Made by a program: the position numbers and the translations under genes. Of a stretch of 64,000 bases of DNA, positions 1 through 64,000 are shown one piece after another (position 1 is the first letter of the stretch; each line of letters starts with the position of its first letter). The notes beneath the pieces are model-generated. The model was not told the DNA's origin. It did not search any database and saw only the letters and a list, made by a program, of their open reading frames with translations. Origin of the DNA: Lytechinus pictus (Eukaryota). The stretch covers positions 20,956,001 to 21,020,000 of the forward strand of contig NC_087248.1 in the NCBI RefSeq assembly GCF_037042905.1, in the 5' to 3' direction.

Positions 1-420
1 TTTGCCACCACCATTCTTACTCGTATTGTCAGTATAAGGCAAGGTTTTTTATTATTAGTTTCATGCTTTCATCATTTATTCTTACTCTATTTGTAGTGGT
101 TTATAGGACAAAACATTATATATCAAAACCAGCGCCAGGGGCTAGGGTCATATTTACTGCGACCATTCTTACTTGTAAATAATGCTATAGTGTAAGGCTT
201 CTTGAGTGGTTTCAAGCTCTTATCATTGTGTTTGCTATATCTATAGCGGTGTATAGGTCGAAAAGTTTACATATAAAAAAAGTGCCAGCGGCTATAAGAA
301 AGGTCAACTTTGATGCGTCCCTTCTTACTTGTAAAGCTTCTTTAGTTGCTGCATGCTTTTATCACTAATGTTTCATGTATATCTGTAGAGGTGTAAAGGT
401 CAAACGATTACACTGTAAAA
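1..420. repeat. Degenerate ~155-bp tandem repeat (~3 units)
   Basis: CC(A/C)TTCTTACT recurs at about 12, 163 and 319 with collinear downstream motifs. Confidence 0.65.
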
Positions 421-422
421 TA

Positions 423-565
423 CAGTGGTGCTCAAAAGTTATAGTGAACCCCATCAGAAAACGAACATATTTAAAGTGTTCAAGTTCTGCTATGATTTAG
501 ATATTTACTTACTCGACATAAAAGGAGTGCATATTGGTGGGGATCACTAACTTTTGAGCACAAGT
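423..565. mobile_element. Tc1/mariner-like MITE remnant
   Basis: TA|CAGTGGTGCTCAAAAGTT..AGTGA..CCC ... GGG..TCACTAACTTTTGAGCAC. Confidence 0.6.
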
Positions 566-587
566 ATACATGTACATATGTATATAT

Positions 588-755
588 CAGGGGCCGCGGA
601 ACCGGGGGGGGGCTGGGGGGCTTCAGCCCCCACTTTTTTCCAAAACCGTGTACAAAAACGTAAAAATTACCATTTGATTGTGATTTTTAGCATGGTCAGC
701 CCCCCACTTTTGGCTCAGCCCCCCCCCCCCTTTGAAAACCGTTCCGCGGCCCCTG
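588..755. mobile_element. MITE with CAGGGGCCGCGGAAC TIRs (copy 1)
   Basis: TIR CAGGGGCCGCGGAAC / GTTCCGCGGCCCCTG; near-identical copy at 19659-19844. Confidence 0.85.
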
Positions 756-2414
756 TATATATAAACAAAAGAAGACTTAGAAAAACGCCACGAGGAGACA
801 TTATCTTCCAATTTTTCTGTCATAGACCTTCTTCAGGGATGATTTTATTATCCAAAACAGGTTGCATCATTTGGCGATGATACCAACGCGCAATAAAAAC
901 AATCGGCACAACAAGATAACGCGACAGGTGGATTGTTAAAAGATATTGTGACGTAATGAGTAAAGTCCAGGCCAATATTATGACGTAGAGTTAAAATGGC
1001 GAAAGAGTCTATATGGAGTCTTTTTTTTGGGGGGGGGGGTGGTCTCGTCACATAATTATGCCACCAGTTGCCACCACCCCAACATTAGTCAAATCTGGAA
1101 CCACCCTGTGCCGCCTACGGAAAAACGCAGTGTCAGACATTTTTTTTTCTTCAATTTTCACTTTTTTCAGAAAAGTAGTTAGTAAACCACCCTTTTTCAC
1201 ATGACACATCCATTTTTTTTAATTTCTTTTGGGAAAGCAACTTTTCAGTATCTGCAAACGCAATATCTACACAGAGCTTAGGGTTTCCCCATGCAAAAAT
1301 GCAGTAGTAACAGTTCGCACAAGTTGAGATATTACGCATTTTATTTCATTCTTTCAAAGCCGTTCGAAACTATTTAATTTCTCAAGTATTCCTTTATGAT
1401 CGAATTGTACTTTATATACGTGCCCATTTCAGGCCAAGAGTCCAAACAAATGTTGTTGTAGTTGTATTTTGAAATATTGACGTAATTGTAGACTTGTACA
1501 TTAAGAACATGTTAATCAAATTCATTTTTATCATAACTTACTCAGACAATAATTGCTTCACTACCAAGAAATAATGTATCAATGTGTAATTCAAGAGCAA
1601 AATGATATAATAGCTCAGAAACTTGGTGGGCACCATCTACCAACAAGGGCGCCCTCTGTGGCAGAGGTCAAAACTTCATGAAAATTGTCTCACGACGGTT
1701 GGAAATTTAACTGCTGAGGGCACTATAGTTTGTAGAGGTCGCCCCGGTGTTTTTAAGCTAGTATTACATAAAAACTAAGTACGAACTCAGAGTTAAAATA
1801 AATAAACACAGCAACTCAGGAGAATTGCTAATTAAAACTTTACAAGAATGTTTCGTGTAATTTTTGATCTTTTGGGGGGACTTGGGGGACTATATTTCCT
1901 TGAATATCAAATTAATACATTATTCTATGGTAATGATGCAATATAGACTGAGTGAGTATAAAACTGAATGGAATTCTCTTTCTTCAGTAGATAATTTTTT
2001 TCCATGGGGAAACCGAGCGTTTGCTTCGACTTTCCCCAAAGTATCTACATTGTGGACATTTACATTTGAAACAACAACAACATTTGTTTTGGGGCCTGAA
2101 ATAGGCACAAATATACTCTACAATTTGATGATAAAAGAATACTGAGAAATAAAATACTTTTGCGCATCTTTGAAAAAAAACATAAAGTGCTTAATATCTC
2201 AACTTGTGCAAAATGTAGGCCTATACACTGCGTTTTCCACGGGGAGATAGATTGCCCCACTGCTACATAACTGTTTATATGGAACGCATGGACACTTGAA
2301 ATGATACATTGTGGAAATGAAACGTGTTTTTTATAATTTTATTGGAATTTGAGACGATATCTGTCGACATACTACTTTTAGTGATTATAATAGAAATAGT
2401 ACTAATCCTAATTC

Positions 2415-2500
2415 AAATACTTCATCAATACTTCATCAATACTTTGTCAATATTTCGTCAATACTTCATCAATACTTCGTCAATACTTCATCAATACTCT
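2415..2500. repeat. 11-bp minisatellite (CAATACTTCAT)n
   Basis: About 7 imperfect copies. Confidence 0.8.
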
Positions 2501-4604
2501 ATCGCATAACATTTATATTTCTTTAGCGGTAGTTCAAGATAATCCGGGTTTGCTTGTAAGAATGAGTGTGTAATATGTGGAGAGACTGCTTGTGCTGGGG
2601 TCTCAGAAATTTAATCAAGTCTACGTTATTTTTGTCGACAGAATGATTTAGTTATACCAATATAATTTTTTTGTGTGTTTTCGTTTGATATTGGAAAGAT
2701 TCCCTGTTTTTCTTTAGCCACTGATTCGCCATATCAATGAATAGATAAAATTTCAATAAAACGTAAGTTGATTTCTCACTCATTCCCATCGTGGGATTAA
2801 CGTCAATTCAATATAAGAAATGAAACGTTCTATACTTCATGATTAGAACCTATGAGTTATTCATAGCTTTTTCTTCTGGAGTCGTGATTTCATTTGTAAG
2901 TAATGGGGTGCACTTTGCACAGAAATTCGAAGCAATATTCCTTTAGATTATCAGCCACTTCGTTATGTTATTTGTTTCAATTTCTTGGTGAATCTTCTTA
3001 AGTACGGAGTCCTAATGACTGACATATGGTTTAGCAGGTGACGATTGGCAGTTCCAAAGTTATTCCTCTACTACAAAGGGGTGCGAGAAAGCTAATTCAC
3101 CTGTTACTTCACGTGGTTAAGAAGTTGGGGGGAAAGTGGATAGCAAGAATGAGAATAGCATCAGATGATGAGAAGGTTGTGATGGAGAGGAAAAGAGTCT
3201 ATTCATGATGACGCCGACTTGATGCTTGTGGTGTTGTTATTGTCAGCAGAGCCACTCTGGTGACGTAGTAGTGTTGCCACTGATGTAGTTGTGGCAGACA
3301 TTGTGACGTCAAGTTCTCAGGGTGCAATGGAGACAGTTGCAGGCTTACAGCGGGTGTTGAACACTGGTGTTAGGTGAAGTACACGTGTTGCTGTAGCTGG
3401 TGCTACCATGATAGTGACACAATGGTTTTATGGTGCTCTTCCCCCAAACTGGTCTGATATGATGGCCTTGTGATGTCTCTACCTGATGTAGTCGTAGATG
3501 CTATCAGGGTGTCCAATGGTGTCAGTTCCCAAGGTGTTATGGCCACTGATGAAACAATGCAGTGGGTGTTGAACACTGTTGATATGTAGTGTTGCACGCA
3601 TTGTTGCATCTGGTGTTACAGTGAGTATGGCACCATGGTGTTTGTCTCCAACTGGTGTTACTGAGGAGATGACTCCCTGGTAGGCCTACCAAGAATGACT
3701 TTCCTGTACTGAGCAGAGACACAGGTGATGTTAGCAAGGACACGATCTTTTGTCCGATTCCCGAGGCATGTGCTTAATATTCCCGATCAATTTGAACACA
3801 AGCCCAACAGAAAATTTGCGCCCCAACCCATTTTGTTGTATTTAATACTCGGCCCTTATTGCAGTACCCCAAAATAAATTGACCAAAAGATGTGTAAATT
3901 TTACCGAGCTGCAGCGGACTGCAGAACCTGTGAGTTAGAAATTGCAAGATGAAGTATGGATCCATTAAATTTGATTTTATATTTTTTTAATCATCGAGTT
4001 CAGGTTGATCTACCCTCTAAACATGAATGTAAAAATCGTCAATCTTAATGAAAGTTGACGCTGAAGTTTATGGATTTTGATACCTTTATTTAGATTTGTG
4101 TGGGGAGATTTAAAGCATTGGTTGGTTGTCCCATCCGTTTCATGATTACAATTTTTTTTGGGGGGGTCGATTGAATACCATATCGTTTCAAGATGGACGA
4201 TACCAAACGAATATTTCAAAGTAGACAAAACAACAAGACAATAACGCAGAACAATACACAGGGACAATAAACAAGAAACATTCAAACGTATAGAGTCGTT
4301 CAGAATTTCAGGTCGTGAACATTGTATGCATGAAGAATTTATTTATTAGTTGCCATTAAATAAGTTGATTTTTTTTTAAATTAAAGATTGTATATCTAAA
4401 AAGTATGATAACTTTTGCGGTATTTCTTTGTTTCCTTATTTTTCAAGCAGAGAATCCCGTCATCCATTTTGTCAAAGAACTGGAGGAATGGAAGATATAA
4501 TTCCACGTTATGATTCAATATAGCAATGTTTAATAGCTAAGAAGTAAACTTATTTCATATTAATAACGGCATATCCATTGATAGAATTATTTAAGCTTAT
4601 TGTG

Positions 4605-5940
4605 CTGGACTGGTACTATGTCCAGTGATGGAATAGTTGAGCTCATTGAAGTGGACTGATAGTATGTCCACTGATGGAATGTTTTGACCTCATTGAGGTG
4701 GACTGATAGTATGTCCAGTGATAGAATGATTTAGCTCATTGGAGTGGACTGATAGTATTGTCCAGTGCTGGAATGATTTAGCTCATTGGAGTGGACTGAT
4801 AGTATATCCACTGATGAAATGATTGACCTCACCGAGGTGGACTGATAGTATGTCCAGTAATAGAATGATTTAGCTCATTGGAGTGTATTGATAGTATTGT
4901 CCAGTGCTGGAATTATTTAGCTCATTGGAGGGGACTGATAGTATTGTCCAGTGCTGGAATGATTTAGCCAATTGAGGTGGACTAATACATAGTATGTCCA
5001 CTGATGGAATGATTGACCTCACTGAGATGGACTGATAGTATGTCCAGTGATAGAATGATTTAGCCATTGGAGTGGACTGATAGTATGTCCAGTGCTGGAA
5101 TGATTTAGCTCATTGGAGTGGACTGATAGTATGTCCAGTGATAGAATGATTGACCTCACTGAGATGGACTGATAGTATGTCCAGTGATAGAATGATTTAG
5201 CTCATTGGAGTGACTGATAGTATGTCCAGTGATAGAATGATTTAGCTCATTGGAGTGGACTGATAGTATGTCCAGTGATAGAATGATTTAGCCATTGGAG
5301 TGGACTGATAGTATGTCCAGTGCTGGAATGATTTAGCTCATTGGAGTGGACTGATAGTATGTCCAGTGATAGAATGATTTAGCTCATTGGAGTGGACTGA
5401 TAGTATGTCCAGTGGGGGAATGATTTCGCTCATTGAGATGGACTGATAGTATGTCCAGTGATGGAATGATTTAGCTCATTGAGGTGAACTGATAGTAGTC
5501 CAGTGATGGATTTTTTTAGCTAATTGAGGTGGACTGATAGTATGTCCAGTGGCAGAATGATTTAGCTCATTGAAGTGGACTGACAGTATGTCCAGTGATG
5601 GAATGGTTTAGCTTATTGACGTGGACTGATAGTATGTCCACTGATGGAATGATTTAGCTCATTGACGTGGACTGATAGTATGTCCAGTGATGGAATGGTT
5701 TAGCTCAATGGAGTGGACTGATAGTATGTCCAGTGATGGAATGATTTAGCTCATTGACGTGGACTGATAGTATGTCCACTGATGGAATGATTTAGCTCAT
5801 TGTCGTGGACTGATAGTATGTCCAGTGATGGAATGGTTTAGCTTATTGACGTGGACCGATAGTATGTCCAGTGATGGAATGGTTTAGCTCAATGGAGTGG
5901 ACTGATAGTATGTCCAGTGATGGAATGATTTAGCTCAATT
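4605..5940. repeat. 46-bp satellite, ~29 copies
   Basis: Consensus GTGGACTGATAGTATGTCCAGTGATGGAATGATTTAGCTCATTGGA. Confidence 0.95.
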
Positions 5941-5944
5941 GATT

Positions 5945-8045
5945 GTGGACTGGTATTTTGTCCACTGTGGGAGCACAGCTCTTTATGATATCCTGATGCA
6001 CTGTGGACTGGTGTTATGTCCACTGTTGGAACGCAGGTCATTAGAATGACCTGATAGAATGTGGACTGGTATTACGTCCACTGTTGGAAACGCAGCTCAT
6101 TAGGATGGACTGATGCATTGTGGACTGGTATTAAGTCCACTGTGTAAGCGCAGCTTATTATGGACCGATGCACTGTAGACTGGTATTATGTCCACTGTGG
6201 AAGCGCAGTTCATTAAGATGGACTGATGCACTGTGGACTGGTATTACGTCCAATGTTCGGAAAGCGCAGCACATTAGGATGGACTGATGCACTGTGGACT
6301 GGTTTTATGTCCACTGTGGAAGCGCAGCACATTAAGATGGACTGATGCACTGTGGACTGGTATTATGTCCACTGTGAGAGCACAGCTCTTTAGGATGGAC
6401 TGATGCACTGTGGACTGGTATTACGTCCACTGTTCGGAAAGCGCAGCACATTAGGATGGACTGATGCACTGTAGAATGGTGAATATGTCCACTGTAGGAA
6501 CGCAGCTCATTAAGATAGACTGATGCACTGTGGACTGGTATTAGGTCCACTGTGACAGCACAGCTCCTTAGGATGGACTGATGCACTGTGGACTGGTGAA
6601 TATGTCCACTGTAGGAACGCAGTTTATTAAGATTGACTGATGCACTGTGGACTGGTCAATATGTCCACTTATGGAACGCAGCTCATTGGAATGACCTGAT
6701 GGACCTGATTGTGTCCACTGTGGGAATGATTTTGATCGACTGATGCACTGTAGACTGGTGTTATGTCCACTGTTGGAATGCAGCTCGTTAGCATGGACTG
6801 ATGCACTGTGGACTGGTATTATGCCCACTGTGGGAGCGCAGCTCATTAGGATGGGCTAATGCACTGTGGACTGGTATTATGTCCACTATGGTAGCACAGC
6901 TCATTATGATGGATTGATGCACTGTGGATCGGTATTATGTACACTGTAGGAACGCAGCTCATTAGGATAGACTGATGCACTGTAGACTGGTATTATGCCC
7001 ACTGCAGGAATGCAGTCATTTTGATGGACTGATTCACTGTGGACAGGTGTTATTTCTACTATGGGGGCGCAGCTCATTAGGATGGACTGATTCACTGTGG
7101 ACTGGTATTATGTCCACTGTGGGAATGCAGTGATTTTGATCGACTGATTCACTGTGGACTGGTGTTATTTCCACTGTGGGAGCGCAGCTCATTATGATGG
7201 GCTAATGCACTGTGGACTGGTATTATGTCCACTATGGTAGCACAGCTCATTATGATGGATTGATGCACTGTGGATTGGTATTATGTGCACTGTAGGAACG
7301 CAGCTCATTAGGATAGACTGATGCACTATGGACTGGTATTATGTCCACTACGGGTACGCAGCTCATCAGGATGGACTGATGCAATGTGGACTGGTATTAT
7401 ATCCACTGTGTGAGCGAAGCCCATTTTTAGGGACTGATTCACTGTGGACTGGTATTATGCCCACTATGCTAGCGCAGCTCATTATGATGGATTGATCCAC
7501 TGTGGACTGGTATTATATCCATTGTAGGAAAGCAGGTCATTAGGAGAGACTGATGCACTGTGGACTGGTATTATGTCCACTACGGGTACGCAGCTCATCA
7601 GGATGGACTGATGCACTGTGGACTGGTGTTATGTCCACTGTTGGAATGCAGCTCATTAGGATGGACTGATGCACTGTGGACTGGTGTTATGTCCACTGTG
7701 AGAGCGCAGCTTCTTTTGATGGACTGATTCACTGTGGACGGGTGTTATTTCCACTGTGGGAATGCAGCTCATCAGGATGGACTGATGCACTGTGGACTGG
7801 TACTATGTCCACTGTGGAATCGCAGCTCATTAAGATGGACTGATGCACTGTGGACCGGTCATATGTCCACTTTGGGATGCGGCTCATTAGGATGGACTGG
7901 CGCACTGTGGACTGGTATTGTGTCCACTGAGGGATTGCAGCTCATTTATAGGATGGACTGATGCCCTGTGGACTGGTGTTATGTCCACTGTTTAAATGCA
8001 GTTTACAGGATGGACTGATGTACTGCGCGCTGGTGTTACGTCCGT
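5945..8045. repeat. ~58-bp satellite, ~36 copies
   Basis: Consensus GATGGACTGATGCACTGTGGACTGGTATTATGTCCACTGTGGGAACGCAGCTCATTAG. Confidence 0.95.
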
Positions 8046-8576
8046 TGTTGAAGTAGAATCATCGACTGTGTTGACCTGACATCGACCAGGCTGCAATTGA
8101 ACACTTTGCTGTTAACGACATTGTCCTACAAATTTAGTTAGGCAAATAACGTCTAAGTACTAAACAAGTATAAGACCAGCTTTCCCCTCCACTACCCAGA
8201 CAACCAACTTGCCTTGGAGAAGACAAAGTTCGTCCTCTAGGTAGTGAAATGGTAAGCAGTTCTTGTAAATGTTCATCGCTCTTTCGTTCTCTGCTTCACG
8301 TAACTTGCAGGCCAATGTCATTGACATTAAAACAGTCAACTGTAGCCGGGATGAAATGATATTTGTTCAAGTCAACCAAATCGAAAACACCATGATGCAA
8401 GAGGTTTGCTTGATGTTTTAGCAACAGTGTTTAGGATGGACTGACGTTCGTCCATTCGTAAGGGGTATCCATACGTGTCGTTAGACTGAAAGATGGTATC
8501 ATATCTTACAACGATGTAAATGAAATCCTAATTCAAGAGTGCCTATACCCATCGGGATGATGAAAAAACAATACTT

Positions 8577-9680
8577 GACCCTGAGACATTCCCTCGTTAG
8601 GCAACTATTAATCCATCTTCATGAGCTCATAGGTACTCTCGCACGTTGACTGGTCAACATCGACGAAATGTCGACATCCAAAGTAAGTGGAGCTTTGACC
8701 AGGAGTCAAAACAGCTCCACCGTCGACTGCCCTGAGGTCAACGCAAATACGTCTACCCAAGGGCAGTTGGCAGTTGAGTTGTTCTCACACCTGGCCAGAG
8801 CTCCACCTACTTTGTGTGTCGACATTGCGTCGAGGTTGACCAGTCAACGTGCGAGAGTACATATGAGCTCATGAAATTGGATAAAGTAGTTTTCTACTAA
8901 AGGAAAGCTCCGGGTTTATAACTGATGGTGTGTCCTCTATTAGGATGGTTTACCAAATGAGGCTAGACTGACATGTGGCCCATTATGAAATGCCTAATGC
9001 GAACCGAGATCGTCGATTCCGATGAGAGAACCACAAGCACCGTTGGACCGATAGACAGTATTTCATCCTGTGATGATGCATTTAGGAACCCGAGTCAAGG
9101 ATGATTCTTGAGTGGTAAACAGTAAGAGCATTAGCAGTGTACTCGGAAACATTCCCAGAGTTGACAAACTATCAGTCTACTTTCATGAGATCATAGGAAT
9201 GCAAAACTTGCATGTCGAGTTGTCACCATCAACACTATATCAGTTCGCAAAATAGGTCAAGCATGGCCCATCCATGAGAACTGCTCAGCTGCTGACTGCT
9301 TTAGAGGATTACTCCAAAGGCAGTCAACAACTAAGCAGTTCTTATGCATAGAACTCATCCTGCCCATTCTGTGAGCTGGTATTGTGTGTAAAGATGACAA
9401 CTCGACATACAAACTAAGCATCACATTAGACTCATGAAGGTAAACTGATGGGGTACCATCCCGAGGAATGCATCAGAATAAACTGATGGTGCTCCCACTA
9501 TTCTCCGCTTAGAGTCATCCTTGACTCGCGTTCCTGTGTTCACCCAAATGATGAAATACTATCTGTTAGTCATACGATACATGTGGGTCTCTCATCAGAA
9601 TTTGCGAACTAAGTTCCCCTTGGGCGTTTCAATTGTTGGCAAATCATCAATCTGGCCTCATCCGGCAACCCTTCCTATGA
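8577..9680. repeat. Two adjacent imperfect palindromes (centres ~8746 and ~9310)
   Basis: Arm pairs such as 8619-8630/8863-8874, 9085-9104/9515-9534 and 8959-8968/9651-9660. Confidence 0.8.
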
Positions 9681-12210
9681 TGATAAAGTTTAAGGGTAAG
9701 GTGATGGGATGCTTTATCCCATGTGGTTGGGACGATGGTTTACCCATTGCGACAATGCTTAAGTTGGACTTGATGTTAGTCCTTCCAACAAGATTCCCAC
9801 GCACACTACAGGACTGACAGGTGATATTTCGTCCTATGGCAGTGTGTATGAGACCCCGGTTCAAAGGTCATTCATCTTAGGGGGTGGGCAGGAGGAGAGA
9901 TTGTACTCTTTCATCACACCTGATTGAAAGATGGGCCTCGAGCGAGGAAGGAATGGCTGAAAACAGACACCACCGATACAAACACACATCTTTCACACCA
10001 CTCGAACTGAGAAGGCGTTTCCCAGTTCCCTCCAGGTAACGTCAAGAACGACTCCTGTAAATGGGGGAGATGAGCTCAGTGACAGGATAGAGAGTTGCGT
10101 GAACAAGGCGACAGAGTGACTGATGGTAACTGGGTGATCTGGACCCCTCCGCCCTCCAGTATGTACAGCACTTCTTGATACATGTGACGTAGTCTTTCCT
10201 TGTCTACTGTATATGAATATGTCCTCTGCAGCAAGGGCTGCCATGGACACTAGGTGCACTTTGAAAACGAGAAGATGACATTCTGTGTCAATGATGCCTG
10301 GTGAAGAATGTGTGCTGCTTGCTGAATGTACGGAAGAAATCCACCTTTAAAACATGGTGTTAAGTGCTTTGTAATGAAGGGTATAAGGATTAATGGAGTA
10401 GGTGATTAATCAAAGGTTTTGGCACCCAAAGCTTGCATCCAACCCCCTCTCATTAAGGAGAAAGGAATACTGACAGACAAGATAAAGCTCCAAGTTCCAA
10501 TGTCCTTTTAGACCTACCTGTTCAAAGGAGTGTAATGAAATTAAAAATATTTACATGTAAAATTAAAGGTACAGTTGCATCAACGAAACAGGTTCTAAAC
10601 TGACCAATCGTGAGTCGTCGGAAGTAACTTAATAGCTTTGGTCTGTCAGGGGTTGGTCTCGTTGGTGTGACTACAGCATCATAAGGGTGTTGCCACATAG
10701 AAACACGAGCGATGATTCCCCTACATCTAAAACAATGTATTAAAAAAGAGGATAAGGGGGGATACAGGATGCAGTGATGTGAAACTATAAAACTTCCCTT
10801 TGTGGTGGGGGAACATTTAGTTTACCCCCTCCCCTTCATGAAAAGCGCACTGATGCTGCCACTGAATGACAAAGGAATCATGCAAGCCAGAATTCCATTT
10901 ACCCCACAACCCATATCGCCTCTAACTAATGTTTCCCTGTTGGCTTTCCTGGCTATGCCCCCTCCCATCCCCCCCCCCCAAAAAAAAAAAAAAAACGGGA
11001 AATGGTGTATCAAAATAATTCAGTATAAATGTAAAGATTCTATAATTTCCTTGAAATGGACCTCATATCAAAACATACCAAACGATGGTATATAAGAAGA
11101 TTACTTCACTTGCGAGAGAATTTCAAGCATGAATAAAATGTTGCTTTCTAATCTTTAAAATAGTCGTGTTATAATGTGCCATTGAAGTAACAATGCTTAA
11201 AAATATTCCATCCATCTCCGTAAACTTTTTTTGATCATCGTCAAATGTTGCTCGAACAGTCTTTTTTCCGAGTAAATGCATTCGTATAAATTAAATATTT
11301 TTTATCATATTGGTTGTGTAATAATCTTTTGTCTTGCAGGTCAGGAATTACAATGTCTAAATAGGGCCTCTACCAAGAGTAGGCCTATTGATAGAATAAG
11401 GACAAATATAGTTACTGGATGAATGATCAATAATAAACTGTGTTGTTTCCATCAAAGTGACAGTTGTTGCAAGACAGCATTAAGTCTAACGTGGAATCTG
11501 CTACATTATCATATTTTATGAGAGCATCCTCCCCTTCTGTATGGTACTAAAATACGGATCAATGCCCATCCTCTTCCTGTCGGGAGCGTTGGAAATAACC
11601 TCCCAAGAATATCTGCTATCGGTGGCCACTGCAGGTTACCACGCGCAGTCAGGAATATAATGTCAAAAGGCCAGGTCAAGACATAATGTAGTGTAGATCA
11701 TCCATGAGTATTTGGACCAAGAACCCCTCGCCTATTACCATGTTTCAGAAGCCTAAGTTGCCCCTCGTCATCAACGCACATCATTGCCACAACCCTAAGC
11801 TGATTTTACTGATACTGATGCTTCTAAGACGATCTTGCCATCATCAATTGGATGGAAATAATGTAAGATACGCGGGCAAAATAAGTTATATCAAATAAAC
11901 TTTTTCTGCCAGCAAAGTGTTGATAATCAGGCTATGTTTAGTATTCATTCTGTGAGTTGATGTCCGAAGTTTAAATGCGACTTAAGCCGTTTGGGAAACA
12001 ATTTCCATGATTACTTGTGATCTTCAGTTGTCACTCTTGAGCGTGGCATCCCTAATTACCTGATAAGAAGCTATCACGTTAAGAGCTACCAGTGCCACCA
12101 TGTGTAGTCGGTGTAGAATTTCTTCACTTTACTGTCAAGTCTATAATCTTAATTATTGTCGCCCTTCTCCTTTTCTTCTTCTTCTCTTCTTCTTTTTCTT
12201 TTTCTTTTCC

Positions 12211-12828
12211 TTCTTACTTACTTACTGCCCGTTATGCCTCCTGGAAAGTAGGGCAGCAACAAAAGCTCTCCACTCCCGTCTGTCTTGGGCCAGTCTCTGC
12301 ATTGATCCCCAGGTCTGTCGGAGGTTAGACATTACGCCCTCCACGGTCCGTCTCAAGGTGTTCTTGGGTCGACCTTGTTTTCTCCTTCCTTCGGGGGTCC
12401 AATGCAGTGCTGTCCTTGTAATGTCATCCGCTTCTTTTCTTAATACATGTCCGATCCATCTCCACCTCCTTTTCATAAGTATGTCTTCCATACTCTCTTG
12501 TTGGCATCTTTCATTTAGTTCTTCATTTGTTATTGTGTTAGGCGAGAATATACGATGTATACGCCTTAAACTTTGTGTATGGAAGCCTGATAGTCTCTGG
12601 AGGTCATGTCTTCTCATCCTCCACCATTCTGAACCATATAAAAGTGTTGAAAGAACGCAGCTCTGGTATATGTTAAGCTTGGTCTTTACTCTATATTGTT
12701 GCGACCTCCATACGGTGATAAGCATACTAAATGCAGGCTTTGTTGAGTCAGTTTATAATGTCTTTCCCTGCCCCTCCGCCATAGCTAACATTGCTACCAA
12801 GGTATGTAAAATCTTCAGTAAATGGTAG
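12211..12828 (-). mobile_element. RTE-clade LINE 3' fragment (degenerate)
   Basis: FTYLGS motif, then LLYGSE.W, RRWRWIGHVLR, GRRKQGRPK, AQDRREWR; (TAAG)n 3' tail; stop and frameshift near 12740. Confidence 0.9.
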
Positions 12829-12859
12829 TGAATTTGAAACATTTAGGGTCATTACTTGT

Positions 12860-13485
12860 CTTTTTTTTTGGTTCAATTTTTTTCCCTTCTACTCTTTCTT
12901 CCATATTCCTCTTCTTGTTCTTCTTTTTGTTCTTCTTTTCTTCTTCTCTTTCTTATTTTCGATTGATGTTTATTCCCTTCTTGGATCTTATCCTCTCCAT
13001 ATTATCATTGAAGTTATTTGTTCTCATCCTCCTTATTCTTCTTTATTCTCCTTGGTTTTTCTCCCTTTTAATTATCTTCTTGTCCATCGACCTTAATTTT
13101 CTCCCTTTTCTTCCATTTCCTTATCTTCTTCCTATTTTTCTTCCTCTTTGCCGCCTTCTACTTTGCTATTGTTATGATTTTTGTTTTCGTCAAAGTCTTC
13201 AATTTCATGTTTAACCTTTTCCCCCTCTATTTCAACTTCACTGCCTTAATATTCTCCTTTTTTTATGGCTCTCATTCATTTTCTACTGCGGTATTTTCCT
13301 TCTTCCCCTTCCTCTTTTCCCGGGTCTTTTTCTAATTGTTTTCATCCTTTCCTTTCCCTTTTCTTCTTGTTCCTTTTTCTTCATTCTTTATTTTTTTCTT
13401 TCTCTCTTTATTCTTCTTCTTGTTGTTGTTGTTCTTCTTCTGCTTCTTTTTCTTCTTCTTTTAGTTCTTTTACTTCTTCTTAATC
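12860..13485. repeat. Polypyrimidine (CT-rich) low-complexity tract
   Basis: TTC/TTTC-rich; the F/L/S-rich ORFs here are compositional artefacts. Confidence 0.85.
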
Positions 13486-14670
13486 TCCAAATCCTATACG
13501 TTTTTTTTATGCTTGTTCGGTTTGTCTCATTGTCCTTGTCTTTCTATTGTACCTGTACTGTCTGAAAATCACTCGATAAACATGATAAAGGGTGGTGATC
13601 AACTGCCACTCTGATGGAAGCAAATGTTCAAGTTATAGATTACTTGATTATTGATTTTGGATCCTACTTCTGAAATAACAATTCCATTGGACTTGATCAT
13701 TCCTTCATTGCAAGACTAACAACGCAAAATGAAATCCGTAAATTTAATCCACAGATTCCCAGCTATTATAGTACAAAATGCAAATGTGGAAAAAGAATTG
13801 TCAAGTGCAAGTTCCTCGATCTTCCTTACTGTGTAGACCTTGGATGAGTCTGGAAAAGATTCATATGCAAGGAAAGAGAGTAATCGTTAATGTGAGAAGT
13901 TATTAGTGAAATTGAGAATATGAAAATTAGTAGATGAGATAGGTGAAGGTGATAGGTGAGGAGAATATAAAAGAAGATATGAAAAGTAGGAAGCGGGATT
14001 AAATGCAAGTTGCACAGGATACCATGCCTTCAAAACGTCATCGACTTCAAAAACCCAAGTGCCATCCGTCACAAAATGATAAAAGACACCATCTTGTTCT
14101 AAAGATCGACTTCCACAGCACATCTGCAAGCAACAGACACCCCCACCCGACATCATTGCCACAGAAAACACCTTCTCACTTTCAAAGCACACCCTATGTC
14201 TATGACAGTCCGCACTGCAGAGGGCATGTTCATATACGACAGACAAGAAAAGACACCATCACTTGCATCAAGAAATGCCGTTCACACTGGAAGACATCAG
14301 GACCTAGATCACCCAGTCATCACCAGTCACCATGTCACCAAGCCATGCAACACCCTACCAGGCCACTATCACCCATCTCCTCCATCTACAAGAGACATCC
14401 CTGACGTAACCTGGAAGGAACTGAGAAACACCAACCCAGTCCTGTAGCAGGAAAGATGCGTGCGTGTACCATTGGAATCTGCATCCACCCATTCTTTCCT
14501 CACTCTGGACCCATCTCTCAATCAGATGGATTTAAGAGTGCAATCTGCCCAACTGCCCCTCCCCTAAGATGGATGTCGCCTTTAAACCTTTGATGGAAAG
14601 CATTCGTAATGGTGTCCCTCTCCTTCATTAAAAAGGCCACAATCACCCTATCCCGTCCCCTTCCCATGTA

Positions 14671-14881
14671 CACTCTAAAAAACTCCCAGTTCAGATTATA
14701 CCCAAAATGATTCCGTTGGGCCACGCTCTGTACCGGGTCAAAAATAACTCAGAATAAGATCCGATGTGACCATTTCTGGGCCACATTAGAACTTAGTCCG
14801 GTCATTTTTCACCCGAAACGGAGTGTCCACTCAACATACTGATTTTGGGTATATCTGAACGGGGATTTTTTTTTTTGAGTG
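14671..14881. mobile_element. CACTA-like MITE
   Basis: CACTCTAAAAAACTCCC ... GGGATTTTTTTTTTTGAGTG. Confidence 0.5.
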
Positions 14882-14994
14882 TACATGGGAAGGGGAATTG
14901 CTTAAGAAGACACGAAGCTGGTCGGTCTCCTATTAAGGGAAAGACTTTGGTCAAAAGTCGGGCTTGTCCCCCCCCCCCCCCCCCCGAACTACTC

Positions 14995-15870
14995 CCATGA
15001 GCCACAATCGCCCCATAGAGCCGCTATCGCTTCCAAGCGCTGCTATTGCTCCCAATAGCCGGTATCGTCCCCAAGAGCTACTATCGCCCCCAAGAGCTGT
15101 TATCTCTCCCAAGAGCTGCTATTACTCCCAACTGCCAGAGAGCCGCTACCGCACCCAAGAATCGCTATTCCTCCCATGAAGCCGCTATTGCTGCCAAGAG
15201 CCTCTATATCACTCCCAAGAGCTGCTATTGCTCCCAATAGCCGGTATCGCCCCCAAGAGCTGCTATTTGCTCCCATAACAGCCAAAATCGCCCACAAGAG
15301 CCGGTACCGCCCCCAAGAGCTGTTATCGCTCCCAAGAGCTGCTATAGCTCCCAAGAGCTGATATTGCTGGGAAGAGCTGCTGTCGCTGCGGAAAGCCGCT
15401 ACTGCTCCCATGACGCAGCTATTGCTCCCGAGAGCCGCAATTGCTCCAAAGAGTCACTTTTGCTCCCAAGAGCTGCTATTGCTCCCAAGAGCCGCTTGTG
15501 CTCCCAAGAGACACTATTGCTCCCAAAAGCCGCTATTGCTCCCAAAAGCCGCTATTAGTCCCAAGAGCTGTTATTGCTCCCCAAAAGCCGCTATTGCTCC
15601 CAAAAACTGCTATTGCTCACAAGAGCTGCTATTGCTCCCAAAAGCCGCTTTTGCTCCCAAGAGGCGCTATTGCTCCCAAGACCCGCTATCACTCCCGAGA
15701 GCAGCAATTGCTCCCAAGAGCCACTATTGCTCCCAATTGCTGCTATTGCTCCCAAGAGCCGCTATCGCTCCCAAAAGTCACTAACGATTTGTAGAGCCGC
15801 TTTGCACTCAAAATCTGCTAATGCTCCAAAGAGCTGCTATTATCCCTAACTGCTGCTATTGCTCAAAATA
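14995..15870. repeat. 19-bp minisatellite, ~45 copies
   Basis: Consensus GCTATTGCTCCCAAGAGC(C/T). Confidence 0.92.
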
Positions 15871-17397
15871 CTAGCTTGTTTTTTCCCATTTTGGTATTTT
15901 GTTTCTTTATGGCTATTTTAGTATTATTTTGTTTATGTTTTTTTTTAGAAATCCTCGGTTGATTGTTCAATTTTTTCACTGATTTGTGGTCTTGTTGATT
16001 TAGATTAGGGATGAATCAGACTAGCAATTCGATACATTTGGTATTCGGTAATTTTCAAATTTTCAAATAATATGTAAGGAAAATAATGAGAAGAATGTTT
16101 CAAAACATAGCCCTTCTAATACCCCCCCCCCCCATCCCCTGAATCCATCCATTACTAAAAATGTCCAACTTTTCCTCGAGCTTTTATATTCTCTTATGCT
16201 ACAAGTAATCTAAAGAAAGGTTTCATTCGGCTAAATCATTCTCAATAAAGATCATCAATGAACTGGATAATGGGCTAATCAATCAGTCTTTCAGGTCAAT
16301 CACCCTCTCCCAACATTCCACCATTGAACTGAACAAATTGTCCAATACGACTGTGGGGCGAATTGTTTTCCAAAGTTTCTATTTCTTAAGTTCTTAGGTT
16401 TGAGTCTTGTGTTGACATTCCCTCCCGAATCCCTCAGTATAATTCTCTTATTGGATGGAAAACCTCTCTGTTGCGTTATTATTTTTTTAAATCTTAAACA
16501 TTGTTGTTACTTATTCCAGATAATTCTAATAATGGAGTGATGTAGATTTTATTTAGGTTGACGGGTCTCGAAAGATGGTACCAAAAGTTGTGAATTCACG
16601 CCTTAACCAAAATGACTCAGTGTAACATGATTTAACAGATGTGGACAACACCAATACTTGAAACAGAGACAAACACAAAACAAGAAAAAAGAAAGAGAAA
16701 AGATCATGAAACATTAAAGACAGGAAACAAACAGTACGGCACGAATAATCCACCTTGGATGATGTCAATAAGATGTCAAACGTCATGTGACATTGACACT
16801 TGACCCTTTTTCTTTAGACCAGTTCAAGTTGTGTGAGACTGATCTTGCCAATGGTATTTAATTGACACGGAGATTGTTATCGACTCTGGTAGCTTATGCT
16901 TACTGTAAAAAAATATTATTATTATTATAATCTTAGGAGACTCAAGATGAAATAGAAATGAGTCTAGATTTTCCTTACAGGGTATTTTGATATTTCAGTA
17001 AATAGGACTTGGTGTCCTTGTTGAAAGCCTGGAGGCACAGCAAGGAATTGTGTTTAATAATCCTTCTTATGCACTTTGTTAGACAAAGTCCAAATAATAG
17101 ATCTAACAAGGAATCATAACTTTAATCTTTGATCCTCTATGATCAACAGACGGATACCCTCCAAATAATTTACAGAATTTATACTGCGGGGTTTGGTTTA
17201 CTTTGAGAAGGGTTTAGTAGGTAGATCAACCTCAACTTGAAGATTAAAAAAATCTTAAGATTTGTTTGGCCGAGATTTGTTTTTCTAGAAGAAAATTATC
17301 CAAAAACAGTGAATAGAAAGAGGAAATGAAAGATCCAACTTCATAAGTTTAGAAAACAGTGAAACCAAAAGTTTTGAATTAGTAGATTCTAATGACT

Positions 17398-17726
17398 TTA
17401 AACAAACCGTGATCGGGAATATCTTTGGGCACTTATTTCTTCGGGTATTTCCTCCTGGTCACTGCTCGAGGTACAGGAAGGTGCTCGAAATGTGACGCCT
17501 GGTGATGACTCATGGTTGAGGGTCTGCTCAGTTGCAGATTGGTCGTTGGCCTCGACGACTTCGGTCTGTTCTGGCTCGATAACCTCGAGCACTTCTTCCC
17601 TGGTTGTTCTAAGAACGATATCCCAACCTTCTGTGAGCTGGGTACGCTTATGAAGCACAAGAACAGAGTGAGGTCGTGCAGGAGGAATAGGCTTCATTTC
17701 TCCAGTCTGATTGACAGTCTCATCTT
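17398..17726 (-). CDS. Uncharacterised gene exon 4 (terminal coding exon)
   Basis: taacag|DETVNQTGEMKPIPPARP...RYSRSRFV*; phase 1 start. Confidence 0.8.
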
Positions 17727-20700
17727 CTGTTAAAAACAAATAGTGGAGGAGAAAAAAAAATGCAGTAATACAGTATATGTCACTTTATTTTTCATCATGA
17801 GTTATCATTATTCGGAGATGCAAATAAACGACAGAGGCCTTAAAGCTCGCTATGTGTAGACAGGCTAGGGTTTCTAAAAACTGGCTTGCCAATTACTATT
17901 TCTATTGTATGGAATAAAAACATGAAAAAAAAATTGGGGGTGAATATAAAATATGCTGATAATCGCACATTCCTGTTCCATATCTTTTTCTCCCTCTCCT
18001 ACAATCTATATATCTCTGTCTCTCAAGTTTTATGTCTATTATTTTGTTTCGTCGTGGTTATTAATACTATATCATTTCATTAAACATAAGTTTGAAAATA
18101 AATCTACGAATGAAAGTTTTTTGGGGGTGAGTGACAAGCACTTGTGACGCCTTACGCCCATGCTCATTTACCTGAAGGTTTTGTTGTTTCAGTAATTTTT
18201 GCGTTGCTCTTTTTCATAAATTTGCGTGAATTATCTCCACGATTCCCACCATGGCTTGAAGGCGGAAGAGGTTCCAGGCGATTCCCGGCCTGCCTTGGTT
18301 GTGGTTGATGAACCCTATGATTCCCGCCTCGGTTGGATGATGGGGGGAGTGGTTCTAAATTTCCTCCCCGCATTGATGGTGCTTGGCGTGGTAGGCCCAC
18401 CCCAAGATTCCGGCCTGGAAGCGATGGTGGCTGCAGTGGTTCCCGATGGATTCTGCCTTGTATCGGTTGTGGTGCGCGTGGCGCACCATGATTTCCGCCT
18501 CGCATCGTTGGAGGTGGGCGTGGCAACCCCTCAATTCCGCCTTGTCTCGGTTGTGGTGGGTGTGGAAGCCTTTGAATCCCGCCTTGCCTTGTTGCCATCC
18601 TCCCTGGGGGCACGTCCATTGAAATCAAGCCTGGTCTTGGCGGAGGAGCTAGGGGATCCACCTTCAGAAAATTAGTAAAGATTAAGATAGATATCTTTCA
18701 TTTCATCTTCAGATTATTCCATAAAACAACCAAAATGCTGTTCCTCTAATCAAAAAATGATGTCAACGCTTTCAGCTGCCGTCTTCTTTAAATGAATGTT
18801 TCGAAGTTTAAAATCAAAATAATGGAAAGGTTTTGAAGTAATCACATAATTTGAGGTATGTATGTAGGTATCAACATTACAACGGGGATAATCAATGTAT
18901 CCCATGGTTTCCTATTACCGTTCAAATTCCCACTGATTCCCAAATTAACCAATTAATATTCATTGCGGCATAATGGGACAAATTTGCCTGCCATTTTTTC
19001 AACCCTGATTGAGCTGGATGCCTCTTTTTTTTTCATTTCGGGTTCTAGTATACTGTATTTTACATTTACAAGACAATTTATTTGCTTAGAAATATATATT
19101 TTAATCATTTTATTTATGTATAAAAATTATGATATATCTGATGGGTGAATTTGAACTTACGCCCCCATTGATTCTTCTCTTGGCCAGGGAATTGCTACGT
19201 GCTCGTGTGTTTCTCGCCGCCGTCGGTGGGCGTGGTCCAGGTGGAGGTCGTGGGTTTGAAGGAAATTGTAGAGGAGTGACGGTGGTTTCGGTGCCATCTG
19301 ACGTAGGAGTGGCCTGAACGTCATTATCTGGTGGGGTTTGTACTTGAGCAACTAGAGGCGTTGGCGTGATGGGCGGGAGCGATGGTTGAGACTCTGCTAT
19401 CAGTGCCTCCAGTTGCCGATCAAGATAATCTGCATCTGGAAAGGGGGGAGCCAAGAAAATCAAATGTTTTACATATTTTTCTCCTTATGATCTGTAAGCA
19501 CAATCACAAATCCTTTTTCAAGTTAGCTGTGTTTGGTATTTGTTCTAATTGCGCAAAGAAGACACATTTTAATTACTTTCATGTTGTCTTGATTTTTATT
19601 TTGTCTGACAAAGATGCATTTTGTAATGTCCTCATTAGAAGATGATGCATATACAATGCAGGGGCCGCGGAACCGGGAGGGGGGGCTGGGGGGGGGGGGG
19701 GCTTCACCCCCCCACTTTTTTCCAAAACCGTGTACAAAAACGTAAAAATGACCATATGATTGTGATTTTTAGCATGATCAGCCCCCCCCCCCAACTTTTG
19801 GCTCAGCCCCCCCCCCCACTTTGAAAGCCGTTCCGCGGCCCCTGCTAATGTGGTTTGAAGGACATGGAGTTGGGGCCACACTACAAAAACTGTGGTGTTG
19901 ATTTAACACCAGCTCGGATTCTATATATGTCCACACCAGAGAAGTGTTAAACAATAGGTGTTTATAAAACACCAATTGGTATTAAAACAGCATCGGTTTG
20001 ATTCCAAATTGGTATTGTTTCAATACTTCTCTGGTGTGGACATAATAGATTCCGGGCTGGTGTTAAATCAACACCGGAATTTTTGCAGTGCAATTGGGGT
20101 CAATTTCATCAGCCCCCACGCAGTATGCACATCAAAAATTGGAAGACGACAAATTACACAAAAAAAGTATATGCGTCAGATAATTAAACATTTGATTCAT
20201 GTAAAAAAATTATAATACGTGAAAAGAGAATAATACGTTTACAGATGTTCACCCTGACTCAACAATACTATCATCATATTTACAAATTAGCAATAGTTAA
20301 TGTATATATTCGAAGTCTTTTTACCTCAACAATACTGTGTAGAATGTTAGTTTATTTTATTATTTGCTGTATTTTGATACTATATGCGTACAAACAAGGC
20401 CCATTTTATACCAATAGTGATTATGGAAAGGCTAAAGCCTTTACCCCTGTATAAAGAAGGCTGAATAAAATGAGTAGATATATCAAAAATAAAGAAATCA
20501 TATCAATACAAGAATGGTATTGAAATAAGTATTGATAATGACGTTCAAATTGTTGAAAAAATATTAAGATATAAACACAGCCATTGTAATTTTTCAAAAT
20601 AAATTATAGTTTTCAATGATAATTATGTGACCAAAAATCAAACAAATTTATAAAATTAATCCGATTAAATTATTTGATACGTTATCAATGAAATTAATTG

Positions 20701-23700
20701 TGAATTTCTTAGTTTGAAAATCGATCTATAAGATTTGTTTCGGGGAAAATTAGATATTAGATTATGAAAAGGTTAAATTCAAAAACCTAAGATTTTTAAT
20801 CTAATTTAAGACAGGTTTCTTATAGCATTGAAAAAATATGTAAAGAAGGGAAGTGGTAAAAGTTGATGAAAAAATAAATTTTTGATTTTATAGAACATAT
20901 AACGCTAAATAACAGTATATTGATTAAAATCATATTTAGTATTGGCTTTATAACATGTGGGACTAATTCGTGGGAATACTTAAAACCTAAATGAATAACT
21001 CAAGGAAATACAAAAAGTATCATAATAATGAACCCCAAAAAAATCGTAGCCCGAATTTATGCCAATATAATGAATTCGCATTAAAAGTTTGGCCAAATCA
21101 TTTGTAATAGGTCCATGGCCAAATTAACAAAGATGAATTTGTTAAAGGGGGATAATGTTCAAAGCCCAATTACTTAAAGGAGAATGAAACTCTTGGAGCA
21201 AGTTAGCTTTTGTGAAAGCAGAAAAATCAAAGAGTAACATCAACAAAATTTTGAGTAAAATAGGACTAGCAATAGAAGAGTTATGAGCATTTGAATGTCG
21301 AGATCACTAATGCTATGGAGATCCTCCCATTGGCAATGCGGCCAAGATCTATGATGTCACAGAATGAGATGAACAACTCTCCCCTTTTGGACACTGAAAA
21401 TATACCCCAAAACATCTCTTTTTGCTCATTCGAATCATATGACAAACGATTCATCAATGATATAATGTTGTGAAACCTTTGTACTTGTCCTCTCATAAAG
21501 AGAACACCTCACATTGTGATAGACTCTATAAAAGTGACTAAAGTAATGAGGGAGTTGTACGTGTGTGACATCACAGTTCTTGGTCGCATTGCCAATGGAA
21601 GGATCTACATGGCATTAGTGATCTCAATATTCAAATGCTCATAACTTTCTTATTATTCATTCAATCTTCCTCAAACTTTCAACAATATGTTTCTTTGATT
21701 TTTCTCTTTGATATGGATTCAGCTGGTTTCAAGGGTTTCATTCTCCTTTAAAATAGTTGGCAATAATTTATTGGTTAAAGGGGAAGTTCACACTGACAAA
21801 GAGTTTATTGTAAAAAATAACAGAAAACAATTATTAAAACATATTGGCGAAGGTTTGAGGGAAATCGCTCAAAGATTACATATAATAGAATTTTAATTAT
21901 TTGATTTTTGACGTCATATGCGAGCTGTTCCCCTACATATCGTATGGTATAACAAATAAATGAACTGTCATTTCCTCAGAAATATAAAAATTATTATTGT
22001 TGTACCTTAAGTATATAAAAACACAAATAATTTCACACCCGCTTCTAAAAAGAATATCAAAAATAAGTCATCACGAACCATTAAAAAAATGAAAGTTGTG
22101 CATTAACATATGGGGCCCGGCAGCTGCTCGTTTATGGAGTCATAAATCAAAAACTTGAAATTCTAATAACTTTCTTAATTGTTAATGAATTTCCCTCAAA
22201 CCTTCACCAATATTTTTCATTATTTTTTCTGCGTGCTATTTTTACGACAAAGTTTTCGTCAGAATGAACTTCCCTTTAAATTCGCTGGTTGACACTATAC
22301 CACCAAGCAGGGTCAATTTGACTGTTTTCTATGATAGACACTGTAACTTTCATGAAGCAGCATACTGCTTAAAAAAATCATTTGAATAAGTTATAAGTAG
22401 TTGACTGTTTTTTTTTCAGTTTGAAGGGCTTGTGCAAGAGAAAAACTAAGACAAAAGAGCTTTGGTAAAAAAAAACTTTTATTTTTTTTTCTTTCAAATT
22501 CCAGCCCTTTAGTGAAATGCACGTCGTCATGAATACTCATTAGTTGAGCTGATGATGTCACATTCCCACTTTCATTTTTCTTATGTTAGTACGCCCGGTG
22601 AAATCATAATTGTTTCATTTTTCATACATGTACATGTGTGAATGATATATCTCCATTATAATAAAATAAATTGCAGCAATGAATATTTAATGCACTTAAT
22701 TAGTTGTCAATTAAATTTTTTTTAGTTCTTGATAGAAAAATTTGAATAAATCTTATTTCATATAACAAAATACAAAAGAACAAGTTGGGATATGACATCA
22801 TCAGTTTGCTCATTGAATATTCATGAAGACATGACTGGATCTGTTTCCCCGGAATAATGCAAATTTTTAAAATGCCATAGCCATGTTATTCCATGTCTGA
22901 TTTTGATCAAATTTTCAGTATTTTGTTTGATATTTCTTTGTTCAAATCATTATTTTCAGCCTGGAGTATCCTTTAATGGTGACCCTGCACACAGGTTATG
23001 CAGCGGCTGTAGCCCCCCCCCCCCCCACATCTGTATTACCACCACTTACACTATGATATTTCTTGCCACAGTTTGGTGACTTTGGTCAAACAGATATAAT
23101 AATTCCATTTGAAGTTTATCATCAATAATTTTTTTGTTCGATCTATTTTAAGGTGTTTGCAGATGTCTACTTGGATTTTTCTTTAATTAAACTTATATAA
23201 TTCCACTTCTTGAAAAAAAGAGAAGTATATTCTGAAGAAAGTAAAACAAAAATAATAATCAGCTTTAATGATGGCCCTGCACACAGGGGACAATGGGGGG
23301 GGGGGGCTAGAATAAAGTTGATATCTTTTTTTTTTCTCATATCTATTACTAAGGTATCAAAATTACACGATCAATATATTTCTCCGTTTAACAATATCTC
23401 TCTTCCCTTTCCCCCTCCTTTTCTTTTTTTAAATATTTTTTTTCAGGTGTGGTCGCCCCACTCCAAGCCCCGTATGGCCACCACTTATGGATTAAAATTT
23501 CTTGCCACATATTGGTCAAATAAGTTGATAGAATAATGATCCAATTCAAGGGGGCACATTTTCCCCGAGATAAAATTTGACAAGCAATTATACACACACC
23601 CTCACACACACACAAAAAAGGTATTCAACACAAAAATAAGTACAGTTCGTCAACGAGAAAATTTGCCAAGGCCCTTGCTTTCAAGGGGGTGGGGGGCACA

Positions 23701-24113
23701 GTCGTGTTTTAACGACATTTTTACATTACAAATTAAAATTGTGCCTCTCAATGGGGGGGGGGGGGGCACGAGCCGGCTGTGCCCCCCCCCCCCCCCGTGG
23801 ATCCGCCAGTGATTCAATTTGAAGATTATCAATAATTACACGAAATATTATCGTCAGTTCGCACATCTCCACCGTGTTTTTTTCGTCATGGTAAAAAAAA
23901 ATCGTATAAACTCAATTCTTGAAAAAATTTATAAAAAATTAATCAAGATTTCTTACACATCATTCTCTCAATGCGCCTTGCATTGGCACGTAACTCCTCA
24001 ATATCTTCATCGGGGTGTACTTTGATGGGTGATGATGGTCTAACGTTAGGGATGTATCCCTTAACTCGAGGTAGTTCTCGCATTTTCCCTGATTTTTTCT
24101 GATTTCCTGACAT
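17398..24113 (-). CDS. Uncharacterised 416-aa Pro/Arg/Gly-rich, largely disordered protein; 4 exons (24113-23957, 19435-19161, 18661-18172, 17726-17398)
   Basis: GC-rich open islands bounded by GT-AG sites; phases 1, 0, 1 join into a 1251-nt ORF from aaaATG (24113) to TAA (17400-17398). I recognise no family. Confidence 0.75.
18172..18661 (-). CDS. Uncharacterised gene exon 3 (RGG/Pro repeat exon)
   Basis: tactaat branch-like site and ctgaag|VDPLAPPPRPG...TTKPS|gtaaat, phase 0-1. Confidence 0.82.
19161..19435 (-). CDS. Uncharacterised gene exon 2
   Basis: ttccag|ADYLDRQLEALIAESQPSLPP...PRPPPGPRPP...RARSNSLAKRRINGG|gtaagt, phase 1-0. Confidence 0.8.
19659..19844. mobile_element. MITE with CAGGGGCCGCGGAAC TIRs (copy 2)
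   Basis: Same TIRs and internal sequence as 588-755. Confidence 0.85.
19879..20090. mobile_element. CACTA-like MITE
   Basis: CACTACAAAAA ... TTTTTGCAGTG ends with internal AACACC/GGTGTT palindromes. Confidence 0.65.
21178..21747. mobile_element. TTAA-flanked MITE (Kolobok-like AGG...CCT ends)
   Basis: TTAA|AGGAGAATGAAAC ... GTTTCATTCTCCT|TTAA; long internal inverted symmetry. Confidence 0.8.
21779..22275. mobile_element. TTAA-flanked MITE (Kolobok-like)
   Basis: TTAA|AGGGGAAGTTCA ... TGAACTTCCCT|TTAA. Confidence 0.8.
22500..22972. mobile_element. Truncated copy of the 37106-37611 MITE family
   Basis: Shares the ATGAATA(T/C)TCATTAG..GCTGATGATGTCACA core; right end CAGCCTGGA...CCT|TTAA. Confidence 0.65.
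23957..24113 (-). CDS. Uncharacterised gene exon 1
   Basis: MSGNQKKSGKMRELPRVKGYIPNVRPSSPIKVHPDEDIEELRANARRIERMM; donor GTAAGA, phase 1; too short for the ORF track. Confidence 0.65.
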
Positions 24114-26589
24114 TTTACTTTGATGGACGTTTGAGTTTTCACTCCCTTCTTTCTCGTTAATAAGACCACTTTAATGTAATGTTGTGAATATTCTGTTGAT
24201 AGGGTATAAAGTGCGCGCTGAGCCATGACGAAACAATCATTCAGGTAGCATGATGCAATGCGCGAAATTCATTAGCGAGCGCATTTGATTGTGACGTAAA
24301 CGCCAATTGGAACGATGACATATACCCTCTTCTATATCAGAGCCCGTAGGGCGGGGAGGAGGGGGGGGGGGCTTTATAGATGAAGCTGAAAGTCCAATTA
24401 CCCTATTCTTTCGTCCTTCATCTAAGTTTGATATTTTCCACATCCGGGATATTTTCCCCACCAACAAGGGTGACACTACATCACATGGGTGGGGGGGGGG
24501 GCAATTCTCGACCCCATTTTTCATTTTCAATTATCTGAATTTTTTTTTAAATGGTGATAACAAAGGAGGCCGGAAAGAGGGGGAATATGGAAGAAATAAA
24601 CAAGAAGAACATATTGATACATTGGCATGGTATATGTCAATGTATGAATTTTAAGTGATCTAGTGAGCAATCAAAGTAGCGTTAAAATGTAAATTTGTAT
24701 ATAGAAATCGTTGGTATCCCGTGTTGACTGCTAATCATTCTCTCTTATCTCACTTTTGATAACGTGGTATTTTGTTTGTTTTCAAATTTACTTTAGGGCC
24801 TATATAATTCCTATGTAAATTTATGTTCTGATAAGGCTACATTCACAAACTTGATTTAAATCGTCAAAGTGGATTATCAAATGAGCATAATTTGCATAGA
24901 TACCAATACAATACAATATTAGGTTTGCATATACCTTTTGTGTCTGTACACGTTGTTTATTACTATATCTTGTTTATTACTTGCCTATTATTACTATTAT
25001 TGCTATGATACTGTTTTTATTTCTTACCACCAAAATGGTGATGTGCATGCCACCATGTAGTTAGAAAAAATAAATAAATGAATGAAAAATTATTTTGCTT
25101 TCTAGCAAGTTTTAGAAAGTGTGTCCCATACGCCATACGCTTCTGCCTTTGTATCCGCGTCTTACCATTCCCGCCTCTTAAGAATATGCGGTCTATTAAT
25201 TTATTATCATTATTATTTTTTGATGTTGGGAAGATAGCTAGGATCAGGGGCGAATCCAGGATTTTTCGAAAGGGAGGGGCACATTTTCCCGAGGAAAAAT
25301 TTACAAGCAAAAAAAAGGGACTTCACTTTCAAGGGGGGCACATTTTTGTTTAACGGCATTATTATATTACAAATTTTGATTGTGCCTCTCAAAGAAGGGG
25401 GCACGGGCTGGCTAAGCCCCCCCCCCTTGGATCCGCAGTGGCTAGGATATCTTAATAGGGGGAGGAAGAGATCATGAAGGTGTAAAGCCTAATTCCATGA
25501 CAAAATTATTGAATGACGTCGGGGGCAGATCTAGCTTTTTTTCCAAAAAGGGGGTTAAACCGAGGAATTTGACAAGCAAAAAAGGGGCTTCATTTACATA
25601 ACGAAGGTCATTTCAGTATCCAGAAATTTGACCCCCAAAAAAGGTTTCACTTTATAATAAATCAGCTAATTTGGGGGTGACTCCAAAATGTAGCAAAATG
25701 TAGGTCATTACTTGACTTGGCAGCCCCCAACGGGGTAGTTAAATCCCCCCATAGATCCGCCACTGTTGCCATACTTGTAGCGCGCTATTGAACTTCATGA
25801 ACTGAATCCCGATCTTCCACATATTCCTGATTTTTTTTTTCGAGAAAGAAAAATTGGGCACTTATTTAAATTGTAACGTGCATTATGGAGTTGTGACATT
25901 ACTTTTACATCGGTTTTCCCCTTATCTGTCTTGTCAGTTTTGCTTAGTTTGCTGTCCGAACTATTTCTTATACCAGATATTAAGTAAACGAAATTAATTT
26001 TTCGTTACTCAGTTCTCTTTTGTGCTGACTCTCATCCCTGAGTGCGAAAAAAAATACGAATGAGCATAATAACTTCGTGTCTACCATTTTACCTAGCTTC
26101 TTCTCCCTTTTTCTTTTTCTTTCACCTTTCAACCCCCCCCCCCCTTCATTTCCTTCTTCTTTGGTCTCCTCTCCTCATGGCAGAGTACAATTAGTTTTGC
26201 CGAGCGCATGTGCGCGGACAGAAAAAGAAATTAAAAAAAATAGTTATGTATGAATTGTCTAGTCATATATTTTGCATATGATTGCAGTAAATAAATGTAT
26301 ATACAATTAATTTGTATGATTGGGAGTGGGAGTCCGCGGACACCTTTTAAAATTTTGAAGCCTTCTTTTTTGTCTTGGATTACAATAGACTATGGATTGA
26401 ATAGTTGAAATCATATTCTATTTTGTTCTCTATGTATATTGTCTAACCCTTTTAATAAAAGCTGATGAAACTTTATTTGTAATTTTTTTCCGAGTGGCTG
26501 TTTATTTTATGATTGACTGTCCCGAAGTCCGGACGCTCATTCCCGTTTGCTATGTCGCCCGCCCTCATCGGTCATGAGACTCACAGTGT

Positions 26590-26602
26590 GTACCCTGGCA
26601 AC
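26590..26602 (+). promoter_or_regulatory. RFX X-box-like motif upstream of SPAG17 ATG
   Basis: GTACCCTGGCAAC, with a perfect GGCAAC half-site, about 90 nt upstream of the ATG; RFX factors are known to regulate ciliary genes. Confidence 0.5.
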
Positions 26603-26688
26603 GATCGTATCCCACACGAAACAGAACACGATACCTGTCAAAATTTTGAAAGATTTTGTGAAAATGAAAAATTGAAACAATAAGAAGG

Positions 26689-26775
26689 ATGTCCAAGAAG
26701 AGAGCTAAGAGTGGAGCAGGCTCAGCAGGTGCCGCCCGATGGGAATCTGGTCTTTTATCAACCAACTTTGAAGAG
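26689..26775 (+). CDS. SPAG17: SPAG17 coding exon 1
   Basis: ATG 26689; [29 protein letters not shown]; donor GTAAGA, phase 0. Confidence 0.9.
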
Positions 26776-29700
26776 GTAAGATAAACAGTGTGCTGCTTTC
26801 TTGCAGCTTTTTCAGCGGGTCTTTACCAACCCCCAGCCCGCTCTTGACGGCGGGGACGTATGATGTCGACCGCTGGGCTAGGAGAGCTGCGTGGATATCC
26901 TTGATCATATGAATATGATTAAGCTGAGCTGAAGCCACCTTGTCTCTGTTGAGTTAGCCCACTACTAGTACTACACACAACACTCTCATCCAAAAGTCTT
27001 TAAAACAGTGGAGCAGTAGATTTCTAAATATTGTCTTCAAATTAATTGTGAGGTGCTCCGGGCCCAGACCCAGTCTGCTGCGGTTGCACAGAGACAGTTA
27101 GTGAGTTACTGAGACTGAGTCAGTGCGCAGACGCAGTTCCCCTTCTCTGCACACACGCATATCTGCGCAATTCCAATGAAAGAAGAAACATGTACATAAC
27201 GACCACAAACTTTAAACCTGCAGAGTCTAGACAGATATTTATTAAAAAAATCTCAATCAAAAATCACAAAAAAGACAAACTTTATGGTTAAAAAGTAAAG
27301 GATCTACGTTCTTTTGTAACAAAGATGAAAGAGTAGCACAGTGAATTGTCAAAAAAAAAAGAATGTAGGATGGGGGGTCGGATGTCCGGACACTTTATAT
27401 TTTTTTTTGTCTTGGATGACACTAAAAATATGAATTCAATGAGTTGTAATTATCTTCTATTTTGTCCTAACATTTTGTACTAAAATTGATGAAACTTTGC
27501 TTGTAAATTTTTCCAAATGACTTTCTAAAAATTGATCGTCCGGACACACAACAACTGGGTATGCTCTAAGTCTAACAGTCAGAATTCTTTGACTACATGT
27601 ACCTGTTTACCTGTTTCACCAGATAACAATAGATTTCGGTCCACTGAATCCATTGTTCTCTGGTGAAACAGGTAAACAAGTAGTCAAAGAATTGTGACTG
27701 GTGCTGTATGAATATCTTCCAAGTTCTTCAAGCTACACTGACTGCCTCCTTCAATCCTGAAGATTCTTGCAGTATTGTAGTAGCGGGGACCGGCAGGTGA
27801 AATACACCGGGTGAACACCCTAATCTTTGACGAATAGTGTATTGGTTTTAACGTGCATAGGTTGTGACTCTCCTATACACGGGACCAACAATTGCGTCCT
27901 TTCCGATGGACGGAGTGTTTTCCAACTGCATTCACACCCGCACTGAACACAGCGGTGAGGCACGCTAACACACAACGCTAGCATCAGTTTTTTTTGTTAG
28001 ACGTCTTCCGGCATGCTGCGGGACTCAAACCCACGCACGTTGAGATCTTCTATCTTATCCGGAACAGGCGCTCTAACCGACTGAGCTATGCTGCCTCGTT
28101 ATACATCATATCTAGAAAATAATTTGAATAAACATGCATTTAAGTTGTTGGCTTTCCATAGTTATGGGTGATCGGATCAATCGCAACAGCAACTCTAAGA
28201 TGGGGCCCTGAATTTGAATTGTTACGTGCTTAGACATTTACCAGACAGCTTGCGAAACCAGCAAAAAGCTGTCCTACGGGAGTCATAAACAGAAAATAGA
28301 ACAAGGACCCCCCCTTCATATATGTGACCTACATGTACCACCCCAAAAACACAAGTCGCCAGGTAAGGTTCTCTGTAAATAGCCAAAATAGTAATTTAGT
28401 CTCCAAAACCCACAATTGAAAAAAGATAACTTATCTGTTATCTGAAAGAGCAATTCTTCTTCTTCATACTGTGAAAATTTGAAGTCGTGAAGTTAAATGA
28501 AAGAAAATATTATTTTGCCTTCTAAGAGTTTCTTGGACACTACTTTTTTTGACTGCTTGGAAGTTTCACTGAAGTTACACAGTATGCACATCTCATGCTT
28601 GAGTGAACCCTAAACTTCAAACCTTGTTTTCTCCTTATTTTGTAAGCTCTTGCTGCATTTCCTCTGCATTCAATCAAGTACTTGTAATGGTTATTGTTTG
28701 TCAATTTTAACATATCACTTTAAAGCTTAGAACATGAATTTTCGAGTTCAATTAAAAATCTCAATATTAATTATGGTTGACTTATTGTTGGTTTTGCGGT
28801 GGTAGGTCACATATGAAATTGACTGATTATTCATTCAAAAATTTCTCACAGTTCATACATTGTAAACTTAAAGTGAAATACTAAATACCAAACAGACTGC
28901 AAAATGTGAGAGTCAAAATTGCTTGACAGAATTGGAAAGTGGGTCAAGGGTTTCGCTGGTATGACAATTTCAAATTTTGTAGTGAGATTGACGAGTGGGC
29001 ACTCGGCTGAAAACGTGTCATAAAAAGTGGATCTGGATGTATACGATGCAGGGCCCTCCTGGGCATAAACACATCGAGTGAGAGAGGGCGGAGTGAGGAT
29101 TAGAAGGTTCTGTCAATGGCCTTTTTGAATCAGCTCGTCGATGTTGAGTTGATGACCGCATCACTCAAGTGATTCCACTCAATGATAGTGGATGGGAAGA
29201 ACGAGTTTCTGTATTATTCAGTTCATGCTCTGATTGCATTGTAGCACTCGTTATTATTTGTCACTTGCCTATTTATAATATTTGTAATGTCACAGTTTTC
29301 AAAGTGTTTTCAGTGTGACCTAGCTTGATCCTCTCATTTTTGTTGAAAAATGCATTCTTTTTTCCTTTTAAAAATATCTTTTTTTTGTGGGAGAAGGTTG
29401 GCATATCTGATTCTAGCCATAGGCGATTTTGGATTTCGATACTTATATGCAAATCTAACATGTTTATCTTGAATCCTCTCTATACAGGATGACTGGAAAG
29501 CCTGTATCTCCTTTGTGATAGGAAACAAACTCGATGATAAAGAATATGCGACTATTCTTTCTTCTGCTGTGGACTCCAAGCTGAGGAGACAATTCAGTGT
29601 TATTTACAAAGAGACATTGATGGAAGAGGTAAGGACAAAAAAAAAATTGTGTTTGTTGTAACCCAAAGTGACTGTCTTTCGTAAGACCTACTGACTAGGC

Positions 29701-32700
29701 CTATTTTTTTTCCTTAGATTTTGTAGATAATCTTTAGTTGAATAAAGTGCCTTCATCTGGATAAGGTTGGCTCATATTGATTTTTGAAAGTAACACAATT
29801 TTTCTTGAAATAATATTATAACCCTCCTTTTGACAGGTCAACGAGCTTGGGAACACAAAGATCAAGAAGGGTAAAGATGTCCCACAATTCTTTGAGATCT
29901 GCGAGACGGTGAAGTCAGAATACCTTGATAAGAATGAGGAGATTCCTATGGGTCTGATGGCTAAGCTGCTCAAATGGAAACTTCTCGCCATCAAGGAGAA
30001 GGATCTGAAGAGGAGGGAGGATGAGAAAAAGGTAGGAAATTTTCAGTAATATTTGTCCATCACACTTTTTCCTTTAGGTCTGATTGCTAAATTTCTCAAA
30101 AAGAAACTACCAGCCATCAAGGAGGAAGATGTAAAGAGGAGGGAGGATGAGAAGAGTGTAGGGGTAGGGAATTCACAGTTATATTTTTCACATTATTCCT
30201 CTTGGTATAAATGCGAATGTGCTCAAGTTTAAGCTTCTTGAATCGAGAAAGTTCTGAAGAGGAGCAAGGTTTAGAGCTCACTATTATACATGTATAAGTC
30301 CCAATTTATTTTAAATCAGAAGAAGAAATTGATACTGGAGATTCTGCTTTAGGAGTCAGATCTTTTAGGGACTCTGAAGTCTGTTCAACTGAGGTGAAAT
30401 TGGATTTGAATTATAAACAATACATATTTTACACATTTTGGTATGAATAATTGCTTCAACTTGTTTTTTTTGTCTCGCCTGCATAGCAGAGCGAGACTAT
30501 AGGAGCCACTTTTCCGACGGCGATGGCGGCGGCGGCGTCAACATCAAATCTTAACCTAAGGTTAAGTTTTTGAAATGACATCATAACTTAGAAAGTATAT
30601 GAACCTAGTTCATGAAACTTAGACATAAGGTTAATCAAGTATTACTGAACATCCTGCCTGAGTTTCAGGTCACATTACCAAGGTCAAAGGTCATTTAGGG
30701 TCAATGAACTTAGACCATGTTGGGAAAATTATTTTCAAAATCTTAACCGAAGGTTAAGTTTTTGAAATGACATCATAACTTTGAAAATTTATGGATCTAG
30801 TCCATGAAACTTAGACATAAGGTTAATCAAGTATTAGTGAACATCCTGCTTGAGTTTCAGGTCACATGACCAAGGTCAAAGGTCATTTAGGGTCAATGAA
30901 CTTTGGCCAAGTTGGGGGTATTTGTTGAATTACCATCATAACTTTGAAAATTTATGGATCTAGTTCATGAAACTTGGGCGTTAGGTTAATCAAGTACCAC
31001 TGAATATCCTGTGCGATTTTCAGGTCACATGACCATGGTCAATGGTCATTTAAGGTCAATGAACTTTGGCCGTGTTGGGGGTATTTGTTAAATTACCATC
31101 CTAACTCTGAAAGTTTATGGATCTAGTTCATAAAACTTGGACATAAGAGTAGTCAAGTATCACTGAACATCCTGTACAAGTTTCAGGTCACATGACCATG
31201 GTCAAAGGTCATTAAAGGTCAATGAACTTTGGGCATGTTGGGGGTATTTGTTGAATTACCATCCTAACTCTGAAAGTTTATGGATCTAGTTCATAAAACT
31301 TGGGATATAAGAGTAATCAAGCATCACTGAACATCCCCTGTGAGTTTCAGGTCACAAAACCAAGTCAAAGGTCAGTTAAGGTCAATAAACTTAGGCCATG
31401 TTGGGGTAATTGTTGAAGTGCCATCATAACTTTGAAAGTTTATGGATAGAGTGAATGAAATGTAGACATGGGTGCAGTTGACAGTCTTAAAGGGGAATCC
31501 AACCCAAATAAAAGAAAAATCAGAGAAGTTGACAGGTGAAAGTTTGAACAATATTGGACAAACAACAAGAAAGTTATGAATTTTTAAAAGTTGTAAATAT
31601 TGGTAATCACTATACCCATGGAGGCTTCAAATTGGCCGCATATGGGATGTCATAGTGATGTAAGGCAAGGACTACTCTTCCATGTACTCCAATACATATT
31701 ATGGCTAAAATGTCATTTCCCCCAAAAGTTTTATTTCAAATTATATTTTTCTTCCATGAGGACATAAAACAATATACTACCTGGGTTATATTTAGATTAC
31801 TGCCCCAGGGGAATGGGTACTTAGGAGAAAACCTAAAATCCCTGATAATAAAGTACATGGCCTATGGGAAAGTTGTCCTTGCCCCTTGTCATAATTTACT
31901 TACCCAGTTGCCAATTTGAAATCTACATAGTATTGGTGATCTCAATTTTAAAGCAGCTATAACTTTTTTATTGCTTGTCCGATTTCTTTCAAACTTTCAC
32001 TATTCTGTTTAATTTATTTTTCTCCTTCCTAACACAACATTTTATGGCCAAGGCTGGATTCCCCTTTAAGTCTCCGTTCAAATGGTCAATGAACGTGGTA
32101 TTATGTCATATGAATGATGTTTTTGTGAATGATTATTTTATAGTAGTTTTCAAAGTTAGCACTGCTGCTATATTAAATTGCGTAATGCAGGCGAGACTGC
32201 CAGAGGCGTTCCACTTGTTGTTTTTTTTGGCGCTGTCTGATTTTGCAGCTTATAGAAGGTTAACTTATACTGACTGGACTGTACTAACTTTCCAGTGATG
32301 AACATTTGATCAATCACAACTTCGTATCCATTGATCCTTCTCCTGCCTTCATTAATATTTCTGCCTCTGTTGACATTGCAGGCTCTGCAGAACAAGGATG
32401 TGAAAGGCACCAAGGGTGGCAAGGAAGCCGGTGGAGGAAAGAGGGCGAGGAGTAAATCCCCCGCCAAGGGCAAAGGCAAGAAATCTCCGGAGGTACCATC
32501 TCCAAAGAAGGACTCCAAACTGAAGAAGAGAGGAGAGGAAGATGATGATAACAAGTACATTGGTAAGCTTTTCAACTTATTTCCAGAACTGGCTGCACAG
32601 TATCGTTGATAGCTCTGACTAAGTGCCAACAGAGGCCCTGTTACAGCTGGTATGATGCAGCAATGCCTAATATCACAACATGTTACTTACATCTTGAATC

Positions 32701-35700
32701 AACGTTTGAAATCACAATTAAAAAGCTATGACTGGGCTTCGATTAGTGCTCTGTTAGCATTAACAATGTTTCTGTCCCGCCGGTACAGCTCTATAATAGC
32801 TGGATTTATAAAACATTTTCCCAGATGGTACAAAGCACAATTGTTAATACCTCGTCTTGAGCTCAAGCTGCCGCCTCATTAGCAGCACTCGGGGCATTCA
32901 AGGAATTAATACTACCGGGTACCCCATTCACCTCACCTGGGTCGAGTGCAGCACAATGTGGGTAAATTTCTTGTTGAAGGATAACACACCATGGCTGGGA
33001 TTTAAACCCATGTCCCTCCATTAGGAAGACAAGATTCAGAACCACAACATCATTTGCTGTGGTTGATTCACGATTGGAAGCTTTATGAAATTAGTCTGGT
33101 ATCATTTTCATTGTCAAAAGCAGAAGAACAGTTGATTCTCCTCCTTAGTCTCTGCTGTCCAAGTTGAGGTACATGTCAGAATCTGAATCAACAATAGCCA
33201 TTAATTTTTGTATAACGTTTCACAGTTTTTGTAGCATAAATCAATCTTGAAACTTCTAAAGCTACATTAAATTTCATAGTCTATGCTATAGACAATGATG
33301 GTCGATCACCCTGACAATAACAAGACCAAAGAATAGGAAGTTGGCCTCATAGCTTTTCTTTAAAAATGTTTTCCACTCAATTCTTTTTACATAGATGATG
33401 AGCCAGATGATGGCCCGCAGCATTACGTCATCATTGAGGGTTTCGATCAGGCCCCCCTCCTCTCTCTGCTCACCGACCTTGGCATCAACGTCAACTGCAT
33501 CATCCGTCTCCAAGCAGAGGACTACTCCTTGTTTGAGAAGAGGCGCAGGGAGGAGGAGGAGGAGATGGATGAGGATGATAGACCTCCAGAAGGTAAGTTG
33601 GTTGTCGGGATTGATGGTGGTGGTGNNNNNNNNNNNNNNNNNNNNNNNNNNNNNNNNNNNNNNNNNNNNNNNNNNNNNNNNNNNNNNNNNNNNNNNNNNN
33701 NNNNNNNNNNNNNNNNNNNNNNNNNNNNNNNNNNNNNNNNNNNNNNNNNNNNNNNNNNCTAATGATGGTAATGATGATGATGACAAAGAGGAGGGTTAAT
33801 GGCAATTGTGATTGTCATAATGATGTTGATGTAATAAATGCCTACTGTTATTAAGATTACAAAAAAATATATATAGTATCGGTATATCTATTAATACTCA
33901 AATTCAATTCAATTCCATTTTACAATAGCTCTGATATTGGCTGTTAAGAAAGATAACATTTTCACGGTAGTTTCTACTTGTTTGTAAAATCAAAACCCCC
34001 TTTACCATCCCCCTTCTTCCTATATCCAGTCATCGAGGAGGAGAAGAAGAAAAGGGAAGCCGCCAAGGAAAAGCTTGAGAAGTTTTGGCTTCAGCACGAA
34101 CCACTCCTGAAGAAAGCTTCCAAGAGCTCCAAGCTCCAGGACATTGCCCGCCTCACCTACACGGTGAAGAATCAGATCATTCCCGATGACATGAAGGATA
34201 ATGAAAAGAGAGTGAGTAGCATTGAATCTTAAAGCTTATTGCATAAAAAGCTGCATTTAATTGCAGCTCAAGTAATCAATTGCTTGTTTCTTACTACGCA
34301 TATGTCATTGGTTGAAAGCCAAGTTGCATTTAATATTTTGAAGTTGCATTTGATCACAGCTCTTTCTGCAACTGGCACCGCGACAATTGCTTTCCAGTGG
34401 TTCTGACTTGCTTGAGGGTCATCTGTTCAAATCCCACCACAGTGATAGTGTTCTTCGACGTCAGTTGACGCTAAGCCGCTATCCATCCAGGTGTTAAATG
34501 GGTACCTGATAGGATGCGAAAGCCAGTATAGTATGCTTACGGATTTTAATTTTGGTAGCTTTTGTTGATGTGCTCCACATGGAATGGATAAAAGGTATTG
34601 TGTGGGGCAAGTCAGAATTTGATGACCTGGATAAATTTATATCTGCAAGGCACTTAGAGACATTGTCATGTTTTAAGTCCTTCATAAGCGCAGAATAGTG
34701 TTATGATCATTAATAGTTCTACAACATAAAGTATTAAGCGACCTCTGTCTGAGATTAATGAATTAGGAAACCATTCCTGTGAAATTTATTTCTTTTTAAC
34801 AATGTCTTCTGCCTTGAAGGTTATGATTGATAATTATCATAAATATTTGTTTGTGTTTGGCCGTGATCAAATAATGGTGAAATAAAAGGATCCCCCCACC
34901 TCTCTCTCTGATCCTCCCTTCCCCTCTTTACTCTACAGACCCAGTTTGGTACAGACATGTTTGAGGATGTAGCCTGCATGATGTACGATCTCCTGGACTC
35001 AGAGAGGCAGTACAGGAATTTCCTAGACAACATGAAACTCATCCAGGTCCCTGTCGTAGAGAAAGATCCTCAAGGTATGCAAAGTGGTGAAAGGTCGACT
35101 TATGCAGATTTTACTGTACTATTAGTTCCATAAAGTGCTTCCTGTGTCTGTTCATACCAGCATCTGCAAGTTGACGTTGTCTAATCCCCTTGTATTCCTT
35201 ATTGTACTCTCAATCTACCCTACAGCTACTGACAGTCAATCCACGGTCCCTGCCGGGGGCACAGCAGCGCAGCAGCCAGCAGGCGGCCAAGCAGTCCCCA
35301 CCGACCCTGCTGCTGCCCCGGAGCTCAAGCCCATCGTAGTCTCTGCAGACGTGGATACCCGCTACTACAATGAACTCATGGATAGCATTCCTCAAGAGAG
35401 TGTCAGCGTACCTCTTATCATGCACTGCATGCTTGATCAGGTAAGGGAAGACAATTCTTCAAGGTATGGGCAGATCTAGGATTGAACAGGGGCCTATTTC
35501 ATAAACTATTACTCAGTTGAAACAAATTCTTTTGCAATCATTGCTTAGCATTGTGTTACAGGGACTAGAACTATATAAATTATTTTAAAGCTTAGTCCCT
35601 GTAGTTGCAGCAATCGAAGTTTTCATGAGATAGTATTATAAATCAAGGTTAATTGTCATTATATAATTGTAGATCAAGATCTTCTTCCTTTACAGAAACC

Positions 35701-38700
35701 TAACTCTGTGGAATCATTAAATTTAAACCCCCAAAAATATCACTTTAAAGATCACCATGACTGATACATGTAAGTACATTATCATTGCTTGGAGAAAAAT
35801 CCAACATGTGACTGGAATGCCAGAATTATATTATCCATTTCTCAGTAATTATATGGTTTTTTTTTTAACCTAATCATTTGATACATATTTTTCATTGATA
35901 AAAAAACACTTTAGCGGTCATATTTTGTTTTCAAATTTGTTCTCAGATTGTTACCACAACTGGTATTTATGTGTAAATTTGCTACATATGACTGTTATTT
36001 CCCTAGGTTGTTGCCACATCTGAAGAGCGTGGTCCACCAAGCGATAAGGACAAGATCCCTCGAGAGGATGGTCTGGACCAAGGACTGGCGGCTCACATCG
36101 ACAAGATGGCTGCCAAGCTCCATATTACTGATAGCAATAAAGTTGAACAGGTAACTGAGGAATGTTAACAAAAAGAAATCTATTTCAGTTGATTTTCTTT
36201 CTTGATCCCCCCCTGAAAAAAAACAACAGAAATGTATTTTGTTATTTTTGAAATTCTCCCCACATATGCATATCTAGTGGATGTTCAAAGCTGTTCGTAA
36301 GATACGAATGACTTTAAGCACAACTGGTAATCCTTTCTCATGCCAAGTAATATATCCCTATGTAATTGAGCTAGGACCTAAGATCATGTTCCAGTCATGC
36401 GTAAACTTGTGCGTAACTTTACGAACAGCTTTATGAAACACCACCCTGATTGCCATCTTCCATGACACAAGTCTCCTTTTCTCTCTCTTTTTCAGCTGAA
36501 AGAATCGCAAAATGGCGTCACCCCTGCCAAGTCCCTCGCTCTCTCTATGCCTGAATTCTTCCAGTTTGGTGACAACATCTCACTCCGACTCAAGCATCTT
36601 CAGTCCGTCAACGGCTTCAATGCCATGGAGGCGGAGCTTGCCATGTTGGACTACATCCCGGTTGCTAAGCTACGAGAGTTCCCACGCCCATCATCCAGCA
36701 TCATCAAGCAACGAGCTGCAAGGTTGCAGGAACTACTCCATCATCTAAGGTACGAGGTTCGGAGTAGGCTGTACCTTTTCTCTCTTTATTGTTAAATTTA
36801 TATGTTCCATTATAAAATACGACATAATATTTATTGAATTTTTATTGCATGCATACCCCTATTTATGAAATCTTTGATTAACCCATTTGTTCATTCTTTC
36901 TAGCATGTCTTGGTTTTTTGTTCAATCTTTTATTCATTTCTTCAAGCTTTCATCAATCATTCATCTATTCCTTTCTCTATTTATCCCTGTATTCATTCCA
37001 TCCGTTTTCAAGTTCTTTGTGTCTTCAGTCGATAATTTGCCCTCCCATTTATTAATTCGTCTTAAAGGGATGGTCCGGGCTGGAAGCAAAATGCTGAAAA
37101 TTTCATCAAAATCGGATAACAAATAACAAAGTTATTGAATTTTAAAGTTTAGCAATATTTTGTGAAAACAGTCATCATGAATATTCATTAGGTGGGCTGA
37201 TGATGTCACATCTCCACTTGTTCTTCTGTATTTTATTATATGAAATTAGGTTTATAAAAAATTTTTCCTCCAAGAACTAAAAAAATTGGATTGACAACTG
37301 ATTTAGTGCATTAGATATTTATTGCTGCAACTTATTTCATTATAAGGGAGACATATTATTCATACAAGTATGAAATAATGAAAAAATTATGATTTTATGT
37401 AATAACATAAGAAAACGGAAAGTGGGGATGTGACATCATCAGCCCACGTAATGAATATTCATGACGACTGTTTTCACAAAATATTGCTAAACTTAAAACT
37501 TCAATAACTTTATTATTTGTTATCCGATTTTGAAGAAATTTTCGGCATTTTGCTCAGTGAATTCTACTCTATGTATTAAGATATAAATATTTTTAGCCTG
37601 GACCATCCCTTTAACCTTCTTTTATGAACTTCATTCAGGTGTTTGGAAGAAACAACCGCCAGTATAGGCTTATAAAAAATGATATAATGAAATATTTCAT
37701 ATGATGATGCTGAAATGCTTTATAATGAATGCAAACATGCTGTGTAGATAAGAAAACGATTTATGGTTGAAACAAAATTACAGAGAGAATGACCAATCCA
37801 TATATGATGCTATCTTGTATTTCACCATTATGATTACAGCTCGGGTGTTGTCGACTCGGCCGAAGTGGACCGCGCCTTCAAGCAGTTCGTCTTCGAGAGC
37901 CTGGTCTTGAGGGGTACGGAAGAGGACGGGTGTGTCTCTCAGCAGGTGGTGTCGGAGGGAATAGTCTGGGACGATCCTTACCCCCTCTTTGCCAAGAAAG
38001 TGAAGGATGAAGGCGAGATGATGGAGAATAAGGAAGAAGAACTACAGAAATTGACAACGGAGAATGTTCAGAAAAATGAAGGTAAGAGACTGCGAAATGA
38101 CCTGAACATACGCGTATTTTGTTTGATAATTGGATGTATGTATGCCCATTTATAATATCACACAGCTCTGCAGTTCCACAAATATGTCTAACCCTTACTT
38201 TTTATTATTTTCTAGTGACTGAATGGATTTGTAATTTGGTGTGTTGTTCCTTTTCTGAGTCCAGGGGCTTGTTTCTTGAGTTGAACTATGTCAATATACG
38301 GGTTGTGTTGTCTAGGGGTTCAAGCATTGGACTCATAATCACAATTTGAATCCCAGCTCTGCCATTGTCTCCACTTTGATAAAAAGACCCGAGAGTAATA
38401 TCTCTCATTTATAAGGTCAGCCATTTTTCCTGATTAACTTACAATAGCGTATCCAGCATCAACTGTGACAAAGAAATGTTTGGGCCCATGCACAAGCATA
38501 ATAGAATCACTATCGTCACTATTGTGGGTCCATGAAATGTTTTGTAGGATCTGATGCTGGATACGCGCCTGACTTCGATGTAAAATGTTTCTTATGTAAT
38601 TGGTTGTATACCTCCTCGGTGTTGACTAGCAAAAAGCTGTTCTTCAGAGTTCCTATGAGAGTTACCATAAACTATGATAAATTTGCAATGTGGAAACTGT

Positions 38701-41700
38701 CAGTGTGCAGAATTTAACAATCAAGGTTGACATGGCAGTTTACAGTAATGATTATGTTACCACAATTGTAAATCTTTATGAAACCAGCCCCTGAACTTGA
38801 ATGAAATATAATCAAATGTCTCCAACTTCTTATCTCGTCCTTCGTTGATTCAGTTGTGCTTGGTGAAGATGATACTGATCATCTAACCGATATCACAAGT
38901 GCTGGGATCTTGAAGGCAGAAGGTCGTAAGTCACGCCAGGGTTCAGCTAGTAGTCTCCGCTCAGGGAGAAGCACAGGTAAATAGTATAAAATAATACACA
39001 TCATTGAGGGCATTATAACAAATTATATGCACAAGGTGACCTTACAACAGTTTGGAATGTTTCAAAGGTAACAAGTATTGGGTAATTATTCAAATGCCGA
39101 AGTACAGTGATGTGTATTATGAGATAGTAATATACGTTTTATGAGATAATGATGTGGATATTTATTCTTTGATAATCCGTCCTCAGTTCAAAACCATTAC
39201 CGTTGAATGGAATCTGGGCCCGTCTTACAAAGAGTTACGATTGATCAAATCAATCACTATGGAAAGCCAGCAACTTCAACATCTAAAACACATTTGTTCA
39301 AATTATTTTCTAGATATTATATATATTCATACATTTATAGTTTTCTTTTAAATTCAGTGAGCTTCTCTTTGTTTATAAAAGACAATGGACAAATTTCCTG
39401 AAGAAAAAAATTATGACATTGATCGATGTCCATATATTTGAGGTTGATCAGATCAATCGTAACTCTTTGTAAGACGGGGCACAGGTCATGTGATAAATGT
39501 TTGCCAACTATTTGCCAAGGGTTCATATCACCATTAACTTTCATCAAGCAGTGATATTTTGGACCCGGCCCAATTTCATGAAAATTTGATATCATTCACA
39601 ATTGCCTGAATTCTGTTTTTTTTCAAGCAGCATTGTTTTGGAGCAGCCCAGTGTCATGAAACATGATACCACTCATATCTCCTACCATTTAATGTCAAAT
39701 GTGCTGGTGACCAATCGTATGGTATGATTTCATGAGCTTGTAACAGTGAACAAGTTTTATGAAACAGGGCCCTGATTCACAAATAACAATTAATACCTAA
39801 TTTTGATCAACTACAATTGATTACAGTTCAGTATATTTACATTCTTATGATTGGAGAGTTGTTTATTCTTTGAATTTTTTTACCTGGGCCCTGTCTTCAA
39901 GCACAAACTGAGAATGATCTCAAATGTGTACCGAAGAGGTTGGTAAACAATCAAACCTGATTTGAGTTTGGTTTGTATTTATCGCAGCTCTTGGTAAGAC
40001 AGGGTCCCAAATGCAGACATGCCAACCGTTCCCTTTTTTTGGTATGAGTTGTTCTTTTTTAAAATTTCCTATCACAGAGTATGTATTATCCGAGTTAGCG
40101 CCGGTCTGACAGTCCCAGACCGGTAAAAATCTCTGTCGGGCCAGTAACTTATTGCATGAAAAGAACAAGTAAATTCTTGCCTACAAGCGCATGTTTAAAA
40201 GGGTGAATTATCAAGTTTTCAAGTAGGCTACAGTCATTTCACATGGTTTTTCACCAATCTCACTACAACAGGCTGGCGATTATTACGTTGAGACAAATTT
40301 TTTTAAATACTCTGTTTTTTTGTCAATTTTTTTTTTTTTCCTTCTAAGAATACTTTTTTTTGTTGTAGAAGGTTGGTAGTTCTGCAAATGCCCTTTTTAG
40401 AGTGTTCATTACTTCCTGCATGATGGGTTATCTTATGATGTCATTATACTTATGTAAGGAAGCTACAGATGAAAATTGTATAGCCCAATTACTGTTCATC
40501 CCGCATGGCAGATTAAAAGAATATTTCCTTAATCAATCGGAAAATTATTGAAGCTCTCTGAATTCTTTGACCCATATTCTGAAGTCAGGTTTAATTTAAA
40601 CTCTGGTTTTAAGTTGTGGTTTAACTATGGGAGGCCAGTTGTTACATAAATCTATAACAGTTGAGGTTCAATGTATCAGCTCATTTGACTCCCAAAACAT
40701 TATTAACTGCCTGGGAAGGATAAGTATGACAGTTGTCTTCACCATTAAAGAATCAGTAAAGAGCAAAGTAAACATGAGGTATCATAGGCCTAATTCATAT
40801 CCCATAGACTCGTGTGTTAAAGTGGCACTTAAAAAAAATCATAAAAAATAAGGAGGAAATTCGAGGGTTGAATATATACTACCAGTGGACAGGATATATG
40901 TCTGAGACCAGAAAAGGGTACCTCGACCAGCTCATTTTGAAAATAAATCGGCATTTATGAAGACTACACCTGACAGGATCAAATTCATCACTTGAGAGAG
41001 TAAAATGGCCCTAATTCTTCCGCAAGTAAAAAAAATAGTTCCAAAGTAGTGATATATCTTTCCAATTTGGAAAAAGGAAGTTCAGTAGGTACCCTCCCTA
41101 GAATCAGTGTTAGATTGTCAATCATATTAATTCATTTTTGTCAATCAGCAATATCAAATTTCAAAATTGAGCAATGGGTTGGCTCGAATGAATATCTTTG
41201 GCCTGCCAGTTGTAGTTAGGCCCGTGTGACCTTTAGGTATCACAGGCCTAATTCATTTCCCATAGACTCGTGTGTTAAAGTGGCACTTAAAAAAATCATA
41301 AAAAATAAGGAGGAAATTCGAGGGTTGAATATTTACTACCAGTGGACAGGATATATGTCTGAGATTCCATATCTGACCAGAAAAGGGTACCTCGACCGGC
41401 TCATTTTAAAAATAAATCGGCATTTATGAAGACTACACCTGACAGGATCAAATTCATCACTTGAGAGAGTAAAATGGCCCTAATTCTTCCGCAAGTAAAA
41501 AAATAGTTCCAAAGTAGTGATATATCTTTCCAATTCGGAAAAACGAAGTTCAGTAGGTACCCTCCCTAGAATCAGTGTTAGATTGTCAATCATATTCATT
41601 CATTTTTGTCAATCAGCAATATCAAATTTCGAAATTGAGCAATGGGTTGGCTCGAATGAATATCTTTGGCCTGCCAGTTGTAGTTAGGCCCGTGTGACCA

Positions 41701-44700
41701 TGAGAAGCATTCACTGTAAAGAAAATTTTGAAACGTTTGGCTTCCCATAATTTTAGCACAGAGTTAGACCATGGTCTAAGTTAAACCCGACTTCAGAATA
41801 CGGGCCAATACATTCAAACCTGTCTATAAGGTCACCCAAGGGGAAACATTAAAAGTGGCTACTGAAGTTGGGTGGTTTCTATAGACAGGTTCATTAACAA
41901 AATTCCTTTCAATCAGGAGATAGTTTTGATGGCCACTAAACACAGGTTTAACTATAGACGGGTGGCCGCTATTAGACAGGTTTGACTCTGATTATAAATA
42001 TTTTCATTTGTGTTACAATAATTTTTTATGAAAAGTATTTGAATCAACATGCATAAAAGATATTGGCTCATATCCTGAACACTGGTGTAAATTAAACCAT
42101 GGTCTAAGTCTGGCCTAGAATGTTAAGAAGCTAAATATCCCCAAAATCTGAAAAAATTATATTCCTTGAGTGTTAACTGAGTTTTCCAATTAATAATGAG
42201 GGGAAATTATTGCCATGTTCATATCCAGACAGTTTGAAAATGATTTGAGTGTCAAATTTGATTATAGACTGACCATCTGGAGAAAGAGATTGTTTCACAG
42301 TTGGCTGTTTATAGTTAAACCATACCATGGTTTCAGATAAACAGAAGGTCAGAATACGGACCAATGCATACATGATTTTAATCTCATTTTCATTTTTGTT
42401 TATTCGTCATATTTTCGCCAGGGCGTCCCTCCAGTGCTGGTATTTATGATTTTGTATGCTTGAGTTGGTGGCATGGTGCTTTATATTCCATCATTATATC
42501 ATTGCATGCACCTTGATGTTTTGATCCCTGGTGTTTAGCAAGTGTTATTGCCCCTTGATGTTTTATCATAGAGACAATGTGTGATTTAGAGTTTGGTGTT
42601 GATATTGGTGTTGGTGTTAAAGAGCATACATGTTGATACATTTGCTGATTCTATAGCACTGAAATATTATACCAATCTCGTCATTACTAGCTTGAAACCT
42701 AGTATAGTCATGTGAATCCCAGTGTCAGTTGCATTTCAGATTTGGGTGTTTGACCCAATTAACTTAACACCAACACTTTCAACACCAAAAGAGAAATCTC
42801 TCAATATTATAAATTTACCAGATTTACAGCAAGATGGGTTTATACATTGGTGCTTACTCCCTTTTGTAAGCTTATACCGTAGTATTTAAGGTGTTAATCT
42901 CTTCATTGTGCAGTGATACCACATGAATATTTAATGTTCGGAAAGTGTTACTATCCCTGACACCAGTTTTAACACCAAAAGTGATAGCATGTGCATTTGA
43001 CAGCAATCTGGTTTCATTGGTGCTTCATTGGTGCTCCCATTTGCTGATTCCATGTTTAGGACTAACTGCAATGCAAATTCCATTTTGAAGTATAATTTGG
43101 TGTTTACAAAGTGTTATCCGCCAACACCAGGTTATAACACTTAAAATCAAATCAGTCAGTATAAAATTCATTATTGCCAGCAAGGTGGGATTATTGGTAT
43201 TTGATCTGTACTAAAGTTTAGCTATGGTGTTAAAAAAATCATACTGTGCAACGAGAATGCAACTTTGGTATTTGTTGTGAATTTAGAAAGTGTTTTCAGT
43301 TTAAAACCTGCACCATCTTTCAACACAGAAAGTGAAATCACAGAATACCACATCACAGTTTTAGCAATGTAGGTTTATTGGCACTTGACATGGTGTTTAG
43401 CCGATACAAGGTGTAAAATATGACCATTTGGTGTTCACAAAGTGTTATCCTTCCTTATTCCAGTAGCTTACATTTCCATATTTCCCATAATCAAAGATAC
43501 AACAGATTGTAGAAGCTATACACTTTAAATGGTTTGTGTTTCATATTTTTCATGCAACCTGCGAAACAGTTTTAACACCATATCATATTCACTGCATTGG
43601 GTTTAGTGGTGTTTGGAATTTTATTGCATCCATATGAAACTGATAATATTGAATCTTCAATATTCTCATATACCCCTCTTGGTGGCTGTTTCATGAAGTT
43701 GTTTGTAAGTTACGCATGATTTTATGCATGACTAATGCCCCTTTGTGCTAAATGATGTACCTCTACGTAGCTGACTTTAGTATCTGTCCCAGTTGTGTGT
43801 AAAGTTTTACTTGTTCCAGTTGTGCATAGAATCATGCCTGAAGTTGTGCGTAAAGTTGAGCGCAAAGTGGTTTATAACTTTACAAACAGTTTTGTGAAAC
43901 ACCACCCTCATTCTCCAGCCTCCCATTTCCATTCCTTACCTCCTTATTTATGCTTTGACGTCGTTGCGCCGTCATCTTGGAGGCTGAAGCCATCTGCAGC
44001 ATCTCTGACAAGATCTGTTCATGTGTATTCCTATAGCCTTTGTGGGAGTTCGCTATGAGATTATGGCGTCACATGCATAAATCTATTCTAGCATGCCATA
44101 CCCCTCTTTCTCCCTGCTCCTAATCACCACCTACCTCCCCACCATCTCACTTTTGGCCCTACCCTGCCATCTCCTCAATCTCTCCCATCATGGACCTATT
44201 ACAAATGGACATTCAACGAATCCCCTCCTTTCGGCCGAAGACCGTCACCGCTAATCCTTTTATAAACAGAGCGCTGGCTGCTGACGCCCATCAAGCCGGT
44301 CGTAAAACACGCTGTCACTGATGGACAGCGGAAATCAATTGTACGCTGCTCCTACCCATTGCGATGTTGTTCGTTCACTTTATCAAAAGCAACACACAGC
44401 AGCGAACATTAGCGCTATAAAAATGATTGCAGAAACAAGAGAACAGGCGTGCATAAACGTATTTTTTACGTACATCGCAAACAACCGCACACAAAATGCA
44501 TTGACATCACCGTGCAGATCAGTATATCTACAGCAAAAAAGCAGTTAAAATTTGACGTAGAAATGTGCGAAAAAACATTAAAAATGCATCTTTTTCGGAC
44601 AGTATTGATGTCGATAGTAGCGCTTACCTTCGGTCAGAAGTTGATTTTCATTTGGGCGTAAAATTCCAGAGGATTGGCAAAATTTAATAGGATTTTTTTC

Positions 44701-47700
44701 TGATGATCAGACGACAATTGCACAGTATTGACAGCGTGAAATAATGTATTGAAAACCGGAAATAAATTGCGCATTGCATTATAGGTAATGCAGGGAATTT
44801 CCCTGATCGCAGCAATCAAGCTTACATGACCGCATCTGGTCGAAAGAGGGCCAGAGATCAAGCGGTGACTGTCAATGTCAATGAGAAGGGATTGAGTAAA
44901 CAACCGCCCCGGGCGCTCGTCGTAAAAAAAGCGCAAAGAGAAAGTTAACTGTGAGACAGCAATTTTGACAGCTGGAAACAGGTGGTGGCCATAAAATGCT
45001 CTTGTTGAATGTCCATTTGTAGTAATAGGTCCATGCTCCCATGCACTACCACCCATCCCCTCCCCTTCTCTGCCCCCCCCCCCCCACAGCGATCTCCCAC
45101 TGAATCTCCTAATAACAATAATTATTTCTAATATTGTTACGTAGTAATGTGCTATAATAATGCTTGACTGCTTTGAATGTGAATGGTAATTGATTTTGTA
45201 AATATGTATGTTTAGAGTTTTATAACCTGATTTAGGGTATTGATGGACATATATATTCTGGACCTTAATTCCATTCAACCCCTCCCCCCAAGAAAAAAAT
45301 TGATAAATGAATAAATAAAATTAAGTGAATGAGTGGATGAATAAATGAAATAAGTAAAAATGAATTAATAAATAAAAATCAAATAAAAACACATTAAATT
45401 CATTGGATGATTAAACTCCAGCACTGCATTGTTTACTTAGCCATACAACTACCTGAGGTATTCAAATGTGGGTTTTAGTTTTAAACGAGGGATTTTCATC
45501 ATAAGAAAATGGCAAAATGATATTCATTGTATGACACTGTAAAATGGTGATAGCATTAATAATGACATGACCTTTCCTATTTGCATTCTATAGTCCACTT
45601 TGAGAAAGACGCATCTGGACAGCCCATCATCCCACCCAAGGACCCCGCTCCACCTTCGGACACCCCTCGGGATGCCCAGGGTGAGGTCAAGAACGAGATG
45701 GAGGGGTCCAAGGATGCTGCAGGAAGACCTGGTTCCAGTAAGAGTAACATCAGCATCCACGATGTGATCGGCGATACCCAGCTGAGGAACCTCGATGCCT
45801 GGTGTTATGCCGAACATTTTGAGCCACATGTTCTTATTCAGGTTAGTATAGACCTTATGCATAATTGATGTCATTACGCCGCCATCTTTAGAGGCTGAAG
45901 CCATGGACTTGCATGCGTTGTTGATCTGTAGCTGGCGCATCTCTGACAAGTTTGCTTACGCATATTCCGATATCCTCTGGTGGAGGGCACTGGCATTGTA
46001 CCACTTTATGGACAACTACTACTGCAAGATATACAGTATGCCATCAATCGTTACCCTTCTTTTCAGATAGATTCTTTAAGAGGTGTTTGAGATGTACCCC
46101 TTTATAGACTCCTACACCTTACACTCAGTTTATGATAACCCTTCTTTTTTTTAACACATCATTTTAGTAGGCGCATGAGATGTACCCCTTCTTGGACACC
46201 TACTACCACAAGAGGAACCACACCATCAATCATCACCCTTCTTTTTTGACAGATTCTTGATTTTAATTAGGTGCATAAGATGTACCCCTTCGTAGACACC
46301 TACACCTTACACTCGGTTTATCATTTCCCTTCTTTTTCAAACAGATCCTTGAAGAGGCACGAGAGATGTACCCCGTCATGGACACCTACTACCACAAGAG
46401 GAACCACACCATCAATCATCACCATTCTTTTTGGACAGATTCTTAATCTTAATGAGGTGCATAAGATGTACCCCTTCATAGACACTTACACCTTACACTC
46501 AGTTAATCATTACCCTTCTTTCACTAACAGATCCTTGAGGAGGCACGAGAGATGTACCCCTTCATGGACACCTACTACCACAAGAGGGACCACACCCTTC
46601 TGGTAGTCATGCACAATCCGGTAGGCCCGGAGCTGAAAAACACCCAGCCCTGGGACGCCAAGCTACATTCTGACGTGGGATTCAGGTAAGGGAAGCTTTC
46701 GGTGGAAATTTATGAAGAGATAGGCCGCTGTACAACTTATAACTAGTCTACCATCTGATCTACAAGTTGATAGCTTGAAATAGGAAAAAAAGAGTGAGTT
46801 AGAGTGAATATGAAAATTAAAAAAATAAGGAAAACTTCCTGGACAGGAACAATTTCAGTGATTTGAATGAAACAACCTATTGAATGTTTCTCTATTCTTA
46901 TGAATATTACCTTTTATATCTTTAATCATTTATCTAAATCATATAATTCAATTTGGATACTGTATAATATAACATAAATATATGTATTTATAAACATATA
47001 TATAATGTAAGTTTTAATAATATTGGGTGATTATATTTTTTTATTTAACTTTTTTTTCTGGGTTTGTAAAGGAATTATATGGAGCATGTAGCAGACAACA
47101 TCTCTAACTGGGTGAACGATGAAGAGGCTAAATACCAAGCAGAGATGCGAGAAAAGGAACTAGCTAAACAGAGGGAACTAGCCCTGTCTAGAGCCTCTAC
47201 CCCAGCCCCATCTAGACCTACCAGCTCAAAGGCTAGTAGGAAGGGAACCGCCAAGAAGTCTAGGTCAAAGTCACCAAAAGGTAGGCTCAGGTGAAATCAG
47301 TTTTAATTGTTGGATTAATGAAATATTTAATTGTAGTCATTTATCTTAATCAATGTGGATCATTAGATTTCTTGCAGTGTTTTGCAGTATATATTACCCC
47401 AAAATACTACAGGTACCTCAGAAGTTACAGGGGAGAGGGACCCCAAGATACTTTCATTTTAGATAGAATGCCATTCATATTTGCATCAGGATGTAATATG
47501 TATACACGGAGCTCAGTTCAGCCTCTTGCCAAATGTATAATGAATGTAGCAATAGTCACGGTTAGTATACACAATGTATGTGGGAGCGTGTTGGAGGCAG
47601 TGCAGCACGTTTGAAGGGCTTTGCAATGATGTGACAAGCACAGTGTAAGAACTGAGTGCTTTTGCAAAATATGTTGAAATTTAAGTTCAGTGTTGGTGTT

Positions 47701-50700
47701 GATTGCCTTGATGATAGAAGCACAAGTTTGATTGCCTTCCTTAGCTCTAACACCTAATGAATAATTTAAATAATATAATTGCTCAATACCTAGTGAAATT
47801 CATCTGAGGACCAGCTACATGATGCAGCATGAATACCCAGGATGCCTGCAGTGCTGTTGGCAACACAAACTTCAACCTGTGCATTACTTGTTTTATAAAC
47901 ATGCATTGCTTTTTATGGAATTGCCAAACTGTCATCTACTTTGGTCATTCTTATAATCATATACTCATATGAGTGTGGTCATATGACCTCTTTGTTACAG
48001 GTCGACATAGCACCAGTCCTGCTCAGACTGTCCTACTTACATAGTGAAACTTCCCCCTGGTTAATTTACCTATACAATAAAAGCGGTTGATTGTTGTCTT
48101 TCTACAGTATAACTTAGCGCCAGTCCCACTAAGAGTGTCCCAGTTTCACTGTGAAAACAATGTGAAACTTTTGATAATAGCTGTTGATTGTTGTTATTGT
48201 TACAGGTCGACGTAGTGCCAGTCCCGCCCAGACTGTGGACCACCTGGATCCAAACAGCAAGCAGTTCATGAGACCAGGATCCATGAAGGCCTGGAAGGTA
48301 GAACAAGATAAGGTCCGTGAGGAGGAGGAGAGGAAGAGATTGGAGAAGGAGAAGAAGGCCGGCCGCAAGTCTGCGAGGTCCAGGTCACGGTCCGCTTCAC
48401 CAGTGAAGAAAGTATGTTTTCATTTGTTTTATTGAGTGAAAAGCTTTGCATTTGTTCAGTAATCATATTTGCATCCGTATGATTTCTTTTGTTCTCTTTT
48501 TCTTTCCTGTAATACATATATGTACGCATATAAGAATAAGTCTACTCTACTTTCTTCATTTCCAAGGGGGATCCACACTTTACAAGCTTTGCTTTTTAGT
48601 GGATCCCCCTCATTTCCATTTATGCTCTATATTATACTGTTTTTTTTTTTTTTTTTTACGAAGTAAGAATGCCCTTCTGTAAAATTGTACTTGATTTGTA
48701 TTACTTTATATTACTTTGTATTATGTTTTGAATGGAAATGAAATAAAAGAATTGAATTGAATTGAATTGAATTGAATTGAGTCTCGTATGCATAAAGTCT
48801 ATCTTTATGTATAAAAGATAGCCCTTCCCTTTCCGTTTTCAAAAGGAGACTAAAATCATATTCAAGGAGGTCGGAGGTCACATGATAAGGTCAAAGGTCA
48901 TTTTCAGGTCAACGTTAAAGTTTACATGCAAGAGTCTCTTATGACACCTAACTCCGCAACCGTAAGTCGCTTTTCAACCAAACTTGGATTGTAGATGGAC
49001 TTGGGGGACCTGCATGTTATGCTGCAGTCGGAGGTCACATGATAAGGTCAAAGGTCATTTTCAGGTCAACGTTAAAGTTTACATGCAAGACTCTCTTATG
49101 ACACCTAACTCCGCAACCGTAAGTCACTTTTCAACAAAACTTGGATGGTAGATGTACTTAGACGACCTGCATGTTATGCTGCAGTCGGAGGTCACATGGT
49201 AGGGTCAAAGGTCATTTTCAGGTCAACATTAAAGTTTACGTGCAAGGCTCTTATGACAAGTGTAATTCCATCCCAGTCATTTCACAATGAAGTTTTGATA
49301 CAATTCAGTTGCGTGCCCTCGCAAATCATGATATTTCTGGTTATTTTCATAAGTGGGCGAGATACAAAATCGCTTTTGCCTTGTTTGTATTTTGTTCTAT
49401 TGGTGGCAGCACCAATAAGGCTTCTCTGCCTTCTAAGTTGTCTCCTCGTTTCATAAATTATTGCTATTTCTTGTATATTCCAATATGTTTTGTAAATGTT
49501 GTTTTTAATATGAACAAAATAAATGCATATGAATGAATGAATGAATAAATAAATAAATATGGTGAGATTAGCTCAGTAACATTCTTCAAAGATCAGAAAT
49601 TGTATGAGAAATGTATGGTGTATGGAATGGTCATTAACTGCTAGTAACAACGGAAAAAATGAAATCTTCCCAGAAAACTATAGATAAATGAAATGATATC
49701 TGCCATATAATTTTAAAAGAAATGTATAATTACAGAGTGTTTATGAAGATCAGAAAAATTACTGAAAAATACCTTAGTTTCCTTTTAAAGTGCGGTCCCA
49801 CATGTCGTTTCCTGTGTTAGCTACACAAGGAAATGCATGTGGTAATGAAGTGAATATAATTTCAAACAAGCCTAAATCATTATAATGAAAATTTATTGTT
49901 CTAAATAAGCATTCTTGCATATGGGTCATTCCATGGGGTTGGGGCAAAAATTGTGACATCAGGGTCAAAAAATAGAAATGTAATAAATGAAAAGTTTTTT
50001 TTCTTTTATGTTTCATGGGACAATTCTTCAACTAAATCCACTTACAGGCATTTCATACCACCCTGCATATTTGAGTAAATTGCGAAACAAGATTTGGCAA
50101 AATACCACCGTTACACGGACATCATTTATCATCCTTACTTAGACTATACTCTCCTACTGTCAAAATAAAAGGGTTGATCTCAATTCCTCTTAATAAATAT
50201 TTTGCTAACAACATTTTTAGTCAATTTATTCCACATTTTCCAACATGGCATATATATTTTGAAAGATTTAGCATCAATAAATGGAACTTGATGCTCTGTG
50301 TGTATACCAGTGCCATGTTCTGTGTCGTTCTTTTTTCTCACCAGTCAAGAAAATTCAATTTATGATGGCATGTAGAACTAAATAGTTGACAGAAGTCATG
50401 CCTCAACAGAATGGAATATTCTTTTTGGAAAAACTCAACTACTCTTTCTGGCCTAACCTTCTATTTTTGGTGTTACCACCGTTACATGGACATCATGTCT
50501 CTGTAACAGAGGTATAATTTGAAGCATTGTAAGTTAAGGTCCATTAATGGTCATCACATACCAAATTACACTTTCTGCCTTCAATTATTTGCACAAGATC
50601 AATTGATTATATTAGAAAAAAAACATTTTGCATGTCAAATTATTTGCAAATAAAAGAAATTTAAATTAGAGTTTAAACAAAGAAAAATTTACAAAATTAT

Positions 50701-53174
50701 TGACAAATTATGTGTCGTTCTTTTTTCTCACCAGTCAAGAAAATTCAATTTATGATGGCATGTAGAACTAAATAGTTGAGAGAAGTCATGCCTCAACAGA
50801 ATGGAATATTCTCTTTGGAAAAACTCAACTACTCTCTCTGGCCTAACCTTCTATTTTTGTTTGGTGTTACCACCGTTACATGGACATCATGTCTCTGTAA
50901 CAGAGGTATAATTTGAAGCATTGTAAGTTAAGATCCATTAATGGTCATTACATACCAAATTACCCTTTCTGCCTTAGAATATTTGCACAAGTTCAATTGA
51001 TTACACTAGAAGAAAAACATTTTGCATGTCAAATTCTTTGCAAGTAAAAGCACTTTAAATTAGAGTTTAAACAAGGAAAAATGTACAAAATTATTCAATA
51101 TTGACATTTAAAATCATACTAATCCTCAAGGTTCCACTTCCGTCTGTCTCTGGAAACATTTATGTTTCTTTCTAAAGGGGAAAAAACGAAACAGTGCTAT
51201 CTTACGATCTCCAAATCTTTTATTACTATGAAATATCTCCTTCAAGATATTACTTTCAAATGTAGATACCTCTGTTACACGGACATCATGTCCTTGTAAT
51301 GGTCATATTGAATAGCATTACTTGAATATTTGACATATTTTTCTAGTATCAACACACTAAATGCAAGTTAACTCATCTTACTCAAGTGTAGAAATACAAC
51401 ATCTACAAGCAAGCTTCTGTAATTCATATCAATGAACAGGTAAAATGTTTTTTTTATTCATACACAATTATAACATTTTTTGATACCTTTGATACAATAT
51501 TCAGGTAAAAAATATGTAGGGAAAAGGTACTAGTTTAGTTCTTCTAAGCTATGGTTTTTCAAGACAAAACAAGACAAAGTTGGCATAGACAGGGACAACG
51601 CATTTATACCTTACACATATAAACTTGTTCAATTTGTTAGCTCTAATTTGTTTTACCTCAGTTACATGGACATCATGTCCTCAAAATGGTAGTGTAGAAG
51701 TGACATTAATTAAAATATAATCATGTCATCACTGGAACTTACATACATTAGATAAAACATTAAGTTTCAACATGCGAAAAGGACAATTGTAAAGTACTTA
51801 GTGGACAAATTAAATTTAAAAAACTCACCACCTTTATATCTTCTGTTTTTTAACAGAGTTGTAAGCAAGAAAGTAAAATGTACTAAGCTATTCTAATGTT
51901 CAAAAATAAAACTGCAAGAACTCTTCAGTAAACTTCTTACTGGCAAATGCAAAAAAATGTATTACACTGTACACTAAACCTGACTATTAAAATTAACATG
52001 CAATATTTCTCTCTTCATTCAGGTTACAAGTTTATGAACTTCAAGAAGACTGGTGACCCAATAAGAAAGTTTGGAAGAGGATTCTGTCAATGTCACAAAG
52101 TGGATGGAGGTAGAATTGTGCCTCGCCATCAGGCCAGGAGTACAGGTCACCAGATTGACACTTCATGTACTGAAGATATACATTTTCACCTTGAACAGAG
52201 GCTACCTGTAGTTGAGAAAAATAGTATTTGGAAGTTTGACTATATTTTTTAAGCAATAAGCAAATATTTTTTATATTATATCAAATCATTTAGTTATTTA
52301 TGTCTTGACATTTTCTCATTAAAGGGGGTGGATTACTAGGGACAATGAATCTGATCTGTTCTTGCAAAATACACAGGAACCTTCACTTTGTATTTTTTCA
52401 TAGCAAATAGAATTCATCATTTCATAGTTCATAAATTAAATATAAAGTTACGTTTTATAGAAGGTTTTTGTATTTGTGTTGTTGTGTTCTACTTTGTTTT
52501 CACAATACAATTACTTGCCCATTACCTTTTCATAAATTATCTGTACTTCAATTTCATTTCTCAATGGATTAATTTAATCTAATTCTATTCTGCATTCTAA
52601 TCAAGGGTGGTTATCTAGACAATTCCATTTAGTTTTTTATGACCATCTTATTTAATTTTCATCGCTGAAGTTTAATTGTTCAAGCAATTACATAATATAT
52701 GTATGTTCTATTGGAATTAAATGAATTAATGGAATTCAAATCTGCAATTTACCTTCTGATACAGCAAATAAACTCTTGTGAAAAAAACTTGATTGTGTCA
52801 CATTTTCTTTTGTTCACTTGTACATGTTTTAAAAATCTCATTATATTGCAATAAAAAAAAATCACATTGAAAACAATCACACAGTTTTGCTTTCTGATAA
52901 AACGAACCCCCCCCCCTTCTCCTTACAATTTAATATATAGACATCAAAATACAAAATATTGAAAAAATATTGAGAGAAAAAAAGAATGTGCTGAAAAGTA
53001 TAACATTCAACAAGATGAAAAGTTTTGGGAAGGTTAGGCCTACAGCCAAGAATGACTAGTAATTGGATTATGGCCATGCTTCATCATACACAAAGCACAT
53101 GTACTATGTGTAGGGGGTAGTAACAGAAAAATTATTTTGCCCCCCCCCCCCCTTTCGGATTGGGATCAGCTGAC

Positions 53175-53227
<53 letters not shown>

Positions 53228-56200
53228 GGGGGGGGGGCCTGCCTCCCCCGTGGCGCTGCCACTGGTTCTAAACTCTCATTTTTGGGGGGAAATTCAAATT
53301 TGATCATCAGGTCTTTGATACCCATATTACGTAGAATCAGTAGGAGCCAATTTAAACAAGGCGAGAAAGCCGCGAGATTTTGTACCAAATCTGAGATGTC
53401 AGCATGATCATCAGCGGTTTTGAGTATCCATTGGCCTATTGAAATAACATATTTCGGTGTTTAAAAAAATCAACTAAATTGCGATTGAATCATGTCAGCT
53501 AACATTCAAAACATGTTTGCATGGAATCACAGTAATAAAAACATTATTTCTTTGGGGCCGTTTAGCAAATCTGGAACAAACACGGCGATGTCTCAATCAC
53601 ATATTTCACTTACACGAAAAGATACATGTGGGACTGTAGTAAAAGATTATGGAAAATTAGCGAGATTTTTCAAACTTAAAAACACTTTCTGCATGATAAT
53701 ATAGTTTCACATTTTTAAGATAAGGTTTAACTGATTTAAAAATACGAGTATCGGGATAAATCTCCGTACTTACGTCGCTTTGAAAGGGAAAACATCGTGG
53801 AGATCCAATCCACCGTTACACGGACATTGCAGGAAGATTCCCAATTGCAATGCTGCAAAACACCCGATATCATAGCCGTTCATGTGCACGTGGATTTCGG
53901 CTAACATCCCGTCCGTCTGATACAACGACGGTCTCTTCTCCGGTCTCTCCTTTATACATACGCGATGAAATGTGATCCACCGTTACAAATTTGGCCCGGA
54001 CATCGCCCAAAACATCGGCGAACTTCGATTAATTTACATGACATTAACATTGGTTTTCAAAGCTAATCTTTTGATGAAAAGTTGCTTACTGCCTGCCCTT
54101 TATTTCTGACACATAACTTTGGAAAGAATGATTTCTGACTTTTAGTTATTTACCACTTTACCGCCGTTACAGAAAAAAATAAACGCGGACATCGCATGTA
54201 ACGGTGGTATGCGATGTTGTAGGAATGATTTATGATATGAAGCCTCTTTTCATTTGCTATCCCATTACTGTTTTGTTATTAAACAAATGTTGCTTTATCA
54301 ATCATGGCCATTTGAATTTGACTAAGTTTATCTTTTAATTAGATATCTTCAACTGAAAATTACCATTTTGGATGTCACACTTGGTACCCAAAAAAAGAGT
54401 CTGGACATCATCATTTAAAGTCTCACCATCAAAAATACTTGAGGTTCAACATTTTTATTTCTGCATCAAGTAATTGCTTACATAACTGCCTTCCAACAAA
54501 ACCACATTGCAACATCCAAACGCCAAACACATTTTCAGGATAAAGCCAACAATTCATAGGGAACACAAAAAAGTGCTGTTGCCCCAACCCCGTGGAATGA
54601 CCCATATGATAAACATGTCAGTATTATTTCCAACCATTTTCTATCAAATTTAGAATTGTATACCAGATAACTAACTTAGCTGTAAAATAGATTTAGATTT
54701 AATTCTTGTTACTGTCATGTTGTTATTTCTATTATTTTTATTTTTTCTTTTCTTTTGCATTTGTTTAGGGTGAGACTGATGAGAAGAAAGACAAGAAGCC
54801 TGGCTCTGCGGGTAAGGATGGAAGTGGGCGTGGCAGCCGGAAGGGGGATAAAGACAAGAAAGAGGCGGCACCTGCTGAACCCCAGGAGGAGGCCCCGCCC
54901 GAAACCCCCAAGGAACCGGAGAGAGTTTACCCGGTGAGTTTTGAAATCGAAATGTAGCCAAATGGAGGGAGGTAGAATAAATTGAATGTTATATTGTTAA
55001 TATGTCATCATAAGCCAAGGCCTTGAAATATTTTGCAATTAATGTATCTTGTGGACGTACCCGTAGGTCCCATGACGAAAACCTTTCATTTGAAAACACT
55101 ATACCCCAGTTTCCCTCAATCAATTCTCTTCTCCAAGTACGACAAACCATAACTGCCCCAAGCAAGCAATTTAAGTATCAAAACACCTGTTTCTTGACCT
55201 CGGTCCGAAGATAACACAACAGCCCGAGCAAAGCATGCCGTCATTTTAATTCACTTACTTTCCTTATTTCGAGGTCGATTTTCTTCGTTCGAACTTGAAA
55301 ATGGACTAACATTGGATTTCTGAATACAATATGCATTTGAAAACGTGATTAAATATCGAATACAATAATTTCATTCCGAAGGTCCTACTACAGGCAGAGA
55401 AGTCTTACGTAATAGCACAGCTGTTGTTTATCATTTCGTCCTTGGCTCAACGCTCATAATCTGGCCTGTGGAGGTAAAATTGAGACAGCGGGGATTACCT
55501 GGCCTAGCGGGATTGATCAGGCGGGTGTTTCATAAAGCTGTTCGTAAATAAAGAGCGACTGGTGATCCTGTCTTGCGGTAAATGGTACACACCATTGGCG
55601 AAGATCTAGCGCGCGAGAAAGGATCACCAGTCGTTCTTAAAGTCGCTCTTAACTTACGAGCAGCTTTATGAAACGGCCCCCTGGGCTTGGAAATGATTTT
55701 GGGATTTACAAACGCAAAATGGGGTATAGAACCGCAGTTTGCAATCTGAACTGCGGTCTTTCTCCAAACGGGGGTTTGACGTAATGCTACATATTTTCAT
55801 ATGCTCATATATTATCATGACATGGAATGAACTTAGAGTACTCAAATTCTTGCTTTAATATATTATGTGAACAAGTTTTCACCAATAATACAGGTCTCTT
55901 GTTTGGTAGAATGTATTTGCTTTTTATTTTCTGAAAATTATTGTATATTCTTTCTTTTTATCATCAGTTTGTTGGATATGACATGGGTAACAGCATTATT
56001 CAAGCTAATGGTAACACAACCACCCTGTTTCCAACTGATGGGGGTCAGATCCGCACTGAGCATACACAGTTTATTAACGGTAAGTTGTAAAGTTCATCCT
56101 ATATTCGCTTGAACTGTATCAGGCAGACTTGATTTGAGAATCAACATGAATGAGGCTTTTACAGACACCTGTTTTGCAAGTCATGGTTTGCTTTCCAATA

Positions 56201-59200
56201 TTTATATGCCATGTTAGGAAGAATATTGTAAAGTGTAGTAGGTTTCACGGTACACCATGTATTCTTTCTTGGGCATATGTTGGTCCTGAAAAGGACCACC
56301 CAATCTCGACGTTTCGACAAGTGTGTTCTTGTCGTCCTCAGGAGAATGAGCAAAGTTTGTAAAAGCAGGCCTTATATACTCTGTCGAAGTGCCGTATGCA
56401 CGGTATCTCGCAGGGTACATGTCTCTGATTGGCTAGATAGGTCACATGACATCCACATATGCGGACGTGGGTGACAACACACAAATTGGGCGCGCAAAAC
56501 CAGCGACGACCGGAAATTGCTGTCAGTTATCATTCCCGCTAGGATTAGCATGAATGACAAAAGTCACCACTTCCGCCCATACACTGCAGTGCTCACACGT
56601 GTGTGGAACGTCCGGGTAGGCTAATTAGGCAAATTAGCCTCTTTGTCTAGAACGGTAAGCCAGATATTGCTGAGTTGGAGGCCGCTGTCTTGAGGAACAG
56701 TGTTATGTTCCTCAATCTCCAACGCTTCTCTGACTCTCCGTTGATACCAGTAGGGGACACGGGTGACTAGTCTACTCTCATCCCAAAGAATCCGGTGATC
56801 ATGCGTATGGGCATGATCGATGATTGCAGATTTTTCCCTCTCGTCTCTCCTACCATGGGCCTTGTGTTCCTTAATCCGAGTGTTGAAGGAACGACCCGTC
56901 TCTCCGATGTAAACTTTACCGCATTCACAAGGAATTCGGTAAACTCCAGGGAGGTCCTTGGAGTTGCGCTTGTCCTTATGTGTAGTGAGGGCAGATTGAA
57001 GCTTATTTGAGGAACTATGACGAACCTCAATGTCGGCTTCTCTCAAAATCCTCTGAATTTTGTGAGAGGCTGCTCCCAGATATGGAAGAACGACTCTCGC
57101 CTTGGGTTGTCCTGCACGAGGGTTTCGCGAGGGGGGAAGCTCAGTGCAGATCTTATGTGAGGGGTAGTTGTTACATTTCAAAACACGTTTGATATGCTCA
57201 AGCTCACCTCTCAGGTGGATCTGGTCACTAACCTCATGCGCTCGTTTGACTAACGTCTTGTTGATGGATCTCAGCACTGATGGGTGGTGGAATGAACGAT
57301 AGTTCAAGTACCGATCAGTGTGAGTAGGTTTCCGATAAACCTGATGGGATAGGGATCCCTGTGCCGTCCTCGTAATCTTTGTATCAAGAAAGGGGATAGA
57401 CCCCTCATTCTCCATTTCCATGGTGAACTTGATACACTCGTGTTGAGAGTTGAGGTGCTGTAAGAAATTGCTAGTTTCCTCAGCACCGTGTTGCCAAACC
57501 ACAAAAGTGTCGTCCACATATCTAAGCCACACTTTGGGTTTGTGGGTTGCTGACTGGAGAGCCGTCTCCTCGAAATGTTCCATGAACATGTTGGCTACCA
57601 CTGGGGACAGGGGAGACCCCATGGCAGCCCCTTCCGTTTGCCTGTAGAATGTGTCTCTCCATCTGAAAGAGGTGGAATTGAGGCACATCTCAAGCAGGTC
57701 ATGGATCTCTAGAGGAGACAACTGTGTCCTGTCAGGGAGAGTTCTGTCAAATTTCAATCTCTCAAGGATGATGGCGCAAGCATCCTTAACTGGTACACTT
57801 GTGAACAATGACTCAACATCAAAGCTGATGAGGAGGTCATTGTTAGAGACGTTCATCTGACAGATCTGCTCAACGAAATGTTTAGAGTTTCTCACGTGAT
57901 GCACGCCCTGACCAACAAGAGGCTGTAAGATGTAAGTCAAATGCTGAGCCAGTGCGTACGTGGGAGATCCTCTAGTAGACACAATAGGTCTGAGTGGAGT
58001 GTCTGGTTTATGAATCTTCGGTTGCCCAAAGATTATGGGACATAGACCAGACGAGCTCCGGAGTTGTCGGTAAATGGGTCTAGACAAGACATCCTTCCTC
58101 TGGAGAGAGAGGAGCTTATCATTAACCCTAAGAATATTGTAGTAAAAATACACTCTATTGAGCTACTCTTAAGGTGACCAAACACTCAAAATGTGGCAAA
58201 ATGTGCCACGTCGGAGTTGAACATTTGTGTTTTGATCCATTCATAGAGCACTTCATTTATTTCTTGTCATTTTGGTGATTACCAGAAGGTTATAAAACAT
58301 GCATTTAATGGTTTGTTGCATTATAATTGACAAATCCAATTATCTTGAAACGGTTTCTTCCACACCAGATGATTTCTTTAAAATGGAAATGAACGTGAAA
58401 TAAATTAATATTTCAAATAAATACTTGTCACAAATGAGTAAATGAACAGAACTGAAAACAACGTGGAGTACCGTATTCCAGGAAACAAAATGAGGATTTT
58501 ATAAGCACCTCCTTTCCTAATCATGGTTGACTTGCTAATTTTTTCATACCGTTCAGAAAGAGTATTGTAGTTAAACTGCACTCTATTGGGCTTCTCTTTA
58601 GTTGAACAAAATATTCAAAATGGGACAAAATATATCTGAATTGTTTGGGCAAAACATTTGAGTTTTGACCCATTCATTCAGAACTGCATTTTTTCTGTCA
58701 CTTTGGTGATTACCTTGCATTTAATGTTTCTTTGCATTACAATTGACGAATCAAATTATTTTGAAACAGTTTCTTCCACACTTAAGTCTCAAACGAGATG
58801 ATTTCTATAAAATGGAAATGAACATGAATTAAATTGATATTTCAAATTATTACTTGTCACAAATGAGTAAATGAAAACAATGAGGAGTACCGTATTTCAT
58901 GAAACAAAATGAGGCTTTTACATTTTCTAAATCATGGTTGACTTTCTAATTTTTCCATACCGTTCAGAAAGAATATTGTAGTAAAACTACACTCTCTTGG
59001 GCTTCTCTTTAGTGGACCACATATTCAAAATGTGACAAAATATATCTTTTGATCAATTCATACAGCACTGCAATATATTATTTCTTGTTTTTTGGTGATT
59101 ACCAAAAGGCTTTAAAACATGCAATGTTTCTTTGCATTATAATCAACAATTCCAATTATTTTGAAACAGTTTCTTCCAAACTTTAATCTCAAACCAGATG

Positions 59201-62200
59201 ATTTTTTAATCAAAATGAAATGAAATAAATTAATGTTTCAAATAAATCCTTGTCACCTTGTCGCAAATGAGTATAAAGTGAACGTAACTGAAAACAATGG
59301 GGAGTATTTCATGAAACAAATGACCAGTGATTTCCACCGATTTCTGTAATAAGCTGCTGAAATCCTTGCATCTGATTGGCTCAGAACAAATTAATCAATG
59401 AAATTCACTGACATTTTGCTTCATGATGAAACACATCCCACATGTTCTGTGTTCATGTACATATTTGTATATTCACACCTGTTCAGGCGCCAAGTCGGTG
59501 AAGACGTCCGTTCTAAAGGATGGCCACGTGTTCGTCGTCCACCTCCTAGATCCGCGTGACAAGGAGGAGGTGGAAGGGGGCGGGGTAGAGGAGAAATCCC
59601 CCCAGGAGACTGGAGGAGAGAGTAACAAGGAGAATGTGACGGAGAAAGCCGATGAGGAGACGCAGGAGAAAGATGAAAAGGCTGACGATGGTAAGACCTG
59701 AAAACAAAGATATGCCATCCGTTGATTTTTGTAGTATGTTTTGTTGTTGATTTTTTGCAAGAAACCTCTGCAGGTTTCATTGGAATTACTGTTTTCCAAA
59801 TGGTAATACTATATATTTATTATTGCATGATAGGGGGAAAAACATCACATAAAAAAAAAAGCCAGGCCAAGGCAGGTCTATTTCACAAAGAGATACATCT
59901 ATGGGTACTTTGCCATTATAGCAACTACCATGGTAACAGGGCTCAGCAGCTAATCACAATCAAGATTTCCATGGTTATTAAGTAATGACAAAGTTACCAT
60001 ACATGTAGCTTTAAGTCTTCATAAAACGGCTCCCTGGACTGCTTGACCCCTTTAACCCACTTTAACCCACCTTATTTCCTCCCCTACTTACTTACTGCCT
60101 GTTATGCCTCCTGGCATGTAGGGCAGCAACAAAGGATCTCCACTCCTGGCGGTTCTGGGCCTTCTTCCGGACACTCCCCCAGGTCATGTTCATTGACTTC
60201 ATCTCCTCCTCAACAGTGAGACATGGTCTTACAAAGAATTATGATTGATTCAATCAATCGTGACTCTATGGAAATCCATCAGTGTCATAATTTTTTCTAC
60301 AGGAAATTTTCAAAATGTCCTTTTTAAACAAAGGAGAACACACAAAATTGTCAAAAAATCAATTAATTTATGGATATACATTCACATCTAGATTTTTTTT
60401 TTAAACGAACATGCATTTTATATGTTGACTTTGCTGGCTTTCCATAGTTGTGATTGATTGGATCAATTGCAACTCTTTGTAAGACGGAGCCCAGGTGGTT
60501 TGGGTCTCCCTCTCTTTCTTCTTCCTTCTGGTGTCCAATGCAAGGCTACTCTTGAAATGCTGTCCTTCTCTCCTCTCTTTTCCTCCCCTGGCGTCCTGCA
60601 AATTAATGATGCCAAGTTTATTACATCCTTGTTTTAATCGACAGAAGGAAAGAAAAAGAAGAAAGACCTGCCCCTCTCCAGCTTTGGCTCCTTCACTGCG
60701 AACCTGAATGATGGGATGGTTCTCTCGTTCAGTAATCATGGCATCGAGGGAAAGACCAAGAAAGCAGGTAGGATAACGAAACTACAATGGCCCGAATTCA
60801 CAAAGGTGGTTTTGAAAACCCACGGTTGAATCCATGGTTTATGCAGATTTCCTGTATAAATTACGCTTAATTTAGCGCGTATTGGGCGCCTGTATAAAAC
60901 ATGTCCAATGCTGATGCGCGCTTTTGTCACAGTGCGCCAAGATGACGCCTGATACCATAGTAAGATACCCTATTTTATTCATGAGTCCACTGTTTGAAGA
61001 GTGGACTCATGAATAAAATAGCGTGGATAACCACGACAACAGGCGTCGATTTGGCGCACTGTGATAAAAGCGTGCATCAGCATTGGACATTTTTTAATAT
61101 ACGCAGTAAATAAGCATAATTTATACAGAAAATCTGCATAAACCATGGACTCAATCGTGGGTTTTCAAAACCACCTTTGTAAATTCGAGCCATAGTGATC
61201 ATGAATTGGTAAAGGTCAAAACCAAACATCATTTTTCCAATTTGCAGGATATAAGCCTGGGGCCTGTTGCATAAAATTTTTGCCATTAAAAAAAACTCTG
61301 GCAAACAAAATAATGCAATTAAATAAATAATAAATAAATAATGAATAATATAGGATTTGTATATTGCACGTATCCACCTTGCTAGGTGCTCAAGGTGCTC
61401 CTATATTACTCCGGCTAAGCTAGTCTACCGATTCTGGTGCGCACAGCTTTTTGAGGAATTACTTCCTGCCGGTACCCATTTACCTCACCTGGGTCGAGTG
61501 CAGCGCAGCACAGTGTGGATAAATTTCTTGCTGAAGAAAAACACGCCATTGACAATAACACATTGCAAAACTCTGGCCGAAAAAACTGCCAAAGTTTTTC
61601 TTTTATGCAACAGGTGATTCGCAGTGAACAAAGCTATGCAAACTGGACAAAATTTACTGTTTTGTGGCAATTTGTAGAATTCTAAATGAACAAAATTCAA
61701 CTTTTTTCAAAAGGGCTACAAAACAGCTCTGAAAATTGGACTGAATATGGCTATACAATGACAAGTTGCCCGCTGTGGTTATGTTTAACATAATTTCTAT
61801 TTGTGACCTGCCACCCCAAAACCAACAATAAATCGACCAAAATGAATATTGAGATTTTTATTGAGCTTGAAAATTCACTTCCTAAGCTTGTCTTTCCGTT
61901 GATGCCCACAATCAAAGTGTTGATTATTATGGCAAAGTTGAAGCTTTACAACGATATATAATATGTTAAAATTGACCAATACTAATCATTACGAGTACTT
62001 GATTGAATGTACAGGAAATTCATCAAGAGCTTAAAAAATAAGGAGAAAACAAGGTTTGAAGTTTGGGCTTCACTCAAGCATGAGATGTGCATACTGTGTA
62101 ATTTCAGTGAAACTTCCAAGCAGTCTGAAAAAGTAGTGTCCAAGAAACTCTCATATCTTTTCTTCATGACTTCAAATTTTCACAGTATGAAGAAGAAGAA

Positions 62201-63858
62201 TCGCTCTTTCAGATAAGCTTTTTTTGAAAATAATTTTTGGTTTTTGGAGACTAAATTACTATTTTGGCTATTTACAGAGAACCTTACCTGGTGACTTATT
62301 GGTCGTTTTGGGGTGGTAGGTCCCATTTGTGGTAACAATCATAAACATAATTTTTAGAGAGTTCTACAAATGAATATAGTGTTTCTACATGACATGTGTC
62401 AATAAAAATATTGTTTCAGAAGAAAAAGAGTAGTTGCTGAGATATTAGCCCAATAATCATATCATTCTGTTAGATTGACAGTCCTTTTATCGGCGCAGTT
62501 ACATGTACATGTGAATAGTACATGAACCCATGTGTTTGGGGATTTTCAGTATACTGGGGTTGTGGGGTTTTAGTCTCGATTTGATTTCTTCACGGTGTTT
62601 TGTTCATGTAACTGTCAGTACTTACCAGAATGATATCTTTGATTGCAAGGTAATGACTAAACATGGTTTGAAGAAGTGCTCTGAAATTGATTGCCCATTG
62701 CTTTGACTCTATCCTCGCCAGCTTTAATTCTCTCCGGCCTTTCTAATTGGCTAATTCTTGTCTCTAATCTTGTCGTACGATATAGATATGATATTTTTTC
62801 AATTATTCCTATACCTGATCATGTTTAGCTGAAAAGAAGGAGATTGAAGTGTTCATTCCCCCAGCCCCGTCACCCACCCCACCCCCATTGGCCCCCTCCC
62901 CCAAGGGCAAACGAGGAGGGTCAGGAAAGAAGGGTAAGCAGCAACAACAACAACAGCAACAACAAGCGGAAGCAGAGAGACAAGCCCAACTTCTGGCCGA
63001 ACAACAACAGAAAGAGGTTAGTTCATTATTCGGTATAACTTTGTTTCCAGTTTCAGAGTCTTGTGTCAGCTCCCGCTCCTGCATCCGTGAATCATCATAT
63101 CTGGTAGTTTTCCAGAGGTCATTAAAGACATTTTCTCTTTAATAGGTAATAACTTGTGCTTTATGTATGCAGTCTTAAAAATGGACATACTGAAGCTTTT
63201 TGATATGCACTCATCCGAGTAAAATCGTCAATGGGGCCTAGACCACCCAATCTCGCGGATCTGATTTGATCTTTACTGTGAAATAGAATAGTTGATACCT
63301 TAACACAGGTATCCCAGCCATGGCGTAATTTCCTTCAGCAAGAAATTGATCCAAGATGTGCTGCACTCAACCCAGATGGGTACCTGGTAGGAATTTATTC
63401 CTTGAAATGCAGTGCACATAACAGCTGCTTTGCTAAAGCTAGCCACTGCTTTAATGTAGAGCACTTGGAAACTTCTGATAATGTAAGTGTTAAGTGCCTT
63501 TTAAGCATTTATAATTATTAGTATTATTATTATATAACATGGACATCTAAATATTTCAATTTTTATTTCCACTTTAGAAAAAAAAAAAATATACAAATCA
63601 ATACAATATTCAATTCATTTCAATACTAGTATAGTGGGGTATCATAAAAATCACAACTGATGGCTTTAAAATTTTAAATGGACCCAATCTGATGGAATTA
63701 CCCAGTTTGCATCATTGTATTTCAGGAGGAGGAGAGACGTAAGAGGGAGCTGGAAGCGGAAGAGGCAGCAGCTGAGCCTGAGATCCCTCCGTTCCAGCAG
63801 CTTTTTGTCTCGTGTCCCGATGGTCTCCGTGTGTCCTACATGCAGGAACCTACTGAAG
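26689..63858 (+). CDS. SPAG17: Sperm-associated antigen 17 (PF6 orthologue, central-pair projection protein); spliced, 22 coding exons in window, 3'-incomplete
   Basis: Manual splicing gives one open frame of 3841 nt with GT-AG introns and matching phases. Peptides match vertebrate SPAG17 as I recall it: [149 protein letters not shown]. Confidence 0.95.
27780..28095 (-). mobile_element. tRNA-derived SINE
   Basis: Minus-strand head with A box TAGCTCAGTCGG and B box GGTTTGAGTCC, followed by a body resembling Deu/Nin-type SINE central domains (recognised from memory). Confidence 0.65.
28323..28812. mobile_element. MITE (TGTGACCTACCACC TIR family); inverted copy at 61802-62325
   Basis: TIR-like ends and ~500 bp of reverse-complement similarity to 61802-62325. 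Confidence 0.75.
29020..29260 (-). mobile_element. CR1-group LINE 3' fragment
   Basis: Degenerate translation [16 protein letters not shown]...FKKAI, typical of a CR1 ORF2 C-terminus; in-frame stops. Confidence 0.7.
29488..29628 (+). CDS. SPAG17: SPAG17 exon 2
   Basis: tatacag|[17 protein letters not shown]...TLMEE|gtaagg, phase 0-0. Confidence 0.92.
29837..30031 (+). CDS. SPAG17: SPAG17 exon 3
   Basis: tgacag|VNELGNTK...[26 protein letters not shown]|gtagga, phase 0-0. Confidence 0.92.
30466..32219 (+). mobile_element. Helentron-associated non-autonomous element (HINE / DINE-1-like)
   Basis: T-run, subTIR GTCTCGCCTGCA with nearby inverted partner, (GGC)n microsatellite, central ~180-bp tandem repeats containing GGTCAAAGGTCA, 3' subTIR TGCAGGCGAGAC plus short palindrome, ends in a T-run. 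Confidence 0.8.
31491..32065. mobile_element. TTAA-flanked MITE nested in the HINE
   Basis: TTAA|AGGGGAATCCA ... TGGATTCCCCT|TTAA. Confidence 0.8.
32382..32562 (+). CDS. SPAG17: SPAG17 exon 4
   Basis: ttgcag|ALQNKDVKG...[14 protein letters not shown]|gtaagc, phase 0-1; an in-frame alternative AG lies 9 nt downstream. Confidence 0.9.
32890..33045 (-). mobile_element. tRNA-derived SINE fragment; related copies ~34420-34510 (+), ~61400-61550 (-), ~63300-63400 (+)
   Basis: Minus strand: B-box-like GGGTTTAAATCCC followed by CAAGAAATTTACCCACATTGTGCTGCACTCGACCCAGGTG...AATGGGTACC, shared among the copies. Confidence 0.7.
33395..33592 (+). CDS. SPAG17: SPAG17 exon 5
   Basis: acatag|[19 protein letters not shown]...RPPE|gtaagt, phase 1-1. 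Confidence 0.92.
33626..33758. other. Assembly gap (133 N) within a (GAT/GGT)n microsatellite, SPAG17 intron 5
   Basis: N run flanked by TGGTGG and GATGAT repeats. Confidence 0.99.
34030..34211 (+). CDS. SPAG17: SPAG17 exon 6
   Basis: atccag|IEEEKKK...FWLQHEP...DIARLTY...EKR|gtgagt, phase 1-0. Confidence 0.92.
34939..35074 (+). CDS. SPAG17: SPAG17 exon 7
   Basis: ctacag|[20 protein letters not shown]...|gtatgc, phase 0-1. Confidence 0.92.
35226..35440 (+). CDS. SPAG17: SPAG17 exon 8
   Basis: ctacag|...[30 protein letters not shown]|gtaagg, phase 1-0. Confidence 0.92.
36007..36150 (+). CDS. SPAG17: SPAG17 exon 9
   Basis: ccctag|[12 protein letters not shown]...[11 protein letters not shown]...VEQ|gtaact, phase 0-0. 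Confidence 0.92.
36496..36749 (+). CDS. SPAG17: SPAG17 exon 10
   Basis: tttcag|LKESQNG...[12 protein letters not shown]|gtacga, phase 0-2. Confidence 0.9.
37106..37611. mobile_element. TTAA-flanked MITE (Kolobok-like)
   Basis: TTAA|AGGGATGGTCC ... GGACCATCCCT|TTAA; near-complete internal palindrome. Confidence 0.82.
37840..38081 (+). CDS. SPAG17: SPAG17 exon 11
   Basis: ttacag|[21 protein letters not shown]...WDDPY...|gtaaga, phase 2-1. Confidence 0.92.
38854..38976 (+). CDS. SPAG17: SPAG17 exon 12
   Basis: attcag|[10 protein letters not shown]...RSGRST|gtaaat; 123 nt, phase 1-1, open, lies in a poorly conserved linker. Confidence 0.8.
39216..39483. mobile_element. MITE (CCCGTCTTACAAAGAGTT TIR); second copy 60224-60493
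   Basis: GGGCCCGTCTTACAAAGAGTTACGATTGATC ... GATCAATCGTAACTCTTTGTAAGACGGG. Confidence 0.8.
40568..41806. mobile_element. MITE hosting a tandem dimer of a second element
   Basis: Outer TIR CC(A/G)TATTCTGAAGTC(A/G)GGTTTAA; inner copies at 40778-41231 and 41236-41699. Confidence 0.7.
40778..41699. repeat. Two near-identical ~460-bp direct copies of a TIR element
   Basis: Copies of 454 and 464 bp separated by TTTA; ATGA on both outer flanks. Confidence 0.9.
42422..42439 (+). CDS. SPAG17: Candidate 18-nt SPAG17 microexon (GRPSSA)
   Basis: Long T-rich tract ending in CAG at 42419-42421, then an 18-nt GC-rich island GGCGTCCCTCCAGTGCTG and donor GTATTT; phase 1-1, matching the flanking exons. Confidence 0.5.
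44192..45032. mobile_element. Non-autonomous DNA transposon, AT-flanked (ISL2EU/Harbinger-like ends)
   Basis: AT|GGACCTATTAC..AAATGGACATTCAAC ... GTTGAATGTCCATTTGTAGTAATAGGTCC|AT. Confidence 0.7.
45594..45841 (+). CDS. SPAG17: SPAG17 exon 13
   Basis: ctatag|HFEKDASG...[22 protein letters not shown]|gttagt, phase 1-0. Confidence 0.92.
45970..46596 (+). repeat. ~93-bp (dimeric ~186-bp) tandem array made from the exon-14 acceptor region
   Basis: Units start at about 45971, 46071, 46158, 46253, 46345, 46439 and 46531 (the true exon); all but the most decayed first unit contain GATGTACCCC. Confidence 0.9.
46531..46685 (+). CDS. SPAG17: SPAG17 exon 14
   Basis: taacag|[30 protein letters not shown]...LHSDVGF|gtaagg, phase 0-2. 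Confidence 0.92.
47072..47280 (+). CDS. SPAG17: SPAG17 exon 15
   Basis: gtaaag|[22 protein letters not shown]...KSPK|gtaggc, phase 2-1. Confidence 0.9.
48206..48411 (+). CDS. SPAG17: SPAG17 exon 16
   Basis: ttacag|RRSASPAQ...[10 protein letters not shown]...PVKK|gtatgt, phase 1-0. Confidence 0.92.
48750..48780. repeat. (AATTG)n microsatellite
   Basis: 6 copies. Confidence 0.85.
48780..49386 (+). mobile_element. Second HINE-like element with ~157-bp internal tandem repeat
   Basis: About 2.5 units starting GTCGGAGGTCACATG (48870, 49028, 49184); 3' GGGCGAGA plus CAAAA..TTTTG palindrome and TTGTT end. Confidence 0.65.
49923..54603. mobile_element. 4.7-kb non-autonomous DNA transposon (Sola2-like ends) in SPAG17 intron 16
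   Basis: 25-bp TIR GGGTCATTCCA(T/C)GGGGTTGGGGCAA (24/25 match), ATAT on both flanks, internal repeated motif, no transposase ORF. Confidence 0.8.
54769..54933 (+). CDS. SPAG17: SPAG17 exon 17
   Basis: gtttag|[10 protein letters not shown]...EPERVYP|gtgagt, phase 0-0. Confidence 0.9.
55520..55682. mobile_element. MITE (GTTTCATAAAGCTGTTCGTAA TIR); related copies ~36280-36448 and ~43680-43908
   Basis: GTTTCATAAAGCTGTTCGTAA ... TTACGAGCAGCTTTATGAAAC. Confidence 0.7.
55968..56079 (+). CDS. SPAG17: SPAG17 exon 18
   Basis: catcag|[31 protein letters not shown]...|gtaagt, phase 0-1. Confidence 0.92.
56301..56348 (-). ncRNA. Minimal type I hammerhead ribozyme in the PLE 3' region
   Basis: Minus strand reads CAUUCUC-CUGAGGA-C-GACAAG-AACACA-CUUGUC-GAAA-C-GUC-GAGAUUG: conserved core, 6-bp stem II, stem I UCUC/GAGA, palindromic ACGU in place of stem III. 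Confidence 0.85.
56621..58129 (-). CDS. PLE reverse transcriptase / GIY-YIG endonuclease ORF (N-terminally truncated)
   Basis: ORF track 56621..58153; the first ~8 codons come from flank and TSD, so there is no genuine start. Confidence 0.85.
   Translation of the reverse strand, partial: RVNDKLLSLQRKDVLSRPIYRQLRSSSGLCPIIFGQPKIHKPDTPLRPIVSTRGSPTYALAQHLTYILQPLVGQGVHHVRNSKHFVEQICQMNVSNNDLLISFDVESLFTSVPVKDACAIILERLKFDRTLPDRTQLSPLEIHDLLEMCLNSTSFRWRDTFYRQTEGAAMGSPLSPVVANMFMEHFEETALQSATHKPKVWLRYVDDTFVVWQHGAEETSNFLQHLNSQHECIKFTMEMENEGSIPFLDTKITRTAQGSLSHQVYRKPTHTDRYLNYRSFHHPSVLRSINKTLVKRAHEVSDQIHLRGELEHIKRVLKCNNYPSHKICTELPPSRNPRAGQPKARVVLPYLGAASHKIQRILREADIEVRHSSSNKLQSALTTHKDKRNSKDLPGVYRIPCECGKVYIGETGRSFNTRIKEHKAHGRRDEREKSAIIDHAHTHDHRILWDESRLVTRVPYWYQRRVREALEIEEHNTVPQDSGLQLSNIWLTVLDKEANLPN
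58130..59320. repeat. ~420-bp tandem repeat (~3 copies) interrupted at its start by the PLE
   Basis: Units start AGA(A/G)TATTGTAGT at about 58131, 58559 and 58970; the preceding partial unit is at ~56135-56230. Confidence 0.85.
59487..59690 (+). CDS. SPAG17: SPAG17 exon 19
   Basis: gttcag|[22 protein letters not shown]...|gtaaga, phase 1-1. Confidence 0.92.
60083..60570 (-). mobile_element. Second RTE LINE 3' end, split by a MITE
   Basis: cttacttactgcc-gttatgcctcctgg-gtagggcagcaacaaag matches 12216-12260; homology resumes after about 60493. Confidence 0.75.
60645..60767 (+). CDS. SPAG17: SPAG17 exon 20
   Basis: cgacag|[32 protein letters not shown]...|gtagga, phase 1-1 (CAGAAG tandem acceptor). 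Confidence 0.9.
60789..61191. mobile_element. Palindromic MITE
   Basis: GGCCCGAATTCACAAAGGTGGTTTTGAAAACCCACG ... CGTGGGTTTTCAAAACCACCTTTGTAAATTCGAGCC; arms pair almost to the centre. Confidence 0.8.
61802..62325. mobile_element. MITE, same family as 28323-28812
   Basis: TGTGACCTGCCACCCCAAAAC ... GTTTTGGGGTGGTAGGTC. Confidence 0.75.
62829..63016 (+). CDS. SPAG17: SPAG17 exon 21
   Basis: gtttag|[15 protein letters not shown]...polyQ...QQQKE|gttagt, phase 1-0. Confidence 0.88.
63726..63858 (+). CDS. SPAG17: SPAG17 exon 22 (last in window)
   Basis: tttcag|EEERRKRE...[18 protein letters not shown]...|gtaggg, phase 0-1. Confidence 0.9.
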
Positions 63859-64000
63859 GTAGGGAACCCTAGGTCCATTTTCAACGTTACGGTTTTAAGT
63901 ATGGAAAGCCATTCGTGACACAAATCTCTGACAGTGCATGTTTGATTTATTAGCTCATCTGCCAATCATGGCTCTGTAACACAAAGATTAGCGATCAATC

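What the first reader, a model, noticed from the sequence alone, without database searches (positions are those of the whole stretch)
17398..24113. Unassigned 4-exon gene for a disordered Pro/RGG-repeat protein, head-to-head with SPAG17
Four exons splice in frame to 416 aa; exon 1 is missed by the ORF track. Architecture: basic N-terminus; a putative helix across the exon1/2 junction (EELRANARRIERMMYADYLDRQLEALIAE); Pro/Thr linker with PRPPPGPRPP and an RxRxxS site (RARSNS); RGG/Pro repeats; acidic C-terminus. I recognise no homologue, so it is a candidate lineage-restricted gene. Its ATG is only ~2.6 kb from the SPAG17 ATG, so shared regulation and a sperm or cilia role are plausible (inference).
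Basis: partly seen in the sequence, partly recalled or inferred. Interest (0 to 1): 0.7.

Follow-up and report, generated by a model that had tools for sequence, protein, structure and literature searches.

The report
Lytechinus-only disordered proline-rich protein gene
The four-exon gene is real and under selection, but it is a sea-urchin (Lytechinus) gene of unknown function that RefSeq already models under misleading names, and nothing ties it to its neighbour SPAG17.

Summary
Observation confirmed. Four minus-strand exons with canonical GT-AG sites splice to 1251 nt, giving 416 aa. The window is from Lytechinus pictus.

The gene is not unassigned. RefSeq holds automatic models: XP_063954054.1 "actin-binding protein WASF1-like" (301 aa, a donor inside exon 3) and the older XP_054753650.1 "inverted formin-2-like" (407 aa). 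Both names come from proline-rich similarity only; no WH2, FH2 or any Pfam domain passes.

No RNA run was listed, so splicing is unverified. Comparative evidence is strong:
- L. pictus has an intact paralogue 1.13 Mb away, and L. variegatus has two intact copies.
- All share the splice sites, and all six indels are in frame.
- dN/dS is 0.22-0.33.

The only homologues found are in Lytechinus. AlphaFold2 gives mean pLDDT 43 and one helix across the exon 1/2 junction. Exon 3 holds eight 14-aa Gly/Pro repeats with three isolated RGG, which is not an RGG box.

SPAG17's likely ATG is 2576 nt away. However, the duplicated unit ends 190 nt upstream of this gene's ATG and excludes SPAG17, so co-regulation is unsupported. 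Function is unknown. My best guess is a phospho-regulated, disordered proline-motif adaptor.

The parts
24114..24303 (-). Conserved proximal block (5' UTR plus probable core promoter). It is the upstream limit of the duplicated unit.
   Evidence: About 80% identical among LpA, LpB and both L. variegatus copies. Homology stops here.
24292..24299 (+). CRE/ATF-like octamer TGACGTAA (TTTACGTCAC on the gene strand), invariant in all four copies
   Evidence: The motif occurs 12 times in the window, so only its invariance is notable. Function is inferred.
23957..24113 (-). Exon 1 CDS (M1 to the first base of codon 53), donor GTAAGA
   Evidence: The first ten codons (MSGNQKKSGK) are kept in all four copies. 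RefSeq models start at M11.
19436..23956 (-). Intron 1 (4521 nt)
   Evidence: Its length varies from 2587 to 5782 nt among copies.
19161..19435 (-). Exon 2: end of the helix, Pro/Thr linker, PRPPPGPRPP, RARSNS
   Evidence: It is the most constrained segment, dN/dS 0.04-0.18.
18172..18661 (-). Exon 3: eight repeats of about 14 aa rich in Gly and Pro (about 18251-18583), then a basic KFMKKSNAK stretch
18485..18487 (-). Internal alternative donor (G|GT) used by the 301-aa RefSeq model XP_063954054.1
   Evidence: The P0002 sequence joins RGGNH to EDETV. The GT is present in LpA, LpB and LvM but lost in LvP.
17398..17726 (-). Exon 4 CDS: conserved GWD[IV]VLRTT[RK]EE motif, acidic tail, invariant C-terminus EEIPEEISAQRYSRSRFV, stop TAA
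17096..17397 (-). Probable 3' UTR with ATTAAA at 17121-17126
   Evidence: The high-identity A/B block ends at 17096. It is 93% identical to the L. variegatus orthologue. Sequence was read. The poly(A) site is inferred.
26689..26775 (+). Context: putative first coding exon of SPAG17 (29 codons, donor GTAAGA)
   Evidence: Sequence read. SPAG17 identity was shown only for a downstream exon at 35135-35476. The exon-1 assignment is inferred (one search gave no hit).

Best explanation
This is a genuine protein-coding gene of Lytechinus pictus. It is one of two intact paralogues (A here; B at C4:19.836-19.841 Mb) that arose by an inverted segmental duplication before L. pictus and L. variegatus split. 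Both species have kept both copies under purifying selection. Gene conversion still homogenises exons 3-4 within L. pictus.

Shown: the product is a hydrophilic 416-aa protein with no signal peptide, almost entirely disordered. It has a basic N-terminus, one helix of about 32 residues, and a strongly constrained Pro/Thr linker with PxTP, PPGPR and RxRxxS motifs. Eight 14-aa Gly/Pro repeats follow, then an acidic C-terminal region with two conserved linear motifs. It has no detectable relatives outside the genus.

Inferred: it works as an intracellular scaffold or adaptor built from short linear motifs. Its proline motifs would recruit SH3/GYF/EVH1-type modules, under control of proline-directed and basophilic kinases. 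It would be transcribed from its own compact promoter, the conserved 190-nt block with a CRE-like site, rather than from a promoter shared with SPAG17.
For: Gene structure:
- Canonical splice sites and a single open frame.
- Paralogue B has identical exon boundaries and is an intact 415 aa, 93% identical.
- L. variegatus has two intact copies of 424 and 420 aa.

Selection and history:
- dN/dS is 0.22-0.33 in all six pairs, Fisher p 8e-6 to 1e-12. The linker gives 0.04-0.18.
- All six indels are multiples of three.
- Introns show A is orthologous to LvM and B to LvP. Orthologous introns are 74-87% identical (three of four at 85-87%) against 51-78% for all other pairs. LpA/LpB exons 3-4 are 95-98% alike.

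No relatives and no fold:
- Independent RefSeq models of the same junctions exist.
- Only Lytechinus hits.
- No Pfam, PDB or Atlas relative.
- AlphaFold2 mean pLDDT 43, with a helix at residues 37-68 (pLDDT 71-79).
- GRAVY is -0.96 and the maximum 19-residue hydropathy is 0.54, so no signal peptide or membrane segment.

Motifs and promoter:
- Motif inventory.
- The duplication boundary lies at window 24303 and the proximal block is conserved.
Against: There is no transcript evidence. No RNA run was listed, and no transcript-derived protein fragments turned up.

The adaptor mechanism rests on short motifs that occur often by chance in proline-rich sequence. No partner was tested. The homodimer job for the helix gave no answer. 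The helix is clearly amphipathic only in its N-terminal half.

'Genus-restricted' rests on protein libraries. Other echinoid genomes could not be searched by tblastn.

dN/dS near 0.3 is relaxed constraint, and gene conversion complicates the paralogue comparisons.
Confidence: 0.6

Rival explanations
1. One reading: a sperm or cilia gene co-regulated with SPAG17 from a shared bidirectional promoter.
For: The two genes are head-to-head, with ATGs 2576 nt apart. SPAG17 identity is confirmed downstream. No expression data contradict the idea.
Against: - The A/B duplication stops 190 nt upstream of the ATG and excludes SPAG17. Paralogue B is still intact and constrained. The only ORF of 80 aa or more seen upstream of it is a GPCR-like one about 11 kb away.
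- In the L. variegatus assembly neither copy has SPAG17 within about 9 kb upstream. The two copies face each other, though across a 500-N gap.
- No strict X-box (RFX) motif occurs anywhere in the window.
- 2.6 kb is longer than the usual gap of under 1 kb that defines bidirectional promoters (my own knowledge).
Confidence: 0.12
2. A diverged member of a known actin-regulator or proline-rich family, as the RefSeq names suggest (WASF1/WAVE, inverted formin INF2, proline-rich protein 2).
For: The automatic names were given by NCBI. Proline-rich tracts such as PRPPPGPRPP resemble FH1 and WAVE proline-rich regions.
Against: No WH2, WAVE homology, FH2 or any other Pfam domain appears at E<=1. The only exception is a sub-threshold FAZ1_cons match (14.8-18.7 bits against a 27.5 cut-off), which is absent from two family members. 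There is no PDB sequence match. The three names disagree with one another.
Confidence: 0.03
3. Not a functional protein-coding gene: a decaying duplicate, or an ORF kept intact only by recent gene conversion.
For: No transcript evidence could be obtained. Decayed exon-3/4-like copies with stops and frameshifts exist on C7. Gene conversion between A and B is evident.
Against: Four copies in two species all keep the frame, the start, the stop and every splice site. dN/dS is significantly below 1 for orthologous pairs too, and six of six indels are in frame. Gnomon models exist in three annotations.
Confidence: 0.08
4. An RGG-box RNA-binding or phase-separating protein.
For: The protein is rich in Arg, Gly and Pro, is disordered, and has three RGG tripeptides.
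Against: There is no di- or tri-RGG arrangement, because the RGGs are at least 13 residues apart. There is no RRM, KH or other RNA-binding domain. The repeats are dominated by Pro, which is atypical of RGG boxes.
Confidence: 0.07

Closest known systems
RefSeq Gnomon models of the same family: XP_063954054.1 and XP_054753650.1 (L. pictus), 'proline-rich protein 2-like' (L. variegatus, P0004), LOC129259397 (paralogue B, P0006)
   Same: They cover the same locus or family and use the same three exon junctions. P0002 is identical to the window outside the skipped part of exon 3.
   Different: The models start at M11 rather than the conserved M1. The current model uses a weak internal donor that removes 105 aa of repeats. 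The P0006 model of paralogue B departs from the family sequence through its middle third. The names (WASF1-like, INF2-like, PRP2-like) are not backed by any domain.
Proline-rich regions of WAVE/WASF and formin FH1 domains
   Same: Disordered PxxP and poly-Pro tracts that could bind SH3 or profilin-type modules (motifs; the comparison is from my own knowledge).
   Different: There is no WHD, WH2/VCA or FH2 domain. The proline tracts are short and sit inside 14-aa Gly-Gly repeats.
C-terminal PPPGMRPP-type tails of Sm B/B' that bind the CD2BP2 GYF domain (from my own knowledge; a lead, not a test)
   Same: One invariant PPGPR (PPGx[R/K]) motif inside PRPPPGPRPP, next to Arg/Gly-rich sequence.
   Different: There is no Sm fold, only one such motif, and no evidence of GYF binding.
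Taxonomically restricted ('orphan') genes that encode disordered proteins
   Same: No homologue outside a narrow clade, low complexity, relaxed but real purifying selection, and copy-number turnover with pseudogenes.
   Different: The gene has four exons and conserved introns, and was already duplicated before the species split, so it is not a very young de novo ORF. Its origin is unknown.

Membership tests
WASF1/WAVE | N-terminal WAVE homology domain and C-terminal WH2 plus acidic (VCA) module | tested here: not met
   A Pfam scan of the exons and of P0001, P0002, P0004 and P0005 at E<=1 found no WH2 or WAVE-related family.
Inverted formin INF2 | FH2 domain (with DID/DAD) | tested here: not met
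   No FH2 or any formin family in Pfam, and no PDB sequence match.
RGG-box proteins | Clustered RGG repeats (di- or tri-RGG with spacers of 0-4 residues; definition from my own knowledge of Thandapani et al. 2013) | tested here: not met
   The regular-expression search found three RGG at residues 198, 242 and 255 and no di-RGG.
FAZ1 conserved domain (PF23398) | Score at or above Pfam's gathering cut-off (27.5 bits) | tested here: not met
   Scores were 14.8-18.7 bits. The match is absent in P0004 and P0005.
Bidirectional gene pair with SPAG17 | Divergent TSSs less than about 1 kb apart, an arrangement conserved across copies and species, and correlated expression | tested here: inconclusive
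   The ATGs are 2576 nt apart and the TSSs are unknown. The arrangement is not kept by paralogue B, nor, as assembled, by the L. variegatus copies. Expression could not be tested.
Taxonomically restricted protein-coding gene | No homologue outside the clade | tested here: met
   An exhaustive phmmer search with exon 4 against 1.8 billion representatives found only self plus one spurious hit. Word-indexed searches of the whole protein and of residues 1-140 found only Lytechinus. Other echinoid genomes were not searchable.
Taxonomically restricted protein-coding gene | Evidence that the ORF is maintained by selection | tested here: met
   dN/dS is 0.22-0.33 with p<=8e-6, six of six indels are in frame, and all four copies are intact.
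Taxonomically restricted protein-coding gene | Transcription and splicing | not testable with these tools
   No RNA run was listed, so read laying could not be used. No transcript-derived fragments were found.

The most novel reading that the evidence does not exclude
A gene family born or radically remodelled within the Lytechinus/toxopneustid lineage. It would be kept as an inverted (possibly palindromic) pair with ongoing gene conversion. Copy A would have been captured next to SPAG17 and would act in sperm or cilia as a disordered, phospho-regulated docking protein.
Probability: 0.08. Interest if true: 0.5.

Novelty: new member of a known kind. Interest (0 to 1): 0.25.

Why it matters
- **Annotation.** Three RefSeq names (WASF1-like, inverted formin-2-like, proline-rich protein 2-like) are unsupported and would mislead enrichment analyses. 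The conserved start is M1, and the 416-aa form, not the 301-aa model, is the one conserved in all copies.
- **Evolution.** This is a tidy case of a lineage-restricted, disordered protein kept under selection as a duplicated pair, with gene conversion and a decayed array elsewhere in the genome.
- **Testability.** L. pictus is a genetically tractable urchin, so a knock-out is feasible.
- **Limits.** Nothing here opens a long-standing question, and the link to SPAG17 and cilia has no support.

Tried and rejected
- **RNA evidence.** The look-up of sequencing runs listed no RNA run, so read laying could not be used.
- **Transcript contigs.** The look-up of encoding contigs has no record for P0001 or P0002.
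- **Transcript fragments.** A search with P0002:1-150 for transcript-derived fragments found nothing.
- **Remote homology.** Pfam, PDB sequences and the ESM Atlas by features and by structure (all TM below 0.4) gave nothing usable. P0003 is a repetitive, unrelated protein at 25% identity.
- **Fold search.** No fold search was run on the AlphaFold2 model, because a mean pLDDT of 43 would give meaningless matches.
- **Self-association of the helix.** The complex-prediction job with two copies of P0002:12-75 returned no answer (score 0.01). It counts neither for nor against binding.
- **X-box near SPAG17.** I thought by eye that GTACCCTGGCAAC, about 85 nt upstream of the SPAG17 ATG, was an X-box. 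It fails the strict GTNRCC-N0-3-RGYAAC pattern, and the window has no strict match. My first pattern call was a syntax error.
- **SPAG17 exon 1.** One search was one base out of frame. The corrected and the low-complexity exon gave no SPAG17 hit, so the exon-1 assignment remains an inference.
- **Literature.** Searches for the RefSeq names together with Lytechinus found no paper.
- **Earlier scan notes.** A word search of the scan's notes found nothing.
Full report
**1. The observation**

On the minus strand, the segments 24113-23957, 19435-19161, 18661-18172 and 17726-17398 carry canonical splice signals. The donors are GTAAGA, GTAAGT and GTAAAT. The acceptors are ...TTTCCAG...TTCTGAAG and ...TTTTAACAG. 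They join to 1251 nt, giving 416 aa with one terminal stop. Read-through of each donor meets a stop within 1-18 codons.

**2. Organism and existing annotation**

An exhaustive phmmer search with exon 4 against 1.8 billion representatives returned two proteins that are 100% identical over exon 4. They are XP_054753650.1 "inverted formin-2-like" (407 aa) and XP_063954054.1 "actin-binding protein WASF1-like" (301 aa). Both are from Lytechinus pictus, and the second lies on a contig of exactly the length of the window's contig C4.

Both start at M11. The 301-aa model also uses an internal G|GT donor at 18487, which removes 105 residues of exon 3. The gene is therefore already modelled, not unassigned.

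The names are not supported. No WH2, WAVE-homology, FH2 or other Pfam family is found. The only match is a sub-threshold FAZ1_cons hit (14.8-18.7 bits against a 27.5 cut-off), and two family members lack it. There is no PDB sequence match.

**3. Is it a real gene?**

No RNA run was listed, so junction reads could not be checked. A search aimed at transcript-derived fragments found nothing. I used comparative evidence instead.

- **Paralogue B.** The own genome holds a second complete copy at C4:19835889-19840894 on the plus strand, 1.13 Mb away and inverted. It has identical splice sites and an intact 415-aa ORF, 93% identical.
- **L. variegatus.** The orthologous locus (L028, around the annotated "proline-rich protein 2-like", P0004) contains two intact copies of 424 and 420 aa.
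- **Selection.** Across all six pairs dN/dS is 0.22-0.33, with Fisher p from 8e-6 to 1e-12. The Pro/Thr linker is the most constrained part, at 0.04-0.18.
- **Indels.** All six indel events are multiples of three.
- **Start codon.** The ten codons before M11 are conserved in all four copies, with a single K-to-R change. This favours M1 as the start.
- **Orthology and timing.** Introns show A is orthologous to LvM and B to LvP. Orthologous introns are 74-87% identical (three of four at 85-87%) against 51-78% for all other pairs. The duplication therefore predates the species split.
- **Gene conversion.** Exons 3 and 4 of LpA and LpB are 97.8% and 95.4% alike, against 88-91% for A and 93-94% for B with their orthologues. 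This points to gene conversion within L. pictus.
- **A likely unconverted allele.** An older RefSeq protein (P0005) has A's N-terminus and an LvM-like exon 4 that is absent from this assembly. It is probably an unconverted allele.

I put the chance that this is a functional coding gene at about 0.9.

**4. The protein**

AlphaFold2 was run with only a five-sequence alignment. It gave mean pLDDT 43 and pTM 0.17. The only helix spans residues 27-58 of P0001, which is residues 37-68 of the 416-aa protein.

There is no hydrophobic segment. The maximum 19-residue hydropathy is 0.54 and GRAVY is -0.96, so there is no signal peptide or membrane span. Only the N-terminal half of the helix is clearly amphipathic, with a hydrophobic moment of about 0.55.

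Exon 3 is eight repeats of about 14 aa (GG[IN]xxxLPxPPxPxR/Q), with a 42-nt period visible in the DNA. There are only three RGG tripeptides, at least 13 residues apart, so this is not an RGG box.

Short motifs found:
- one PPGPR
- LPHPP and LPRPP
- several PxxP
- five TP sites in the linker, including PITP
- RARSNS

The C-terminal region keeps two invariant stretches, GWD[IV][IV]LRTT[RK]EE and EEIPEEISAQRYSRSRFV. They are still recognisable in decayed copies on C7.

**5. Distribution**

Three searches found only Lytechinus proteins: the whole protein, residues 1-140, and exon 4 exhaustively. The Atlas gave no usable look-alike. Other echinoid genomes could not be searched at the DNA level. The accurate statement is therefore that no relative exists outside Lytechinus in the protein libraries.

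**6. SPAG17 and regulation**

SPAG17 is confirmed downstream. The ORF at 35135-35476 matches PDB 9ijj chain x, "Sperm-associated antigen 17", at E 2.7e-9, and Chlamydomonas PF6.

A plausible first coding exon lies at 26689-26775. It gives MSKKRAKSG..., followed by donor GTAAGA. It is too short to verify. The ATG-to-ATG distance is 2576 nt.

Homology between A and B runs from beyond window position 5000 up to 24303 and stops there. The two L. variegatus copies also end at that point, facing each other across a 500-N gap.

The shared 190-nt block upstream of the ATG is about 80% conserved. It begins with an invariant TTTACGTCAC, which is CRE/ATF-like. Paralogue B has no SPAG17 next to it, yet it remains intact and constrained. 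No strict X-box occurs in the window.

The simplest reading is a compact promoter of the gene's own. Co-regulation of copy A with SPAG17 is not excluded, but it has no positive support.

**7. Mechanism**

Shown: a hydrophilic, mostly disordered protein with one helix and conserved linear motifs, under purifying selection.

Inferred: an intracellular adaptor built from short linear motifs. Its proline motifs would bind SH3/GYF/EVH1-type modules, and its linker would be regulated by proline-directed and basophilic kinases. I give this specific mechanism about 0.25-0.3. A test of helix self-association returned no answer.

**8. Novelty and verdict**

This is an ordinary kind of object: a lineage-restricted gene for a disordered protein that automatic annotation has already modelled. 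The functional inference from the neighbouring gene is weak.

The useful products are corrected annotation (start codon, isoform, names) and the description of the duplicated, gene-converting pair. Interest 0.25.

Noticed in passing
L021 (G000:C7:33859001-33868900), about 3220-6800: A tandem array of decayed exon-3-like and exon-4-like copies of this family, with stops and frameshifts. No exon 1 or exon 2 equivalents were found. It is probably a pseudogene cluster on another chromosome.
   Followed up: partly
L028 (L. variegatus CM031018.1:64205925-64233681), gap 9266-9765: The two L. variegatus copies lie head-to-head. Both homology blocks end exactly at a 500-N scaffold gap, at the same point where A/B homology ends in L. 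pictus. This is either a true palindrome centre or a scaffolding artefact. In L. pictus the copies are convergent and 1.13 Mb apart.
   Followed up: partly
window 5000-17037, compared with G000:C4:19841422-19852759: The segmental duplication extends at least 12 kb downstream of the gene, at 83-86% identity. It includes two minisatellite-like arrays (window about 5000-8043 and 14990-15868) with strong GC skew.
   Followed up: no
P0005 (older L. pictus RefSeq protein) compared with window 17398-17726: P0005 has A's N-terminus but an exon 4 that is only 83% identical to A. It resembles the L. variegatus orthologue LvM, including a 7-aa insertion. That exon 4 is absent from this assembly, which suggests a polymorphic gene-conversion tract or a missing third copy.
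   Followed up: partly
window 12222-12725 (-): A 167-aa ORF that looks like the C-terminal part of a LINE-type reverse transcriptase. This is from resemblance only and was not searched.
   Followed up: no
L022 670-1671 (+) (G000:C4:19823670-19824671): An intronless 333-aa ORF with the look of a rhodopsin-type GPCR, about 11 kb upstream of paralogue B. It was not searched.
   Followed up: no
window 23650-23832 and 25333-25440: A short repeated element flanked by poly-C and poly-G runs occurs both in intron 1 and in the spacer towards SPAG17, at about 75% identity.
   Followed up: no
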